Source: a virus
Taxonomy: Duplodnaviria > Caudoviricetes
Reading direction: 5' to 3' (one strand)
DNA: 62,323 nucleotides
Virus record (IMG/VR): IMGVR_UViG_3300042898_000840
Location: 1-62,323 of that record
Shown here: piece by piece, positions 1-62,323 of the stretch
Position numbering within the stretch: the first letter of the stretch is position 1
How the letters are laid out: the number at the start of each line of letters is the position of its first letter
Made by a program: the position numbers and the translations under genes
The notes under the pieces: model-generated
Databases searched by the model: none
What the model was told of the DNA's origin: nothing
The model's input: only the letters and a program-made list of their open reading frames with translations

Positions 1-127
1 GTTATTAATAATAAATTTTAAATATGCCAAACGAAATCAAACCTGTTATTGTTGCCGATGATGGAATCAATAGATCTATCAAACCTGTTATTGTTGCTGA
101 CGATGGTGTCAACAAAGTAAAAAAAAA
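1..127. repeat. Terminal direct repeat (copy 1), identical to 62197-62323; circular assembly overlap
   Basis: The sequence matches the last 127 nt exactly. 127 is a common assembler k-mer size, and the 60663-62204 gene runs directly into the start of the 24-9119 gene across the junction. Confidence 0.95.
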
Positions 128-3100
128 AGAGGTTTCACAATCAACACCAAACGGAAAAGTTATTTCATCGGAAGCATCCAAGACGGAAGAACAAAAGCGT
201 TCGGACTCTTTATCTTCAGCAAGGAGATGGTCTAATGTAACTGAACCAAAAGCTGTTCCTAGTAAATACAAGACAGATGATTACATTGACGTTTTAGAAA
301 ATAAGCCTTTAAAGAAAAAGAAAGTTGTAACTGTACAACCTGATAAGTATGCTCCAGAAGTAAAGGTTACTGAGATTGATGCTCCTACAGAAAAGGAAGC
401 TGAAATAATGATGGAAGAAGATTTCGGTAGAAAGGAATTTGATGCCTATCAAAATATCAATAAGATAGATAAAAACATTGCTTTCAAAACTGAAGATCAG
501 GCAGTAAAAGAATTAAGAGAAAGATTTAAGGGAAGTGGATTTATTTTTGAAACTACTGGCGTAGGAAATAAAATAAAAATATCTACATCTACGAATGGTG
601 GATTAACGACAATAAATTCAAAGGAATTTGATTTAATTCCTTCAACATTATATGGCCAATCACAAACTGGTATGCCAGTTGCTCAAACTGAAGATTTAAA
701 CAGAATAAGCAACGATAAATATAACGAGATTGTTGACTTCATGAGTAAGTCAATACTTAAGAAGACAGATAAAGATTTCTTAAAGAAGGAAGTAAAGGAT
801 TACGGTCAGCTTGTTAATCTTATGGCTGATAATCCCTATAAATATGGAGAAGAATTTTTAAATCAGTATGATACTGATAGATGGTTTGACAATCAATATA
901 GGGATCTTGTTATTGAATCAAAAAGTCTTAAAAGAGATGAAAACCAACTATTAGCTCAGTATGATGAATTCGTAAAGAATCCAACTAGTATAGAGCAAGA
1001 ATCTGAATTAAAAAATAAAATAAATTCTCTTGACGAAAGAAAGAATATACTTAAAAGCAAGTATGATGACTTAGGTAGATTGAATGATAAACTAAAAGTA
1101 TCGTCAGCTGTATATTACAAGAATAAAGAAAAACAAGGAAATACTGTTGGATTAATATCTAAGAGTTTTATAAAGGGTGCTTTTAATATGGAGAAAGCAT
1201 TGTCAGGAATAGCTGCTGATGTAATGCCTTATGTACTTCCAGAAGGGTCATTGATGCCCGATGTGCAAAGAGAAAAACTTAAGGCATCTGGAATGACTGA
1301 TAATGAAATAAAAGATTATGCTTCAAAGCAACTTAGAAAACAAATAGTTCCACAAATAGAAAAGGGATTAACTGATTTGGTTTCATTTGGAACTACAGAC
1401 GAGTATATTCAATCTAAAGATAGAGGTGATTTAGAAAAAGTAGCATCTTTCTTATCTGAAAGTATAGGTACTGCTATATCGGCAGGTGGCAATCCAGCAT
1501 TACAAAAAGTAGCATTTTTCAGCCAATCTTATAATGCTATTGAAGATGAAATGAACTCTAGTCAATTTGATGGTTTAAATCAATTTGAGAAAAAATTAAT
1601 TTCAGTTCCTTATGCAATGACAATAGGTGCATTGGAGAACTTAGGGTTTAAATTTGCAACTGGTACTACAAAGAATCCAATATTTAATAAGTTGGTAAAT
1701 AATATAGTTTTTAGGACTTTCTCAAACTTACCAAAAAATGCATCAGCAACATTAATGCAGAATGAATTGAAAAGAAATACTGCTGCTATGCTTGCTAATG
1801 CTGGATTAAGAATAGCAGGTGGAGCTTTGGTAGAAGGTGCTGTTGAAGGTACTCAACAGTTAGATGAGATAGCAATAAAGAATATATCAAATGCTATAAC
1901 AGACAAGGATTACTTTCAAGATGTTCCTGACATTACAACAGCAAAGGGAATTAATCAAGCAATTGGAGCTGCTGCTACTGATGCTTACTATGGTGCTCTA
2001 GGTGGTTTAATCATGTCTAGTGGATCTGAATCAATTTCAGCAATAAGAGATGGCTATAGCAATAGAAAGAGCGATGATGATTTTGCTGTGTTTTCTAATT
2101 CTTTAAAAGATAATAATCTTAGATCATCTATAGAATCAGATATAAAATCTAAAATAGTAAGTGGTGATATAACAAAAGAGGAAGCTAAGGCTCAGATTGA
2201 ATCAATGAATAAATCATATTCAATATTGAAGTCTATTCCTGACAACTTAAGTTTAAGAGACCAAAGAGATTCATTTAATTTGATTCTTGAAAAACAAAAA
2301 ATACAAAAGGAAACAGAAGGGAAAGACCCTGCTCTCGTAGCTGCTCAAACAGACAGAGTAAACGAGATTAATGAAGAACTAAAAACAATAAGCAAAAATG
2401 CCGTTCAAGTCGAAACAACAGGTGAAGTACCTGTACAGCCAAGAGCCGAAGTTGGCAGAGAAATGGAGGAAGGAGAATCCCAAACAGAACCTCAAGTCGT
2501 TGCCGAAAAAAGTAAAGCAATCCAAGAAGTAATAGATAGAAGAAGAGAGTTATTAAGTTTGGAAAGTCAGCAAAAATTAGATGCTGACCCAATTGAGTAC
2601 ACTAAACAATCTTTAAAAGAGAGTATAGATTATTATCAATCAATGGATGATATTAATCCTATTCAAGAACAAATCTTACAAGAATATAAAGATGATTATA
2701 ATACATTGACTTCAGAGAAAGTTGTAGCTGAACCAATTGTTAGACAAGAGCAACAACAAAACTTAGTCACACAAGAAAATGTTGAAGAGTTGAGATCTCA
2801 ACAAACTACACCTAGAGCGCAAAAAATCTTCACTGCTGCTAAGTTGGCAATGAAAGCATTACCTGGAGTTAAAGTTTATGTACATAATACAACTCAGGAA
2901 TTTGATCAAGCAATCGGTCAAAAATCTGTAGATGGGGCAAAAGGTGCTTATGTAGATGGAGAGGTTCATATAAATTTAGAAAATGGTGCTGACGTTGTAA
3001 CAATGCTACATGAATCAATGCATCATGGTCTTGTAGTGAAAGGTATTCAGTCTGGAGCAATGCTTGACTTAGCAAAAGGATTAAAGTCAGTTGTGTCAGA

Positions 3101-6100
3101 TAAAGGATTAAAGCAAAGATTAGAAGGCTTTATATCAGGATATGATGCATCAGAAACCGCTGAAGAATATATAGCCGAACTTGGTGCTATCATGGCTGAA
3201 GCTCAACAAGAGTTAACTACAACTAAATTCCAACAATTCAAAAACTTAATTAATAAGTTAGCCAAAAAGCTTGGATTACCAGTTGTATTTGCAGCGTCAG
3301 CAAATGCTAAGAATGCTGTTGACTTTATGAATAGTTTAACAAAATCAATTGCAACTGGACAAGAGATAAAACCAACCACTCCATATTCAGTTGGTGAAGC
3401 TGTAAGCGTTAAGCCTAACGCACCAATGAAAGTAAAATATCAAAGAAAAGCAGAATATAATGTTGACTTTGTAACAAAAATTCCTACTAAAAGCTTAAAA
3501 GATGTAGTTGATAAATACAATGGAAAAGTATTTATGATACAATCAGATGCGACAGGAGTTGGATATGATTCAAATGGTGACCCAATATATGGTGGTATTG
3601 GTTATATGGCTATAAAAGAAAATGTAGATGGTAAAATTGGTTTTGCTTCTGTAGATATGAATACGGCAAAAACAACTATATCTAAAATGATTAATAGGTA
3701 TGGGCCAAATGAAAAGATAGCTGTTTTAGTTATGGTTCAGAACCCTAGCTCAACTGTTGGTAATTACTATGGTGGTAAATATTTTGGACGAGCGTTAATA
3801 GAATTACAAAAACAAAGCAAAACGAACTACAAAGAAATAGCTAATTCATTTATAGATTTTATTGAGTCTAAACAATCAGTTGTTGACGCGTTGAATAAAA
3901 ACAAAACACATCAAAAATTAATTGAACTTATTAAGAATCCAGGGAAATTTGATGAAGTTGGTTTTGCTCAAGAGTTTGTTAAAGATACTACATTTGATGT
4001 AAGACGAGAAATATTAAAAACATTATTACCTGAGAAGGCTGATATAAGAACTAATAAATCTACACCATATATTAAACAATCATTAAAAGACTTAGGTTTT
4101 AATAGAATGGCTTTCTTAAATGAATACGGTGATAATACTTTATTCACTGAAGACATGTATGCTTCTGATGAAGGAGGTTTATTAGCTGCTGGATTTGAGA
4201 TGACATTACCTACTGCTGAAGGTATAGATCAGTTTGTGTCAGGTATTGAAAATAGAGGAATTAAACATCACTTATTTAATGGTAAATTACCATACACAGA
4301 TGAATCATTTTTATTAGATGGTCTATATCCTGTAAATGAAAACTTTAGTGAGTTTGCTAAATCACAAATGGTATTTAATGAAGAAAATCTTAACAAAGAC
4401 CAATTAAAGAAAATAGTACAGGAAAAATTCCCTACTGATAAATCATACGATGATAAATATACCAGAGTAAACTCAAAGAATTTTGTTAAAACACAAGATA
4501 GAACATATACTCATTTAACATCTCCAAATAAAATTAAGTTTAAGGCTGAATTACAAGAAACAAATCCTGAGTATTTTAAAGAACAACGTCCTGATGTATC
4601 TACAGATATTGCTAGAGGAATGGGATTTACAGCTGAAAAAGGTGCAAAGCAAGAGGCATTAGTGGAGAAAGCAAAGACAAAAGGATTCTCAAAAGTTAAA
4701 TTCCAAAAGACTGCACCTAATGGTAAGCCATCCAATCTGAATGATAAGCAATGGGAGCAGGTAAGAACACCTGAGTTTAAGAAATGGTTTGGAGATTGGG
4801 AGAATGATCCTGCTAACGCAAGTAAAGTAGTTGATGAAAATGGTGAGCCGCTTGTTGTTTATCATGGAACTAGAGAAAGCTTTGATGAATTTTCTAGTGA
4901 AGTTAGGCCAAGAAATTTTAGACAAGAAGCTGTAAACTATTCATTTTGGTTTACATCAAATGAAAAGAACTCTGAACTTTATGGAAATCAAGTAATGGAG
5001 GTTTTCTTAAACTCAAGGAATCCATTAGAAATAGACTATACTAATCCAGAGTCATATAGAGAAATCGTTGTTCCTGCTGATAAACCAAGAGCAATGTCAA
5101 TCGCTGAATTCAATGAGAAAAAAGGAATGATAAAACATTCTGAAATGACAAAAGGAATTGAACTCAGAATGAGAGAGGATAGTACAATTGATGGTATAAT
5201 TCATCGAAACATTAAGGATATTATTTTATCTGATAATTTTCAAGTGTTCGGACCTAACCAAATAAAATCAGCTACTGAGAATGTAGGTACATTTAGTGCT
5301 GAAACACGTAATATTAAATTCCAAAAGGACAACACGCAAAAAGAAGCAATACAAAAAGCAAAAGAGAAGTATACACTTTCAGTAGAAGATAGAGGAAATC
5401 CACATAAGCAAGGTGTAGATGCTGCATTAAATGATTTAAGAAAGTCAGATTGGTATAAGACTACTGATGATACACAAAGAGAAAATGCCGAGAGAGAGTT
5501 AAAAGCGTTCTTTGGTGAAAAACTTAAGAAAGCTCCGTCAGTTGCTAAGATACTAGGTAAACCAAAACCTAAGAAGGTAACTGTAAATGAAATGACGGCA
5601 TATAAAAATGAACTTAGACTACAGGCGAAAGCTGCTCGTGATGCTAAGGGTGATTTGAATGCTAAAAGAAGAGCTCTTGCTACTGCTATTAGCGGCATGG
5701 CTAAGACTGGTAAGATAAAGACTGCTCAGGCTAGCGTATTGATTAAAAGAATAAGCAATTTAAATCTAGACAATCCAGTAATGGTTGAGCGATTTGTTGA
5801 CTATGCTTCCAAAGTATTTGATCGAGCCGACTACCAACAAAGATTGGACGATGCGTTTTCAGTAAGGAAGAGTATCCGCAAGCTATTAAAGACTGACAAC
5901 CAAGCTGAAGTTTCAGGAATGGCTAAGGCATTTACAAAGATCGATCCATCGATGGTTGAAGACATTGATGCATATATTGAGATGGCTGAGAAAGTCAAGA
6001 ATGCTGTTAAGCCATCGCGAGTTAAAGGTCTTGATGTTGTAATGAAAGAAGCTGCAAATATTGCTGAGATATCTGAATACACAAATGAAGAGATTGCAAG

Positions 6101-9100
6101 ACAAGATCAAATTAAGAAAGATGAGTTATTAGCTACTTATGATTTCTTGGAAGTTGATATGTCATTGAAAGACATGCAAGATGTAATCAATGCATTGAAA
6201 GATCCAACTAGTCAAATGGATATAACTGAAAAAGAAAAGTATGTCAAAGATTACTTGAATGGTAGATTTGGAATTATGTCATCAATACTTGAGTCAATGT
6301 TCAAGACAGGCATTGATCCAATGACTGGAGAGGAAATAACATTTGATGAAAAGCAAAAAGAACTAATTAAGAGAGCACTGAATATTGACTTGAATGAAAT
6401 GTCAGTTAGAGATGCAATTAAAATTGTTGAGAGCTTAGAGAATTTTATAACTAATCAAATAACAAGTGGACTTGAAGCAGCAGTTAGTTCTTATGAAGGA
6501 GCTATGAATGTCAAGTCACTTGTCAATAGAGGTAAGAAAGCTAAATCTTTGAGATTATTTTTTAGTAACTACATTGGTAAAATATATAGCGAGCAATTAT
6601 TTTCTCTTCCAATGTTAATGGAAAAGATGTTTGGTGGTGTAACTAATTCATTAGACGTAATGAATAAGATGGGTCTTATTAAATTAATCAATGGAGTTAA
6701 TAAAGCCAATAGACAACATAATGATATTTTAGACCAGTATTCAAAGCAACCTTTTTACTCTACAAAAAACGCTCTTGGTAAATATGTCATGAATAAAGAT
6801 TTCATGGATGCTGAGAATGTATACGAAAGAGGTATGCTTGCATTCTTGAAAAGAAATCTAGTCGGAAGTCCAGCTGAAATGAAAGCAGAGTTTGAAAGAA
6901 GAGTTAGAATGATACAAGAGTCTATCAATAAATTAACTGAAGATGGTGATCCTAAAGAACAAAAAATGGGAGAGCTGTATCAAAAGATTTATGATAAGCT
7001 AGGTGTATCAGAAATGGACATGGATGTAATTAATGCCAATGCATCAAAAAATAATTTAGATGCTGTTAATTGGTGGGTTAACCAATGGTCTCAACATTAT
7101 TCAGATTTATCAGATATAAGTTTGTCTGTGTACAATACTCAATTAGGTAGCGATTTAAACTATACTCCAGACAAGTATAAAAAGTTATCTTCAGAAAATC
7201 AATCACTTGATGAAGGAGCTGTTGAGAGAAATGGTGCTTTTGCAATATCTATAGATTATACCGATAAAAATAAGACTGGTGTACTTATGGAAACAACAAG
7301 ACCAAATGCAATGCCTGATGGTAGATATATTAGTCTTGATTTCGATACAAATAATTCAAAAGCATTAAAGTCGGCACTTACTGATATTAATACTGCTTCT
7401 GCTATTCGTCAAGTCGATGGTTTTATTAATTCAAAATCATTTAAGAAATTAATTCCTGAGTCTGAGGATAGGTCTATAATTACTAAGAGAATCAATACTT
7501 ATATCAGAAGAGCAAAAGGTAAAAGCATTGTTGCATCTGATACAATTCAATATCTTAATAAGCTTGTTAATTTTGCTACAGCTCTTGGCGTAGGTAAGGC
7601 ACTTGGTGGAATTAACCAAGCAGTAAGTCAAACAATTCCAGTAATGGTAAATACTATTGTGAATGCTGGGAGATTTGATTTTGCTGGAGCTGATTTCAAT
7701 ACTTGGTTAGATAAATCTGGACTTCCAATTTCAAATCGTGGTCTTGAATCACAATCAACAGTAGATTCAATTGATAGAAAAATAGATATGAAAGGAACTG
7801 GAGTTCAAGAAGCATTAAAGTCTGTTACTGATTTAAATCAATGGTACTTAAAGCAGTTCTTAGTTAGGCCTGATGTTTTTGTTGCTAGATCATCATTCAA
7901 GTCTTATTATTTACAAAATTTAAAACGCAGAGGATTAAGTACTGATATTGATTGGAATACGCATGAAATGGATATGGATGCTGCTGAATATGCTCAAGCT
8001 ATGATTGACAGACAGCAAAACATATCTGATCCTATGTTAGCAGGTGAATTTTTGTCAAGTGATGACCCAATTAAACAGATAGCTAGAAAAGTAATTCTTC
8101 CATTTGCTTCATTTATTCTTAACCAAAAGGCTAGGATGTATAATGATATGATGACTATTAGTAGTAAAACAACAAGTAGACAAGATAAAATAATTGCTTA
8201 TAGATCATTAACTGGACTAGCTACTGAATTAGCTACATATCAAATGATTGGATTTGGTATAAGAAGATTATATGATATGATTGCAGCGTCATTACTTGGT
8301 GATGAGGATGATGAGGAAACAAAGAAAAAGAAAATAATTAACGCTACTAAGTACCCAATAAAAAGTATAGTTAATGATATTTTTTCTCCAATCCCAATGA
8401 CTGATGGAATTACTACTTGGGGATTGAACCAAGCATTAGCTCAATATCCTTGGATGACAAATAAAGAAATAAAGGATGCGATTGAAAGCAGAAATAAGGT
8501 TCTAGAATTAAAGGGAGAATCTAATATGACTGAAGCTGAAGAGAAAGAATTTATTGCCAAGATTAAAGAAGAAGCAACATACCAAGTTTTTGAAGATGAA
8601 TTTAATAGAAGTTACGGTATGATTGGTATAGCAGGAAGTACTTATCAAGAGCTAGGTGAAATTGGTAATTTAGCCACAACAGGAGAATTTACTGATGAAT
8701 ATCAAGGTAGAGAAACTACTAAAAAACTATTAGAGTCAGATCGCGAAAAGGTAAAATACGCTGTTCCATTTATGATAGCATATTCAACTGGATTATTGCC
8801 AAAAGATGTAGGTTCAATAGGTAGAAACTATGTAAATAGAATCAAGAAGAAAGCTATTACTGAAAAGCAATTCGAACGATACGATGCTGTACAGAAAGAC
8901 TTAGGACGTAATCTTAAATCTTGGGAAGTAGAATTGGTGAAAGCTAAGAAGGAATCTGAAACAGCCGTAGATGAAGTGAAGTTCATCGAGCGAAATGGTG
9001 GATTGACAGAACGTCAAGGAAGAGAATACCTAAAGCTAATGAAAGCTATCGGTGAACCAAGTGTTTCAGATATAGTTAGAATTAAAGAAGGCCAAACAGC

Positions 9101-9119
9101 CGATCAAATTTTAAAGTAA
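24..9119 (+). CDS. Giant polyvalent protein, probably injected from the virion; contains a zincin-like HExxH peptidase and an ART-PolyVal-like ADP-ribosyltransferase domain
   Basis: 3031 aa; last of three genes after the tail module. MLHESMHH at ~3003-3026 with a downstream AEEYIAE. FKKWFGDW...NGEPLVVYHGT...FWFTS...VFLNSRNPL...NQIKSAT at ~4710-5310 matches the pattern of ART domains in polyvalent proteins. Confidence 0.8.
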   Translation: MPNEIKPVIVADDGINRSIKPVIVADDGVNKVKKKEVSQSTPNGKVISSEASKTEEQKRSDSLSSARRWSNVTEPKAVPSKYKTDDYIDVLENKPLKKKKVVTVQPDKYAPEVKVTEIDAPTEKEAEIMMEEDFGRKEFDAYQNINKIDKNIAFKTEDQAVKELRERFKGSGFIFETTGVGNKIKISTSTNGGLTTINSKEFDLIPSTLYGQSQTGMPVAQTEDLNRISNDKYNEIVDFMSKSILKKTDKDFLKKEVKDYGQLVNLMADNPYKYGEEFLNQYDTDRWFDNQYRDLVIESKSLKRDENQLLAQYDEFVKNPTSIEQESELKNKINSLDERKNILKSKYDDLGRLNDKLKVSSAVYYKNKEKQGNTVGLISKSFIKGAFNMEKALSGIAADVMPYVLPEGSLMPDVQREKLKASGMTDNEIKDYASKQLRKQIVPQIEKGLTDLVSFGTTDEYIQSKDRGDLEKVASFLSESIGTAISAGGNPALQKVAFFSQSYNAIEDEMNSSQFDGLNQFEKKLISVPYAMTIGALENLGFKFATGTTKNPIFNKLVNNIVFRTFSNLPKNASATLMQNELKRNTAAMLANAGLRIAGGALVEGAVEGTQQLDEIAIKNISNAITDKDYFQDVPDITTAKGINQAIGAAATDAYYGALGGLIMSSGSESISAIRDGYSNRKSDDDFAVFSNSLKDNNLRSSIESDIKSKIVSGDITKEEAKAQIESMNKSYSILKSIPDNLSLRDQRDSFNLILEKQKIQKETEGKDPALVAAQTDRVNEINEELKTISKNAVQVETTGEVPVQPRAEVGREMEEGESQTEPQVVAEKSKAIQEVIDRRRELLSLESQQKLDADPIEYTKQSLKESIDYYQSMDDINPIQEQILQEYKDDYNTLTSEKVVAEPIVRQEQQQNLVTQENVEELRSQQTTPRAQKIFTAAKLAMKALPGVKVYVHNTTQEFDQAIGQKSVDGAKGAYVDGEVHINLENGADVVTMLHESMHHGLVVKGIQSGAMLDLAKGLKSVVSDKGLKQRLEGFISGYDASETAEEYIAELGAIMAEAQQELTTTKFQQFKNLINKLAKKLGLPVVFAASANAKNAVDFMNSLTKSIATGQEIKPTTPYSVGEAVSVKPNAPMKVKYQRKAEYNVDFVTKIPTKSLKDVVDKYNGKVFMIQSDATGVGYDSNGDPIYGGIGYMAIKENVDGKIGFASVDMNTAKTTISKMINRYGPNEKIAVLVMVQNPSSTVGNYYGGKYFGRALIELQKQSKTNYKEIANSFIDFIESKQSVVDALNKNKTHQKLIELIKNPGKFDEVGFAQEFVKDTTFDVRREILKTLLPEKADIRTNKSTPYIKQSLKDLGFNRMAFLNEYGDNTLFTEDMYASDEGGLLAAGFEMTLPTAEGIDQFVSGIENRGIKHHLFNGKLPYTDESFLLDGLYPVNENFSEFAKSQMVFNEENLNKDQLKKIVQEKFPTDKSYDDKYTRVNSKNFVKTQDRTYTHLTSPNKIKFKAELQETNPEYFKEQRPDVSTDIARGMGFTAEKGAKQEALVEKAKTKGFSKVKFQKTAPNGKPSNLNDKQWEQVRTPEFKKWFGDWENDPANASKVVDENGEPLVVYHGTRESFDEFSSEVRPRNFRQEAVNYSFWFTSNEKNSELYGNQVMEVFLNSRNPLEIDYTNPESYREIVVPADKPRAMSIAEFNEKKGMIKHSEMTKGIELRMREDSTIDGIIHRNIKDIILSDNFQVFGPNQIKSATENVGTFSAETRNIKFQKDNTQKEAIQKAKEKYTLSVEDRGNPHKQGVDAALNDLRKSDWYKTTDDTQRENAERELKAFFGEKLKKAPSVAKILGKPKPKKVTVNEMTAYKNELRLQAKAARDAKGDLNAKRRALATAISGMAKTGKIKTAQASVLIKRISNLNLDNPVMVERFVDYASKVFDRADYQQRLDDAFSVRKSIRKLLKTDNQAEVSGMAKAFTKIDPSMVEDIDAYIEMAEKVKNAVKPSRVKGLDVVMKEAANIAEISEYTNEEIARQDQIKKDELLATYDFLEVDMSLKDMQDVINALKDPTSQMDITEKEKYVKDYLNGRFGIMSSILESMFKTGIDPMTGEEITFDEKQKELIKRALNIDLNEMSVRDAIKIVESLENFITNQITSGLEAAVSSYEGAMNVKSLVNRGKKAKSLRLFFSNYIGKIYSEQLFSLPMLMEKMFGGVTNSLDVMNKMGLIKLINGVNKANRQHNDILDQYSKQPFYSTKNALGKYVMNKDFMDAENVYERGMLAFLKRNLVGSPAEMKAEFERRVRMIQESINKLTEDGDPKEQKMGELYQKIYDKLGVSEMDMDVINANASKNNLDAVNWWVNQWSQHYSDLSDISLSVYNTQLGSDLNYTPDKYKKLSSENQSLDEGAVERNGAFAISIDYTDKNKTGVLMETTRPNAMPDGRYISLDFDTNNSKALKSALTDINTASAIRQVDGFINSKSFKKLIPESEDRSIITKRINTYIRRAKGKSIVASDTIQYLNKLVNFATALGVGKALGGINQAVSQTIPVMVNTIVNAGRFDFAGADFNTWLDKSGLPISNRGLESQSTVDSIDRKIDMKGTGVQEALKSVTDLNQWYLKQFLVRPDVFVARSSFKSYYLQNLKRRGLSTDIDWNTHEMDMDAAEYAQAMIDRQQNISDPMLAGEFLSSDDPIKQIARKVILPFASFILNQKARMYNDMMTISSKTTSRQDKIIAYRSLTGLATELATYQMIGFGIRRLYDMIAASLLGDEDDEETKKKKIINATKYPIKSIVNDIFSPIPMTDGITTWGLNQALAQYPWMTNKEIKDAIESRNKVLELKGESNMTEAEEKEFIAKIKEEATYQVFEDEFNRSYGMIGIAGSTYQELGEIGNLATTGEFTDEYQGRETTKKLLESDREKVKYAVPFMIAYSTGLLPKDVGSIGRNYVNRIKKKAITEKQFERYDAVQKDLGRNLKSWEVELVKAKKESETAVDEVKFIERNGGLTERQGREYLKLMKAIGEPSVSDIVRIKEGQTADQILK
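36..115 (+). repeat. Imperfect 42-bp tandem duplication encoding IKPVIVADDG twice
   Basis: atcaaacctgttattgttgc(c/t)ga(t/c)gatgg occurs at 36 and 78. Confidence 0.9.
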
Positions 9120-9268
9120 TCAAGAGCAATACCATAACAATAGTTAAGTTTGCTCATGTCTGAATGTATAAAGAAAGGGTGGTATCGTAACTCGATGCGC
9201 ACCCTTACTTTTTTCTTCTCGTAGATGTAGTTCTCTACAACAGCAATCATTTCTTCAACTGTTATCAT
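9104..9268 (-). CDS. Hypothetical protein (54 aa)
   Basis: Hand-translated MITVEEMIAVVENYIYEKK...; the ATG overlaps the stop of the upstream gene (TGATG). Confidence 0.6.
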   Translation of the reverse strand: MITVEEMIAVVENYIYEKKKVRVRIELRYHPFFIHSDMSKLNYCYGIALDYFKI

Positions 9269-10377
9269 CAGAACAAATGTGTTAACCTGGCAATCTGCCC
9301 ATGGTCAGGATGGTGAATAAAACCCTCAATAGCTTTGGGTGCATGCTGATATCCATTACGATGATGCCAGCCATCAGTCCCACTAGGCGAACGTAATGTC
9401 TCCACACATACTGACATGTAGTCTTTTGATGACTTATGATGTATGTGATGTCCATATATATAACGATGATTGCATTCATGCCAAGAAGCACCCGTTTCAT
9501 GAGCCATAAGTAATGGTAAGTCTTGTTGCTTTGCTCCATCCATATGAGTAGAACCGATTAAGTTTTTACCATATGATATATATTTACGATGCTTCATGTC
9601 ATTGTCAAAAGTAACTTGCTTGCATTTACCAAACCATGCTTCAATACATTGCAGCAACATAAATCCAGACATAAAGTCATGGTTACTTGGATTGTATACA
9701 ACATGAACATCAGCTATAGTCATTAGTGTTTCAATGACTTCAATAAGTAACTTCTTAGCTGTGATGAAGTTATCATACCACATCCCATCAGTATCCTGTG
9801 GTGTACCACTTGTTGTTGTGCGTTTTGGATTGTCAATATGCAGAATGTCATTACCAGCTATAAAAATAATCTTATCTATATTGAAAGCTGCTGACTTATT
9901 CAGTATACCATGCAGGCCTTCACGAACTCTCTGAACAGCTACCTGCATATTGTAATTCTCGCCAGTCTCAAAGCTAGAACAGATCTTACCAATATGAATA
10001 TCGGCAGGGTCAAACACAAGGCAATGTGGATCACATGACACTTCTCTTCTGAATGTCGGATACCTTGGACTCCATTTAGATATTTCCTCAATTAGGTCTT
10101 GCTTAAAGGCATCGTGATCAAATTCGTTATTCTTCTTGACGTTGATACTGAAGTGTTTGCCTTTGTGCCAGTAGTGGCTGACATTATCATGATCTATGCC
10201 AGCTTCTTTACACGCTTCATAAAGACCTCTATCTTTTGTCCAATTGTAAATATTTCTTTCAATTGATGAGTAGTGATCTTTTAAATTGAATTCTTTTATG
10301 ACTTGTTCGGCAATTTCTCTTTTAGTTTTACCTTCCTCAAAAAAAAGTTCAATTGCTCTATTCTGGTATATCTTCAT
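9268..10377 (-). CDS. Calcineurin-like metallophosphoesterase with N-terminal HTH
   Basis: Motifs ADIHIG, GNDILH, SNHD, HMD and GHHIH; N-terminal KTKREIAE helix-turn-helix. Confidence 0.8.
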   Translation of the reverse strand: MKIYQNRAIELFFEEGKTKREIAEQVIKEFNLKDHYSSIERNIYNWTKDRGLYEACKEAGIDHDNVSHYWHKGKHFSINVKKNNEFDHDAFKQDLIEEISKWSPRYPTFRREVSCDPHCLVFDPADIHIGKICSSFETGENYNMQVAVQRVREGLHGILNKSAAFNIDKIIFIAGNDILHIDNPKRTTTSGTPQDTDGMWYDNFITAKKLLIEVIETLMTIADVHVVYNPSNHDFMSGFMLLQCIEAWFGKCKQVTFDNDMKHRKYISYGKNLIGSTHMDGAKQQDLPLLMAHETGASWHECNHRYIYGHHIHHKSSKDYMSVCVETLRSPSGTDGWHHRNGYQHAPKAIEGFIHHPDHGQIARLTHLF

Positions 10378-10528
10378 GGGTTCTTTCTAGATCTCTCAAA
10401 ACTCTTATTAAGTTTTGAATGTTAGATTTCATTTCTTTATAATCAGAATCAACTAAAGACTCATATATGCAATCCGTTAAATCATTGATTTCGGTCATTA
10501 CTGCATTAACGTAGTTGATGTTCTCCAT
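10358..10528 (-). CDS. Hypothetical protein (56 aa)
   Basis: Hand-translated MENINYVNAVMTEINDLTDC..., directly downstream of a TAnnTTTG box. Confidence 0.6.
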   Translation of the reverse strand: MENINYVNAVMTEINDLTDCIYESLVDSDYKEMKSNIQNLIRVLRDLERTHEDIPE

Positions 10529-10538
10529 TTATTATCAA

Positions 10539-10546
10539 CAAATATA
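10539..10546 (-). promoter_or_regulatory. Bacteroidota sigma70-type -7 promoter box (TATATTTG)
   Basis: Matches the TAnnTTTG consensus, 10 nt upstream of an ATG. Confidence 0.6.
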
Positions 10547-19040: not shown

Positions 19041-19382
19041 TTAAACTAACGTCAATAGATACAAAGTCTTATTGATAAGAGCCAACATCTCATCCATGAT
19101 GTTTTGCAACTCACTTGGATAATTGTTACGCTCTCCATCAATTGTCTTCTGCATTGACTTCAAATGATCAGCTGCATTAGCAACCTTTGACTCAGGAATT
19201 ACAATTGGAATTCGCTTGTTCCGACCAAAGTACACCTCAGTAAATGAGTCAGTCAAGTCTAAAATTCCATCATAGTAGCCTCCCAAAGCCTTGTGCTCTG
19301 CAAATGATGTTGTTTGTAAATGCTGCAAGTGCATCATGTCTCTCGATTGGAATAGCATCCCAATAAATTTTCCTGTTTCCAT
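19041..19382 (-). CDS. Ferritin/Dps-like four-helix protein (DUF5856-like)
   Basis: HLQHLQTTSFAEHKALGGYYD...DSFTE...ELQNIMDEM...KTLYLLTL. Confidence 0.75.
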   Translation of the reverse strand: METGKFIGMLFQSRDMMHLQHLQTTSFAEHKALGGYYDGILDLTDSFTEVYFGRNKRIPIVIPESKVANAADHLKSMQKTIDGERNNYPSELQNIMDEMLALINKTLYLLTLV

Positions 19383-19386
19383 ACTG

Positions 19387-19394
19387 CAAATTTA
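19387..19394 (-). promoter_or_regulatory. TAnnTTTG promoter box; mRNA probably leaderless
   Basis: TAAATTTG lies only 4 nt before the ATG at 19382. Confidence 0.55.
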
Positions 19395-19574
19395 AGATTT
19401 CTTTCTGTTATTTAAATCTAACCAAGAGCCAAGGTAAAGTGGCATCATTGCATAACCTGCTAGAAGAGATAGTATTATCTTGATGAAAATATCACGATAA
19501 TTATCATCCTCATCGTGTGTTACTCCAAATGTAAAACATGCTGAAAATAACACATAAAATATAAACCACCACAT
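19392..19574 (-). CDS. Small membrane protein
   Basis: Two hydrophobic segments. Confidence 0.55.
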   Translation of the reverse strand: MWWFIFYVLFSACFTFGVTHDEDDNYRDIFIKIILSLLAGYAMMPLYLGSWLDLNNRKKS

Positions 19575-19576
19575 AA

Positions 19577-19921
19577 TTAGAACGGTAACTCTTCGTCATC
19601 ATTGCTTGCAATAGTGATAGCAACAGGCGCAGCACCCACTGTATCTACCTTAAAAGCATTCAACGTATTGAAATACTTAATGTCACCAGATGGCGATCTC
19701 CACTCTCTTCCACGTAGATTGAAAGACACCTCAACCTCTTGACCTTCCATTATACTATCAAGTAATGTTGTCTTGTCTTGCGTTAACTCGAACATGATGT
19801 CTTGAGGATACTTTTCCTCCGAACCATCAGTCACAACGAACTCACGCTTGCTAAACTTGTCTGACACTTGCTGTGTCTGTCTGATCACCTTGATCACACC
19901 CTTCATTTTAAATGCACTCAT
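19577..19921 (-). CDS. DUF3127-family OB-fold single-stranded DNA-binding-like protein
   Basis: FSKREFVVT...YPQ...VEVSFNLRGREW...YFNTLNAFK; acidic DDEELPF tail. Confidence 0.85.
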   Translation of the reverse strand: MSAFKMKGVIKVIRQTQQVSDKFSKREFVVTDGSEEKYPQDIMFELTQDKTTLLDSIMEGQEVEVSFNLRGREWRSPSGDIKYFNTLNAFKVDTVGAAPVAITIASNDDEELPF

Positions 19922-19943
19922 TTATTTATTTATTTATTGGTTA

Positions 19944-20111
19944 CTAAAAAGGACCGTCAGTCAACACCTCTTGCTGTCTGTGGGTAAAATGCTCGCTGAC
20001 ATATCTCAATAGTTCAGCCATTGTTTGGAATACTAACACGTAGTCAGTTGTTCCGTTTTTTACGGTATCTCTTAAGATATACCCGTTCTTTACTTGTTGT
20101 ATCTCTATCAT
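19944..20111 (-). CDS. Hypothetical protein (55 aa)
   Basis: Hand-translated MIEIQQVKNGYIL...; ATGA overlap with the upstream gene. Confidence 0.6.
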   Translation of the reverse strand: MIEIQQVKNGYILRDTVKNGTTDYVLVFQTMAELLRYVSEHFTHRQQEVLTDGPF

Positions 20112-20875
20112 TTGTTTATTAGTTTTTGGTAATACTCATCGGCATACTCCTTAGCTGCCTTAACTCTTCGCTCAATCTTTAATATGTCATCGTCTGTCAA
20201 CTCTACTGGAACAACAGTCACACATAACCTCTTGTCTATGAAGTCATCAATGTAGTGCAAAGACTCACTCTCCCACTCAGGCTTAATCTCTGGAGGAGTG
20301 CTAACCAATACATGCGCTACCTCACCATGCCTCCACTCCTCACCTGTAATCTTACTCAGCTTGTACAAGTACAGCTTAACCTGCCACTGATATCCTAAAT
20401 CATACGCTTTCTCAGGGGTTTTAGGAAAAGTCTTTTTCGTCCAAGATGACTTGATGTCGATAACCTTTCTTCTCTCACAATCAACAATGTCAGGGTGTCC
20501 ACCAAGTATATCATACGTAATATAATAATACTTGTCTGCCTCAACTAGCTTATTGTACTTAGTGCCGAACACATCGTTGTAGACCTCAATTGAATCAACC
20601 TCAACAGCCCAACCTTTCTCGGTTATTGGACTAGAGAAGTTACTCTCATACCGATATACTTTACGATCGACATACTCCTCGATTAACGTCTTTGCTCCTG
20701 CCGACAGTTCAGCAGGCGCATCACGCTTGGCTATCAACTCGTCACGTTTCTCGGCCTGCTTCTCCGTCAGTTTTATCTTATCGAGCAACTCTTCGAGTAG
20801 TTCAGCCTGCTTTGCTGTCAACCCATCATCACCCAAAAACACAGGACTTGCTGTCGATGCCCTAAGCCGCAGCAT
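20108..20875 (-). CDS. YqaJ/lambda-type PD-(D/E)xK exonuclease
   Basis: RAS...EKG...E...GHPD...IDIKSSW...YQWQVKLY. Confidence 0.8.
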   Translation of the reverse strand: MLRLRASTASPVFLGDDGLTAKQAELLEELLDKIKLTEKQAEKRDELIAKRDAPAELSAGAKTLIEEYVDRKVYRYESNFSSPITEKGWAVEVDSIEVYNDVFGTKYNKLVEADKYYYITYDILGGHPDIVDCERRKVIDIKSSWTKKTFPKTPEKAYDLGYQWQVKLYLYKLSKITGEEWRHGEVAHVLVSTPPEIKPEWESESLHYIDDFIDKRLCVTVVPVELTDDDILKIERRVKAAKEYADEYYQKLINK

Positions 20876-21362
20876 CCTCTAGCTGTTTTAATTGCTCAGG
20901 TGTGAGCTTATACTGTGACTTGATTAGATCTAATGACGTTGATTTAGTCTTGACAGCCTCAATGGCTACCTTCAGACTGCTGTCCGTCAATACCTTCATC
21001 TCACCCTTCTTAGCAGGTAATGGTCGTGTACTGAATCGCAAAGCCTCAACCATTCCTTGTGGGCTCTTTACCTTCTCAACTCCCAATACTATCTGCTTAC
21101 CTACATAGTCGTCAGGATTGAATGAATCAAAGAAAGTCTCCAACCTCTTGAAGTTCGTTCGGTTTGTTACCATAGGTTTCGAGAACTCTCGAAGCTTGAT
21201 GAATACCTTCTGCTCCTTACCCATCTCCCCAACAAAGGTATCTTGATATACCTTATCGATTGTTACGACTCGTGGCTCGTACTTACCATTTACTTCTAAA
21301 TCCCAAGCACCCAGGTACTTGTTGTCGGCCATCATGTTGCGCCAGTGTGTTTGATTATTCAT
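20862..21362 (-). CDS. Probable recombination (single-strand annealing-associated) protein
   Basis: THWR...YLGAWDL...TN...GKQI...LR pattern; located next to the exonuclease and SSB genes. Confidence 0.5.
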   Translation of the reverse strand: MNNQTHWRNMMADNKYLGAWDLEVNGKYEPRVVTIDKVYQDTFVGEMGKEQKVFIKLREFSKPMVTNRTNFKRLETFFDSFNPDDYVGKQIVLGVEKVKSPQGMVEALRFSTRPLPAKKGEMKVLTDSSLKVAIEAVKTKSTSLDLIKSQYKLTPEQLKQLEDAAA

Positions 21363-21372
21363 TTGATTTAAT

Positions 21373-21753
21373 TTAAGGGGTTACAAACTTAACTAATCTT
21401 TGTTGATAATACAACAATTTGTCACGATTTTTTTGTATTTTTTTCTGCATTGCCTCAGGAGAACTGATGCAGTTGCTATCGATAAGGTGCTCTTGCCACT
21501 CAATTTTTTCATTAATGACATTTATATTAACAGTCAGACATCCTGCCTCCCATCCTTGCTTATCAAATATCTCTCGCTCATCGTCACAAACATCCCTGAA
21601 TTTCTCATTTGGAGTCATCGTGTTTTTCACCTCTATGTGGCCATCCTCATCAAACTTCTCAATCTTAACACCCATGTCAAGATACCACAGACTCACTCTA
21701 GTGTGGTAGAGTGAGACATGTGGATTTTCTTCTAAGTCTTGCCAAGCTTTCAT
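21373..21753 (-). CDS. Hypothetical protein
   Basis: ORF in operon. Confidence 0.65.
   Translation of the reverse strand: MKAWQDLEENPHVSLYHTRVSLWYLDMGVKIEKFDEDGHIEVKNTMTPNEKFRDVCDDEREIFDKQGWEAGCLTVNINVINEKIEWQEHLIDSNCISSPEAMQKKIQKNRDKLLYYQQRLVKFVTP
21384..21391 (-). promoter_or_regulatory. TAnnTTTG promoter box for the recombination operon
   Basis: TAAGTTTG 21 nt upstream of ATG 21362. Confidence 0.5.
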
Positions 21754-22136
21754 TTAACACGATATATTAAGTTCAATGGCCTATTCTTCTCACTGATGAC
21801 AGTAAAGAAATCCTTGTCCTCACTACCATCAAACTCACCAAACATAATCTTATACCTATCACCATCAACAATCATTAAGCTGACAATTTGACTCTCAATG
21901 TTGTTACCGAAGAATGCAAAGTCAATCGGGTTCTTCATGATGTCAAACACAACATCATTCGTGTCAGCTCCATTCATGTCACTGACATAGTTGTACTTCC
22001 TTACGGCATCCCTTATGTTCTTGAACGACATCTCGTACAAGCCATGCTTGTTCTTCTTGAATCCATCAACTGCCAATAGTTGACCAAACGCTGACATGCT
22101 ACCTAGTAACATGAAAGTAAATACTAACCTACCCAT
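21750..22136 (-). CDS. Secreted/periplasmic hypothetical protein
   Basis: Signal-peptide-like N-terminus ending SAFG-Q. Confidence 0.6.
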   Translation of the reverse strand: MGRLVFTFMLLGSMSAFGQLLAVDGFKKNKHGLYEMSFKNIRDAVRKYNYVSDMNGADTNDVVFDIMKNPIDFAFFGNNIESQIVSLMIVDGDRYKIMFGEFDGSEDKDFFTVISEKNRPLNLIYRVK

Positions 22137-22411
22137 AATATAAAATTTACAATTAAAAATATTACTGATGCCATCATTCCAAAGAATCCAATGTATACCC
22201 CACCAACCCGAAGTATATCATTTTTAAGCATACTGCTTGATGACATAATTAAAAAGAAAATTGTTGGCATTAAAATAATCGCTATCGCATTAAACATATG
22301 TATAAAATTTGATTGTCCTTACTAAATCTCTTTAAAGCGTCACCATAACTTGACGCTTCTAATGTTATACCCGTACACAGATCATTGTCTATCAGGTAAC
22401 AAATGTGATAT

Positions 22412-22711
22412 CTACTCATGCTCCATCAGTTTTTTAAATTCAGCAACCGTTCGATCACCTACTCCATTAAATAAATAAAACTTATCTATATCAATCTCAG
22501 ATAAATCTTCCAGCTTGACATTGTAATCAAAGTACCTATACAAAATATTGTAAAGCCTTGGACTTATAACGCCAGCATAATACATATCCTTAATACGTGT
22601 ATGCCTATTGATCGTGGCTGTCATCATCTTGCTCAACCTAATCTGAGCCTGCTCATCTTGGTAACGCTTGACCGTAGCCATAGCATTATCGTACTGTCGT
22701 TTTGTTATCAT
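22412..22711 (-). CDS. RNA polymerase alpha-CTD-like protein
   Basis: ISPRLYNIL...KLEDLSEID...NGVGDRTVAEFKKLM parallels the alpha-CTD pattern LSVRxxNxL...NxGxKSxxEI. Confidence 0.6.
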   Translation of the reverse strand: MITKRQYDNAMATVKRYQDEQAQIRLSKMMTATINRHTRIKDMYYAGVISPRLYNILYRYFDYNVKLEDLSEIDIDKFYLFNGVGDRTVAEFKKLMEHE

Positions 22712-22826
22712 TTCATTCTAATATTTGGTATTAATAATAATCCGAATAACGGATACCCAGACCTCGTGAAGTAACATACCGAACCTAATAAGACTAGGTA
22801 CGCTACGTAAATTATTGTTACGTGTT

Positions 22827-23138
22827 TCATAAATCTCTCAATTTAGCGGCAAACTCATAGTCCTCACAATCAACAGCTCGTTGTAAAGCCTGATCCTTCT
22901 GATCAAGCAGGACGAACTCATCCTGAGGTGTCCACATCAATCCCTTTGTGTCCAGCATCATCCCACACTTGCACATAACCGCTTGATGATTAGAGCGTTG
23001 CCCTATGTTAATTAAAGTCTTCATGCACATAACACAATACGATAATGAATTTACCATGTACACACTTCCCTTCATCCTGAACTGACATCTATCGTCAGGT
23101 GGATTACTTAACGCTATTACTTTGTCTCCTATTTTCAT
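22827..23138 (-). CDS. Zn-finger protein with C-terminal UVR (UvrB/C) motif
   Basis: CVMC/CKCG and QRAVDCEDYEFAAKLRD. Confidence 0.7.
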   Translation of the reverse strand: MKIGDKVIALSNPPDDRCQFRMKGSVYMVNSLSYCVMCMKTLINIGQRSNHQAVMCKCGMMLDTKGLMWTPQDEFVLLDQKDQALQRAVDCEDYEFAAKLRDL

Positions 23139-23320
23139 ATATCCCTCAGTATTGCGCAGACCTCATAGTACTCATGCTCTATAGCTCTGCTGGTTAATGA
23201 CTCGCTGATCTCAGCCCAATTATCCATTATTATCTTTGCATTACGCAACGACTTCTCCTGTACATCAATAGGTAGCTCCAGCAACCTTGTCAATATCTCA
23301 TCTGCTAATTCTGTCTCCAT
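23135..23320 (-). CDS. Small UVR-motif protein
   Basis: RAIEHEYYEVCAILRD. Confidence 0.6.
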   Translation of the reverse strand: METELADEILTRLLELPIDVQEKSLRNAKIIMDNWAEISESLTSRAIEHEYYEVCAILRDI

Positions 23321-23409
23321 ATCTTTCTCTTAAATAGTTATACCATTCTTCCTTCTTCCTTCCGTTGACGAACAGCCAACCGAAGTAAATCTCAAATATT
23401 CGTTTCATT

Positions 23410-23601
23410 CTATTCTGATTTAAAGGTTTCGTTGTAGTAATCAATACCTGAATTACTCCAATTTTCATTATTTGGATTTATCCTATAAGCATCCATTATC
23501 TGCTCTTTCTCCATTTCTTTGGCTTGTTTGAATAACATTGAACTGTTCGGAATTTCCGAATTATTGAACATTTCTTCCAACCATTCTACTGCTGTTTTCA
23601 T
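23410..23601 (-). CDS. Conserved small phage protein (TAVEWL...QAKEMEKEQI type)
   Basis: Motif pattern recurrent in Bacteroidota phages. Confidence 0.7.
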   Translation of the reverse strand: MKTAVEWLEEMFNNSEIPNSSMLFKQAKEMEKEQIMDAYRINPNNENWSNSGIDYYNETFKSE

Positions 23602-24173
23602 ATTCTTCTTAGTATTAAGTTATTATTGTCGTCTAGTTTGGGTGCATAACCAGTAGTCGTTATCTTATGACCACTACCCTTAACTCCCTTGATAGCACCA
23701 TATACTTTTGTCTGCTTAATTGTATGGCACTCAATCTCAACTTCAATTTCGGTTGGTTGGAGCGATTGGATAATTTCACCATAGGATAAATCATCTAAAA
23801 CAAATCTTGGTTCTGTTGGTCTACCATACCCATTATGGGTTTCTTTAACACTACCTTGTTTTGCTTTATCAATAGCCCTTTTCATATCCTCCAAAGTAAA
23901 CACCTTATCTTTATTCAACTCCATTGCTTTGTTGAAGCCATTTTTAAATCCATATTCCGTATCATCTTGTGCTGTTGGATATATTGAATAGTTCTTAGCA
24001 AAATCTTCAGCCAACTTCTCAACATCAACAACCCCAAATATCTCATCACAGTTTTGTTTGGATAGTTTATTTACTATTTCGTATTGAAGATATAAATCAT
24101 CAGTAGTTCCAAATGGCTTACCTTCTACAAACAAATAATAATTACTCTCTCTTTTAATTAATCTACCTTTCAT
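23598..24173 (-). CDS. Hypothetical protein
   Basis: 191-aa ORF with overlapping junctions. Confidence 0.7.
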   Translation of the reverse strand: MKGRLIKRESNYYLFVEGKPFGTTDDLYLQYEIVNKLSKQNCDEIFGVVDVEKLAEDFAKNYSIYPTAQDDTEYGFKNGFNKAMELNKDKVFTLEDMKRAIDKAKQGSVKETHNGYGRPTEPRFVLDDLSYGEIIQSLQPTEIEVEIECHTIKQTKVYGAIKGVKGSGHKITTTGYAPKLDDNNNLILRRI

Positions 24174-24805
24174 AACTTCCTTCTTTTAATAAATAAATCA
24201 TCCTCTTCCCTCTCATATCCTATGCTTCGCGCATACCTTATGAGATCATTCATTGTAACTATACCAAAATCCTTAAGCAATTCATACATATCTTTTGTTG
24301 TCTTGGTATTGACTATCCCACTATTCAACTTCTCCATCGTAAGGTAATACCTATCTGCCATCTTATTGTTGATCTCAATAAGCTTTTCATTACTAATCTT
24401 ACCATCCTTCTTCCTCAGATTAGCTTCAGCCCACAACGGTCGAACGTTCTGCCATCTTAACAAATGATCTAACTGCTTCTCGTCATTCGCATTTGATAGT
24501 GGAGCAATATGGTCTATGTGCCATGCGCCATGATTATCCCATGACATTCCAATTTCAAATTTTGACTCAATGTGATTCCTTATCTTTCGAAATGTACATC
24601 CTAATTCAACGCTATACGAATCATCAGTAATCTTTTTTGAGAAGATAAACCTATTACATTTATATCTCTTTTGAGATACCAAATACTTAAAGTCTTTTGT
24701 TGGTTTTGGTTTCTTTGGTGGCAGCTTTAAACATTCAATACAGGTTAAATGTCTTTTGGACCAAAATCTTACTTCAGTCCTTCCGCAATTTTTACATTCT
24801 TTCAT
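24170..24805 (-). CDS. HNH endonuclease
   Basis: LGC...HIESKF...MSWDNHGAWHIDHIAPLS...NVRPLWAEANLRK; N-terminal CxxC pairs. Confidence 0.8.
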   Translation of the reverse strand: MKECKNCGRTEVRFWSKRHLTCIECLKLPPKKPKPTKDFKYLVSQKRYKCNRFIFSKKITDDSYSVELGCTFRKIRNHIESKFEIGMSWDNHGAWHIDHIAPLSNANDEKQLDHLLRWQNVRPLWAEANLRKKDGKISNEKLIEINNKMADRYYLTMEKLNSGIVNTKTTKDMYELLKDFGIVTMNDLIRYARSIGYEREEDDLFIKRRKL

Positions 24806-24812
24806 AACGCAA

Positions 24813-24903
24813 AAATCCCCTCGTAAAAAATATAGTTCCTCACTCCTATATCATTACAAAGGGATTTGTTAATGTTTTTACTGTGTGAGGAAATACAAAT
24901 ATA
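24813..24903 (-). promoter_or_regulatory. Promoter box and structured (pseudoknot-capable) leader of the HNH gene
   Basis: TATATTTG at 24896-24903; the 5' TTCCTCAC is complementary to the GTGAGGAA loop of a long hairpin that ends 7 nt before the ATG. Confidence 0.55.
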
Positions 24904-24904
24904 A

Positions 24905-25225
24905 TAATAATGTTGACTATATACAAATAATGTTGAAATATTTTAATTTTAGTGTTAATTTTCTATCTGATTATTAGTTAGTTATGTTAATTTTTGGGAA
25001 CTATACTTCCTACTATAAGAAAAAAATAAAATATATAAGAAAATAAGAAAATAGGATAATAGGAAAATTTCCCCGTTGTATTTTTTTTATTTTGGCTAGT
25101 TGGTAAAAAAGTCAACATTTCAACACTAAAATTGATTAATTGACTGATTATCAAGCAACTAACTTTTTTCAGTTAACACAAAATCGCAAATTTCAACACT
25201 ATTTTCAATAATTCCAACATTCTAA
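24905..25225. other. Candidate replication origin
   Basis: ORF-free and AT-rich; TGTTGA/TGTTAA repeats on the left face TCAACA/TTAACA repeats on the right across a purine-skewed spacer. Confidence 0.45.
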
Positions 25226-25292
25226 AACTCTAGTTTTATAGTCTATCTTTCTCACAATCAACAGTTTAAGTAGTCTTAATTAAAGTAATACT

Positions 25293-25457
25293 TTAAATCA
25301 ATCCGTTCTCCCTGAACTCTCGAAGCAATCCAGCTCTCTTACCTATCTTTCTGATTTCATTTTGGTATAATACTATTTCTCCCAGACTGATCTGTTGGAT
25401 GGATTGCATTTCGTTATACAGTTCAATTGCTCGTTCTCTTGCTTGGTCTTTTTTCAT
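25293..25457 (-). CDS. Small early protein (54 aa)
   Basis: Hand-translated MKKDQARERAIE...GKRAGLLREFRENGLI. Confidence 0.7.
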   Translation of the reverse strand: MKKDQARERAIELYNEMQSIQQISLGEIVLYQNEIRKIGKRAGLLREFRENGLI

Positions 25458-25522
25458 ATCTATAAGTTTTAATTAATTCCAGTCCAACCATTCTATTATC
25501 AGGTCGTTTATTTCTTCGTCTC

Positions 25523-25741
25523 TCATGGCTTCTCGTTTAATATGTCAATACTTATTTTGATTGCTAACCAAATTTGATCGGTCGTGTCGTTATTTGTTAA
25601 CGCCATTTCTAAAACTTGTCTCGCTTGGTCTTTCTGTATGTTGCCATCAGCTACATTATACACATCTTGAATGTGCCATAGGTTGTCCACAAAGTATCCT
25701 GCATCTCGCAAGACTTCTTTTGCTTTTAGTATCTCATTCAT
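25523..25741 (-). CDS. Small early protein
   Basis: LRDAGYFVDNLWHIQDV; operonic. Confidence 0.7.
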   Translation of the reverse strand: MNEILKAKEVLRDAGYFVDNLWHIQDVYNVADGNIQKDQARQVLEMALTNNDTTDQIWLAIKISIDILNEKP

Positions 25742-25955
25742 ATCCTTCTAACTTTTCTAACTTTATTCCAATTGGTCTTAATCCAAACGGCTCGGCATCT
25801 AATCCATAATCTAACGTATAACCGATTTCCTCTAGTTCATTGGTTAATCTTTGCAGATCTAGATAGTCATTCGTGCATTCGTCCTCGTTGAATGATTCAA
25901 GTATCGCTTGTACTTCGCTAGGTATTAATTCGGGTGTTTCAAATAGGTCTCTCAT
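25734..25955 (-). CDS. Small early protein
   Basis: MRDLFETPELIP...GYTLDYGLDAEPFGL; tagccATG start. Confidence 0.7.
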   Translation of the reverse strand: MRDLFETPELIPSEVQAILESFNEDECTNDYLDLQRLTNELEEIGYTLDYGLDAEPFGLRPIGIKLEKLEGYE

Positions 25956-25966
25956 GGCTATAAGTT

Positions 25967-26158
25967 TTATAGATTGCAAAAAAAGTCTTCATCGGTAAAC
26001 ATTATACCTTCATGTTTTTTTATTACATAATCCATTCTCATTTGATTAGGTAGATAAACCGCATCAAGCTTATCGGGATCGTTATCTAATAAATAGTTGA
26101 AATAATTAACTCTTAATTCTTCTAACTCATCTTGGTTTAATTCGTGTACTGTTCTCAT
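25967..26158 (-). CDS. Small early protein
   Basis: tagccATG start; 63 aa. Confidence 0.7.
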   Translation of the reverse strand: MRTVHELNQDELEELRVNYFNYLLDNDPDKLDAVYLPNQMRMDYVIKKHEGIMFTDEDFFCNL

Positions 26159-26160
26159 GG

Positions 26161-26385
26161 CTATTTAAATTTAAAAATTGTTAGTAGGTTAATCATTCTG
26201 TATGCTCTCTTATGAACATCGTATACGACCATTAAGTTATGGTCATTTGGATCGAATCGCAATCCGATCCCTTTGATGTTCTTCTTTACTCCCAGTCGAG
26301 CGGTCATTCTTCTTTCTGTGCCATCCTTCTTGATGAAACTAACGGAAAAGAATCTTCCGTTAGTGGCTAAAATCTGTTCTTTCAT
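26161..26385 (-). CDS. Small SH3/WYL-like beta-barrel protein
   Basis: FFSVSFIKKDGTERRM...VVYDV...YRMIN. Confidence 0.65.
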   Translation of the reverse strand: MKEQILATNGRFFSVSFIKKDGTERRMTARLGVKKNIKGIGLRFDPNDHNLMVVYDVHKRAYRMINLLTIFKFK

Positions 26386-26920
26386 ATTGATATATTTCTT
26401 GGTTATAAAATAAACTTACATAGGAATCTTTGATATCCCATGGTTCTTCAAATCGTTCGTTCTCACAGATGAACTGTAGTATACTTCCTACTTGATGTTC
26501 ATTCCATTTGTTCATCCAATCCTTTGGATCGTTTGAATGATAAGATATGAATCCGTCGCGAGAAGTGTACGTGTGTTTGATATACTCGCTGAATTTCTCG
26601 TAGTTATCTTTGAGGTATTGTTTTACCTTAGTCTTATTTAACGTTATCTCGCAGTATATTGTATCATCGCTGAAGTTGTAGTACTTTGGACTTACCAATC
26701 TTTCGAATTCAATGTGTGATACAAAGTCTGATAAAAGGTATTGAACTTCGTTACACATCTCTTTTGATATGTGATTGTAGTAACTTGTCCAATCAACGAA
26801 TTCCCAAAACTCCTTGTCACTTGGTAATTCGAAGATGTCTTCTTCACCATCGAAACATGGTTCGCTCCAGTGCGAATTGTAGAATCCACTGAATAGTGGT
26901 AGATATGTTTTTGCTTTCAT
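26360..26920 (-). CDS. Early hypothetical protein
   Basis: LPLFSGFYNS...SPKYYNFSDD...YTSRDGFISY. Confidence 0.7.
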   Translation of the reverse strand: MKAKTYLPLFSGFYNSHWSEPCFDGEEDIFELPSDKEFWEFVDWTSYYNHISKEMCNEVQYLLSDFVSHIEFERLVSPKYYNFSDDTIYCEITLNKTKVKQYLKDNYEKFSEYIKHTYTSRDGFISYHSNDPKDWMNKWNEHQVGSILQFICENERFEEPWDIKDSYVSLFYNQEIYQYERTDFSH

Positions 26921-26923
26921 GGC

Positions 26924-27109
26924 TTAAAATTTTGTTTTGGTTAAAAAATATTTATAAACTTCAGGAATATGTTTTTTGTAGTAAGGCTGTTCTGACTTAC
27001 ACCATTTTTTCAATTCTTCTTTATCTTTGAATGTTTGGTATTTGAATGTTATTTCTAATTCATCTATAAAATCTTGGACTGTCCATCCTTCCCATACGTG
27101 TCTATTCAT
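26924..27109 (-). CDS. Small early protein
   Basis: HVWEGWTVQDFIDEL...WCKSEQPYYKK. Confidence 0.7.
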   Translation of the reverse strand: MNRHVWEGWTVQDFIDELEITFKYQTFKDKEELKKWCKSEQPYYKKHIPEVYKYFLTKTKF

Positions 27110-27120
27110 GGCTATTTGTT

Positions 27121-27396
27121 TTACTCAGCGCACAATTCCCATGGCTGAAGATTAATAATTGCTTTTGTTCCTCCTAACTGCTTGACAATAAATCTTGCTA
27201 GCTTTCTATTTACTTTTTCATCTTGGATATGTGCACTACCAATTTGTTTCACGAGGTCTCTTGGTGATATACCTAGTATTCTATGGCAGAACTTAACGTC
27301 CTGCCCTAGATAGAATGATTTGTAACGTGATTTTGTTTTGATAATTAATGTCCAATTTCGATCGAATCCGTAATTCGATGATATTACTATGTTCAT
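27121..27396 (-). CDS. Small early protein
   Basis: FYLGQDVKFC; operonic. Confidence 0.7.
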   Translation of the reverse strand: MNIVISSNYGFDRNWTLIIKTKSRYKSFYLGQDVKFCHRILGISPRDLVKQIGSAHIQDEKVNRKLARFIVKQLGGTKAIINLQPWELCAE

Positions 27397-27398
27397 GA

Positions 27399-28106
27399 TT
27401 AATGGTTTAATATGTAAATTGATTTGTTTGATTTTGTTCCTAGTGTACCACTACACAAACCACATTTGCTACATGTAGACTTGAATCCTGCTTCCTTGCT
27501 TGCAGGACAATTGACAATTCCATCAATCTTTGATTCCGTAGCAATGTAACTTCTATATCCTTTCATCCTTGCGATAATCTCTCCGTTGATGTCATGCGTA
27601 GATGCCATGAAGAATTCACTTAATTCGTTACGCATCCATTGGTGAGTATATCCAGTCCAATTGTCTGCTACATTTGTCATTTCCTGAATCATCTTAATTG
27701 GGTGCAATGATGGTTCACCATACGTTCCGAATCGAACGAATGTTGATTTTGACATTTCTCTTGCTTTAAGAATCATATCGTACTTGAATGTAGGTACATT
27801 TTCGAATGTTGGATATTCTTTCGCAATACTTTTTAGCATGCTGATAAACCCAACATACTGATTGAATTTGTGCGTATAACATTTTCCGAATTCATTGAAT
27901 GGACAATCCAAGCAATTTGTATCAGCGTTACTGAAGAATGTCTTCATTCCATCATTCGTTCCATTGGCAATCAATTCATACTGTTTTCTGCTGAATGTGT
28001 ACGTTTGGACAATTTTTCTTTTCTTGTCTGATTCAATCTTATTGTTGCTAGTGGTTGACTTGCTGATTACTTGCAATGTGTCACCAATTCTAAAAATTAG
28101 TTTCAT
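27399..28106 (-). CDS. Cys-rich, putative Fe-S / radical-SAM-like phage protein
   Basis: CLDCP..CY, VRFGTYGEP, WTGYTHQW, FMAS, CPAS...CSKCGLC. Confidence 0.6.
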   Translation of the reverse strand: MKLIFRIGDTLQVISKSTTSNNKIESDKKRKIVQTYTFSRKQYELIANGTNDGMKTFFSNADTNCLDCPFNEFGKCYTHKFNQYVGFISMLKSIAKEYPTFENVPTFKYDMILKAREMSKSTFVRFGTYGEPSLHPIKMIQEMTNVADNWTGYTHQWMRNELSEFFMASTHDINGEIIARMKGYRSYIATESKIDGIVNCPASKEAGFKSTCSKCGLCSGTLGTKSNKSIYILNH

Positions 28107-28119
28107 GGTTATTTGTTTT

Positions 28120-28175
28120 GGTTAATATGCCGTATCACTACGGCATTTCGGATCATAAATCCTCATCAGTTAACC
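28120..28175 (-). ncRNA. Type I hammerhead ribozyme (HH-A)
   Basis: GGTTAA CTGATGA GGAT-ttatg-ATCC GAAA TGCCGTA-gtga-TACGGCA TA^TTAACC: full core, three perfect stems, AUA triplet. Confidence 0.92.
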
Positions 28176-28393
28176 TTTATTTCATTAATTATTTTGATCT
28201 CATATTCTAAATTATAAGACTGTACCGCGATCCCTCCACCATATTGTTTGTTATGGAATTTTCGACCGCTAATTTTTTTAGCTAGTTTTAAAGCGGTTGG
28301 ATAATCATCCGCTAATTGTAAGAAATGAAAAACATAACGTGGGTTTCCGTTTACGTCATTGTTTACTCTTGTAAAATCTTCTTTTGTTATCAT
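28166..28393 (-). CDS. Small early protein; its stop codon lies within the hammerhead core
   Basis: NNDVNGNPRYV...KQYGGGI; ends KVN-TGA. Confidence 0.75.
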   Translation of the reverse strand: MITKEDFTRVNNDVNGNPRYVFHFLQLADDYPTALKLAKKISGRKFHNKQYGGGIAVQSYNLEYEIKIINEIKVN

Positions 28394-28398
28394 GATTC

Positions 28399-28473
28399 CT
28401 ATTTTTTAAGTGTTATTATTTTCAATGTTGCTACAATGCTATACAATAGCATTAAATAAACAAATGTTCCCAT
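28399..28473 (-). CDS. 24-aa hydrophobic peptide
   Basis: MGTFVYLMLLYSIVATLKIITLKK; tagccATG start; fills the gap exactly. Confidence 0.5.
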   Translation of the reverse strand: MGTFVYLMLLYSIVATLKIITLKK

Positions 28474-28475
28474 GG

Positions 28476-28622
28476 CTAGTAATATATTTCGTTTAACGTG
28501 TACTTGTACTTCTTACAGACATAATTAATGAAGTTATTCATGTGGTTTATGTCGTTAAAATCTCTATTTACCACTACTATATCTTTGTGGTAAGGAGTAT
28601 AAAATTCGATTATTGCTTTCAT
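28476..28622 (-). CDS. Small early protein (48 aa)
   Basis: MKAIIEFYTPYHKD...; ATGA overlap. Confidence 0.6.
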   Translation of the reverse strand: MKAIIEFYTPYHKDIVVVNRDFNDINHMNNFINYVCKKYKYTLNEIYY

Positions 28623-28729
28623 CGTTGTTCAAATGGTATTAATACTTTTCTTGTTTTAATTAACGTTCCGTTAAGGAAAAATCCCCAAATCTCGAATTTA
28701 CCTTCTATCTTTAAAATTTGTGTTGACAT
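28619..28729 (-). CDS. Small early protein (36 aa)
   Basis: MSTQILKIEGKFEIWGFFLNG...; tagccATG start directly after hammerhead HH-B. Confidence 0.6.
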   Translation of the reverse strand: MSTQILKIEGKFEIWGFFLNGTLIKTRKVLIPFEQR

Positions 28730-28745
28730 GGCTAAAAATTTAATT

Positions 28746-28799
28746 GGTTAATACGGCAATCGCTTGCCGTTTCATCCATTTAGGAATCATCAGTTAACC
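28746..28799 (-). ncRNA. Type I hammerhead ribozyme (HH-B)
   Basis: GGTTAA CTGATGA T-TCC-taaat-GGA-T GAAA CGGCAA-gcga-TTGCCG TA^TTAACC; GUA triplet; U-U at the base of stem II. Confidence 0.88.
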
Positions 28800-28972
28800 T
28801 GTGAAGAAAATAAAATTGAAGAAATAAAGCCCATAAAACCACCACCATAAAACAAGGTAGCCATTATTGGCTCATGGTTAATGTATAGACTTTCGTTTGA
28901 AAATGTTACTACTGCTGAAGTAATTGAAGTAATCCCAAAGATCACCATCATTAATAAAAAAATTGTTTTCAT
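28790..28972 (-). CDS. Small membrane protein, first early gene; its stop codon lies within the hammerhead core
   Basis: Two hydrophobic segments; ends QVN-TGA. Confidence 0.7.
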   Translation of the reverse strand: MKTIFLLMMVIFGITSITSAVVTFSNESLYINHEPIMATLFYGGGFMGFISSILFSSQVN

Positions 28973-28995
28973 GGTTATTTATTTAATTGGTTAGT

Positions 28996-29041
28996 GCTTC
29001 CGTTCGTATCGCTCGAATAAAATTGTCATTCAATCGGAAGC
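28996..29041 (-). ncRNA. Candidate three-way-junction RNA (tRNA-elbow-like)
   Basis: GCTTCCG [ATTG-aatga-CAAT] ttta [TTCG-agcgata-CGAA] CGGAAGC. Confidence 0.6.
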
Positions 29042-29418
29042 TATAATTGTTAACTTGCATCACGCTTATATAGATGGAATCAAACCACCACAAGTTATTA
29101 AAGTATTATGTAATTTTCTTTGGTATATTATCGAAACAATAGAGAAAATTTAGGTCTATTGTACCAAGGTCTTCCACCTCTAGAGTAAGCCTATAAGCAA
29201 CTATTTTACACTCTATCTTTTTTTTGCAATCTTTTTCACTTGCCGAGAATCAATGAACGTTTACTTTAACAAAGGTCTAAACTATTTTTGACATTTCCTA
29301 ACTTTTTAACAAATTTTTGTTGAAAGCTACTTAATCAATCTATACTCATCGTACGTACATATTAAGTCTTTTAACATTGCTAGTAAGGATTTGTATTGTT
29401 TAGCTCGTTTGCTTATAA

Positions 29419-29448
29419 CAAAGATACGTCAGTTTTTCAGATTGTCAA
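29419..29448 (-). promoter_or_regulatory. Early promoter (-33 TTG, -7 TATCTTTG)
   Basis: TTG-N19-TATCTTTG matches the Bacteroidota sigma70 consensus and points into the early operon. Confidence 0.7.
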
Positions 29449-29737
29449 CAATTTTTTCTTGAAAGATTATCAAAATACGTATTTACACTTAGAAACGTCT
29501 ACGTAGTTTCACTTAGTTAAGACAGATATCGTGACTGAATAAATTACGTAAATGGCTATGAATCAGTAAGTTATAAGATATTAATATATTTAACATGAAA
29601 TACGTTTTTAATTAGTGAATTGAATTGAGATGTAACCCCCACAAGCCAAACGCACAATATTGTATGCATGTTTGAATGCATAACTAATTGATTATCAGTC
29701 AGTCACGCGGTTAGATTGGTGGTCTGATTGACTTTCT

Positions 29738-29765
29738 ATTTAACATAATTAATATTATATTACAA
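29738..29765 (-). other. dif-like XerC/XerD recombination site
   Basis: TTGTAATATAA-TATTAA-TTATGTTAAAT: 11-6-11 layout with a perfect XerD arm. Confidence 0.75.
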
Positions 29766-29845
29766 AGGTCGATTGGTCGGCATGTCAGCGCGCGTATGTT
29801 GGTGTCAATAACGTAATGCATGGAGACGCGTATACATCAACTAAC

Positions 29846-29897
29846 GGCAGGCAGGCAGACACACACGAACGGCAGGCAGGCAGGCAGGCAGGCAGGC
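29846..29897 (+). repeat. (GGCA)n microsatellite in two blocks (3 and 6 units)
   Basis: Direct reading. Confidence 0.9.
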
Positions 29898-30038
29898 TAG
29901 CAAAAAGCTGAAAATCTCAGCCGAAAAAACCAAATTGCACACCCCCCAGTCAATTTTTAGATCGTTTCCCCCGCGCGCAATTTTTCGTGGAATGGGGGTA
30001 TTACCCAAAAATTCCGTATATTTACCAAAAAAAAAGAT

Positions 30039-30410
30039 ATGCCGAAAGAAGTAAAAGTAGTCGACAAGACTTGGAGAAAGCGTCCATTTGGACAAGAGGG
30101 GATTATGAAAGATCCGAACAATCCGTATCCAGTTGATACTGAGAAACACACTACAGTAACAAGGGGTGGCAAGGTAAAGAAGAAGGTTGTTGGTGTAAAT
30201 AGGGAGACATCTCCAACTTTTTATGAGCCTGACTCGGAGCAGAGCGTAAAGATAACTAAGTTTAATAGGTCTGGAAAAGAAAAGAAGACTGTATCTCTTG
30301 TAAAGGATGAGAGCGGTAAGATAAAGAAGACTGTTAGTCGTAATGGCAAGGAGGCAGTAAGTGTTAAGCCAGGATTATTGGCTAACAGACGAATAAAAAA
30401 ATATATTTAA
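30039..30410 (+). CDS. Lys-rich hypothetical protein
   Basis: First gene of the plus-strand arm. Confidence 0.7.
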   Translation: MPKEVKVVDKTWRKRPFGQEGIMKDPNNPYPVDTEKHTTVTRGGKVKKKVVGVNRETSPTFYEPDSEQSVKITKFNRSGKEKKTVSLVKDESGKIKKTVSRNGKEAVSVKPGLLANRRIKKYI

Positions 30411-30534
30411 TTTTGCATATATTAATTGACATACCGCAAGGCTTATTGTTAGGATTTGAGTTCTATGGGCCTGACGAGGATTATGACTTTAATGAGTTAC
30501 AGATCAGTTTATTAATTTTAAGATTTACGATAAC

Positions 30535-32103
30535 ATGGCATTAATGAAGACAGGGAGAAAGCCGTATGGTGAAGACCCAAAGAAACCAAAAACGAATGGT
30601 GACAATCCAAAAACTCAACAAGAGGTAAAGGTAACTGCTAAGAAGCAGTATACTTGGGATGACGTTTCAAAGAGCGAAGATATAAAGTCGCGTAATAAGG
30701 CAGCTAAACAGCAGTATGAATCTGACGTAGCAAACTACAACAGGTCTATGAAGCTTTATAATGAGGGTGCTTCTTATGATGTTTCTAATGAAAACTTGTC
30801 TAAGGTTAATAAATCAGGAACTAGTATTAAGGGCAAGCCTGTTACATATACAGCTGCTACTGGTGGTACGTCAGCTAAAGAGATGAGTGATGCATATGAT
30901 AAGGGTATTAAGTCTGGTGAATATGTTGATATCAATGACCCTCGTATTAGTGAGAAGAACAGGTATTATATAAAGGGAGCTATGATGAGTGGAAGAGATA
31001 AAAGTTCTAATAAATGGGGAACTGTTAAAAATAAAGCTATTCCAGCATCTGTTGCGTTTGACAAGGATTTAAATTTCAAGAAGATTTATGATGGTGAGGA
31101 TTTCGATCCGTATGAATTTGAGAAAGCTGCTAAAAGTGGCAAGTTTGATGAGTACTCAAAAAAGCAGGGGATGTCAGGTAAATCTTATGCACCAAGCTTT
31201 GGATATTTAGAAAAATATGGAAAGCCAGAGCAAGCTAAAGTACCTGCATACGAGAAGGAGATGAGTATTGATGTTAACAGAGTTCCTTTGCCTAAAATGG
31301 AGAAAAAGAAGTCTGATGTCAAACCATTAAGAATATCTGAATCAAAGTCTACATCTACTGAGAAGCCAGATTGGGAAGAGCCAAAGGGATCTACGAAATA
31401 TAGAACAAAATATAGCTTACCTGACATCAGCACGACTGATAAGGGTAAAAGTTTAGGTAGATTTGTGGCTGCTAAAGTTAAGTCAATTGGTAAAGACAAT
31501 GCTCTTACTCCTAGTTTAATAAAAGAACAAGGTAAAGAAAGGTTGATTCAAGGTAAATCAGGTAGAGAGGCCAAGATGGCGAAAGCTTATTTTGGTGGTG
31601 GATATGAAGGCCAGTCAAAATTTGACATTGAGGGAACTTCTGAGGAGCGTGGAAGAATAGGCGCACTTAAGGCCGACAAGGCCGACTTTAGTAAGGGTAT
31701 TAGAGAAGCTAGAAAAGCTGGAGATAGAGAAAAGGTACAAGGTTATAGAGCGGCTAAGAAAGACGTTAAGTCTGAAATCAAGCAAGCGAAGTTAGCTAGT
31801 AAGTATTTAACAAAGCTAGGTCAAGAGTTCACAGGTGTTAGAGAGGGTCAAGAGTTAAGAAGCACTGGTAAGATAAAGGCAAATACTCCTGCTGCATATC
31901 TTGGTTTTACAGGTTCTAAGCAAGATACATATAACTCTGACGCTAACTTCAATAAGTTTTTAGCTAAGAGTTCAACTGACAATCCTGCTAATCGAAACAC
32001 TATACCAAAACAAATGGAGACTGTTGAGCCAAAGATGACTAGATCTCAGAGGAAAGAGGACAGAAAAACACAGGAAAAAGTTATGAAAAACATGAAAAAC
32101 TAA
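30535..32103 (+). CDS. Lys-rich, low-complexity hypothetical protein
   Basis: 522-aa ORF followed by a terminator. Confidence 0.8.
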   Translation: MALMKTGRKPYGEDPKKPKTNGDNPKTQQEVKVTAKKQYTWDDVSKSEDIKSRNKAAKQQYESDVANYNRSMKLYNEGASYDVSNENLSKVNKSGTSIKGKPVTYTAATGGTSAKEMSDAYDKGIKSGEYVDINDPRISEKNRYYIKGAMMSGRDKSSNKWGTVKNKAIPASVAFDKDLNFKKIYDGEDFDPYEFEKAAKSGKFDEYSKKQGMSGKSYAPSFGYLEKYGKPEQAKVPAYEKEMSIDVNRVPLPKMEKKKSDVKPLRISESKSTSTEKPDWEEPKGSTKYRTKYSLPDISTTDKGKSLGRFVAAKVKSIGKDNALTPSLIKEQGKERLIQGKSGREAKMAKAYFGGGYEGQSKFDIEGTSEERGRIGALKADKADFSKGIREARKAGDREKVQGYRAAKKDVKSEIKQAKLASKYLTKLGQEFTGVREGQELRSTGKIKANTPAAYLGFTGSKQDTYNSDANFNKFLAKSSTDNPANRNTIPKQMETVEPKMTRSQRKEDRKTQEKVMKNMKN

Positions 32104-32109
32104 AAAATT

Positions 32110-32132
32110 ACCCTCCAATCGGAGGGTTTTTT
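32110..32132 (+). terminator. Intrinsic terminator
   Basis: accctcc-aatc-ggagggt followed by a T-run. Confidence 0.8.
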
Positions 32133-32144
32133 GTTTTATTTCAT

Positions 32145-32152
32145 TAAATTTG
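32145..32152 (+). promoter_or_regulatory. TAnnTTTG promoter box for the chaperonin genes
   Basis: TAAATTTG 17 nt before ATG 32170. Confidence 0.6.
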
Positions 32153-32169
32153 TGTCAAAATACAATAAA

Positions 32170-33729
32170 ATGATAGTAAAACAAGTTCATTTTGGCGATG
32201 AAGGCCAAAAAAAGCTCAAGAAAGGCATCAAAACGATAGCTGGAGCTGTAAAAAGTACGTTAGGAGCAAGAGGACGTACAGTGTTAATTGAATCAGAGAA
32301 CCATGTTGGAGGTATGACGGTGACGAAGGACGGTGTTACTGTTGCTAAGTCGATCAACTTGTATGATCCGACTGAGAATTTGGCTGTAATGATGATGCGT
32401 CAAGCGGCAGAGCGAACTGCTACTGTTGCTGGTGATGGAACTACTACATCAATCGTGTTGGCTGAGGCTATTATTGACGCTGCCGATAAATACTTGTCGG
32501 AAACAGACAACGTTACTGAGGTAATTCGTGAGATCAACCATCTTGCTAGCATTGTTGTCTATAAATTGGACAAGAGGTCTAAGAAGTTAAGCGGCAAGAA
32601 GCTCGTTGACGTAGCAACTATAAGTGCGAACAATGACAAGGAGGTAGGTAAGATGATTGCTGATGCCTTTAGTGAGGTTGACATGGTTACTGTTGAGAAC
32701 AGCCAGACTACAAGCACGTATGTTGAGATAATTAAGGGTATGAAGATCGATAGGGGTTATGCTTCTAGAGTATTCATCAATGACTTCAAGAAGCAGGAGT
32801 GTGTGTTAGATAATCCGTACATTTTGATAAGTGATCATGAGATAAATAATATCATGAATTTGGAGCGTATTTTAGTTCCTATAGTGAGCCAAGGAAGGTC
32901 TTTACTTATAATTGGTGAGTTAGGTCAGAACGCATTGAATACGTTAAATGCCAATGTTGCTGGTGGTAAGATTAAGGCTTGTTCGATATTGCCTCCATCG
33001 TTTGGATACAGGAAGAAAGACTTGCTAGAAGATTTATCAGTCGCTTTGGGTGGTGTTTACTTCTCTGAGGACACTGGCGATGATTTGTCGTTAATAGATT
33101 TAGACAGTTTAGGTAGAGCTACTAAGGTTATTGTTAGTAACAACATGACGGTGTTCATGCATAGTGAGTCTAGGGAGGAAGAGATCAACAATAGAATTAT
33201 TAATCTTAAGGAGATGCGTGATGCGTCAACTAACGATAATGAGAAGAACTTCTTGAATGAGCGAATTGCCAATCTATCGGGTGGTGTTGGTGTAATCTAT
33301 GTAGGAGCGTTAAGTGACATTGAGCAGAAGGAGAAGAAGGATCGGATTGATGATGCTGTGTGTGCTGTTCAAGCTGCGTTGGAGGATGGTATATTACCTG
33401 GTGGTGGTGTAGCGTTGTTGGATATTGGTCTTACTATGTGTATACATGATACAGCAGCTGATAAGATAATGGGTGAAGCATTAAGAGCACCATTCAATCA
33501 GATTGTCACAAATTCTGGTAAGAATTGTTACGATATATTAATGAATCGACCTATGGGTGATGGCTATGACGTGAAGGGTGAGCAGTATGGCGACATGGTT
33601 AAGTTGGGTATTATTGATCCTACAAAAGTTACTAAGAATGCACTATTGAATGCTGTGTCAGTTGCAACGACAATTATGAGTACGAATGCTATTATCACAA
33701 ATGTAAGAGACTATGAAGGTTCTAAATAA
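32170..33729 (+). CDS. groL: Chaperonin GroEL (phage-encoded)
   Basis: TKDGVTVA, AGDGTTT, ERIANLSGGV, PGGG, GIIDPTKV; start moved to ATG 32170. Confidence 0.97.
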   Translation: MIVKQVHFGDEGQKKLKKGIKTIAGAVKSTLGARGRTVLIESENHVGGMTVTKDGVTVAKSINLYDPTENLAVMMMRQAAERTATVAGDGTTTSIVLAEAIIDAADKYLSETDNVTEVIREINHLASIVVYKLDKRSKKLSGKKLVDVATISANNDKEVGKMIADAFSEVDMVTVENSQTTSTYVEIIKGMKIDRGYASRVFINDFKKQECVLDNPYILISDHEINNIMNLERILVPIVSQGRSLLIIGELGQNALNTLNANVAGGKIKACSILPPSFGYRKKDLLEDLSVALGGVYFSEDTGDDLSLIDLDSLGRATKVIVSNNMTVFMHSESREEEINNRIINLKEMRDASTNDNEKNFLNERIANLSGGVGVIYVGALSDIEQKEKKDRIDDAVCAVQAALEDGILPGGGVALLDIGLTMCIHDTAADKIMGEALRAPFNQIVTNSGKNCYDILMNRPMGDGYDVKGEQYGDMVKLGIIDPTKVTKNALLNAVSVATTIMSTNAIITNVRDYEGSK

Positions 33730-33970
33730 GTTTCTGATTATCCAAAGAGTTTTGGACAAAGCAGAGAATAAGTCAGGTTTAATAATGACTATGGAGGACA
33801 AGCGTGAGTTAAGGTATAACAAGGCTGTTGTTGTGTCGGTAGGTTCGATGGTGTCGGGTATAACCGACACTGACGAAATCTATTTTGACAAGGCGGCAGG
33901 TCATGACGTTTTGATAGATGAGAAGCGTTTTACTGTAATTCAGGAGAAGGACGTTGTTTGCGTTCTTTAA
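33713..33970 (+). CDS. groS: Co-chaperonin GroES
   Basis: KSGLIM mobile loop, VVSVG; directly follows GroEL. Confidence 0.85.
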   Translation: MKVLNKFLIIQRVLDKAENKSGLIMTMEDKRELRYNKAVVVSVGSMVSGITDTDEIYFDKAAGHDVLIDEKRFTVIQEKDVVCVL

Positions 33971-34448
33971 GATCTTTGTTATGATTTTTAATTGCTATGG
34001 CTAGGGTCTTATGAGAGAAAGGTGCTGTCTTTAAGAATATTTTATTGCGCCTTGTAGACTCAGGAATAGGCTCTAGTCCGAGCAATTTTTTGTAGATAGT
34101 GTTAATCATCTTTTTCCCTTTGTATGACACTTCATACAAGTGTGTTTCTTGGTGGTTTCTATGTCGCCAAATATAAATCCAATCTTCTCTAAGTAGTCTA
34201 TTGAATCGATCTCTATCCCAAGATAGGAAATTTGAGTGTTCTGTAAATTGAGTACGAGTGAATAATTTTTCAGAGTATAAGAATAGAAGTATCTCTAAAT
34301 CGGCTTGTGATTTAAGTCCGTATGTAATGATAGCCCATTTTCTGATTATAGTCCATTGTTTTAAAAAGTCGTAGTCGCCTTGTTTGCGACCATATATTTT
34401 ATTATTTACGTGTCTAGTTGTAACTTTCTTTTTTACTTTAGGAATCAT
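33930..34448 (-). CDS. Winged-helix-like protein on the opposite strand
   Basis: LEILLFLYSE...FNRLLREDWI...LYEVSYKGK; internal ATG at 34448. Confidence 0.6.
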   Translation of the reverse strand: MIPKVKKKVTTRHVNNKIYGRKQGDYDFLKQWTIIRKWAIITYGLKSQADLEILLFLYSEKLFTRTQFTEHSNFLSWDRDRFNRLLREDWIYIWRHRNHQETHLYEVSYKGKKMINTIYKKLLGLEPIPESTRRNKIFLKTAPFSHKTLAIAIKNHNKDLKERKQRPSPELQ

Positions 34449-34478
34449 TTTATTATATTTGTATTTCAAAACAAAGTT

Positions 34479-34619
34479 ATGAAAAAGATAGTTGAAAAGA
34501 AAACGAAAGAGGTATATCCTTCTAAAATGGCTAAAGCTAAACATGAGAAGTCTGAGTCTAAGAAAGAGATGATCAAGGAGTACGGCATGAAGGCCGCTCT
34601 GAAGAAGATGAAGAAATGA
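34479..34619 (+). CDS. Small basic protein
   Basis: MKKIVEKKTKEVYPSK..., after a TATATTTG box at 34454. Confidence 0.6.
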   Translation: MKKIVEKKTKEVYPSKMAKAKHEKSESKKEMIKEYGMKAALKKMKK

Positions 34620-34894
34620 AAGACCCAAGATTAGAACGAGCAGGTGTTGAGGGATTCAATAAGCCCAAGAAAACTCCTAGTCATCCGACCAAAAGTCATA
34701 TTGTTGTGGCCAAGGAGGGTGATCGGATTAAAACGATACGTTTCGGTCAGCAGGGGGTAGTAGGTGCTGGAAAAAATCCTAAAACAAAGGAGGATAAAGC
34801 AAGAAAGAAGTCCTACTATGCTAGGCATAATGCTCAAGATCCAAATCCTAGTAAATTAAGTGCCAGATTTTGGAGTCATAAAATAAAATGGTAG
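34616..34894 (+). CDS. Conserved basic phage protein
   Basis: HPTKSHIVVAK...IRFGQQG...SYYARH...SARFWSHKIKW. Confidence 0.75.
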   Translation: MKDPRLERAGVEGFNKPKKTPSHPTKSHIVVAKEGDRIKTIRFGQQGVVGAGKNPKTKEDKARKKSYYARHNAQDPNPSKLSARFWSHKIKW

Positions 34895-35394
34895 AAAAAT
34901 ATCCATATAAGGGAACTGATGGAAGATGGTATAAGCCATGTTCTAAATGTGGAAATATGTGTGATTATTTAAGGTATCATTACGCTATTCAATCTTATAA
35001 ATTAAACAAGAAGTGTAAGAGTTGTTCTAATAAAGAAACTGATAATTGTCATAGAGGTTGGCATAAAGGAATTAGAATATCTTGGTTTAATAAATTTAAA
35101 ATTTCAGCTGAGTATAGAGGTTTAGAATTTAATATAACAATAGATGACGTTGCTGAATTAATACAAAAACAAAATTTTAAATGCGCTCTAAGCGGATGGG
35201 ATATTTCATTTCCAGAAACTGGAGTTCCTAGTAAGTGTGATGCTTCTATAGATAGAATTGACTCAAATAAAGGCTATTTTGTAGATAACATACAAATTAC
35301 GCATAAAACAATAAACATGATAAAAAATAAATACGATAATGATTTTTTTATATATGTTTGCAAATCTGTAGCTGATAACAATAATGGAAACTAG
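34888..35394 (+). CDS. HNH endonuclease
   Basis: KCALSG...ASIDRIDSNKGY..NIQ...INMIK. Confidence 0.8.
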   Translation: MVEKYPYKGTDGRWYKPCSKCGNMCDYLRYHYAIQSYKLNKKCKSCSNKETDNCHRGWHKGIRISWFNKFKISAEYRGLEFNITIDDVAELIQKQNFKCALSGWDISFPETGVPSKCDASIDRIDSNKGYFVDNIQITHKTINMIKNKYDNDFFIYVCKSVADNNNGN

Positions 35395-35773
35395 CAAAAA
35401 GTCTAACCCAGCGTTATGGGATCGTGTTGTATCTAGCGTTAAGGCTGGCAGTAAGGGCGGTGATGCAGGCCAGTGGTCAGCTAGGAAGGCACAGTTGGCA
35501 GTAGCTAAGTATAAAGATGCAGGCGGTAAGTACTCAGGTAAAAAATCTGAGTCTAACAGCCTGTCTAAATGGACAAAGCAAGAGTGGGGAACAAAGAGTG
35601 GTAAGACTAGCAAGGAGACTGGCGAGCGGTACTTACCTAAGAAGGCAATCGCTGCGTTAAGTAACGCAGAGTACGCTTCTACAACTAAAGCAAAGAGACA
35701 AGGTGGCGGTACAGGAAGTGTGGTCAAACAACCAAAGAGTATTGCAAGTAAAGTTAAGAAATATAGAGACTAA
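35384..35773 (+). CDS. DUF5872-like basic protein
   Basis: GQWSARKAQL..YK..GG.Y...LSKWTKQEW...ERYLPK. Confidence 0.75.
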   Translation: METSKKSNPALWDRVVSSVKAGSKGGDAGQWSARKAQLAVAKYKDAGGKYSGKKSESNSLSKWTKQEWGTKSGKTSKETGERYLPKKAIAALSNAEYASTTKAKRQGGGTGSVVKQPKSIASKVKKYRD

Positions 35774-36033
35774 TGGGATCAAGTAAGACATCAAAATACT
35801 ATGCAGATAATCCTAAGGCTGCTGAGAAGAGGCGTGAATATCAGCGTGAGTTGAACGCTACACCTGAGCAAAAGAAATATCGAGCTGATCATGTAAAAGC
35901 AAGACGTGAAGCTGGTATAGATGGTAAAGGTGGTCCTGACATGAGTAAGAAAAAAAATGGTACTTTTGTAAAAGAAAAAGCATCTACTAATAGGGCTCGA
36001 AATGGAGCTAATGGTAAGAGCACTAAAAAATAA
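35773..36033 (+). CDS. Basic protein with a degenerate HNH-like C-terminus
   Basis: GPDMS...NRARN. Confidence 0.6.
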   Translation: MGSSKTSKYYADNPKAAEKRREYQRELNATPEQKKYRADHVKARREAGIDGKGGPDMSKKKNGTFVKEKASTNRARNGANGKSTKK

Positions 36034-36039
36034 TATAAG

Positions 36040-36315
36040 ATGGCAAATTTAAAATTACAAGTAAGTAGAGCTGCTGCTGTAACACCTAATGATACTGTCA
36101 ATATACCTTACCCTGGTGATGCGACAGCTTCTCCGAATGAGGCTAGATGGCCTTGTGTATTGTATGTAGGCACAGGTGGTACATTACGAATTATGACAGC
36201 TGATGGTGATGATGTGACATTGGTTAATGTTGCTGACGGAACATTTATTCCAATTCAAGTTATTCGAGTATTTTCATCAACTACAGACGCTACTGACATT
36301 GTAGCACTTTGGTAA
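36040..36315 (+). CDS. Small virion protein (spike-base-like)
   Basis: AVTP...LYVGTGG...GTFIPIQVIRV...TDIVAL. Confidence 0.65.
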   Translation: MANLKLQVSRAAAVTPNDTVNIPYPGDATASPNEARWPCVLYVGTGGTLRIMTADGDDVTLVNVADGTFIPIQVIRVFSSTTDATDIVALW

Positions 36316-36318
36316 TTT

Positions 36319-37467
36319 ATGGCAATTCAAATAGCTATATCTAATGCTGTTGGATCAAGGAGTAGATCAACTTCAACTCCAACTGATTTCATTTCTGTAT
36401 GGGATACAGCACTAGGCGATGGAAACCCTTCCATTATACTTCCATTAGTTGCTTCTGGAAATTACAACTTTAGTGTAAACTGGGGTGATGGAAACACTGA
36501 CACAATCACAGCTTGGAATCAAGCAGAAACAACTCACACATACGCAACAGGTGGTGAATATACTCTAACAATCACAGGAACAATTGAGGGTTGGCAATTT
36601 CAAGGTGTTGGAGATTTTCAAAAAATTACTTCAATCACAGATGTTGGATTACTTAAACTAGGAAATGAAGGTTCATATTTTACGGGATGTTCAAACTTAA
36701 CCACAATTGGAGGTACATTTGATTTAATAGGAACTACAAATTTATATTATATGTTTTTGGATTGTAGTTCATTAACTTCAGTAAATGGTATTGAATCTTG
36801 GGATGTATCTGCTGTAACTAATATGGGTGGTATGTTTAACAATGCAACAGCATTTGATCAAGACATTAGTGGATGGGATGTATCTTCTGTAACTGATATG
36901 AATAGTATGTTTAACAATGCAACAGCATTTGATCAAGACATTAGTGGATGGGATGTATCTTCTGTAACTGATATGAATTATATGTTCTATGGTACAATAT
37001 TCAACCAACCATTAAATTCATGGAATACTTCAGCTGTAAAAAGTATGAATAGTATGTTTGCTAATGCAACCGCATTCAACCAATCATTAAATTCATGGAA
37101 CACTTCAGCTGTAACTGATATGAGTTATATGTTCTATGGTACAATATTCAACCAATCATTAAATTCATGGAACACTTCAGCTGTAACTGATATGAGTTAT
37201 ATGTTCTATGGTACAATAGCATTCAACCAAGATATTAGTTCATGGGACATTTCTAATGTAATATATTTGAGTAGTTTTATGGATGTTAAATCAACAGCAG
37301 ATTATGATTACTATGATGATCTATTAAATGCTTGGTCTCTATTAACTCTGCAAAATGATGTAACTTGGGGAATGGGTTCAATTGAATATACTTCTGCTGG
37401 AGCAACAGCAAGACAGGATATCATTGACAACTATTCATGGATAATTACTGATGGTGGAGAAATATGA
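36319..37467 (+). CDS. BspA/DUF285 repeat surface protein with PKD-like N-terminal domain
   Basis: VNWGDG...[10 protein letters not shown]; 24-25-aa repeats [13 protein letters not shown]..A.AF.Q. Confidence 0.85.
36796..37250 (+). repeat. 72-75-bp tandem repeats encoding DUF285 units
   Basis: Near-identical nucleotide copies, e.g. at 36874 and 36949. Confidence 0.85.
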
Positions 37468-37592
37468 TACAGATAGCTATAAATAATGTTATAAAGGGCT
37501 TCATGAGAGCCACAGGTATTACTTTTATACGTATAACTGAGAATGGCATTGACCGAATTACTGAGAATGGTAATAGAAGAATTAAAGAATAA
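37464..37592 (+). CDS. 42-aa peptide with RITENG repeats
   Basis: [12 protein letters not shown]...[20 protein letters not shown]; ATGA overlap. Confidence 0.6.
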
Positions 37593-37597
37593 TAAAA

Positions 37598-39808
37598 ATG
37601 GCAGATATTAAAATAAGCCAATTAACGGCAAAATCAACAAATCTACTAGCAACAGATCTATTAGAAGTTAGTGAAGTTAGTGGGTTAACTTATGTTAGTA
37701 ATAAAATAACTGGTCAGCAAATTATTGATGGAGTATCTTCGGGTATTGCTAATACTTATGTGCCATACACAGGGGCTAATGCAAATGTTAACTTAGGTGA
37801 GTATGAGATAAAGGTAGGTCAGCTTACATTAGATACATCACCAACAGGTACAGCGGCAGTTGGAACGACTAGATGGAACAATTCGTTAGGTATCACTGAG
37901 ACAACATTAAAAGGTGGGTCTGTTATTTTGAAGAATGGTGTTGACTTAGTGGCTCGAGTAGTTAACAAAGTAACTCCAAACGCTACATTAACAAAAGCTA
38001 ATTATACAGCGGTTCGTGTTTCGGGTGCTCAAGGTCAAAGATTGGCGGTTGCATACGCTCAAGCGAATAACAATAACAATTCAGCAGATACGATTGGATT
38101 GGTTACAGAAACAATAGCACCAAACCAAGAAGGGTTTATTATAACGGTTGGTCAATTAGAAGACATAAATACAACGGGAAGTTTACAATCTGAAACATGG
38201 GTAGATGGCGACGTTCTTTATTTATCGCCAACGTTTGCTGGTAAATTAACAAATGTAAAACCAACGGGTTTAACAGGTCACATCGTAGTAATTGGATACG
38301 TTGAATATGCACACGCTGTTCATGGTAAAATTTACGTTAAGATAATGAACGGTTGGGAGTTGGACGAACTTCATAACGTATACATAAACACGGGAACACT
38401 TGCAAATAACGACGCTTTGATTTATGAAAGCTCTTCGCAACTTTGGAAAAATCAACCCATTACTGAATCGGTAATTTCATTATCAGATGTTACGACAAAT
38501 AATGTAAGTATTACAAAGCATGGTTTTGCACCAAAAGCTCCAAACGATGTAACTAAGTTTTTAAGAGGTGACGCAACATGGGCTGCACTTCCTGTATTAT
38601 CTGGTGTATTTGGTATATCAAATGCTAGTGGAGTTTATACTTACTATGCTACATTAACATTAGCGATGGCTGCTGCAACAGCAGGTCAAACAATTGAAAT
38701 GTTCGCTGATGTAATAGCAACAAGTGTTGTTACTATTAAACCTGATGTTATAATTCAAGGTAACGGTCATACATATACATACTCTGGAAATACAGGAGAT
38801 GTATTTGCAACCTCAGCTGGGGCAGGAATTTTTACATATTACTTTAATAACCTAACTATAAAAAGAGCCAATACAGCAACTTCAACAGGAGTAATATTTT
38901 CAGGAGATGGAACTGTATTTACTACAGCTATAAATTTCAAATTTAATTCAGTATATATAATTTATACAACAACAACAGGTATTGCTTCAATAATAACAAC
39001 AACGGGTTTTGGAGTCTACGGGTGGTCATTTGATGGAGTAGATGTAATTGGTAATTCATCAGGAAATTTATTTGGCACTGCTTTTGCAGTTAACAACATA
39101 AAAAATAGTAGAATAGAAAACACAGGAACGGGTGGATGTATAGCAACACCTAATATTACAGGCGGTTGTTCTTATGAAAATTGTTATATAAAAACTAATT
39201 CTGGAATAGGAATATTTTGCAATTATGCTTCGGATGTTATAAGAAATTGCACAGGTATATCTTCAACAGGAACAGCATTTACAGGACAATCAGGAGCATC
39301 CGCATATGATTCTTTTGCTTTTTCAAATACATCTATAGCATTTAATGGATTAAATTGTTATAACTGTACAGGACAAACAACAACTGGAAATGCTTTTTAT
39401 GGTTCGAGTTATTCAGCATATAATTGTACTGGTAGATCTACTACTGGATATACAGTAAGACCATTTTCAGGTATGTCTAAATTTTACAATAGTTCATTTT
39501 ACTCATCTGGAAATATTACTGTTTATGATGTAAACTATGGTTCATCTTTTTATAACTGCTCTATAATTACAGACTATAATAATGCTGCTGGTCATGCTGT
39601 TTCAATAGGCCCCTCATCAGGTAATCCTGCATTTGTAAATAATTATATTCAAGTGGCTAATGCATCTGCTAACTGTATTAGAGGCACAAATGCATTTACT
39701 GGTGTAGTAACAAATACAGTATTTAAAGGAGCAACAACTCCAATAAATGCTAATGTTACTTTATCAGCAGTTACTATTAATACAACTTATAATAATATCA
39801 CAATATAA
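37598..39808 (+). CDS. Tail fibre/spike with beta-helix-like C-terminus
   Basis: MADIKISQL N-terminus; ELDELHNV; G/T/S/N-rich YNC repeats. Confidence 0.75.
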   Translation: MADIKISQLTAKSTNLLATDLLEVSEVSGLTYVSNKITGQQIIDGVSSGIANTYVPYTGANANVNLGEYEIKVGQLTLDTSPTGTAAVGTTRWNNSLGITETTLKGGSVILKNGVDLVARVVNKVTPNATLTKANYTAVRVSGAQGQRLAVAYAQANNNNNSADTIGLVTETIAPNQEGFIITVGQLEDINTTGSLQSETWVDGDVLYLSPTFAGKLTNVKPTGLTGHIVVIGYVEYAHAVHGKIYVKIMNGWELDELHNVYINTGTLANNDALIYESSSQLWKNQPITESVISLSDVTTNNVSITKHGFAPKAPNDVTKFLRGDATWAALPVLSGVFGISNASGVYTYYATLTLAMAAATAGQTIEMFADVIATSVVTIKPDVIIQGNGHTYTYSGNTGDVFATSAGAGIFTYYFNNLTIKRANTATSTGVIFSGDGTVFTTAINFKFNSVYIIYTTTTGIASIITTTGFGVYGWSFDGVDVIGNSSGNLFGTAFAVNNIKNSRIENTGTGGCIATPNITGGCSYENCYIKTNSGIGIFCNYASDVIRNCTGISSTGTAFTGQSGASAYDSFAFSNTSIAFNGLNCYNCTGQTTTGNAFYGSSYSAYNCTGRSTTGYTVRPFSGMSKFYNSSFYSSGNITVYDVNYGSSFYNCSIITDYNNAAGHAVSIGPSSGNPAFVNNYIQVANASANCIRGTNAFTGVVTNTVFKGATTPINANVTLSAVTINTTYNNITI

Positions 39809-40137
39809 TGGACACTTATAAAATAGACATATTAAAGCTTTCTGATACTTTGGTATCTCAAAATTTAAAAACTCAAGAGCAAAAATATTTTACAATTTCT
39901 GAATTAACAGGTGAGTACTTATTAGTATATAATGATTTCATGTCTTTAGTAAATAGTAAAATAACTATTGAATATAATCAAGTATTTGTTGGTGAGGAAG
40001 TTGTAAGAAGATTTGTAGGTATAGATTTAGAAGGAATTGATGTAGGAAACTTTCAAGAAGCACTTTATGATGATTTATCTGAATCTGAGAAAGAAACATT
40101 TGATACATTTTATAACACATTTACAATTCAATATTGA
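39808..40137 (+). CDS. Hypothetical protein, possibly a fibre chaperone
   Basis: Directly follows the fibre gene. Confidence 0.55.
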   Translation: MDTYKIDILKLSDTLVSQNLKTQEQKYFTISELTGEYLLVYNDFMSLVNSKITIEYNQVFVGEEVVRRFVGIDLEGIDVGNFQEALYDDLSESEKETFDTFYNTFTIQY

Positions 40138-40583
40138 AATATATAATCCCAATTTTTATTATATTACTATCATGCACACCTCAACGAAGGTTTGACAGGT
40201 TAGTTAAAAAGTATCCATATCTTTTAACCAATGACAGCCTTATTATTAGAGATACGATAAGAGATACCATTCGTATCACTATACCTGAAGTTGAAGTCGA
40301 TACAATTGTAAGTATAAAGGATTTATATGATACAGTTATTATAGAGAAAGATCGTATAAAAATACAAGTGTATCGAGTAAAAGACAAGGTTTATATTAGT
40401 GGAAAATGTGATACTGTATATATCGAAAAGCCTATAGAACGGATAGTCTACAGGAAGATACCTATTAAGATATACGAAAAGACTCCTTGGTATAAGATAC
40501 TGCTTAATAATGTTCTAGGAATTTTATTAATTTTGCTAGTAATATATATTACGTACAGAATTATAAAAAACTACTTACTTTGA
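40134..40583 (+). CDS. Lipoprotein with C-terminal TM; unimolecular spanin-like
   Basis: LLSC lipobox, DT-rich beta region, C-terminal hydrophobic helix; precedes the holin and endolysin. Confidence 0.65.
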   Translation: MKYIIPIFIILLSCTPQRRFDRLVKKYPYLLTNDSLIIRDTIRDTIRITIPEVEVDTIVSIKDLYDTVIIEKDRIKIQVYRVKDKVYISGKCDTVYIEKPIERIVYRKIPIKIYEKTPWYKILLNNVLGILLILLVIYITYRIIKNYLL

Positions 40584-41005
40584 AAACAAAATTACTATTA
40601 TTAGCAACATCATTTTTAGCAGTATTATCCCCAGTCAAACCAATGATATATGTTGCGTTACTTGCAATCATTTTAGACACATTATTTGGTATTTGGAGGA
40701 GCGTTAAAAAGGGCGGTTGGAAAGCTATTAGAAGTAGAAGATTGTCTCACGTTATAAGCAAGTCACTTCTTTATTGTGGAGCTATATTGTTTATATTTTT
40801 AGTTGAGAAATACATAGCTGCTGATTTGCTAGCTCACTTTATATCTGTTGATCTTGTAATGACAAAGATAGTAGCATTCTTTTGTGTTGCTGTAGAGATT
40901 AAGTCAATTAATGAAAGCTATGAGTCTGTTACTGGAAAGAACTTATTAAAGTCATTAAGAGAGTTTGTAACAAGAGCAAAAGAAGAAGCAGATAAATTAG
41001 CATGA
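40580..41005 (+). CDS. Holin
   Basis: TM segments; LDTLFGIW, EIKSINES. Confidence 0.8.
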   Translation: MKTKLLLLATSFLAVLSPVKPMIYVALLAIILDTLFGIWRSVKKGGWKAIRSRRLSHVISKSLLYCGAILFIFLVEKYIAADLLAHFISVDLVMTKIVAFFCVAVEIKSINESYESVTGKNLLKSLREFVTRAKEEADKLA

Positions 41006-41649
41006 AGTTAGATACAACAAAAATAGTTCAGGCTAGACTGAAGGAAAGCCAATATTTTCAGGAGACAACTCCTAAGAATCAAATCTATTTGCACCATACT
41101 GCTGGAGGTGGAAATGCTGTAGCTGTTTCTAAATATTGGGATAGCACCAAAGACAGAGTTGCTACTGCATTTGTGATAGGTAACAAAGGTACTATTGTTC
41201 AGTGTTTTTCATCTAGAGAGTGGGCGTATCATTTAGGTCTTAAGAACGCTCCATTTTCAAATATGGGCTTACCATATAAAGCACTTGACAAAAGTTCAGT
41301 AGGTATTGAAGTATGTAATTATGGGCCACTTAAAGAAAGAAATGGCAAGTTCTATAATTATGTTGGTGGGGTTGTTGATCCAAGTAGTGTCACAAAATTA
41401 GACAAGCCATTTAAGGGTCATTTCCTTTGGGAGAAATATACTGACCAGCAAATTGAAAGCTTACGTCAATTAGTTGTATATTTATGCGAAACTTATGACA
41501 TACCAAAAGATTACAATGATGACATTTGGGATTTGTCAAAGAGAGCTATGAGGGGTGATGATGGTATATTTACACATAATTCAGTTCGTAGAGATAAGTC
41601 TGACATGTATCCATGTCCACGAGTAATTGAGATGTTAAATAGTTTGTAA
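41002..41649 (+). CDS. Endolysin, N-acetylmuramoyl-L-alanine amidase (Amidase_2)
   Basis: IYLHHTAG, WAYHLG, SVGIEVCN, THNSVR.DKSD. Confidence 0.9.
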   Translation: MKLDTTKIVQARLKESQYFQETTPKNQIYLHHTAGGGNAVAVSKYWDSTKDRVATAFVIGNKGTIVQCFSSREWAYHLGLKNAPFSNMGLPYKALDKSSVGIEVCNYGPLKERNGKFYNYVGGVVDPSSVTKLDKPFKGHFLWEKYTDQQIESLRQLVVYLCETYDIPKDYNDDIWDLSKRAMRGDDGIFTHNSVRRDKSDMYPCPRVIEMLNSL

Positions 41650-41786
41650 TGAAAAAGCAGAAAGATATATCGTCATTTATAGCTAGACCAAAGGTTAGTA
41701 GACCTGGTGTTCATGCTAAGACAAAGAGCTCTAAGACAAAGAGCTCTAAAAATTATAAAAAACAATATAAAGGACAAGGAAAATGA
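41649..41786 (+). CDS. Small basic protein (45 aa)
   Basis: RPGVHAK...KNYKKQYKGQGK; contains a 15-bp tandem duplication. Confidence 0.65.
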   Translation: MKKQKDISSFIARPKVSRPGVHAKTKSSKTKSSKNYKKQYKGQGK

Positions 41787-42421
41787 AAGTAAATAATTAT
41801 CCAGTTAAGACACCTGAAGCAGGTGATAGGCTATTTGGTAGTGATGTTAGTGGTGATCAAGTTCAGTTTGATATGACTGCTGTTAGCAGTAATGTATTTC
41901 AGTATCAAATAGGCGAGTATGTAGTTGATGAAGGTGGTGTAATATTTCATAGGTATTTAGATGGAGACACTCAGAATTATTTGGTTGTTTCAATTGCAAA
42001 TCAAGGTTCTATAGGATGGAGTAATATTACCGCAACCGCTATTGGAACTTCTGCTCAGTCATCTTGGGATGGCTTATCTAACAGTAATGCAATTATTGGA
42101 CAATCTGGATTTACAAATGGTGCAGCTAAATTATGTTTAGATTTAGTTTCATTAAGTAAAGATGATTGGTATTTACCATCAACAGATGAATTAAGTCTTC
42201 TTTGGCATAACAGATTTAATGTGAATAAAACACTATCTGGAAACTCAACATTAGGACCAATTGCTGGAGCTGGTGAGTTAAGTTCGCCTACTTATTGGAG
42301 TAGTACAGAATCAGGAACTCCTACTGCATATTCATTTAGTTTTCTTTCAGGTTTTGCTAGTAGTGTATCTGGTAAAAGTGATCAGAATCAAGCAAGAGCT
42401 ATAAGAAAATTTAGTATATAA
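41783..42421 (+). CDS. DUF1566 / Lcl C-terminal (C-type lectin fold) protein
   Basis: DDWYLPSTDEL...YWSSTE...ARAIRKF. Confidence 0.8.
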   Translation: MKVNNYPVKTPEAGDRLFGSDVSGDQVQFDMTAVSSNVFQYQIGEYVVDEGGVIFHRYLDGDTQNYLVVSIANQGSIGWSNITATAIGTSAQSSWDGLSNSNAIIGQSGFTNGAAKLCLDLVSLSKDDWYLPSTDELSLLWHNRFNVNKTLSGNSTLGPIAGAGELSSPTYWSSTESGTPTAYSFSFLSGFASSVSGKSDQNQARAIRKFSI

Positions 42422-42452
42422 TTGCTATATTTGCATTATAAAATTTAATAAA

Positions 42453-42689
42453 ATGAAAAAATTAGAACAAGACGAACTGTTTAAATTGACAGAACTTAAC
42501 CGCAACTTTAGAGATTTAAAGTTTGAAGTAGCTGACATAGAGCTTTCATTCGAAAGGCTTAAGAGCAAGAAGAAATCAACGCTAGCTAATTTAGATATTG
42601 CTGCACATGATTTAGCAAAATATCAAGAAGATATAGTTGCTAAGTATGGCGATATTACTATCAACTTACAGACTGGTGAATATAATTAG
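42453..42689 (+). CDS. Coiled-coil protein
   Basis: Heptad pattern and KYGDITINLQTGE ending; TATATTTG box at 42426. Confidence 0.7.
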   Translation: MKKLEQDELFKLTELNRNFRDLKFEVADIELSFERLKSKKKSTLANLDIAAHDLAKYQEDIVAKYGDITINLQTGEYN

Positions 42690-42894
42690 AAAGATATCGA
42701 TTGGTCCTGACTACATGAAGTCAATGAACTATACTGTTGGACAGGAAGTTCTTGATAAGAGTTATTCTATCTATCAAATAATAAGAAATGATGATGGAAT
42801 TAAGCTTTATATCATTAAGGAAGGCGAGATAGTTTTATGGAAGGAGTTTTCAGACACTGTTCCTGTATCAATTGAATATAATATAAATTTTTAA
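42676..42894 (+). CDS. Conserved hypothetical protein
   Basis: IIRKISIGPDY...MNYTVGQ; GTG start assumed. Confidence 0.65.
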   Translation: MNIIRKISIGPDYMKSMNYTVGQEVLDKSYSIYQIIRNDDGIKLYIIKEGEIVLWKEFSDTVPVSIEYNINF

Positions 42895-43454
42895 TGAAAG
42901 CACCATACTGTTTTATCATCAAGGCTGTTGATGGTAGGAGGTATGACAACATAAGAACTTACGGAGACAAAGAGTTCATTGTAAGTACCTCGCAAGAAGA
43001 TCACACAGTTTCAAATAGATTTGCTGAAGTAATATCTGTTCCAATTTATTATGATGGGCCAATAACTATTGGTGACATTGTGGTTGTACACCATAATGTT
43101 TTTAAGTTTTACTACGACATGAGGGGCAGACAGAAGAGCAGTTGGCATCATCTAAAGGATGACTTATTTATAGTTGAGCCTGATCAGGTTTATCTATACT
43201 CCAAAGATAAAAACCTTTGGAGTGCACCATCTCCATTTGTTTTTATTAGACCTATTGAATCTGAAGATAAGATATTTAATCCAATTGGTACTTTTGAAGA
43301 ACTTTGGGGAGAGGTTGTATTTAAGAATGATGACGTGTCGGAATTTGAAGTTGGCGACATCGTGTCATTCACTCCAGACAGCGAGTATGAGTTTAGAATA
43401 AATAATGAAGTTCTTTATAGAATGTATAATAGAAATATATGTCTAAAAAAATAG
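42894..43454 (+). CDS. Tandem GroES-like protein
   Basis: Two units, FIIK..EVISVP..IGDIVVV and FIRP..GEVV..VGDIVSF, resemble the GroES fold. Confidence 0.55.
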   Translation: MKAPYCFIIKAVDGRRYDNIRTYGDKEFIVSTSQEDHTVSNRFAEVISVPIYYDGPITIGDIVVVHHNVFKFYYDMRGRQKSSWHHLKDDLFIVEPDQVYLYSKDKNLWSAPSPFVFIRPIESEDKIFNPIGTFEELWGEVVFKNDDVSEFEVGDIVSFTPDSEYEFRINNEVLYRMYNRNICLKK

Positions 43455-43705
43455 AGATATTAGAGGCAGCTAAGGTTGCTATTGATGAGTTGATAAAGGT
43501 ATTAAGAGAACCGATTATTACTCGATCTGAGGATGATATATCAGCAGATAAGTTAAAGAACGCAGCATCGGCTAAAAGATTAGCATTTGAGGATGCTTTG
43601 AATATGTTGCAGAAGATTGAGGAGGAAGAGAATAAAAACTCAGAGTTACCCACTATAAATGTGGGTAATGGTGGATTCGCTGAAGGTAGAGCAAAAAAGA
43701 AGTAA
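43439..43705 (+). CDS. Probable terminase small subunit
   Basis: Small helical protein immediately before the large subunit. Confidence 0.5.
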   Translation: MSKKIEILEAAKVAIDELIKVLREPIITRSEDDISADKLKNAASAKRLAFEDALNMLQKIEEEENKNSELPTINVGNGGFAEGRAKKK

Positions 43706-43730
43706 ATACTTTTTACAAGAAGGTAGATAA

Positions 43731-45950
43731 ATGGAAAATAGTCTTTACATTGTACTTAATGATTACATTGACAAGAAGGTCATAGTAACCAAGAATAGAC
43801 ATAAGTCTTGGGAATATGGCTATAATAAAGACTATGATGTTGTTGTCATATCAAAAGATGGTACAATTGGTCAAATATATGATATAAATAGTGTTAAGAT
43901 AGCACTACCATCAGTTCCTACAGATGTTACTAATTATGGCAACAAATGGGTAGCTCAAGATTATCCATCTGAATTACAGAAAATCAAAACAATATTTGAT
44001 TGGAATAGAAGAGATAATACTTTTAAATCAAAATATGTTGACTTGATTGAAGGTGAGTTTGACAAGCGTGAGCATGGACATTGGTTCATAAATAATGGTG
44101 TGCCTACATACATGACAGGCACTCATTACATGTACTTGCAATGGACAAAGATTGACATTGGTCTACCTGACTTTAGGGAATCAAATAGGATATTTTACAT
44201 TTATTGGGAGGCGTGTAAGGCTGACAATAGATCTTTTGGTATGGATTACTTAAAGAATAGACGTTCTGGATTCTCATTCATGTCTAGTTCTGAGATATCT
44301 AACACAGGTACAATAGTTCGTGATTCACGAATTGGTATCTTGTCAAAGACTGGTGGTGATGCCAAGAAGATGTTTACCGACAAAGTTGTTCCTATTGTAA
44401 GAAACTATCCATTCTTTTTTAAGCCTATTCAGGATGGTATGGATAATCCAAAGACTGAATTAGCGTTTCGTGTTCCTGCAAGTAAGATTACTCGGAAGAA
44501 TATGGATCAAGAAGCTCAAGATGAAATTGATGGGCTTGATACGACTATTGACTGGAAGAATACGTCAGACAACAGTTATGATGGTGAGAAGCTACTCCTT
44601 CTTGTTCATGATGAATCAGGAAAATGGGAGAAGCCTGAGAACATATTAAATAACTGGCGAGTAACAAAGACTTGTTTAAGGTTAGGTAGTAAAATTGTTG
44701 GTAAGTGTATGATGGGTTCAACATCAAATGCATTAAGCAAGGGTGGTGAAAATTTCAAGAAGTTATATAACGATAGTAACCCTAGAAGTAGATCAGCAAA
44801 TGGTCAAACTAAAAGTGGTCTTTATTCTTTGTTTATACCAATGGAATGGAATATTGAAGGGTATATAGATGAGTTTGGTTGGCCTGTATTCGATACTCCA
44901 GAAAAGCCAATAAAGGGTATTGATGGAGAGATGATAACGCAAGGTGTGGTTACTTGGTGGAATAATGAGGTTGCGGCATTAAAGGGAGACTCTGATGCAT
45001 TGAATGAATTTTACCGACAGTTTCCTAGAACTGAATCACATGCATTTAGGGATGAATCCAAGCAGTCAGTCTTTAATTTAACAAAGATATACCAGCAGAT
45101 TGATTATAATGACTCACTTATTAAGGATCAAGTTTTAACGAGAGGTTATTTCCATTGGAAGAATGGCGTAAAAGATAGTGAGGTTATTTGGACTCCCGAT
45201 AAGAATGGCAGGTTCTTAGTTTCGTGGATTCCTAATAATAGGCTGCGTAATAATGTAATTACTAGAGGAGGCAAGAAGTTTCCTGGCAATGAACACATGG
45301 GAGCTTTTGGATGTGACCCTTATGATATATCTGGTGTAGTTGGTGGTGGAGGATCAAATGGCGCATTGCATGGCATGACTAAATTCCACATGGAGGAAGC
45401 TCCTACAAATGAGTTTTTCTTGGAGTATATAGCAAGACCTCAGACTGCTGAGATATTCTTTGAGGATGTTCTAATGGCTTGTATTTTTTATGGCATGCCG
45501 ATACTAGCAGAGAATAATAAGGCTAGGCTTTTATATCATTTTAAGAACAGAGGTTACAGAGCATATTCAATGAATAGACCTGACAAGCATAAGACTAAAT
45601 TGTCAAAGACAGAGTTAGAGATAGGTGGTATACCTAACTCATCTGAGGATGTAAGGCAAGCACATGCATCAGCTATCGAGACGTATATTGAGGAATATGT
45701 AGGTCTTGACATTGAAGGAACTTATAGAGATCCTGACAATATGGGTTCTATGTATTTTACAAAAACTTTAGAAGATTGGGCTAGATTTGATCCTAATAAC
45801 AGGACAAAACATGATGCTTCTATTAGCTCAGGTCTAGCAATCATGGCTACACGCAAGCATTTGTTTGAAGTTGAGAAAAAAGAATCGAAAATAAGTATTA
45901 AATTTGTAAAATACGACAATCGTGGAATTAGAAGCGAAATACTAAAATAA
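43731..45950 (+). CDS. terL: Terminase large subunit
   Basis: KNRRSGFS Walker A, LLVHDESGK Walker B, GSTS, GCDPYD nuclease motif, HDAS. Confidence 0.9.
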   Translation: MENSLYIVLNDYIDKKVIVTKNRHKSWEYGYNKDYDVVVISKDGTIGQIYDINSVKIALPSVPTDVTNYGNKWVAQDYPSELQKIKTIFDWNRRDNTFKSKYVDLIEGEFDKREHGHWFINNGVPTYMTGTHYMYLQWTKIDIGLPDFRESNRIFYIYWEACKADNRSFGMDYLKNRRSGFSFMSSSEISNTGTIVRDSRIGILSKTGGDAKKMFTDKVVPIVRNYPFFFKPIQDGMDNPKTELAFRVPASKITRKNMDQEAQDEIDGLDTTIDWKNTSDNSYDGEKLLLLVHDESGKWEKPENILNNWRVTKTCLRLGSKIVGKCMMGSTSNALSKGGENFKKLYNDSNPRSRSANGQTKSGLYSLFIPMEWNIEGYIDEFGWPVFDTPEKPIKGIDGEMITQGVVTWWNNEVAALKGDSDALNEFYRQFPRTESHAFRDESKQSVFNLTKIYQQIDYNDSLIKDQVLTRGYFHWKNGVKDSEVIWTPDKNGRFLVSWIPNNRLRNNVITRGGKKFPGNEHMGAFGCDPYDISGVVGGGGSNGALHGMTKFHMEEAPTNEFFLEYIARPQTAEIFFEDVLMACIFYGMPILAENNKARLLYHFKNRGYRAYSMNRPDKHKTKLSKTELEIGGIPNSSEDVRQAHASAIETYIEEYVGLDIEGTYRDPDNMGSMYFTKTLEDWARFDPNNRTKHDASISSGLAIMATRKHLFEVEKKESKISIKFVKYDNRGIRSEILK

Positions 45951-48379
45951 TGGAGAAATTATCAGTTTCAATTTATCAATCACCCTTTCCAAACCAAATG
46001 GCTAGTGATGAAGAAAAGGCTACATTTGATTATGGTTTGAAAGTTGCGAAGTCAATTGAGGGTGAGTGGTTTAAACGTAAAGCTAATACATGTCGGTTCT
46101 ATGATCAATGGGGTGAATATCATCGTTTAAGATTATATGCAAGAGGTGAACAACCTATACAAAAATATAAGGACGAGTTGTCTGTAAATGGAGATATGTC
46201 TATGCTTAATTTAGACTGGACTCCAATTCCTATTATTCCAAAGTTCGTTGACATTGTAGTAAATGGGATGAATGATCGTCTTTTCACAATCAAAGCTGAA
46301 GCTCAAGATGTTATGTCTGCTGAGAAGAAAAACATATTTCAGGATATGATTGAAGCAGATATGGTTGCAAAGGATTTCTTGCAGATGACAAAAGATCAGT
46401 TTGGTATTGATGCTTTCAATGTTGACCCTGACGAGTTACCTGAGAATGATGAAGAGCTATCGTTATATATGCAAATGAAGTACAAGCCATCTATTGAGAT
46501 TGCTGAAGAGGTTGCTATTGATACGATTCTTAAAATGAATGAGTACCCTAAACTTAAAAAGTTAATTGATTACGATTTAACTGTTTTGGGTAAGGCTATT
46601 GCAAGACATACATTTTTAGTTAACGATGGATTGAAAGTTGATTATGTAGATCCTGCTAATTTTATTCATAGCTATACTGAGGAAAATGATTTCTCAGATT
46701 GCTACTATTTTGGTGAAGTTAAACAGGTTCATTACACTGAACTTTTAAAAATAAATCCAAATCTAACTGATGAACAATTAAAAGAAATTAGAAATGCTTC
46801 ATCAGCTTGGTATAGTTATTTTCCGATTATTCGTAATTACCAAGATGATGCTTTCTTAAATGAGGTTGTCACATTGCTTTACTTCAATTACAAGACTACT
46901 AAAAGATTTGTATGGAAGAAAAAAATTCTTGAGAATGGTGGTGAGCGAGTAATTAGAAAGAACGATACATTTAACCCTCCAGTAGAGGAAGGAATGATGT
47001 TCGAAAAAGTTGAAGCAGTTCGTGACGTTTGGTATGAAGGTATATTGGTAGGTGGATCAAATATCCTATTAAAATGGGATATGATGAAGAACATGGTTAG
47101 ACCTAAGTCAGCTACTCAAAAAGCACTTCCTAACTATGTCATGTTTGCACCTAGAATGTATAAAGGCAATACCGAGTCACTAGTTAGACGTATGATTCCT
47201 TTTGCTGATCAGATACAACTTACTCACTTAAAATTACAACAAGTAATGGCAAGAGTAGTTCCTGATGGTGTATTCATTGATGCTGATGGTATTAATGAAG
47301 TAGACCTTGGCACAGGAGCTGCGTATAATCCAGAGGATGCATTAAAGTTATATTTCCAAACTGGTAGTGTTATTGGTAGGAGTTACACGCAAGATGGTGA
47401 ATTTAATAATGCTCGTATTCCTATTCAAGAATTGAACTCAAACAGCGGTCAATCTAAAATGGCTGCATTGATAGGTAACTATAATCACTATCTAAATATG
47501 ATACGTGATGTGACTGGTATTAATGAGGTTCGAGATGGATCAACACCAAGTCCTGATGCATTGGTTGGTGTTCAGAAATTAGCTGCATTGAATTCAAACA
47601 CAGCTACACGCCACATATTAGAAGGTGGTCTAAATATTACTAGGAAGTTAGCTGAATGCTTATCAATACGTATTGCTGATATATTAGAGTACTCTGACTT
47701 TGCTGAAGAGTTTGCAATGCAGATAGGTAAATATAATGTTGCGATTCTTGATGACGTAAAAGAACTATATCTTTTTAATTTTGGTATATTTATTGAGTTA
47801 GCACCAGATGAAGAACAAAAGCAAATGTTGGAGGCAAATATTCAAGTATCATTACAACAACAGACAATTGACTTAGAAGACGCTATCGATATTAGAATGG
47901 TTAATAATATCAAGTTAGCTAACGAGTTACTTAAATTGAAAAGAAGAAAGAGAATAGAGCAGAAACAGAAAGAACAAGAGATGCAGTTTCAAATGCAGAT
48001 GCAAAGTAACATTCAATCTCAACAAGCTGCTTCTGAATCTAAGGCTCAATTGCTTCAGCTTGAGGCTCAATCTAAAATACAATTGAGAGAAGCTGAAATG
48101 AATTTCGCTGTTCAACAAATGCAAGCAGAGGCGGCTATTAAGGCTCAGTTGATGGATAGAGAGTTCCAGTACAATATGCAGTTAAAAGGTATTGAGACTG
48201 ATAACTTAATGAAGCGTGAAGAGAAGAAAGAAGAAGCTAAAGACAAGCGAGTTGATCTTCAGGCTACAAGACAGTCAGAGTTGATAAATCAAAGAAAAAA
48301 TAATTTACCACCATTGAACTTCGAAAGTTCAGAGGATTCATTGGATGGTTTTGACTTAGAATCATTTAGTCCTAAATAG
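45950..48379 (+). CDS. Portal protein
   Basis: 809 aa following terL; PIIPKFVD; Q-rich C-terminal coiled coil. Confidence 0.85.
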   Translation: MEKLSVSIYQSPFPNQMASDEEKATFDYGLKVAKSIEGEWFKRKANTCRFYDQWGEYHRLRLYARGEQPIQKYKDELSVNGDMSMLNLDWTPIPIIPKFVDIVVNGMNDRLFTIKAEAQDVMSAEKKNIFQDMIEADMVAKDFLQMTKDQFGIDAFNVDPDELPENDEELSLYMQMKYKPSIEIAEEVAIDTILKMNEYPKLKKLIDYDLTVLGKAIARHTFLVNDGLKVDYVDPANFIHSYTEENDFSDCYYFGEVKQVHYTELLKINPNLTDEQLKEIRNASSAWYSYFPIIRNYQDDAFLNEVVTLLYFNYKTTKRFVWKKKILENGGERVIRKNDTFNPPVEEGMMFEKVEAVRDVWYEGILVGGSNILLKWDMMKNMVRPKSATQKALPNYVMFAPRMYKGNTESLVRRMIPFADQIQLTHLKLQQVMARVVPDGVFIDADGINEVDLGTGAAYNPEDALKLYFQTGSVIGRSYTQDGEFNNARIPIQELNSNSGQSKMAALIGNYNHYLNMIRDVTGINEVRDGSTPSPDALVGVQKLAALNSNTATRHILEGGLNITRKLAECLSIRIADILEYSDFAEEFAMQIGKYNVAILDDVKELYLFNFGIFIELAPDEEQKQMLEANIQVSLQQQTIDLEDAIDIRMVNNIKLANELLKLKRRKRIEQKQKEQEMQFQMQMQSNIQSQQAASESKAQLLQLEAQSKIQLREAEMNFAVQQMQAEAAIKAQLMDREFQYNMQLKGIETDNLMKREEKKEEAKDKRVDLQATRQSELINQRKNNLPPLNFESSEDSLDGFDLESFSPK

Positions 48380-48380
48380 T

Positions 48381-48596
48381 ATGAGAAATAGTAAATTAAA
48401 GGTAAAACCTTATGGAAGCCTTGTTGCATCACCAACAAGTGGATACGATGCAAGTGCAGGAGCTACTATATCAAAAGGCCCATTGTCAGTTTCTGTAACT
48501 AGATCAAAGGGATCTGATTATCAAGCTGAAACTAATGTTGATGTTAACTTGTCATTTCCAATAACCAAGAAAGTTAAGATAAAACATAAACTATAA
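48381..48596 (+). CDS. Hypothetical protein
   Basis: ORF in operon. Confidence 0.55.
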   Translation: MRNSKLKVKPYGSLVASPTSGYDASAGATISKGPLSVSVTRSKGSDYQAETNVDVNLSFPITKKVKIKHKL

Positions 48597-48599
48597 TTT

Positions 48600-49241
48600 G
48601 TGGCATATATAGAACACAACTTTTTTCCTTTGAAAGTATTCGTAAGGAACGAATACATGTATCAATTTAAAAAAGGACATGGTGAATTTACTGAAGGTGT
48701 AATAATTTCAGTAAGATGTATGCCAGGACAAGCAGCATTGTTTCAAGTATTGCTTGATAATGGTGTTATGAGAGATAAGCTGCCTAGTCATGCTTTATTG
48801 ACTGAAGCTGAGTTGCCTGATCCAGACTTACCATTCCACTACTTACAGATATGGAATTGTTTTAGCTATCGTTTTACGTTAACACAACTATCTTATGTGT
48901 ATGACACAAATGTTGATGTGTATATGAAAGACAGGAAATGGTATAAGGGTAATTATTATGCTACAATTAATTGGGGATCTAATGATATAAATACTGATAT
49001 AACATTAGCTGAAGATCCACTAGAGCATAAGTCACATCATATTATATTACTTGAGAATGGTCAGATAGCACTACAACCAAATAATAGAGTACGTTGGTCT
49101 GAGCCATCATTTGTTACTAAAGAGTTTCCATCCAAGCCTGACTACTTAGTTAACAAGGCTTGGTTTAATTGTGAAGGTTTTGACAAGTGGCATACTGAGG
49201 ATTCAGATGCTATGTTTTATGACAATACAGATGCTGATTAA
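48600..49241 (+). CDS. Conserved hypothetical phage protein
   Basis: FVRNEY...DKLP...QIWNCFS...EHK..H...QPNNR. Confidence 0.75.
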   Translation: MAYIEHNFFPLKVFVRNEYMYQFKKGHGEFTEGVIISVRCMPGQAALFQVLLDNGVMRDKLPSHALLTEAELPDPDLPFHYLQIWNCFSYRFTLTQLSYVYDTNVDVYMKDRKWYKGNYYATINWGSNDINTDITLAEDPLEHKSHHIILLENGQIALQPNNRVRWSEPSFVTKEFPSKPDYLVNKAWFNCEGFDKWHTEDSDAMFYDNTDAD

Positions 49242-49421
49242 TCGGAGTTTTTCCGATTATTTACTTGCCAAATTGCATGAATTTTTCCAGATTTGGCAAC
49301 TGAATAACAGCCAAAACTTCAAAAAAATAGTTGTTTTGGCTCTCATTAATACAAAAATAAAGCTCAATATATTAGCTATTTGAGCCATATTTATATGCTT
49401 TTGCATAATATATTAGCTATT
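49239..49421. repeat. Cluster of five different inverted repeats
   Basis: taatcgga/tccgatta; ttgccaaat/atttggcaa; agccaaaac/gttttggct; gctcaa/ttgagc; tatgc/gcata. Confidence 0.8.
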
Positions 49422-49454
49422 ATTATCGTTTTATATGTTATAAAATATAATTAT

Positions 49455-49462
49455 TATCTTTG
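49455..49462 (+). promoter_or_regulatory. TAnnTTTG promoter box for the scaffold/capsid genes
   Basis: TATCTTTG 20 nt before ATG 49483. Confidence 0.65.
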
Positions 49463-49482
49463 TAAAAAATAAATAAAATAAA

Positions 49483-50592
49483 ATGGAAGGTGAATTTAAA
49501 GTAAGGGCAGTAGATTTCGAAGAAAAGTCTGTTGCTGAAGTAGAAGAACAGCTACTTAAAGAGCACGAAGAAAAGACAGGTTTAGTCTCTACAGATGAAC
49601 CACCTGTTGACAAGGTGGTTATTGAAGATACACCACCTGTAGTTGAACCTCAAGAGATTGAGATAGACGACAATAAAGTTCTTTCATATATTGGAAAAAG
49701 ATATAATAAAGAGATTGGTAATCTTGATGAATTATTTGAACAACGTTCAAGTAATGAGGATTTAGATCCAGAGGTTGCCACATATCTTAAATATAAAAAA
49801 GAGACTGGTCGTGGAATTGAGGACTTTATGAAGTTAAATAAAGACTATGATTCTATGGATCAGGATCAATTGCTTTTTGAGTATCGTAAGAATCAAGATA
49901 AAGATCTTGATATTGACGATATTAAATTCGATCTTGAAACTCAGTTTGGATATGATTCAGACTATGAAGATGAGAAAGAGATTAAGAAAAAGCAGTTGGC
50001 TAAGAAAAAAGAACTCACTAAAGCTAAGGATTATTTCAACAGCTTGAAAGAACAGTATAAAGTTCCTCTTGAGTCAAGAGAATCTTTTGTTCCTCAAGAA
50101 GAGAAAGAGACCTATGAGGCTTATAAGAGTTATAAACAAGCTACAACTCAAGCGGAGGAAGAGCAAGTGAAAAGGTCAAAGTATTTTGCTGACAAAACTT
50201 CTGAGTTATTCTCTGAAAAGTTCGAAGGTTTCGGATTTAGTTTAGATGAGAATAAAAAATTAGTTTACAAACCAGCAGAATCACCAGACTTACTGAAAGA
50301 GCAATCAAATCTTCAGAACTTTGTATCAAAGTTTTTGAATGATGAAGGTTATCTAAAGGATGCTGAATCTTTCCATCGTGCTATTGCAGTGGCTTCGAAT
50401 CCAGAGAAGTTTGCCAAATTCTTCTACGAGAAGGGTATGTCAGATGCGGTTGGCGATGTTGCTAAAGAGTCTAAAAATATAGACATGACTCGGCAAGCAA
50501 CACAAGTTCCACCAGCTCAAGGTTTCAGAGTTACAGCTATAGATGACGATCGTGGCAACAGATTAGTAATTAGAAACAAAAACAAAAACTAA
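49483..50592 (+). CDS. Probable capsid scaffolding protein
   Basis: Acidic, coiled-coil; immediately before the capsid gene. Confidence 0.7.
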   Translation: MEGEFKVRAVDFEEKSVAEVEEQLLKEHEEKTGLVSTDEPPVDKVVIEDTPPVVEPQEIEIDDNKVLSYIGKRYNKEIGNLDELFEQRSSNEDLDPEVATYLKYKKETGRGIEDFMKLNKDYDSMDQDQLLFEYRKNQDKDLDIDDIKFDLETQFGYDSDYEDEKEIKKKQLAKKKELTKAKDYFNSLKEQYKVPLESRESFVPQEEKETYEAYKSYKQATTQAEEEQVKRSKYFADKTSELFSEKFEGFGFSLDENKKLVYKPAESPDLLKEQSNLQNFVSKFLNDEGYLKDAESFHRAIAVASNPEKFAKFFYEKGMSDAVGDVAKESKNIDMTRQATQVPPAQGFRVTAIDDDRGNRLVIRNKNKN

Positions 50593-50599
50593 AAAAAAA

Positions 50600-52006
50600 A
50601 TGGCTGGTACATTACAAGCGAGTCCTGGTGTTGCAATTACACCTAGCTCAGTGAAGGCAACATTGCCTACAAACTACATTACAAACTTTAACTTCTTGAA
50701 TCAGTATCTTCCTGATACTTATGAGCAAGAATTTGAGCGTTATGGTAACCGATCTATCGCATCTTTCTTGCGTATGGTTGGTGCTGAACTTCCTTCTAAC
50801 TCTGACTTAATTAAGTGGGCTGAGCAAGGTCGTTTGCATACTAAGTATACTGGAGTAGCAACTACAGGAGCAGTTTCTTCTGGTGTTCAAACATTTGACA
50901 TTGGGTCAGGAACATGTGTATTTAGAGTTGGTCAAACAGTTATTTTATCATCTGCTAGTGCTAATAAACTACAGAAAGGTATTATTACTGCTACACCTTC
51001 TGGTAACCCAGATCAATTTACTGTAGCATACTATACTGCTTCTACTGACTCTCCTGGATTTGCTCACACGACTTCTGATATTATCGCATTTGTTTACGGT
51101 TCTGAATTCAAAAAAGGATCTAACGGAATGCAAGGTTCTTTGGAAGCTGAAGATAGCTTCTTTGAAGTATCTCCTATTATCATCAAAGATAAGTATACTG
51201 TATCTGGTTCGGACATGGCTCAAATCGGATGGGTAGAGGTAACAACTGAGAACGGAGCTACTGGTTATTTGTGGTATATGAAATCAGAGCATGAGACTCG
51301 TCTACGTTTTGAGGATTATCTTGAAATGGCAATGGTGGAAGGTGTGCCTGCTGGTTCAGGTTCAGGTGTTGTTGGATTAACAACTGGTGACTTAGGTAAC
51401 AAAGGAACTCAAGGTTTATTTAACTCTATTGAAACTAGAGGAAATGTATGGTCTGGTGGTAATCCATCTGCTTTATCTGACTTCGATACTATCGTACAAC
51501 GTCTTGACAAGCAAGGAGCTATCGCTGAAAACGCATTGTTCTTGAATCGTCAGTTCTCTTTCGATATCGATGATATGTTGGCTGCTCAAAACTCTTATGG
51601 AGTTGGTGGAACATCTTACGGTTTATTCGATAACAGCGAGCAAATGGCTTTGAACCTTGGATTCACAGGATTCCGTAGAGGTTATGAGTTCTACAAAACT
51701 GACTGGAAATATCTTAACGATGCTACTCTTCGTGGTGGTCTAGTTGGTGGAGCTGTAAACGGAGTATTAGTTCCTGCTGGTACAACTACAGTTTATGACC
51801 AAGTTCTTGGTAAAAACGCAAAACGTCCATTCTTACACGTTCGTTTCCGAGCTTCTGAAACTGAAAACAGACGTTACAAAACTTGGATGACTGGTTCTGC
51901 TGGTGGTGCTGCAACTAGCGATCTTGATGCAATGGAGGTTAACTTCTTGTCTGAAAGAGCTCTTTGTACACTTGGTGCAAACAACTTCTTTATCTTCAAA
52001 GGATAA
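50600..52006 (+). CDS. Major capsid protein
   Basis: 468 aa; position; biased high-expression codons; WAEQGRLH; followed by a terminator. Confidence 0.85.
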   Translation: MAGTLQASPGVAITPSSVKATLPTNYITNFNFLNQYLPDTYEQEFERYGNRSIASFLRMVGAELPSNSDLIKWAEQGRLHTKYTGVATTGAVSSGVQTFDIGSGTCVFRVGQTVILSSASANKLQKGIITATPSGNPDQFTVAYYTASTDSPGFAHTTSDIIAFVYGSEFKKGSNGMQGSLEAEDSFFEVSPIIIKDKYTVSGSDMAQIGWVEVTTENGATGYLWYMKSEHETRLRFEDYLEMAMVEGVPAGSGSGVVGLTTGDLGNKGTQGLFNSIETRGNVWSGGNPSALSDFDTIVQRLDKQGAIAENALFLNRQFSFDIDDMLAAQNSYGVGGTSYGLFDNSEQMALNLGFTGFRRGYEFYKTDWKYLNDATLRGGLVGGAVNGVLVPAGTTTVYDQVLGKNAKRPFLHVRFRASETENRRYKTWMTGSAGGAATSDLDAMEVNFLSERALCTLGANNFFIFKG

Positions 52007-52016
52007 GAATAAATAC

Positions 52017-52046
52017 AGAGAGGGTGTAAAAGCCCTCTCTATTTTT
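52017..52046 (+). terminator. Intrinsic terminator
   Basis: agagaggg/ccctctct hairpin followed by a T-run. Confidence 0.75.
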
Positions 52047-52067
52047 TAAAAATTTAAATTATATAAA

Positions 52068-52847
52068 ATGGAAAAGTTAAAAATTAATAGAGTAAATCTA
52101 GAACCGAAAGACAGAACTTATATTCTGCGAAACAATCAATCTCCTTTGTCTTATTATATAGCTTCAAAGGATACACCTAGACAACGTTTACTTTACTATT
52201 GTGAAGAAACAAATACAAATCATCCACTTCGTTACGCTCGTAATTCAAATAGTCCTTTTCAGGAAGAGCAAGATCAAAATGTAATTGTTGAACCAATTGT
52301 TTTCGAAGATGGTGTTTTAACAGTACCTAGAACAAATCCTGTTTTACAACAATTTTTGCATTACCACCCAAGAAATGGAAGTGAATTTTTTGAATTTGAC
52401 AACGAAAGAGATGCTGAAGAAGATATTCAATCAATGCACTCTGAGCTTGATGCACAGTTGGCCGCTAGAGATTTGGCTGCAAATGACTTTAATACATTAG
52501 AAGCAGTTGCTCGTATTTTAGTAGGTGGTCAAGTTGATAAAATGAGTAGTGCTGAGATTAAGAGAGATATGATGATTTACGCAAAAAGATATCCAGAAGA
52601 TTTCTTGGAAGCTGTAAATGATCCATCTTTAAAAATAAACAATATTGCTGCTAGAGCTATTTCTGATGGTTATTTAGCATTGAGAAATAATGGAAAGGAT
52701 TTATATTTCAATTTAAAAGAAAACAAAAAGAAATTGCTTACAATTCCATTTGGTGCTAATGCTGCATCTGTTTTATCTTCATATTTGCATTCAGATGAGG
52801 GTGTTGAGTTATATCAATTCCTAGAAGATAAGTTATCAAATAATTAG
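52068..52847 (+). CDS. Conserved morphogenesis-region protein
   Basis: 259-aa ORF after the capsid gene. Confidence 0.7.
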   Translation: MEKLKINRVNLEPKDRTYILRNNQSPLSYYIASKDTPRQRLLYYCEETNTNHPLRYARNSNSPFQEEQDQNVIVEPIVFEDGVLTVPRTNPVLQQFLHYHPRNGSEFFEFDNERDAEEDIQSMHSELDAQLAARDLAANDFNTLEAVARILVGGQVDKMSSAEIKRDMMIYAKRYPEDFLEAVNDPSLKINNIAARAISDGYLALRNNGKDLYFNLKENKKKLLTIPFGANAASVLSSYLHSDEGVELYQFLEDKLSNN

Positions 52848-52886
52848 TATATTTGTACTATTACTAACCCATTAAATTTTTAAAAA

Positions 52887-53183
52887 ATGGAAAAATTTAT
52901 CAGCGTTCCTAATAGTTTAGGAGCAAATCAATTAATCTCTGTTACGAATATAGTAGGTGTATTCGCAGGTACGGCAGCTACAAATACTGCAACTGCGGCA
53001 AATACAGTAATTATGTATCAAGGAGGAAAAGTTGTTACATTGTTTCATGCGGCTCAAACTGCATTTAACATGCGTAACGCTATTCAAGATGCAATTAATA
53101 ACGCATTAGTAACATCTTGGACACATCCTGTATATGTAATACCTTCATTACCTATTTCTGTAACAGCTATTACAGCAGCTTAA
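52887..53183 (+). CDS. Small probable virion protein
   Basis: A/T/N-rich; has its own TATATTTG box (52848) and terminator. Confidence 0.65.
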   Translation: MEKFISVPNSLGANQLISVTNIVGVFAGTAATNTATAANTVIMYQGGKVVTLFHAAQTAFNMRNAIQDAINNALVTSWTHPVYVIPSLPISVTAITAA

Positions 53184-53207
53184 TAAGCAATCAAACTAGA
53201 AAGGAAG

Positions 53208-53234
53208 AGGCACTTATTGTAAGTGCCTTTTTTT
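53208..53234 (+). terminator. Intrinsic terminator
   Basis: aggcactta/taagtgcct followed by a T-run. Confidence 0.75.
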
Positions 53235-53250
53235 ATTTATCTTTGTAAGT

Positions 53251-53961
53251 ATGATAAACGAAGTTAGAAATACAGTTCTGTCTATACTAGCAAAAGACAA
53301 TCGAGGATATATTACTCCATTTGAGTTTAATCTATATGCTAAGCAAGCACAACTAGAAGTATTTGAACGATATATCTATCTGTATAGCAATGCTATGATT
53401 AAGCAGAATCAAAGAGCACATGGTGAGGGCTATTCAGATGTACCTAAAAAACTATCTGAAGTTCTAGATACATTTTATAAGGTTGATTCATTGGTTTATG
53501 ATGCTCCATATTTTGAAGCACCATCAGACAGCTATTTTATTCAGAAGTTAGTACTTAACAATAAGGAGATAGAGAAAGTAAGTCAACAGAAAATACTAAT
53601 GTTGCTATCATCTAACTTGACTGCACCATCGGTTGCTTATCCTGTCTATACATTGATGGATAATGATGGTACAACTACATCAAGAGCTAACTTTACGGTT
53701 TATCCTGACACTATTATAGCAAATGTTAATGCTCATTATTTAAGGTATCCAAAAGAACCTAAGTGGACATATACTTCTGTTGGTGGCGATCCATTGTTCG
53801 ATCAATCTGCTAATGACTATCAAGACTTTGAAATGCCGTTAAGTGATTTCTCTGACTTGGTTGTTAAGATATTGCAGTACGCAGGTGTATCGATAAGAGA
53901 ACAAGAAGTTATTGCAGCAGCTAAGACTGAGGAATTACAAGAAATACAACAAAAACAATAA
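53251..53961 (+). CDS. Tail adaptor/ring protein
   Basis: GYITPFEFN..AKQAQ...YLRYPKEPKW; position. Confidence 0.65.
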   Translation: MINEVRNTVLSILAKDNRGYITPFEFNLYAKQAQLEVFERYIYLYSNAMIKQNQRAHGEGYSDVPKKLSEVLDTFYKVDSLVYDAPYFEAPSDSYFIQKLVLNNKEIEKVSQQKILMLLSSNLTAPSVAYPVYTLMDNDGTTTSRANFTVYPDTIIANVNAHYLRYPKEPKWTYTSVGGDPLFDQSANDYQDFEMPLSDFSDLVVKILQYAGVSIREQEVIAAAKTEELQEIQQKQ

Positions 53962-53964
53962 TAA

Positions 53965-54873
53965 ATGGCATACATTACTAACTATCAATATTATACTAAT
54001 AATGGTGTAATACCTGAGGATACGAACTGGGGTTCATATCAATATGTTAGCCTTGCTGATATAGTGAATAACTTTATGCTTATGTATGTTGGCAACGATA
54101 AACTTGTCAATAATGTCGAGCGTTATAATGTCTTGTTTCATGCAAAGAGAGCTATTCAAGAGCTTAACTATGATGCATTGAGAAATATCAAGGTACTTGA
54201 GTTACATTTAGATGATAGCTTAAAGATGGTATTACCTCCTGACTATGTTAACTATGTAAGGATATCATTACTTCGACAAGGAGTGTTGTTGCAGTTAACT
54301 GAAAACAGAACAATACTATCAGCTACGGCATACTTGCAAGATAACGACTATAACATTATTTTTGATTTAAATGGAGAGGTTGTTACAGGTACTTCTAAGG
54401 TTGATATGATGAGACTTGATAAGCAACTTTACACAGGTCCTGGACCTTACAATGGTGCTTATGGATGGAATTATAATGGCGAATGGTACTTTGGATACAA
54501 TATGGGTGGACGTTATGGTCTAGCTACTGACGAAGCTAACCGAAATCCTAAATTTACTATAAACAAAGCTGCTGGTGTAATTGATTTTTCTAGTGGCGTT
54601 GAAGATGGGTATATTGTTCTTGAGTACATTTCAGACGGAATGGAAAATGGTGATGATTCTCTCATCACAATCAACAAATTAGCTGAGGAATACATCTACA
54701 ATTATTTAAAGTGGGCTATATTAAGCAATAAGACTATGGTGCAAGAATATCTTGTTAATAGAGTTCAAAAAGCTAAAACAGCATCACTACGAAACACAAA
54801 AATAAGATTAAGTAATTTACATCCAGCAAGACTACTTATGTCATTGAGAGGTCGTGATAAAATTATAAAATAA
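53965..54873 (+). CDS. Tail ring/structural protein
   Basis: LPPDYVNYVR..., LEYISDG; position. Confidence 0.65.
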   Translation: MAYITNYQYYTNNGVIPEDTNWGSYQYVSLADIVNNFMLMYVGNDKLVNNVERYNVLFHAKRAIQELNYDALRNIKVLELHLDDSLKMVLPPDYVNYVRISLLRQGVLLQLTENRTILSATAYLQDNDYNIIFDLNGEVVTGTSKVDMMRLDKQLYTGPGPYNGAYGWNYNGEWYFGYNMGGRYGLATDEANRNPKFTINKAAGVIDFSSGVEDGYIVLEYISDGMENGDDSLITINKLAEEYIYNYLKWAILSNKTMVQEYLVNRVQKAKTASLRNTKIRLSNLHPARLLMSLRGRDKIIK

Positions 54874-57800
54874 TGGAATTAAAAAAGACTTTTATTGCAG
54901 GTAAGATGAATAAGGATCTTGATGAGAGACTTGTTCCAGATGGTGAATTTATCGATGCATTAAATGTTACTATTGACACAACGTCAGGATCTAATATAGG
55001 TGCTGTATCGAACTCACTTGGCAATACATTAGTGACTGATATACAGCAATTGATTGAGGATAGAGGTGTAGTGTATGTTGGTTCTAATGCCAAGACAATC
55101 GGAGCTGTTACTTATGAGGCTGACAACTTGATATATTGGTTAGTAACTAGTGATAACTTTGATGCTATATTTGAGTATAGTGAGGTATTTCAGTTGACTA
55201 CTATAGTATTATTATGTACTAATGGTCAACTTAATTTTAGTAAGAACTATCCTGTAACTGGTATTAATTTCATTCCTGCATCTAAAGGTGAAGGTCCTTT
55301 TATATATTGGACAGACGGATTAAATCCTCCAAGAAGAATAAATGTATCAAGATGTAAAGGCTATACGACTGACGATCCTAGAATAGATGATGACATAGAC
55401 GTTATACTTAGACCGCCTTTATATAGTCCTAAGATTGATTTGTCTTTTGACACTTCTATTGACACATCAAACAATATACAAGATAAATTTATTTATTTCT
55501 CATATCGTTTTAAATACAAGGACAGTCAATATAGTTCATTATCTCCATTTTCAGCTGTAGCTTTTAATGCTGAAAGATATTCATATGATTATAAAACTGG
55601 TGATAATAAGGGTATGTTTAACAGATATAATAAAGTTGACGTAACATTTGATACTGGTAGTGAATTTGTTGAAGAGATACAAGTACTTTATTTTGATACA
55701 TATAAACTTAATGTTTATATAGTTGACAATTATAATAAATCAGATACACCAATATCTGATGACTCTAAATACACAATAACATTTTCAGCTAATAAAATAT
55801 ATACACCATTAGAATCAAGTGAAGTAACTAGACTATTTGACAATGTTCCACTAACAGCTAAAGCTCAAGAGATAATAGGTAATAGGTTAGTTTATGGCAA
55901 TTATGTTCAGTTTAGAGATATTGTTAATACTAATGGTATTAAAATAATACCTAATTATTCATTAGAATTAGAATCAGAAGGTGTACTTTTAGGTTGGTAT
56001 GGTACTAAAACTTTCAGAAGTGACAGAAACTATGAAATAGGTGTAATATATACTGATGAATATGGTCGAATGACTACTGCATTAACTAGTAAAACAAATA
56101 CATTATATATACCACCAGCTAATTCAAGTACAGCTAATTCAATAAAATTAACATTAAATAATGAACCACCATATTGGGCTACTAATTATAGATTTGCAAT
56201 AAAGCAATCACAAGGAGATTACTATAATATATTTCCTAGAATGATGGTTATTGATGGGGATTTTAGATATTTTTTAATTAATGAATCTGACAGAGATAAA
56301 ATAACAATTGCAGGATATATTATATTTAAAACAATAGCAAATCTACCAACTCATTATAATAAAGAATTTAAAGTACTCGAACTTGAATATAAACAAGTAG
56401 CATCACCTTTTACAATTGAAGGATTATATTTTAAAATAAAAGCTGATGATAGTGATACATTTTTAAATAATACAGCATTAAATATAAATACATTTCAATC
56501 AATTGGAAGAGGACCAAGAACACACAATAATATATGTTGTGTAGATGATCCAGATACTCCAAACGCATTAATAAATAAATTTAGTTATGTAAATACAACA
56601 CCTATATATTATTCTATATCAGGCGACACTACACTACCATTACCAAATCCTGCTATTTATGCCAATCCATATGTAGGTAATGAATCTCAATCTGATAGAA
56701 GAATAGCTATAAAAATTGTATCAGCTACTCAATTTCAATATACAGATAATGTAGATTTATCAGGATGGTCTGCTTCTATAACAATACCATCTACGCCTTA
56801 TACATTAACAATAGCAGATACCACAATAGTTCTTAATTTTGATACAAATGGAACAAATCCAAATATTCAATATACTATTGGAGATATATTTATTTTTAAT
56901 GTAAGAGGTTACAATCCAATAGGATTTACAGGAACTCCATATAACCCTATTAATAATTATGGATTATGGTATAATAATGTAATAGACATTGCTCCTGATT
57001 TAATAACAGGAATTATAAGTTATGGCGGTCACGCTGTTGTAGATACATATGGACCTATTTATCAAGGAGCAACTATAGAAATAGAAATAATTGAAGATGG
57101 ACAGCCTAGTTCTGGAGACAGAAGTTCATTTATGTCTTTAACTTCAACTAAATATTATCAAAATCTTGAAGAATGGTTTTGGAAAGATGGAGCTTATTTG
57201 TCATTTACTCAATGGAGTGATTTTACTGGAGGCACAGATATAGGTCCTGAAACGGTAATATTTAGAGAAGCTATAAATTATGAAAATCAAACTTTAACCC
57301 CTCCTTGTTCACCCCCATCATCTGCTTTTACAACAAATGTAATTGAACAAAATAATTTATCTACATCAAGGTTGTATATGTTAATAAGAGGTTTTGGTGA
57401 GGTAGGCCCTGGAATTGACATGCTTTCATGTGAGCGAAATCAAATAGAATTAAGAATAACAATAAGTCAACAATATGATAACCCTTCGTTATCTATAGAA
57501 ACAGTTCCGTTAATATCAGACATTGATATATTTTACGAAATGCGTAAGACATATCGTATAGAAGGAGGTAATCATATGGTGTCTTGGCCTTACGCTGATT
57601 ACACTGATGCTAGTGTTGTATTTCCACTAGAGATATCAATTGCTAATAAAACAGTTCTTGGCCCATTAGATCCAAATGCTCCTACTTCAACTGATTTGAT
57701 GCATTCATTTAATGTTGGGGAAAAAGTTTGGGTTCAAAACTCAGATACAACTCCGCCAATATTAGGGCCAGTTAGCGGATATTATGATATATTGTACGTA

Positions 57801-62323: not shown

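What the first reader, a model, noticed from the sequence alone, without database searches (positions are those of the whole stretch)
28120..29041. Ribozyme-punctuated early operon: stop codons built into hammerhead catalytic cores
Seen: two hammerheads lie 626 nt apart at gene junctions of the first-transcribed operon. In both, the upstream ORF ends x-V-N-stop (GTT AAC TGA), so its last codons supply stem I and its UGA is part of CUGAUGA. The predicted cut lies 19 and 22 nt before the next ATG and leaves matching leaders, UUAACCAA...(A/G)CCAUG. Stems II and III differ in sequence but keep their pairing, which suggests selection on structure. A third, different structured element sits before the first gene and is followed by the same TAACCAATTAAA leader as HH-B. 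Established: hammerheads cleave after NUH, giving 5'-OH and 2',3'-cyclic phosphate ends. Inference: the phage self-processes its early mRNA into defined units without host RNases. A terminating ribosome would cover the core, so cleavage could be gated by translation of the upstream gene.
Basis: partly seen in the sequence, partly recalled or inferred. Interest (0 to 1): 0.92.

Follow-up and report, generated by a model that had tools for sequence, protein, structure and literature searches.

The report
Hammerhead ribozymes between phage early genes
Two self-cutting hammerhead RNA motifs sit exactly between small genes of a phage, a known kind of arrangement, but they belong to a large, tightly built and so far unlisted subfamily that could make the long-unclear job of phage ribozymes testable.

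Summary
On the minus strand two complete type I hammerhead motifs lie at gene junctions. HH-A spans 28177-28118 and would cut between 28126 and 28125. HH-B spans 28801-28744 and would cut between 28752 and 28751. Each overlaps the upstream ORF's V-N-UGA end, and the cuts lie 19 and 22 nt before the next ATG.

They are not chance: a structural descriptor finds only these 2 in the window, against 0.01 expected.

Both belong to a subfamily in viral contigs, 135 unique copies in 86 loci. It has a fixed GGUUAA/UUAACC stem I, a 13-nt stem II and strong covariation. Rfam's thresholds do not capture it.

The core-UGA stop is not specially selected. Across the subfamily the ribozyme supplies stops in all three frames (81 of 117 junctions), and orthologous junctions in close relatives use different ones.

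The hammerheads come and go between near-identical phages, with homology breaks at their edges.

The third element is a conserved 5'-UTR hairpin. It matches no known ribozyme.

Ribozyme-flanked phage genes were described in 2011 (PMC3088659). Cleavage, the early timing of the operon and gating by ribosomes remain untested.

The parts
28744..28801 (-). HH-B, type I hammerhead. Stem I 28799-28794 with 28751-28746; core C3-A9 28793-28787; stem II 28786-28774; G12A13A14 28773-28771; stem III 28770-28753; H17 28752. Predicted cut between 28752 and 28751.
   Evidence: Descriptor hit. Subfamily model R1 scores 68.6 bits, but this sequence was in the seed. The hammerhead fold is -16.4 kcal/mol against an MFE of -16.9. 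It has a U.U mismatch at 10.1-11.1.
28118..28177 (-). HH-A, type I hammerhead. Stem I 28175-28170 with 28125-28120; core 28169-28163; stem II 28162-28150; GAA 28149-28147; stem III 28146-28127; H17 28126. Predicted cut between 28126 and 28125.
   Evidence: Descriptor hit. The MFE fold is the hammerhead fold, -19.1 kcal/mol, z = -4.35. R1 scores 67.8 bits, but this sequence was in the seed.
28790..28972 (-). 60-aa hydrophobic small ORF, first gene of the block. It ends QVN-TGA inside the HH-B core.
   Evidence: Homologues in L118-L121 are 40-61% identical.
28730..28751 (-). 22-nt A/U-rich leader that HH-B cleavage would leave, before the ATG at 28729.
28619..28729 (-). 36-aa ORF directly downstream of HH-B.
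   Evidence: It is 83-89% identical in L118-L121.
28476..28622 (-). 48-aa ORF.
   Evidence: It is 62-96% identical in L118-L121.
28166..28393 (-). 75-aa ORF of the Phage_TreK family. It ends KVN-TGA inside the HH-A core.
   Evidence: Pfam PF24229, 72 bits against a cut-off of 22. phrog_3164.
28107..28125 (-). 19-nt leader that HH-A cleavage would leave, before the ATG at 28106.
27399..28106 (-). 235-aa ORF downstream of HH-A; function unknown.
   Evidence: phrog_2554. Relatives L118-L130.
28996..29041 (-). Third element: a hairpin, GCUUCCG ... CGGAAGC with an inner stem. It is followed by AC and the leader UAACCAAUUAAA (28993-28982), 21 nt before the ATG at 28972.
   Evidence: Fold z = -2.25. 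Conserved in L118-L120. L119 has a compensatory G/C insertion and L121 a different 11-bp hairpin. No Rfam match at E <= 10.
29065..29093 (-). Highly conserved block upstream of the hairpin. I read it as promoter-like (TTGTGG, 17 nt, TATAAG). It contains a T-arm-like hairpin, GGUGG-UUUGAUU-CCAUC.
   Evidence: Single copy in the window. The surrounding stretch is 96.6% identical in L119 while the flanks are about 76%. L121 carries a compensatory change. The promoter reading is my inference; the scan tool did not list this site.

Best explanation
HH-A and HH-B are genuine type I hammerhead self-cleaving ribozymes in the sense strand of a polycistronic transcript of small, probably early, phage genes.

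They belong to a compact 'junction module' that is widespread in phages. Its 5' part (A-GGUUAA-CUGAUGA, then stem II) carries stop codons in all three frames, so whatever ORF runs into it is terminated. Its 3' part (UUAACC-AA plus an A/U-rich stretch) becomes the 5' end of the next cistron.

After transcription the RNA folds. Loop II probably docks on the nucleotides that flank the 6-bp stem I. The RNA then cuts itself after H17.

The upstream mRNA is left ending in the two ribozyme hairpins with a 2',3'-cyclic phosphate. The downstream mRNA starts with a 5'-OH and an unstructured leader of about 22 nt without a Shine-Dalgarno sequence.

The likely effect is to uncouple the stability and translation of neighbouring small genes without any host RNase.

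What is shown: motif anatomy, covariation, placement and subfamily statistics. What is inferred: cleavage in vivo, the fates of the two RNA ends and the benefit to the phage.
For: Core and stems:
- Both motifs have the full consensus: CUGAUGA, GAA, an A15.1-U16.1 pair, H17 = A and three stems.
- Only 2 descriptor hits occur in 62 kb, against 0.01 expected.

Subfamily:
- A pattern that demands no pairing found 139 matches in 117 viral stretches. Of these, 99 fold correctly, against a mean of 0.21 after shuffling the interiors.
- In a 46-member alignment 99.5% of cells pair. Twelve of 16 pairs change on both sides, and 0 of 500 shuffles reach the observed values. Those 46 were pre-selected for minimal pairing.
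- The subfamily model R1 found 132 hits in 100 loci at E <= 0.001 and 37 in 30 further loci at E <= 0.1.

Tertiary contact:
- The first loop II nucleotide covaries with the nucleotide 5' of stem I (U/A 109, A/U 5).
- The last loop II nucleotide covaries with the nucleotide 3' of stem I (U/A 100, A/U 7, in three separate sequence contexts).
- Stem II is 13 nt in 117 of 137 copies.

Placement:
- In 114 of 117 junctions with an upstream ORF of at least 40 aa, the stop lies between 15 nt before C3 and loop II. In 81 of those 117 it is made of ribozyme nucleotides.
- The cut lies 16-32 nt before an ORF-opening ATG in 123 of 135 copies, with a mode of 22.
- Leaders are 56% A and 5% G. Fourteen of 123 hold an SD-like tetramer.
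- Downstream ORFs are small: median 69 aa, and 102 of 118 are 130 aa or shorter. Successive hammerheads have a median spacing of 488 nt.

Precedent: clustered hammerheads that flank genes in prophages cleave in vitro and in E. coli (PMC3088659, section 6).
Against: - No cleavage or RNA-end data exist for this phage.
- Rfam finds no hammerhead in the window, even at E <= 10. The near-identical copy in L119 scores below the gathering thresholds: RF00163 26.3 against 34, and RF03152 30.1 against 56.3.
- HH-B has a U.U mismatch at 10.1-11.1, and its hammerhead fold is not the MFE.
- The hammerheads are dispensable at a given junction. L118 lacks HH-B; L120 and L121 lack HH-A; relatives at 47-69% protein identity have none within 2.5 kb.
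- A spacing of about 16 nt between a structured element and a start codon may only reflect genome compaction.
- The subfamily set was seeded with a pattern that fixed the stem I sequence. Conservation of stem I is therefore partly by selection of the sample.
Confidence: 0.62

Rival explanations
1. The hammerheads are mainly portable or selfish junction cassettes. Their invariant 15-nt 5' part and the UUAACCAA leader serve as short homologies for swapping small-gene cassettes between phages. Cleavage is incidental or only mildly useful.
For: - The hammerheads are presence/absence polymorphisms between phages whose flanking genes are 83-96% identical.
- Homology with relatives starts or stops at hammerhead edges: window 28176 with L119, 28800 with L121, 28746 with L118.
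- The same HH-A (identical stem III) follows unrelated upstream genes in the window and in L119. Both are fused as ..VN-stop.
- In L118 an extra gene plus a hammerhead sits between two copies of the leader.
- The site where L118 lacks HH-B is flanked in the other phages by an ATTAAA direct repeat.
- One 'empty' junction, TAG-GTTAACCAA-leader-ATG, was seen in L036.
Against: Neutral DNA repeats would not keep the stems paired through changes on both sides, nor keep loop-flank covariation. Those point to selection on the folded RNA. The two readings are compatible, since an active ribozyme can also mark cassette borders.
Confidence: 0.2
2. One reading: the upstream gene's UGA lies in the catalytic core so that a terminating ribosome gates cleavage. 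Processing would then depend on translation of the upstream gene.
For: - In both window copies the stop is U4-G5-A6.
- In nearly all subfamily members the upstream stop lies within 15 nt of, or inside, the ribozyme. A terminating ribosome must therefore melt stem I and the core. This follows from the known ribosome footprint and is an inference.
- Reading frame c, which runs through the whole core, is depleted: frames a, b and c count 54, 49 and 14, chi-square p = 5e-6. Relatedness among contigs was not corrected for.
Against: - Only 22 of 117 junctions use the core UGA. That is fewer than the UAA in stem I (36) and below the one third expected for a random frame.
- At the HH-B junction the orthologous 60-aa gene ends on the stem I UAA in L119 and L120. 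In L121 an inserted 55-aa ORF stops in loop II. The particular overlap is therefore not conserved.
- Tight packing is general in phage genomes.
Confidence: 0.15
3. Because all copies share the same stem I, the 5'-OH end made by HH-B can pair with the 5' strand of stem I in HH-A. The 626-nt RNA between the two cuts could then be circularised, or the segment spliced out, by hammerhead-catalysed or RtcB-type ligation.
For: Stem I is identical in both window copies and in 103 of 137 subfamily copies. The cleavage chemistry gives ligatable ends (established knowledge). Perreault et al. raised this possibility (PMC3088659).
Against: - Perreault et al. report that they could not detect spliced or circular products.
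- Stem I is conserved across unrelated phages, not just within a genome. Loci such as L049 mix UUAACC and UUAAUC copies. This fits a structural or tertiary constraint better.
- 56 of 86 loci show a single hammerhead, although many loci are fragments.
Confidence: 0.07
4. The motifs are inactive look-alikes that act only as RNA or DNA structures, for example protective hairpins, a protein-binding site or an RNase target.
For: No Rfam family reaches threshold. Stem I is short and has no internal loop. HH-B has a non-canonical 10.1-11.1.
Against: All core nucleotides scored in the 46-member alignment are invariant except N7, which is free in hammerheads. Simple hairpins would not need CUGANGA...GAAA, nor an H17 that is never G. 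H17 counts are C 89 and A 25 of 114, but my descriptor excluded G.
Confidence: 0.06

Closest known systems
Clustered hammerhead ribozymes flanking genes in prophages (Perreault et al. 2011, PMC3088659; section 6 and passages read)
   Same: Several hammerheads lie close together on the coding strand and flank single genes or short gene blocks whose identities vary. The authors proposed that long phage transcripts are processed. Three such arrangements cleaved in vitro and one cleaved in E. coli.
   Different: That paper stresses type II ribozymes with loop-loop pseudoknots in prophages. Here the ribozymes are type I with a nearly invariant 6-bp stem I, a 4-bp stem II and a UNANU loop. The passages I read do not mention stop-codon overlap, a fixed leader length or presence/absence polymorphism. 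Its supplements were not seen.
Rfam RF00163 Hammerhead_1 and RF03152 RAGATH-1-hammerhead
   Same: Same topology (stem I open) and same core. The relative L119 aligns to both models over their full length.
   Different: Scores are below gathering: 26.3 against 34, and 30.1 against 56.3. The window copies were not reported even at E <= 10. None of 12 hammerhead-rich loci gave any family at gathering. RAGATH-1 has an extra upstream hairpin and a ucuua/uaaga stem I.
Hammerhead variant of haloviruses HF1/HF2, 13 nt upstream of a helicase start codon (PMC3088659, Discussion passage)
   Same: A ribozyme cut lies just upstream of the first ORF of an early polycistronic transcript. A mapped 5' end lies within 3 nt of the cleavage site.
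   Different: It is an archaeal virus with a single copy and a variant core.
Type I hammerheads in 5' UTRs and intergenic regions of RNA mycoviruses (PMC13725137, passages read)
   Same: A type I hammerhead with a long stem III fills a short intergenic region. The cut lies a few nucleotides before the next start codon, and the authors link it to translation of the downstream ORF.
   Different: Those are eukaryotic RNA viruses. The authors state that those ribozymes seem to lack the usual loop-loop contacts. Here the genome is that of a DNA phage and covariation suggests a tertiary contact.
RNase III processing sites of the phage T7 early operon (recalled, no call)
   Same: Works alike. Cuts between the cistrons of an early polycistronic mRNA leave a hairpin at the 3' end of each upstream message.
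   Different: T7 depends on a host enzyme that cuts double-stranded RNA. Here the RNA would cut itself, giving 5'-OH and 2',3'-cyclic phosphate ends.
PeSL (promoter-early stem-loop) repeats bordering mobile gene cassettes in T4-type phages (recalled, no call)
   Same: Short conserved intergenic repeats at the borders of small early-gene cassettes that differ between related phages.
   Different: PeSLs are a promoter plus a terminator-like hairpin, not ribozymes.

Membership tests
Hammerhead ribozyme, type I | Three helices around a junction, with stem I open and stems II and III closed by loops | tested here: met
   Both copies meet it. Across the subfamily, 99.5% of cells are paired and 12 of 16 pairs change on both sides.
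Hammerhead ribozyme, type I | Core C3-U4-G5-A6-N7-G8-A9, G12-A13-A14, A15.1-U16.1 pair, and H17 not G | tested here: met
   Both copies have CUGAUGA, GAA, A-U and H17 = A. These columns are invariant in the 46-member alignment.
Hammerhead ribozyme, type I | Watson-Crick pair at 10.1-11.1 (usually G-C) | tested here: inconclusive
   HH-A has G-C. HH-B has U.U, as do L004 and L116 (3 of 46). The effect on activity is unknown.
Hammerhead ribozyme, type I | Tertiary contact between stem I and loop II, which allows fast cleavage at low Mg2+ | tested here: inconclusive
   Loop II end nucleotides covary with the nucleotides that flank stem I, and helix lengths are fixed. The A/U class rests on few lineages and no 3D test was done. 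HH-A has G where the last loop nucleotide is usually U.
Hammerhead ribozyme, type I | Site-specific self-cleavage after H17 | not testable with these tools
   No holder on record as RNA was listed. The one run laid (contigs, RNA only guessed) was uninformative.
Rfam RF00163 / RF03152 (database membership) | Score at or above the family's gathering threshold | tested here: not met
   No hit in the window at gathering or at E <= 10. L119 is sub-threshold. Twelve further loci gave nothing.
Known self-cleaving ribozyme (any class), for the third element 29041-28996 | Match to a curated ribozyme model, or a conserved core | tested here: not met
   No ribozyme family at E <= 10. The interior is replaced by an unrelated plain hairpin in L121.
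Early (first-transcribed) operon | A promoter used first after infection; early timing of the transcripts | not testable with these tools
   Only context is available. The genes are small ORFs at the head of the leftward replication arm. There is a TreK-family gene and a conserved promoter-like block.

The most novel reading that the evidence does not exclude
This hammerhead subfamily is a universal, portable intercistronic 'punctuation' module of phages whose hosts initiate translation without Shine-Dalgarno pairing, probably many of them Bacteroidota. One unit of about 80 nt does three jobs. It terminates any incoming reading frame through stops in all three frames. It cuts the RNA. It hands the next gene a 5'-OH leader of about 22 nt, rich in A and free of structure, that favours 5'-end-proximal initiation. 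Because its borders are invariant, it also serves as the joint at which small early-gene cassettes are exchanged between phages.
Probability: 0.3. Interest if true: 0.75.

Novelty: new variant of a known kind. Interest (0 to 1): 0.5.

Why it matters
The biological purpose of the thousands of genomic hammerheads in bacteria and phages is still called unknown in reviews (PMC6765202, passage read).

This locus and its subfamily offer a clean, repeatable system for testing it:
- The ribozyme fills the whole gap between two genes.
- It overlaps the upstream stop and sets the 5' end of the next message at a fixed distance.
- It exists as natural presence/absence alleles between otherwise near-identical phages. 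Those alleles are ready-made controls for a test of its effect on expression.

The subfamily also escapes Rfam's current thresholds. Phage annotation therefore misses it, and a dedicated model would be useful.

Tried and rejected
**Rfam searches**
- The gathering scan of the whole window gave only a tRNA-like hit at 18501-18560.
- The scan of 27900-29300 at E <= 10 gave 8 weak matches to unrelated families and no ribozyme. I treat these as chance. The SAM-II match (24.2 against 44 bits) lies inside the TreK-like ORF.
- The phage collection (blastn, 'distant' mode) holds no relative of 26000-31000 apart from a 93-nt match to an Aeromonas phage.

**RNA evidence**
- No RNA holder was listed. One run with a guessed RNA label held 0.06 of the sampled words.
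- Laying its contigs gave 8 short pieces, 6 of them under 90% alike, and nothing that bears on the cut sites.
- This is not evidence either way.

**Further hammerheads in the window**
- Model R1 with filters off found only the two seed copies. Nine other hits scored 13.3 bits or less, at E >= 1.2.
- I inspected the two best, at 25180-25132 and 40196-40231, and rejected them as remnants.

**Third element as a ribozyme**
- I tried by eye to fit a type III or a permuted hammerhead. The core is absent, so I rejected both.

**Other side checks**
- The 75-nt insert in L118 and L119 between the conserved block and the hairpin is not significantly structured (z = -0.53).
- I considered the T-arm-like block at 29093-29065 as a tRNA remnant or attachment site. 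No tRNA model matches it, and I did not look for an integrase.
- The sigma-70 scan gave 11 sites against 10.7 expected, which is not informative. Its best row (29448-29421, TTGACA, 16 nt, TATCTT) also reads TAtcTTTG. That resembles the Bacteroidetes -7 motif as I recall it.

**Host**
- The genome-contig pattern scan gave 16 stretches. About half carry Bacteroidota names. Fifteen are MAG contigs, and one is an isolate chromosome, Paraflavitalea. MAG labels are weak evidence of host.

**Literature**
- Searches found no paper on stop-codon overlap or fixed leaders of phage hammerheads.
- Supplements, including the Perreault alignments, were closed and may contain members of this subfamily.

**Tools**
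Full report
**What is there**

The window is a complete 62,323-bp virus record with a 127-bp direct terminal repeat.
- Genes from 9268 to about 29000 run on the minus strand. They include exonucleases, a helicase and a BT4734-type primase.
- Genes from 30039 onward run on the plus strand. They include a large terminase subunit, a portal protein and a GroEL-like protein.
- The two arms diverge from a non-coding region of about 1 kb (29100-30040).

The leftward arm opens with five small ORFs:
- 60 aa (28972-28790)
- 36 aa (28729-28619)
- 48 aa (28622-28476)
- 75 aa (28393-28166, Pfam Phage_TreK)
- 235 aa (28106-27399, phrog_2554)

The two motifs read as follows:
- A-GGUUAA-CUGAUGA, then a 13-nt stem II, GAA, a stem III hairpin that opens with A and closes with U, an unpaired A, and UUAACC-AA.
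- The UGA of each core is the stop codon of the upstream ORF (..KVN* and ..QVN*).
- The predicted cuts (28126/28125 and 28752/28751) are 626 nt apart. They lie 19 and 22 nt before the next ATG.

**Is it more than chance?**

- A loose pattern gives 2 matches against 0.08 expected.
- A descriptor that also demands the three stems and a non-G H17 gives exactly these 2 hits in both strands of the window. The mean in 100 Markov-1 simulations was 0.01.
- The hammerhead fold is the minimum-energy fold of HH-A (-19.1 kcal/mol, z = -4.35).
- For HH-B the hammerhead fold lies 0.5 kcal/mol above the minimum.
- HH-B has a U.U mismatch at 10.1-11.1. The same variant occurs in L004 and L116, so 3 of the 46 aligned members carry it.

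**A large subfamily**

Rfam 15 reports no hammerhead in the window at gathering or at E <= 10. In the close relative L119 the same ribozymes score below threshold: Hammerhead_1 26.3 against 34 bits, and RAGATH-1-hammerhead 30.1 against 56.3. Twelve hammerhead-rich loci gave nothing at gathering.

- The pattern demands no pairing in stems II and III. Of 139 matches, 99 have proper stems, against a mean of 0.21 when the interiors are shuffled.
- A 46-member alignment (one per locus, pre-selected by my descriptor) shows the core invariant apart from N7.
- In that alignment 99.5% of cells are paired and 12 of 16 pairs change on both sides. All four Watson-Crick types occur at most positions of stems II and III. 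None of 500 shuffles reaches the observed values, and slid registers drop to 22-42% paired.
- A covariance model built from it finds 132 copies in 100 loci at E <= 0.001 and 37 in 30 more loci at E <= 0.1.

The subfamily has four regular features:
- Stem I is A-GGUUAA / UUAACC-A in 103 of 137 copies, with compensated variants such as GAUUAA/UUAAUC. The seed pattern fixed most of this sequence, so its conservation is partly by sampling.
- Stem II is 13 nt in 117 of 137 copies.
- Loop II reads U-N-A-N-U.
- The first and last loop nucleotides covary with the nucleotides just outside stem I: U/A 109 and A/U 5; U/A 100 and A/U 7, the latter in three separate sequence contexts.

I read these covariations as two tertiary pairs that dock loop II on the end of stem I. 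That would explain the fixed helix lengths. It is an inference and rests on few lineages.

**Placement in the subfamily**

I analysed 135 unique copies in 86 loci, the window included.

Upstream stop (117 copies have an upstream ORF of at least 40 aa):
- UAA inside stem I: 36
- UGA of the core: 22 (these ORFs end KVN, QVN or EVN in 20 of the 22)
- UAG overlapping the 5' edge: 18
- U[AG]A in loop II: 5
- 7-15 nt before C3: 33
- elsewhere: 3

The ribozyme therefore supplies the stop in 81 of 117 junctions and offers stops in all three frames. The three frames are used 54, 49 and 14 times (chi-square p = 5e-6, not corrected for relatedness). The frame that must cross the whole core is the depleted one.

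Downstream start:
- The cut lies 16-32 nt before an ORF-opening ATG in 123 of 135 copies, with a mode of 22.
- Those leaders are 56% A and 5% G. Only 14 of 123 hold an SD-like tetramer.
- The window's own genes are also SD-poor: 7 of 47 against a background of 8%.
- Downstream ORFs are small: median 69 aa, and 102 of 118 are 130 aa or shorter.
- Successive hammerheads have a median spacing of 488 nt.

The window's arrangement is thus typical of the subfamily. The core-UGA overlap is one of several outcomes and is not enriched.

**Close relatives**

Five contigs encode the 235-aa protein at 90-94% identity. Comparing them gives four results:
- The orthologous 60-aa gene ends on the core UGA in the window but on the stem I UAA in L119 and L120. 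In L121 an extra 55-aa ORF reads through the core (..RLTDED*) and stops in loop II.
- HH-A, with an identical stem III, follows the TreK-like gene in the window and an unrelated 80-aa gene in L119. Both are fused as ..VN*.
- L118 lacks a hammerhead at the HH-B junction, which in the other phages is flanked by an ATTAAA direct repeat. It has one instead before the 60-aa gene, after an inserted gene. L120 and L121 lack HH-A.
- Homology with relatives starts or ends at hammerhead edges: 28176, 28800 and 28746.

Relatives at 47-69% protein identity have no hammerhead within 2.5 kb. The ribozymes are therefore mobile or quickly turned over. They travel with the downstream leader and gene, and they mark cassette borders.

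**The third element**

- It is a hairpin at 29041-28996 (GCUUCCG...CGGAAGC with an inner stem). It is followed by AC-UAACCAAUUAAA and lies 21 nt before the first ATG.
- It is conserved in L118-L120. L119 carries a compensatory G/C insertion. In L121 it is replaced by an unrelated 11-bp hairpin, z = -3.56.
- No ribozyme model matches it and no hammerhead core can be fitted.
- I take it for a 5'-UTR stem-loop of the primary transcript. A protective or processing role is a guess.
- Upstream lies a very conserved 29-nt block (29093-29065). I read it as promoter-like. It contains a T-arm-like hairpin with a compensatory change in L121.
- 'First-transcribed' remains an inference from gene order and the TreK-family gene.

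**Mechanism**

The best reading (0.62) is that both motifs self-cleave in the polycistronic RNA. The upstream message is left capped by the ribozyme hairpins. The next cistron receives a short, A-rich 5'-OH leader.

The precedent is Perreault et al. 2011. They described clustered hammerheads that flank varying genes in prophages, showed cleavage in vitro and in E. coli, and proposed processing of long phage transcripts (PMC3088659).

The rivals are:
- a mainly recombinational or selfish role (0.2; compatible with the best reading);
- ribosome gating through the core stop (0.15);
- circularisation through matched stem I (0.07);
- inactive look-alikes (0.06).

**Novelty**

Ribozyme-punctuated phage operons are known. 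The following appear unlisted: the tightly defined type I subfamily, its three-frame stops, the fixed leader, the candidate tertiary pairs and the natural presence/absence alleles. Rfam thresholds miss them. My six literature searches found nothing on them, but supplements were closed.

Noticed in passing
window 18333-18560 (minus strand): Two odd tRNA-like genes. The first, 18560-18501, has acceptor, D and T arms but almost nothing where the anticodon arm should be (Rfam tRNA 42.9 bits). The second, about 18435-18333, has a 7-bp acceptor stem, a T arm and a 3' ACCA, with an insert of about 45 nt in place of the anticodon region. ARAGORN reports neither.
   Followed up: partly
window 29065-29093 (minus strand): A 29-nt block upstream of the first small gene. 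The stretch around it is 96.6% identical in L119 while the flanks are about 76%. It holds a T-arm-like hairpin (GGUGG-UUUGAUU-CCAUC) with a compensatory double change in L121. It could be a promoter, a tRNA remnant or another RNA element.
   Followed up: partly
window 1-127 and 62197-62323: An exact 127-bp direct terminal repeat. The record is a complete virus genome.
   Followed up: yes
window 24-9119 (+): A 3031-aa ORF with an ADP-ribosyltransferase domain of polyvalent proteins (PF18760, residues 1604-1757). It is probably an injected multi-domain protein.
   Followed up: partly
window 29845-29905 (minus strand reading): A run of CTGC/CTGCC repeats in the divergent non-coding region between the two gene arms. 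Its role is unknown.
   Followed up: no
window 36799-37292 (+): Six tandem copies of a 72-75-nt unit inside the 382-aa ORF 36319-37467, that is, a repeat-domain protein.
   Followed up: no
L139, L143, L148 (genome contigs MAG contigs): Very dense hammerhead arrays of the same subfamily: 8, 6 and 5 descriptor hits in 5.8, 2.7 and 2.9 kb. The contigs are binned as Aliivibrio and Gammaproteobacteria.
   Followed up: no
L118 1172-1237 and L119 about 767-845: A 75-nt insertion between the conserved promoter-like block and the 5'-UTR hairpin. It is absent from the window, not significantly structured, and matches no Rfam family.
   Followed up: partly
L036 10867 (+): An 'empty' junction, TAG-GTTAACCAA-leader-ATG. 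It looks like a hammerhead site without the ribozyme body, and would fit gain or loss through the TTAAC direct repeat formed by stem I plus C3.
   Followed up: no
window 32131-33729 (+): A phage-encoded GroEL-like chaperonin (phrog_5725, E = 1.8e-126).
   Followed up: no

Follow-up and report, generated by a model that had tools for sequence, protein, structure and literature searches.

The 56-nt element at positions 28120 to 28175 on the minus strand of this phage genome, which we call HH-A, is by its core, helices, and topology a complete type I hammerhead for which cleavage is predicted. We consider it likely that HH-A is a functional self-cleaving ribozyme that acts as an insulator within a leftward early operon, where it would probably cut the early polycistronic mRNA and give the downstream gene a defined leader; it is the position of the element that points to a role in insulation or mRNA stability. 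At the level of sequence, HH-A is genuine, not a chance match to the hammerhead consensus, and belongs to a large family of phage hammerheads.

The window (i.e., the whole stretch of DNA analyzed) comprises a virus record in its entirety, 62,323 bases long and bounded by direct terminal repeats. Its gene set includes a large terminase, a portal protein, a crAss-type muzzle protein with a BACON domain, and a BT4734-like primase, and it further encodes a GroEL-like chaperonin and a 3031-aa ORF. It is a complete phage with crAss-like features, and the BACON domain, the BT4734-like primase, and leaders without Shine-Dalgarno sequences together suggest a host among the Bacteroidota. Genes run leftward from ~29.0 kb down to 9.3 kb and rightward from 30.0 kb on. 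HH-A is flanked by two minus-strand genes: the upstream one (28166..28393) encodes a 75-aa TreK-like protein (Pfam PF24229 Phage_TreK, E 3.9e-20), and the downstream one (27399..28106) is an ORF for a 235-aa Cys-rich protein that matches phrog_2554 (E 8e-28), a PHROG without assigned function. The Cys-rich protein has no relative in Pfam, NCBIfam, or PDB sequences; relatives annotated as hypothetical occur in mycobacteriophages and others. A DNA search of named phage genomes, at ~65 to 70% identity, found no close cultured relative, its only match being 93 bases of an Aeromonas phage, inside the TreK-like gene.

By the conventional hammerhead numbering, which we use for the parts of HH-A, the consensus core consists of C3 U4 G5 A6 N7 G8 A9, G12 A13 A14, an A15.1–U16.1 pair, and an H17 that is not G. 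Read 5′ to 3′ on the minus strand, from 28175 to 28120, HH-A opens with the 5′ strand of stem I, GGUUAA (28170..28175), which pairs with 28125–28120, and continues with C3–A9 as CUGAUGA (28163..28169), whose TGA (28168–28166) is the stop codon of the upstream ORF. There follow a 4-bp stem II, GGAU/AUCC (28162–28159 with 28153–28150), closed by G10.1–C11.1 and capped by loop II, UUAUG (28158–28154); then G12 A13 A14 (GAA, 28149–28147); and a 7-bp stem III, AUGCCGU/ACGGCAU (28146–28140 with 28133–28127), closed by A15.1–U16.1 around AGUGAU, within which RNAfold adds an eighth A-U pair to leave a GUGA loop. By the numbering, the predicted scissile bond lies between A17 (28126) and the U at 28125, the first base of the 3′ product, and the 3′ strand of stem I, UUAACC (28120..28125), would supply the first six bases of the downstream mRNA if the cut is made. 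The element thus agrees with the hammerhead core consensus in its CUGAUGA, its GAA, the A28146–U28127 pair, and an A17 at 28126, and it is counted as type I because its 6-bp stem I is open-ended. The TreK-like ORF ends GTT AAC TGA, with its last three codons and stop inside HH-A (stem I and the start of the core). The whole conserved element, as delimited by a family covariance model (R1; model positions 1 to 58), spans 28117..28178 on the minus strand and slightly exceeds the flagged 56 bases, adding an unpaired A at 28176 and AA at 28119–28118.

The same core consensus is given in the methods of Perreault et al. (PMC3088659), who reject candidates with mispairs at 10.1–11.1, 1.1–2.1, or 15.1–16.1. 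At these core-adjacent positions HH-A has G-C, U-A, and A-U pairs, respectively, with no mispair, and its stems (6, 4, and 7 to 8 bp) are Watson-Crick throughout. Folding 76 nt with RNAfold returned exactly the three-way junction of HH-A, at a minimum free energy (MFE) of −19.1 kcal/mol (z −4.45), and 0 of 200 shuffles folded as well; the junction is retained in a 241-nt context in both MFE and centroid structures. A preliminary description of this DNA had claimed a complete canonical core, which the sequence matches in every particular, with GAA and CUGAUGA present, and perfect 6-, 4-, and 7-bp stems, all of which are borne out by sequence and RNAfold and by two-sided covariation in the family. 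Its AUA cleavage triplet and its predicted cut between 28126 and 28125 likewise stand, in that sequence, fold, family, and covariation all place the predicted cut there, and its location of the element upstream of the Cys-rich gene is correct, the ATG lying 19 nt past the predicted cut. Covariation in homologues, which it had proposed as a check, was found: 13 of 16 pairs vary on both sides, and copies at the same position in relatives are compensated.

R1 was built from 49 equal-length family sequences, all of them from other contigs. Run on the window with filters off, it scores HH-A at 55.5 bits (E 5.7e-11), with a best background match of 13.2 bits (E 0.93). Scanning the window for type II and type III hammerheads gave nothing except a loose 4/3/3-bp type-II-like site at 50424..50307, inside a coding region, which we took as chance.

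Searches with the curated Rfam hammerhead models gave zero matches at gathering in the whole window and no hammerhead match at E ≤10 in 701 nt; on 86 nt, the only alignment was a mis-registered one to RF00008 (11.8 bits versus a cutoff of 48.5), and RF00163 had no match to HH-A at E ≤10. HH-A therefore lies below the gathering cutoff of the Rfam hammerhead families (RF00163, RF00008, and RF02275 to RF02277). Six further loci with at least 19 family copies also produced 0 Rfam matches at gathering, and since neither HH-A nor these family-rich loci reach the cutoffs, the subtype lies outside the curated models. The Rfam miss is a gap in those models and says nothing against hammerhead identity.

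We delimited the family by two pattern scans of IMG/VR. The first, an exact pattern with stem I fixed and loop II free (GGTTAACTGATGA..GAAA..TTAACC), matched at least 119 stretches, against ~1 match expected by chance (an estimate by plain arithmetic). The matches listed comprise 129 distinct sequences, close relatives left out, in which stems II and III vary nearly everywhere while pairing is kept. Stem II segments of 13 bases occur in 81 of these 129 listed matches, and 76 of the 81 form 4 bp with a 5-nt loop whose bases are U at position 1 in 76/76, A at position 3 in 69/76, and U at position 5 in 70/76, yielding a family loop II consensus of U-N-A-R-U. The second scan, in which the core and three loop II bases were fixed and all stems left free, matched at least 120 stretches; the listed matches at loci new to it include 102 distinct complete sites, 101 with a 4-bp stem II and 98 that qualify as full hammerheads, each having a stem I of precisely 6 bp. 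In these 98 listed sites, the base before stem I is A in 97, and the base after it is A without exception (AA in 75). Left free, stem I both varies and covaries (e.g., GUCAAA/UUUGAC, GAACAA/UUGUUC, and GGCUAA/UUAGUC).

In the 49-sequence alignment, both-side changes occur at 13 of the 16 pairs: all three stems covary, and all 6 stem I pairs show such changes across the family. The covariation score is 0.767, compared with 0.163 ± 0.015 for shuffled alignments (0 of 500 shuffles reach it) and at most 0.104 for slid controls. These rows were selected by a descriptor that requires pairing and are 99.6% paired by construction, such that only the two-sided changes count as evidence. Searching with R1 recovered 155 matches at E ≤0.001 in 100 loci (948,400 bases), of which 150 were aligned; 137 of these are distinct, and 35 of the distinct copies fall outside the first-scan pattern and are thus known from the model only. 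These model-only copies carry CUGACGA (21), CUGAUGA (12), CUGAAGA (1), or CCGAUGA (1) as their heptamer, retain GAA and A15.1–U16.1 in 35/35 each, and have C (29) or A (6), never G, at H17. Core variation is therefore nearly confined to N7, the core position known to be free, which is the signature of selection for catalysis.

The preliminary description also held HH-A to be minimal, with no obvious contact between stem I and loop II, and this claim is not supported, in view of the fixed 6-bp stem I, the A flanks, and the conserved loop II of the family. In extended hammerheads, loop II docks on stem I (PMC3088659, PMC6155905), and it is plausible, from sequence conservation, that a fixed 6-bp stem I with unpaired A flanks and a U-N-A-R-U loop II represents the geometry of an extended, tertiary-stabilized hammerhead, with loop II plausibly contacting the end of stem I. 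HH-A retains the flanking As as well as U1 and A3 of loop II. A Watson-Crick pseudoknot between loop II and the flanks is not indicated: the two do not covary, and mutual information between them yielded nothing beyond one weak signal (0.127 bits). In other respects HH-A is in the minority of its family: its UUAUG loop occurs in 3 of 200 members, and a G at loop II position 5 occurs in 4 of 76 of the listed first-scan matches; it carries the rarer A17 (A in 36/129 versus C in 93/129, again among the first-scan matches listed) and a U-A instead of a C-G pair at 15.2/16.2. Given its UUAUG loop and A17, HH-A may cleave somewhat more slowly than the family consensus.

A second copy, HH-B, lies on the same strand ~620 nt from HH-A, with four small ORFs between them. 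It is matched by R1 at 28743..28802 on the minus strand (54.7 bits, E 9.1e-11), with the hammerhead itself at 28799..28746. Its stem I and heptamer are the same as those of HH-A (GGUUAA at 28799–28794, CUGAUGA at 28793–28787, and UUAACC at 28751–28746), and the remainder reads U-UCC-UAAAU-GGA-U, GAA, ACGGCAA-GCGA-UUGCCGU, and A17 at 28752. The U·U opposition at 10.1/11.1 fails the core-mispair rule of Perreault et al., and the MFE fold of HH-B is a competing extended hairpin, not the hammerhead. It is placed as HH-A is, running over the stop codon of one small ORF (60 aa, membrane-like) and lying ahead of another (36 aa). Two nearby copies on one strand among small phage genes match the arrangement of clustered phage hammerheads (Perreault et al. 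2011).

The Cys-rich protein is encoded in 13 IMG/VR loci at 47 to 94% identity. A hammerhead precedes its gene in L001, L002, and L005/G004 (across a contig end) and is missing upstream of it in the remainder of the 13 loci examined (L003, L004, and L006 to L013). Loci L003 and L004 are without the hammerhead though their Cys-rich proteins are 94% and 90% identical, from which it follows that the element is dispensable for the downstream gene. Whole-record searches found 2, 1, 1, 1, and 0 copies in five relatives; G005, a more distant genome, has none. The G001 copy at the HH-A position keeps stem III unchanged but has GUCU/AGAC instead of GGAU/AUCC as stem II, i.e., two compensatory pair changes, which argues for selection for pairing since divergence. 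The corresponding copy in L001 has a stem III of ACGUGAC/GUCACGU, with five of seven pairs changed on both sides and still paired, and a stem II weakened by two A·C oppositions, and that in G004 joins an HH-B-like stem II (UUCC..GGAU) to the stem III of HH-A. At the HH-B position, four genomes have four different sets of stems II and III, with cores of CUGAUGA, CUGACGA, or CUGAAGA. The gene upstream of HH-A is different in all four genomes with a copy at that position and the downstream gene is constant, indicating that the ribozyme travels with the 5′ end of the downstream gene.

The view of HH-A as a working ribozyme has to be weighed against other explanations of the same letters. That they might match the hammerhead consensus by chance, with no biological meaning, draws on the absence of a significant Rfam match and on the ease with which loose sites arise, some 4/3/3-bp site appearing in 61 of 200 dinucleotide shuffles of the window. 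A site of 6/4/7-bp grade appeared in only 1 of the 200, however, and our own descriptor finds a single such site in the 62,323-base window, which is HH-A; considering also the E value of 5.7e-11 from an independent model, the second copy 620 nt away, the compensatory changes in same-position copies of relatives, and the hundreds of family members, chance is vanishingly improbable. HH-A might instead be decaying or very slow, descended from an active hammerhead but without a useful cutting rate and kept at the 3′ end of the TreK-like gene as a stable cluster of hairpins that could, e.g., block 3′ exonucleases. Its minority UUAUG loop and A17 would agree with decay, as would the close relatives without the element, the damaged stem II of L001, and an HH-B with U·U beside the core and a competing MFE fold. 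All catalytic positions of HH-A are nonetheless intact and its three helices perfect; UUAUG recurs with different stems elsewhere in the family (the 3 of 200), A17 is shared by the 36 of 129 listed first-scan members, the hammerhead is the MFE fold even in a 241-nt context, and the compensated stem II beside an unchanged stem III in G001 attests to selection for pairing. We regard decay as unlikely.

Because the copies in this lineage have a single stem I sequence in common, the element might act mainly at the DNA level or in RNA joining, either as recombination joints for swapping small gene cassettes or as ends of an excised fragment that is religated into a circle. In favor of this, at least 119 IMG/VR stretches have the GGUUAA/UUAACC stem I of the two window copies, with stems II and III varying freely; four genomes have four different genes ahead of HH-A; the G004 copy mixes an HH-B-like stem II with the stem III of HH-A; and circular or spliced products were raised as a possibility by Perreault et al. 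(PMC3088659). The same authors report, however, that such products could not be detected (PMC3088659); copies within one contig in other lineages differ in stem I, such that a shared stem I is no rule of the family; and the conserved catalytic core speaks for selection on cleavage itself. We therefore give this explanation very little credence, and self-cleavage within the early operon is the reading that we prefer.

The placement of HH-A, overlapping a stop codon and with its predicted cut just before an ATG, is typical of the family. The predicted cut lies 19 nt from the ATG of the Cys-rich gene (28106), against a family median of 23 nt, and an ATG-initiated ORF (≥30 codons) begins 10 to 40 nt after the cut in 178 of 210 family members versus 36 of 210 random positions. 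On the other side, 204 of the 210 members have an upstream open frame whose end falls no more than 40 nt ahead of stem I and no later than the last base of the ribozyme; in most of them it lies 10 nt or less from where stem I begins. In the window, stem I is separated from the ATG at 28106 by an A-rich leader, AAAACAAAUAACC (28107..28119, minus strand), that has no Shine-Dalgarno sequence.

During transcription of the polycistronic early RNA, the 56-nt element would fold into its three-way junction and sever its own chain 3′ of A17, at 28126/28125. The ribozyme body would remain on the upstream TreK-like message, forming a structured 3′ end that carries a 2′,3′-cyclic phosphate, and the Cys-rich message would start 5′-OH-UUAACCAAAACAAAUAACC-AUG, a short, unstructured, A-rich leader like those of other early genes of the phage. 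Operating in this manner, the ribozyme would be a natural insulator that splits neighboring cistrons and fixes the downstream 5′ end whatever gene is upstream. Synthetic insulators of the RiboJ type are arranged similarly: a hammerhead just upstream of the ribosome-binding region strips off the variable upstream RNA, leaving the downstream gene always with the same 5′ leader. RiboJ is of type III and was engineered from the ribozyme of a plant satellite RNA, and its likeness to HH-A would be one of function only.

The 3′ strand of stem I together with the flanking AA forms a leader motif, TAACCAA, which occurs 27 times in the window, compared with an expectation of 13.4 ± 4.0 (0 of 100 shuffles reach 27), and which also heads early genes without a hammerhead at 28972, 26920, 26385, and 19921. 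In the first-scan loci, TAACCAA without a preceding hammerhead is followed by an ATG-initiated ORF within 5 to 40 nt in 146 of 369 listed matches, versus 57 of 514 for its reverse complement and 67 of 280 for another control word, likewise among the matches listed. This pattern fits a ribozyme that would hand the downstream gene a standard leader.

Tracing the leader motif also uncovered a second structured RNA, a 48-nt three-way junction at 29041..28994 on the minus strand. By its fold, it consists of P1 (GCUUCCG/CGGAAGC), P2 (AUUG-AAUGA-CAAU), a UUUUA joiner, and P3 (UUCG-AGCGAUA-CGAA), and it is followed by AC and the UAACCAA leader; Rfam had nothing for it at E ≤10. Our first IMG/VR pattern for this RNA (14 specified bases) was too loose and was set aside: its 118 stretches were nearly all chance, with one new true instance. 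A specific pattern matched 28 stretches with 25 distinct sequences (including the window copy and copies in loci considered above), for which RNAalifold gives 15 pairs, 8 of them with two-sided changes. A covariance model of the junction RNA (R2) matches once in the window (87.4 bits) and once in each of three of five relatives, a fourth relative giving only a weak match (23.7 bits). In other phages of the clade, the junction RNA directly precedes the same 36-aa gene that here follows HH-B.

One of these, G006, has the junction RNA directly 5′ of a 36-aa ORF with 61% identity (E 1e-16) to the one after HH-B, which suggests that the window phage acquired the 60-aa gene and HH-B as an insertion separating the junction RNA from the 36-aa gene, and that the ribozyme restored the leader. 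A broader and more tentative reading, which we hold to be rather improbable, is that the hammerhead is half of an RNA-only system that would give every early message the same leader, (U)UAACCAA...A(A/G)CC-AUG. The leader of the primary transcript would then come from the junction RNA at 29041..28994, which ends AC|UAACCAA, and each inserted cassette would bring a hammerhead that regenerates the leader for the gene it displaces; on this view, the leader is the 3′ strand of stem I, which would explain why stem I is frozen over more than 100 contigs and stems II and III drift. The junction RNA may have a part in processing too, or be a self-cleaving motif of a new kind.

HH-A falls in with ribozymes described previously. 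Intergenic hammerheads have been known from phages since 2011 (PMC3088659), and type I is described as typical of bacteria and phages (PMC13725137, PMC6155905). According to Perreault et al., clustered hammerheads flank single genes in prophages and cleave both in vitro and in E. coli, and they are proposed to process long phage transcripts into gene-length mRNAs (PMC3088659); reviews still call the role of phage hammerheads open (PMC6765202, PMC6155905). HH-A is like these clustered examples (Perreault et al. 2011) in its canonical core and in having copies close together between small, nonconserved genes, but the examples stressed there are mostly type II with a pseudoknot, whereas HH-A belongs to type I: its stem I is open and 6 bp long, the As beside it are unpaired, and its family has a U-N-A-R-U loop II.

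The extended type I hammerheads of the Schistosoma type (RF00163; PMC6155905) share with HH-A an open stem I, capped stems II and III, and the same core; docking of loop II on stem I, roughly six pairs away from the core, is expected there and plausible for HH-A. The Schistosoma-type stem I, however, runs past an internal bulge that receives loop II, whereas that of HH-A ends at 6 bp, and the candidate partners of its loop II are the single-stranded As on either side. Chrysoviruses and fusariviruses have hammerheads in their 5′ UTRs and intergenic UTRs (PMC13725137) that are, like HH-A, of type I with a long helix III and also fill a short intergenic UTR; the published example cuts 7 nt before the start codon, compared with a predicted 19 nt for HH-A. 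Those are elements of RNA viruses with eukaryotic hosts, reported as being without the usual loop-loop contacts, whereas HH-A is encoded in phage DNA and has a conserved loop II.

HH-A adds no new principle and is a further case of the already known phage hammerheads. What it brings to light is a very abundant type I subfamily (6-bp stem I, A flanks, and U-N-A-R-U loop II) that current Rfam hammerhead models miss completely, as a result of which annotation pipelines will undercount phage ribozymes. Relatives of this phage offer natural comparisons: the Cys-rich gene occurs with and without the ribozyme in genomes whose proteins are 90 to 94% identical, and what stands ahead of the 36-aa gene is a hammerhead in some and another kind of structured RNA in others. 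These comparisons accompany a testable idea about the family, namely, that the ribozyme may exist to give the downstream gene a standard leader.

Ahead of the first early gene, the window carries on its minus strand a 48-nt three-way-junction RNA (positions 28994 to 29041) made up of P1, P2 with an RRWGA loop, and P3 with an AGCGAUA loop, after which AC and UAACCAA follow. The same RNA was recovered at other IMG/VR loci (L063, L077, L098, L121, and L361 to L384); overall, 28 IMG/VR stretches yield 25 distinct copies (window copy included), with one copy per genome, and 8 of its 15 pairs show covariation. An Rfam search returned no match, and this RNA is uncatalogued. In other phages, it lies upstream of the same 36-aa gene that, in the window, comes after HH-B, the second hammerhead.

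Immediately upstream of the junction RNA, the minus strand at 29050 to 29090 holds a tRNA T-arm-like sequence, GGUGGUUUGAUUCCAUC, and after it a box (TATATAAGCG.GATGCAAGTT) that several related phages keep as GGTTCGATTCCATCTATATAAGCGAGGTGCAAGT. This element could be what remains of a tRNA, or an early promoter, or the two at once. Elsewhere on the minus strand, Rfam calls a 60-nt tRNA (18501 to 18560; 42.9 bits) in which the acceptor, D, and T arms are present but a single base replaces the anticodon arm. A second tRNA-like sequence (about 18340 to 18432, minus strand), roughly 70 nt downstream of that call, bears a long insert at the expected site of the anticodon arm and encodes its ACCA end. 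ARAGORN found no tRNA in the whole window.

Eight minus-strand ORFs (starting at 28972, 28729, 28106, 27109, 26920, 26385, 26158, and 19921) share a leader style that lacks a Shine-Dalgarno sequence: TAACCAA, then an A/T-rich run, then A(A/G)CC abutting the ATG. The window contains 27 copies of TAACCAA, versus 13.4 expected. The ~1-kb noncoding gap between the early gene block and the rightward block that diverges from it contains a run of CTGC/CTGCC repeats (ctgcctgcctgcctgcc..., 29845 to 29900, minus strand). Within the TreK-like ORF, the 75-aa gene upstream of the first hammerhead (HH-A), a weak SAM-II riboswitch-like match (28268 to 28318, minus strand) scores 24.2 bits against a cutoff of 44 (E = 0.034 for a search space of 701 nt) and is most likely due to chance.

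HH-B (28743 to 28802, minus strand; 54.7 bits) belongs to the HH-A family and is flanked by a 60-aa membrane-like ORF on one side and the 36-aa ORF on the other. Its stem III is capped by a GCGA loop, its 10.1/11.1 position, the first stem II pair next to the core, is U.U, and its minimum free energy fold is not the hammerhead itself but an extended hairpin competing with it. The stem II layout (U, 3 bp, loop, 3 bp, U) recurs with different stems in L025, L133, and G004, the record of a related phage, and so may represent a tolerated variant. In G004, hammerhead L241 (63339 to 63400 of that record), which lies upstream of the Cys-rich gene, was compared with both window ribozymes: it fuses the stem II of HH-B (UUCC..GGAU) to the stem III of HH-A, a mosaic that looks like the product of within-core recombination between ribozyme copies.

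Follow-up and report, generated by a model that had tools for sequence, protein, structure and literature searches.

A type I hammerhead with a U-U opposition at the base of stem II, probably a tolerated natural variant, in a widespread family of phage hammerheads

The element HH-B, in the genome of a phage from lake water, is probably a genuine hammerhead of type I that belongs to a phage family of wide distribution, the U-U opposition at 10.1-11.1 being a tolerated variant. The window, the whole 62,323-bp stretch of DNA that was analysed, is a complete virus record with direct terminal repeats. An earlier note on this DNA had placed a hammerhead at 28746-28799, with a GUA triplet, a U-U opposition at the base of stem II and the same stem I as a sister hammerhead, HH-A. 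The sequence, the fold and a covariance model of the family (R1, described below) agree with these exact coordinates on the minus strand, and the triplet, the opposition and the identity of the two stems I are all present in the sequence. The parts of HH-B are as follows.

28746..28799, minus strand: HH-B, complete type I hammerhead of 54 nt (sequence, minimum-energy fold, R1)
28799-28794, minus strand: 5' strand of stem I, GGUUAA (sequence)
28793-28787, minus strand: core CUGAUGA, that is C3 U4 G5 A6 N7 G8 A9 (sequence, R1)
28786-28774, minus strand: stem II, UUCCUAAAUGGAU, with U10.1 at 28786 and U11.1 at 28774
28773-28770, minus strand: GAAA, that is G12 A13 A14 A15.1 (sequence), A15.1 (28770) pairing with U16.1 (28753)
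28769-28754, minus strand: stem III, CGGCAAGCGAUUGCCG, with a GCGA loop, CGGCAA-GCGA-UUGCCG (sequence, fold)
28753-28752, minus strand: U16.1 and A17, giving the triplet GUA with a residue other than G at H17
28751-28746, minus strand: 3' strand of stem I, UUAACC (sequence)

The minimum-energy fold contains a stem I of 6 bp, a stem II of 3 bp plus the U-U opposition and a stem III of 7 bp including A15.1-U16.1. Stem I is open and stems II and III are closed by loops, as in the type I topology. Stem II begins with U-U, continues with U-A, C-G and C-G and is capped by the loop UAAAU (U-UCC-UAAAU-GGA-U), which agrees with the family consensus U-N-A-A-U. U-U thus occupies the position of the Watson-Crick pair, usually G-C, at 10.1-11.1; it is a documented, tolerated exception that does not exclude HH-B from the hammerhead class. 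Family features are also found in the periphery (loop II UAAAU, A at -1 and AA at +1/+2), from which we infer that loop II may form a tertiary contact with stem I or the flanks, as in an extended fast hammerhead. Identical contigs span HH-B in three lake-water DNA runs (X10, X18 and X23) of the four compared. The listed changes of a divergent contig from run X15 fall only in distal stem III (28759-28764) and at 28744, in a comparison that covers the piece from about 31 nt inside its ends and so bears on positions other than stem II. Among the RNA runs listed, none is recorded as containing the stretch.

For the isolated 54-nt HH-B RNA, the fold of lowest energy is the three-way junction (-14.9 kcal/mol, z -3.0), and none of 200 shuffled sequences folded as well. 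Hammerhead_1 (RF00163) and Hammerhead_3 (RF00008) of Rfam describe the same ribozyme class, yet neither matched HH-B at E<=10 in a 251-nt scan; for the models RF00163, RF00008 and RF02275-7 together, no hammerhead match to HH-B was reported in that scan or anywhere in the window, whether gathering scores or E<=10 were applied. HH-A gave only a mis-permuted Hammerhead_3 match, which scored 12 bits where the gathering score is 48.5. The absence of HH-B from the Rfam reports could point to a resemblance by chance or to an element other than a ribozyme, for instance the end of an ORF or the hairpin of a terminator. So could the 10 matches of the loose pattern CUGAUGA..GAAA..GUH in the window (1.74 expected), which lie mostly in coding sequence.

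A model built from the family itself decides against this explanation. We fetched a family sample from IMG/VR viral contigs with a fixed-sequence pattern derived from HH-A and HH-B (stem I, core, GAAA, UA and stem I), which fixed U7 and A17 and left stem II unconstrained; the scan of IMG/VR was complete and yielded 113 stretches. A descriptor scanner requiring paired stems then parsed 165 hammerheads, 137 of them unique, from these 113 loci and the window. The R1 covariance model was made from a 61-column alignment of 60 G-C hammerheads, all taken from viral contigs other than the window and its nearest relative, L110. In an unfiltered genome scan, R1 recovered HH-B over the full length 1-57 with 64.0 bits (E 6.6e-13) and HH-A with 66.3 bits (E 1.8e-13), whereas all non-hammerhead matches in the 62-kb genome had at most 13 bits and E of at least 1. 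One such match, at 25132-25179 (13 bits, E 1), was considered as a hammerhead and rejected, having neither GAAA nor the stems. The sole pair of HH-B flagged as non-standard in the R1 alignment is 10.1-11.1. Thirteen of the 15 pairs in this alignment vary on both sides, giving a covariation score of 0.622 compared with 0.148 for shuffles and 0.03-0.12 for slid registers; the 100% pairing in the alignment is partly by construction, the scanner having demanded paired stems. The gap between the R1 E-value of HH-B and that of the next non-hammerhead match effectively refutes a chance resemblance, and the behaviour of the shuffled sequences argues in the same direction. A terminator is opposed by the lack of a U-tract after stem III; a sigma-70 promoter and terminator scan of 27900-30200 found no more sites than in shuffles and reported no terminator at HH-B. 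We therefore regard a chance or non-ribozyme origin as extremely improbable and treat HH-B as a hammerhead hereafter.

The earlier note had proposed counting the U-U variant among phage hammerheads, and the family sample provides the count. The 137 unique hammerheads from the 113 loci and the window comprise 107 with G-C at 10.1/11.1, 13 with U-U (HH-B included), seven with A-C, four with an extra U before G-C, three with A-A, two with G-U and one with A-U. The U-U share of 13/137 applies to a sample ascertained on U7 and A17; of the 55 unique hammerheads that these loci contain outside the fetching pattern, only one is U-U. Counted by source, a U-U hammerhead occurs in 14 of the 98 sources holding a parsed hammerhead, out of 114 scanned (the 113 loci and the window). 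All 15 raw U..U pattern matches keep at least three complementary inner stem II pairs, a pairing that the pattern did not demand. The inner stem II of the U-U class exists in at least four versions (UCC/GGA, UCG/CGA, UGC/GCA and AGG/CCU) together with unrelated stem III sequences; the stem II UUCG-GUAA-CGAU was found with three different stem IIIs, and 10.2-11.2 is U-A or A-U in 13 of 13 U-U members. A complete IMG/VR scan for U..U with the GGUUAA stem I returned 50 stretches and 35 unique candidates. A strict parser accepts eleven of these as full hammerheads, one of them with GUC, and most of the non-parsing candidates are coding look-alikes. The matching scan for G-C with the same stem I gave more than 119 stretches among the matches listed. 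No common gene context was seen for the U-U members.

Recurrence in 13/137 members with a covarying inner stem II and unrelated stem IIIs argues that U-U is maintained and is not a product of decay; judged from these sequences, U10.1-U11.1 is a recurrent, maintained natural variant. The earlier note had left HH-B as either a rate-tuned natural variant with partial processing or a decaying copy. That it is a natural variant is supported by the 13/137 unique members, the 14/98 sources and the published report described next, and a decaying copy does not fit the otherwise intact core and stems.

The U-U pair itself is not new. Natural U10.1-U11.1 hammerheads were reported by Perreault et al. (2011; PMC3088659) in section 8, "Core nucleotide variation", and Figure 5. 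The authors found them surprising because only A15.1-U16.1 is a more conserved pair than 10.1-11.1, and they cite earlier mutagenesis in which U-U gave more cleavage than any other 10.1-11.1 mismatch. This paper was the only one returned by a full-text literature search for hammerhead together with U10.1 and U11.1. Like HH-B, its variants follow the hammerhead consensus apart from this mismatch at the stem II base. The section on core variation gives neither organisms nor rates for U-U; the present analysis counts the variant within a single phage family and sets HH-B beside the hammerheads of an orthologous site.

Folding calculations bear on what the U-U opposition does to HH-B. In the 134-nt native context, the minimum-energy fold is an alternative that keeps stem III and has neither stem I nor stem II (ensemble frequency 0.016). 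With the hammerhead pairs forced and 40 nt of context on either side, the predicted equilibrium occupancy of the hammerhead fold comes to 2.2e-4 in HH-B and 0.24 in HH-A. Class medians are 0.002 for 12 U-U members and 0.083 for 107 G-C members (Mann-Whitney p 1.7e-4, the sequences being non-independent), corresponding to an active fold predicted to be about 40-fold less populated in the U-U class. These occupancies come from a nearest-neighbour calculation that ignores tertiary contacts and co-transcriptional folding, and the lower values are compatible with attenuation but do not establish it. The opposition probably weakens stem II; it may slow folding or cleavage somewhat, with function not abolished. 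G10.1 is a metal ligand in canonical hammerheads (PMC7151607), which a U at 10.1 cannot supply, and this, like the alternative native fold, counts against the favoured interpretation.

U-U may have been selected, either because slowed or limited cleavage keeps both processed and unprocessed mRNAs or because it alters the metal-ion dependence. The lower predicted population of the active fold agrees with such an adaptive attenuation, as does the recurrence of U-U in 13 other loci with the constant U-A or A-U at 10.2-11.2. The position is also suggestive, 10.1-11.1 being otherwise the most conserved stem pair and one at which mismatches lower activity (PMC3088659, section 8). A precedent is the A6C natural core variant of Bcep176, which has a changed ion preference (PMC7151607). 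Like HH-B, it is a natural phage hammerhead deviating at a core-structure or metal-binding position, and it is still active; it differs in that the deviation is at A6 and not at 10.1/11.1, and in that the Mn2+ preference was measured there. Adaptive attenuation is nevertheless weakened by the lack of a visible common gene context among U-U members, by the omission of tertiary contacts and kinetics from the folding calculation, and by the orthologous site, where U-U is not conserved in five relatives. We consider selection of U-U for attenuation at the HH-B site possible though unlikely.

The orthologous slot, between the 60-aa ORF upstream and the 36-aa ORF downstream of HH-B, was compared in five contigs closely related to the window phage.

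Window: U-UCC-UAAAU-GGA-U, GUA
L110: G-UCU-UAAAU-AGA-C, N7 = A, different stem III, GUC
L252: G-AUU-UGAAU-AAU-C, GUC
L253: an extra U, then GGAU-UCAAU-AUCC, GUC
L108: no hammerhead, the ORF stop passing directly to the leader
L054: whole slot missing

HH-B and the orthologous hammerheads differ in a compensatory manner in stems II and III. A predicted hammerhead is kept at the slot, with these compensatory changes, in most relatives, and the U-U state is, by the same comparison, specific to the window phage among the relatives compared. This lack of conservation argues against a site-specific adaptive tuning. The absence of a hammerhead from L108 indicates that processing at the slot is dispensable in at least one relative.

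Such dispensability invites the explanation that HH-B is a decaying or inactive copy, the changes at 10.1 and 11.1 being the first step of loss. The empty slot of L108, the missing slot of L054, the status of HH-B as the sole U-U copy of four orthologous hammerheads and its low predicted fold occupancy all fit with this. We find it very improbable, however, because the family consensus is matched at C3-A9, G12-A14, A15.1-U16.1 and H17 as well as in all three stems, in loop II and in the A residues of the flanks, and because other lineages retain this U-U arrangement although their stem III has turned over completely. Moreover, the path from G-C to U-U takes two substitutions, and the G-U intermediate is rare (2/137). 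A tolerated variant in a genuine hammerhead remains the favoured interpretation. In L054 (genome G001), the single hammerhead, at 10005-10071 on the plus strand, is in an HH-A-like place. Its stem II, with U-U, is like that of HH-B (UUCC-UGAAU-GGAU), and its stem III is like that of HH-A; this mixture of stems suggests recombination or gene conversion between hammerhead copies.

Between about 29,100 and 9,268 the genes of the window lie on the minus strand, and from 30,039 on they lie on the plus strand; the leftward polycistronic transcript carrying HH-B is probably early. The following features surround HH-B or characterise the phage.

28790..28972, minus strand: upstream 60-aa ORF, hydrophobic, ending ..GUU AAC UGA within stem I and the core of HH-B
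28619..28729, minus strand: downstream 36-aa ORF, its AUG 16 nt past stem I, the start region kept in L110 and L108
28166-28393, minus strand: 75-aa ORF ending inside HH-A, Pfam Phage_TreK (E 3.9e-20)
28120..28175, minus strand: HH-A, canonical sister hammerhead with G10.1-C11.1, an AUA triplet and a stem I identical to that of HH-B
32131-33729, plus strand: GroEL, Pfam Cpn60_TCP1 (E 1.3e-52)

The 60-aa ORF stops at the UGA at 28792-28790 within the HH-B core, and HH-A terminates the 75-aa ORF in the same way, by the UGA inside CUGAUGA. The 60-aa ORF has no PHROG or Pfam match; homologues are present in L110 and L108. For the small flanking ORFs no match of known function was found in PHROG or Pfam, the PHROG matches being families of unknown function. 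Several unrelated contigs, among them L003, L074 and L084, have homologues of the 75-aa Phage_TreK ORF next to hammerheads. The phage GenBank collection contained no DNA-level relative of 27300-29300.

The closest cultured relatives of the phage-encoded GroEL come from Flavobacterium phages (39% identity), and the host is probably Flavobacterium-like; this affinity fits with leaders lacking a Shine-Dalgarno sequence. Several further observations concern the genome at large. An 85-aa ORF (33713-33970) follows GroEL at the position where related phage records annotate GroES. A single ORF of 3,031 aa occupies the record start (window 24-9119, plus strand). Two tRNA matches are on the minus strand: that at 18336-18435 spans 100 nt and has 36 nt inserted when compared with the model (33.9 bits), indicating a long variable arm or an intron, and that at 18501-18560 is short (60 nt, 42.9 bits), with the anticodon arm region mostly collapsed in the alignment.

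The most likely role of HH-B, as its sequence and placement suggest, is self-cleavage of the leftward early polycistronic mRNA just 5' of the next ORF. The RNA would fold during transcription and is predicted to cleave itself between A17 (28752) and U1.1 (28751). By established hammerhead chemistry, the upstream mRNA would retain the whole ribozyme body and a 3' end with a 2',3'-cyclic phosphate, whereas the downstream mRNA would start with a 5'-OH and have a leader of 22 nt, rich in A/U and lacking a Shine-Dalgarno sequence. HH-A and HH-B enclose a 626-nt segment that holds ORFs of 36, 48 and 75 aa, and cleavage at both would free a 626-nt RNA carrying these three small ORFs, in agreement with published hammerheads flanking small phage ORFs.

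All hammerheads of this genome have one stem I sequence, so that cleaved ends could re-pair and circular or spliced products are conceivable. HH-B would generate a 5'-OH end (UUAACC) able to pair with the body of HH-A at the segment's own 3' end, where hammerhead-catalysed ligation might circularise or splice out the three-ORF segment; the weaker U-U copy could then set the balance. Circular or spliced products have been sought in other hammerhead systems and none was found (Perreault et al., 2011, PMC3088659). The view that U-U marks a selected, distinct sub-class, slower or with a different metal-ion need in the absence of the G10.1 N7 ligand, which would grade the processing of the early transcript, appears decidedly unlikely to us, together with the related circularisation or splicing of HH-B and HH-A. 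Simple self-cleavage ahead of the next ORF is the role that we retain.

The family shares this arrangement. Stem I is near-invariant as GGUUAA/UUAACC, also in hammerheads that were not selected for that stem, with occasional covarying exceptions, such as GGUUUG/CAAACC and GACAAU/AUUGUC. The flanks have A at -1 in 121 of 137 members, at +1 in 125 and at +2 in 118, and an A-rich leader comes next. Of the 137 members, 124 are preceded by an ORF of 40 codons or more whose end lies close to or within the hammerhead. Its stop is the UAA of GGU-UAA in 35 cases, the UGA of CUGA in 24 (as in HH-A and HH-B) and a UAG at -8 or -7, adjoining or overlapping the start of stem I, in 17. The fixed stem I sequence thereby offers stops in two reading frames and serves as a stop in 59 of the 124 upstream ORFs. 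Downstream, the first AUG lies 10-19 nt past stem I in 109/137 members. Some family contigs carry 8-9 hammerhead copies in about 11 kb. R1 also matched the record MT497078.1 (L118) of the cultured Flavobacterium phage vB_FspP_elemoE_10-3D at 27093-27153 on the minus strand (39.5 bits, E 4.5e-7, intergenic); the record annotates a 35-aa hypothetical CDS over the opposite strand, and stem II appears poorly paired.

Multiple hammerheads that flank small ORFs in phage or prophage transcripts and cleave in vitro have been described (PMC3088659; PMC6155905). As far as those descriptions extend, the phage and prophage type I hammerheads resemble HH-B in the catalytic core, the three-stem junction and the open stem I, and several close copies flank small ORFs of unknown function, as do HH-A and HH-B. 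The GGUUAA family differs from the published phage hammerheads in its nearly fixed 6-bp stem I, which often supplies the upstream stop, and in not being detected by Rfam. A description of this family was not found in our literature search; the supplementary alignments of the 2011 paper may contain it.

A second conserved structure lies upstream of HH-B. It is a 57-nt hairpin element, AUAGCUUCCG..CGGAAGCACUAACCA, at 28988-29044 on the minus strand, 15 nt 5' of the AUG of the 60-aa ORF. The element varies hardly at all in four relatives, and its 33-nt interior is invariant in them, compared with roughly 75-83% identity in the surrounding DNA. The outer stem shows two compensatory events, a U-A to G-C swap in L119 and an added G-C pair in L110, and the 3' tail is the same kind of leader as in the hammerhead 3' products. 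Sub-scans of 141-251 nt gave no Rfam match, and IMG/VR pattern scans found only the four relative contigs. This hairpin may act as a regulatory element in the 5' UTR or represent a processing motif that has yet to be described.

The family to which HH-B belongs is large, with hundreds of copies in IMG/VR, and it escapes the Rfam models and is consequently missed by automatic annotation. The HH-B slot constitutes a compact natural comparison set, with U-U in the window phage, G-C in two relatives, an extra U plus G-C in one and no hammerhead in one. It permits a direct test of the weight that the most conserved stem pair has for cleavage rate and mRNA fate. The biological role of phage hammerheads is described as open in a review (PMC6155905), and the slot offers a comparison set with which that role may be addressed.
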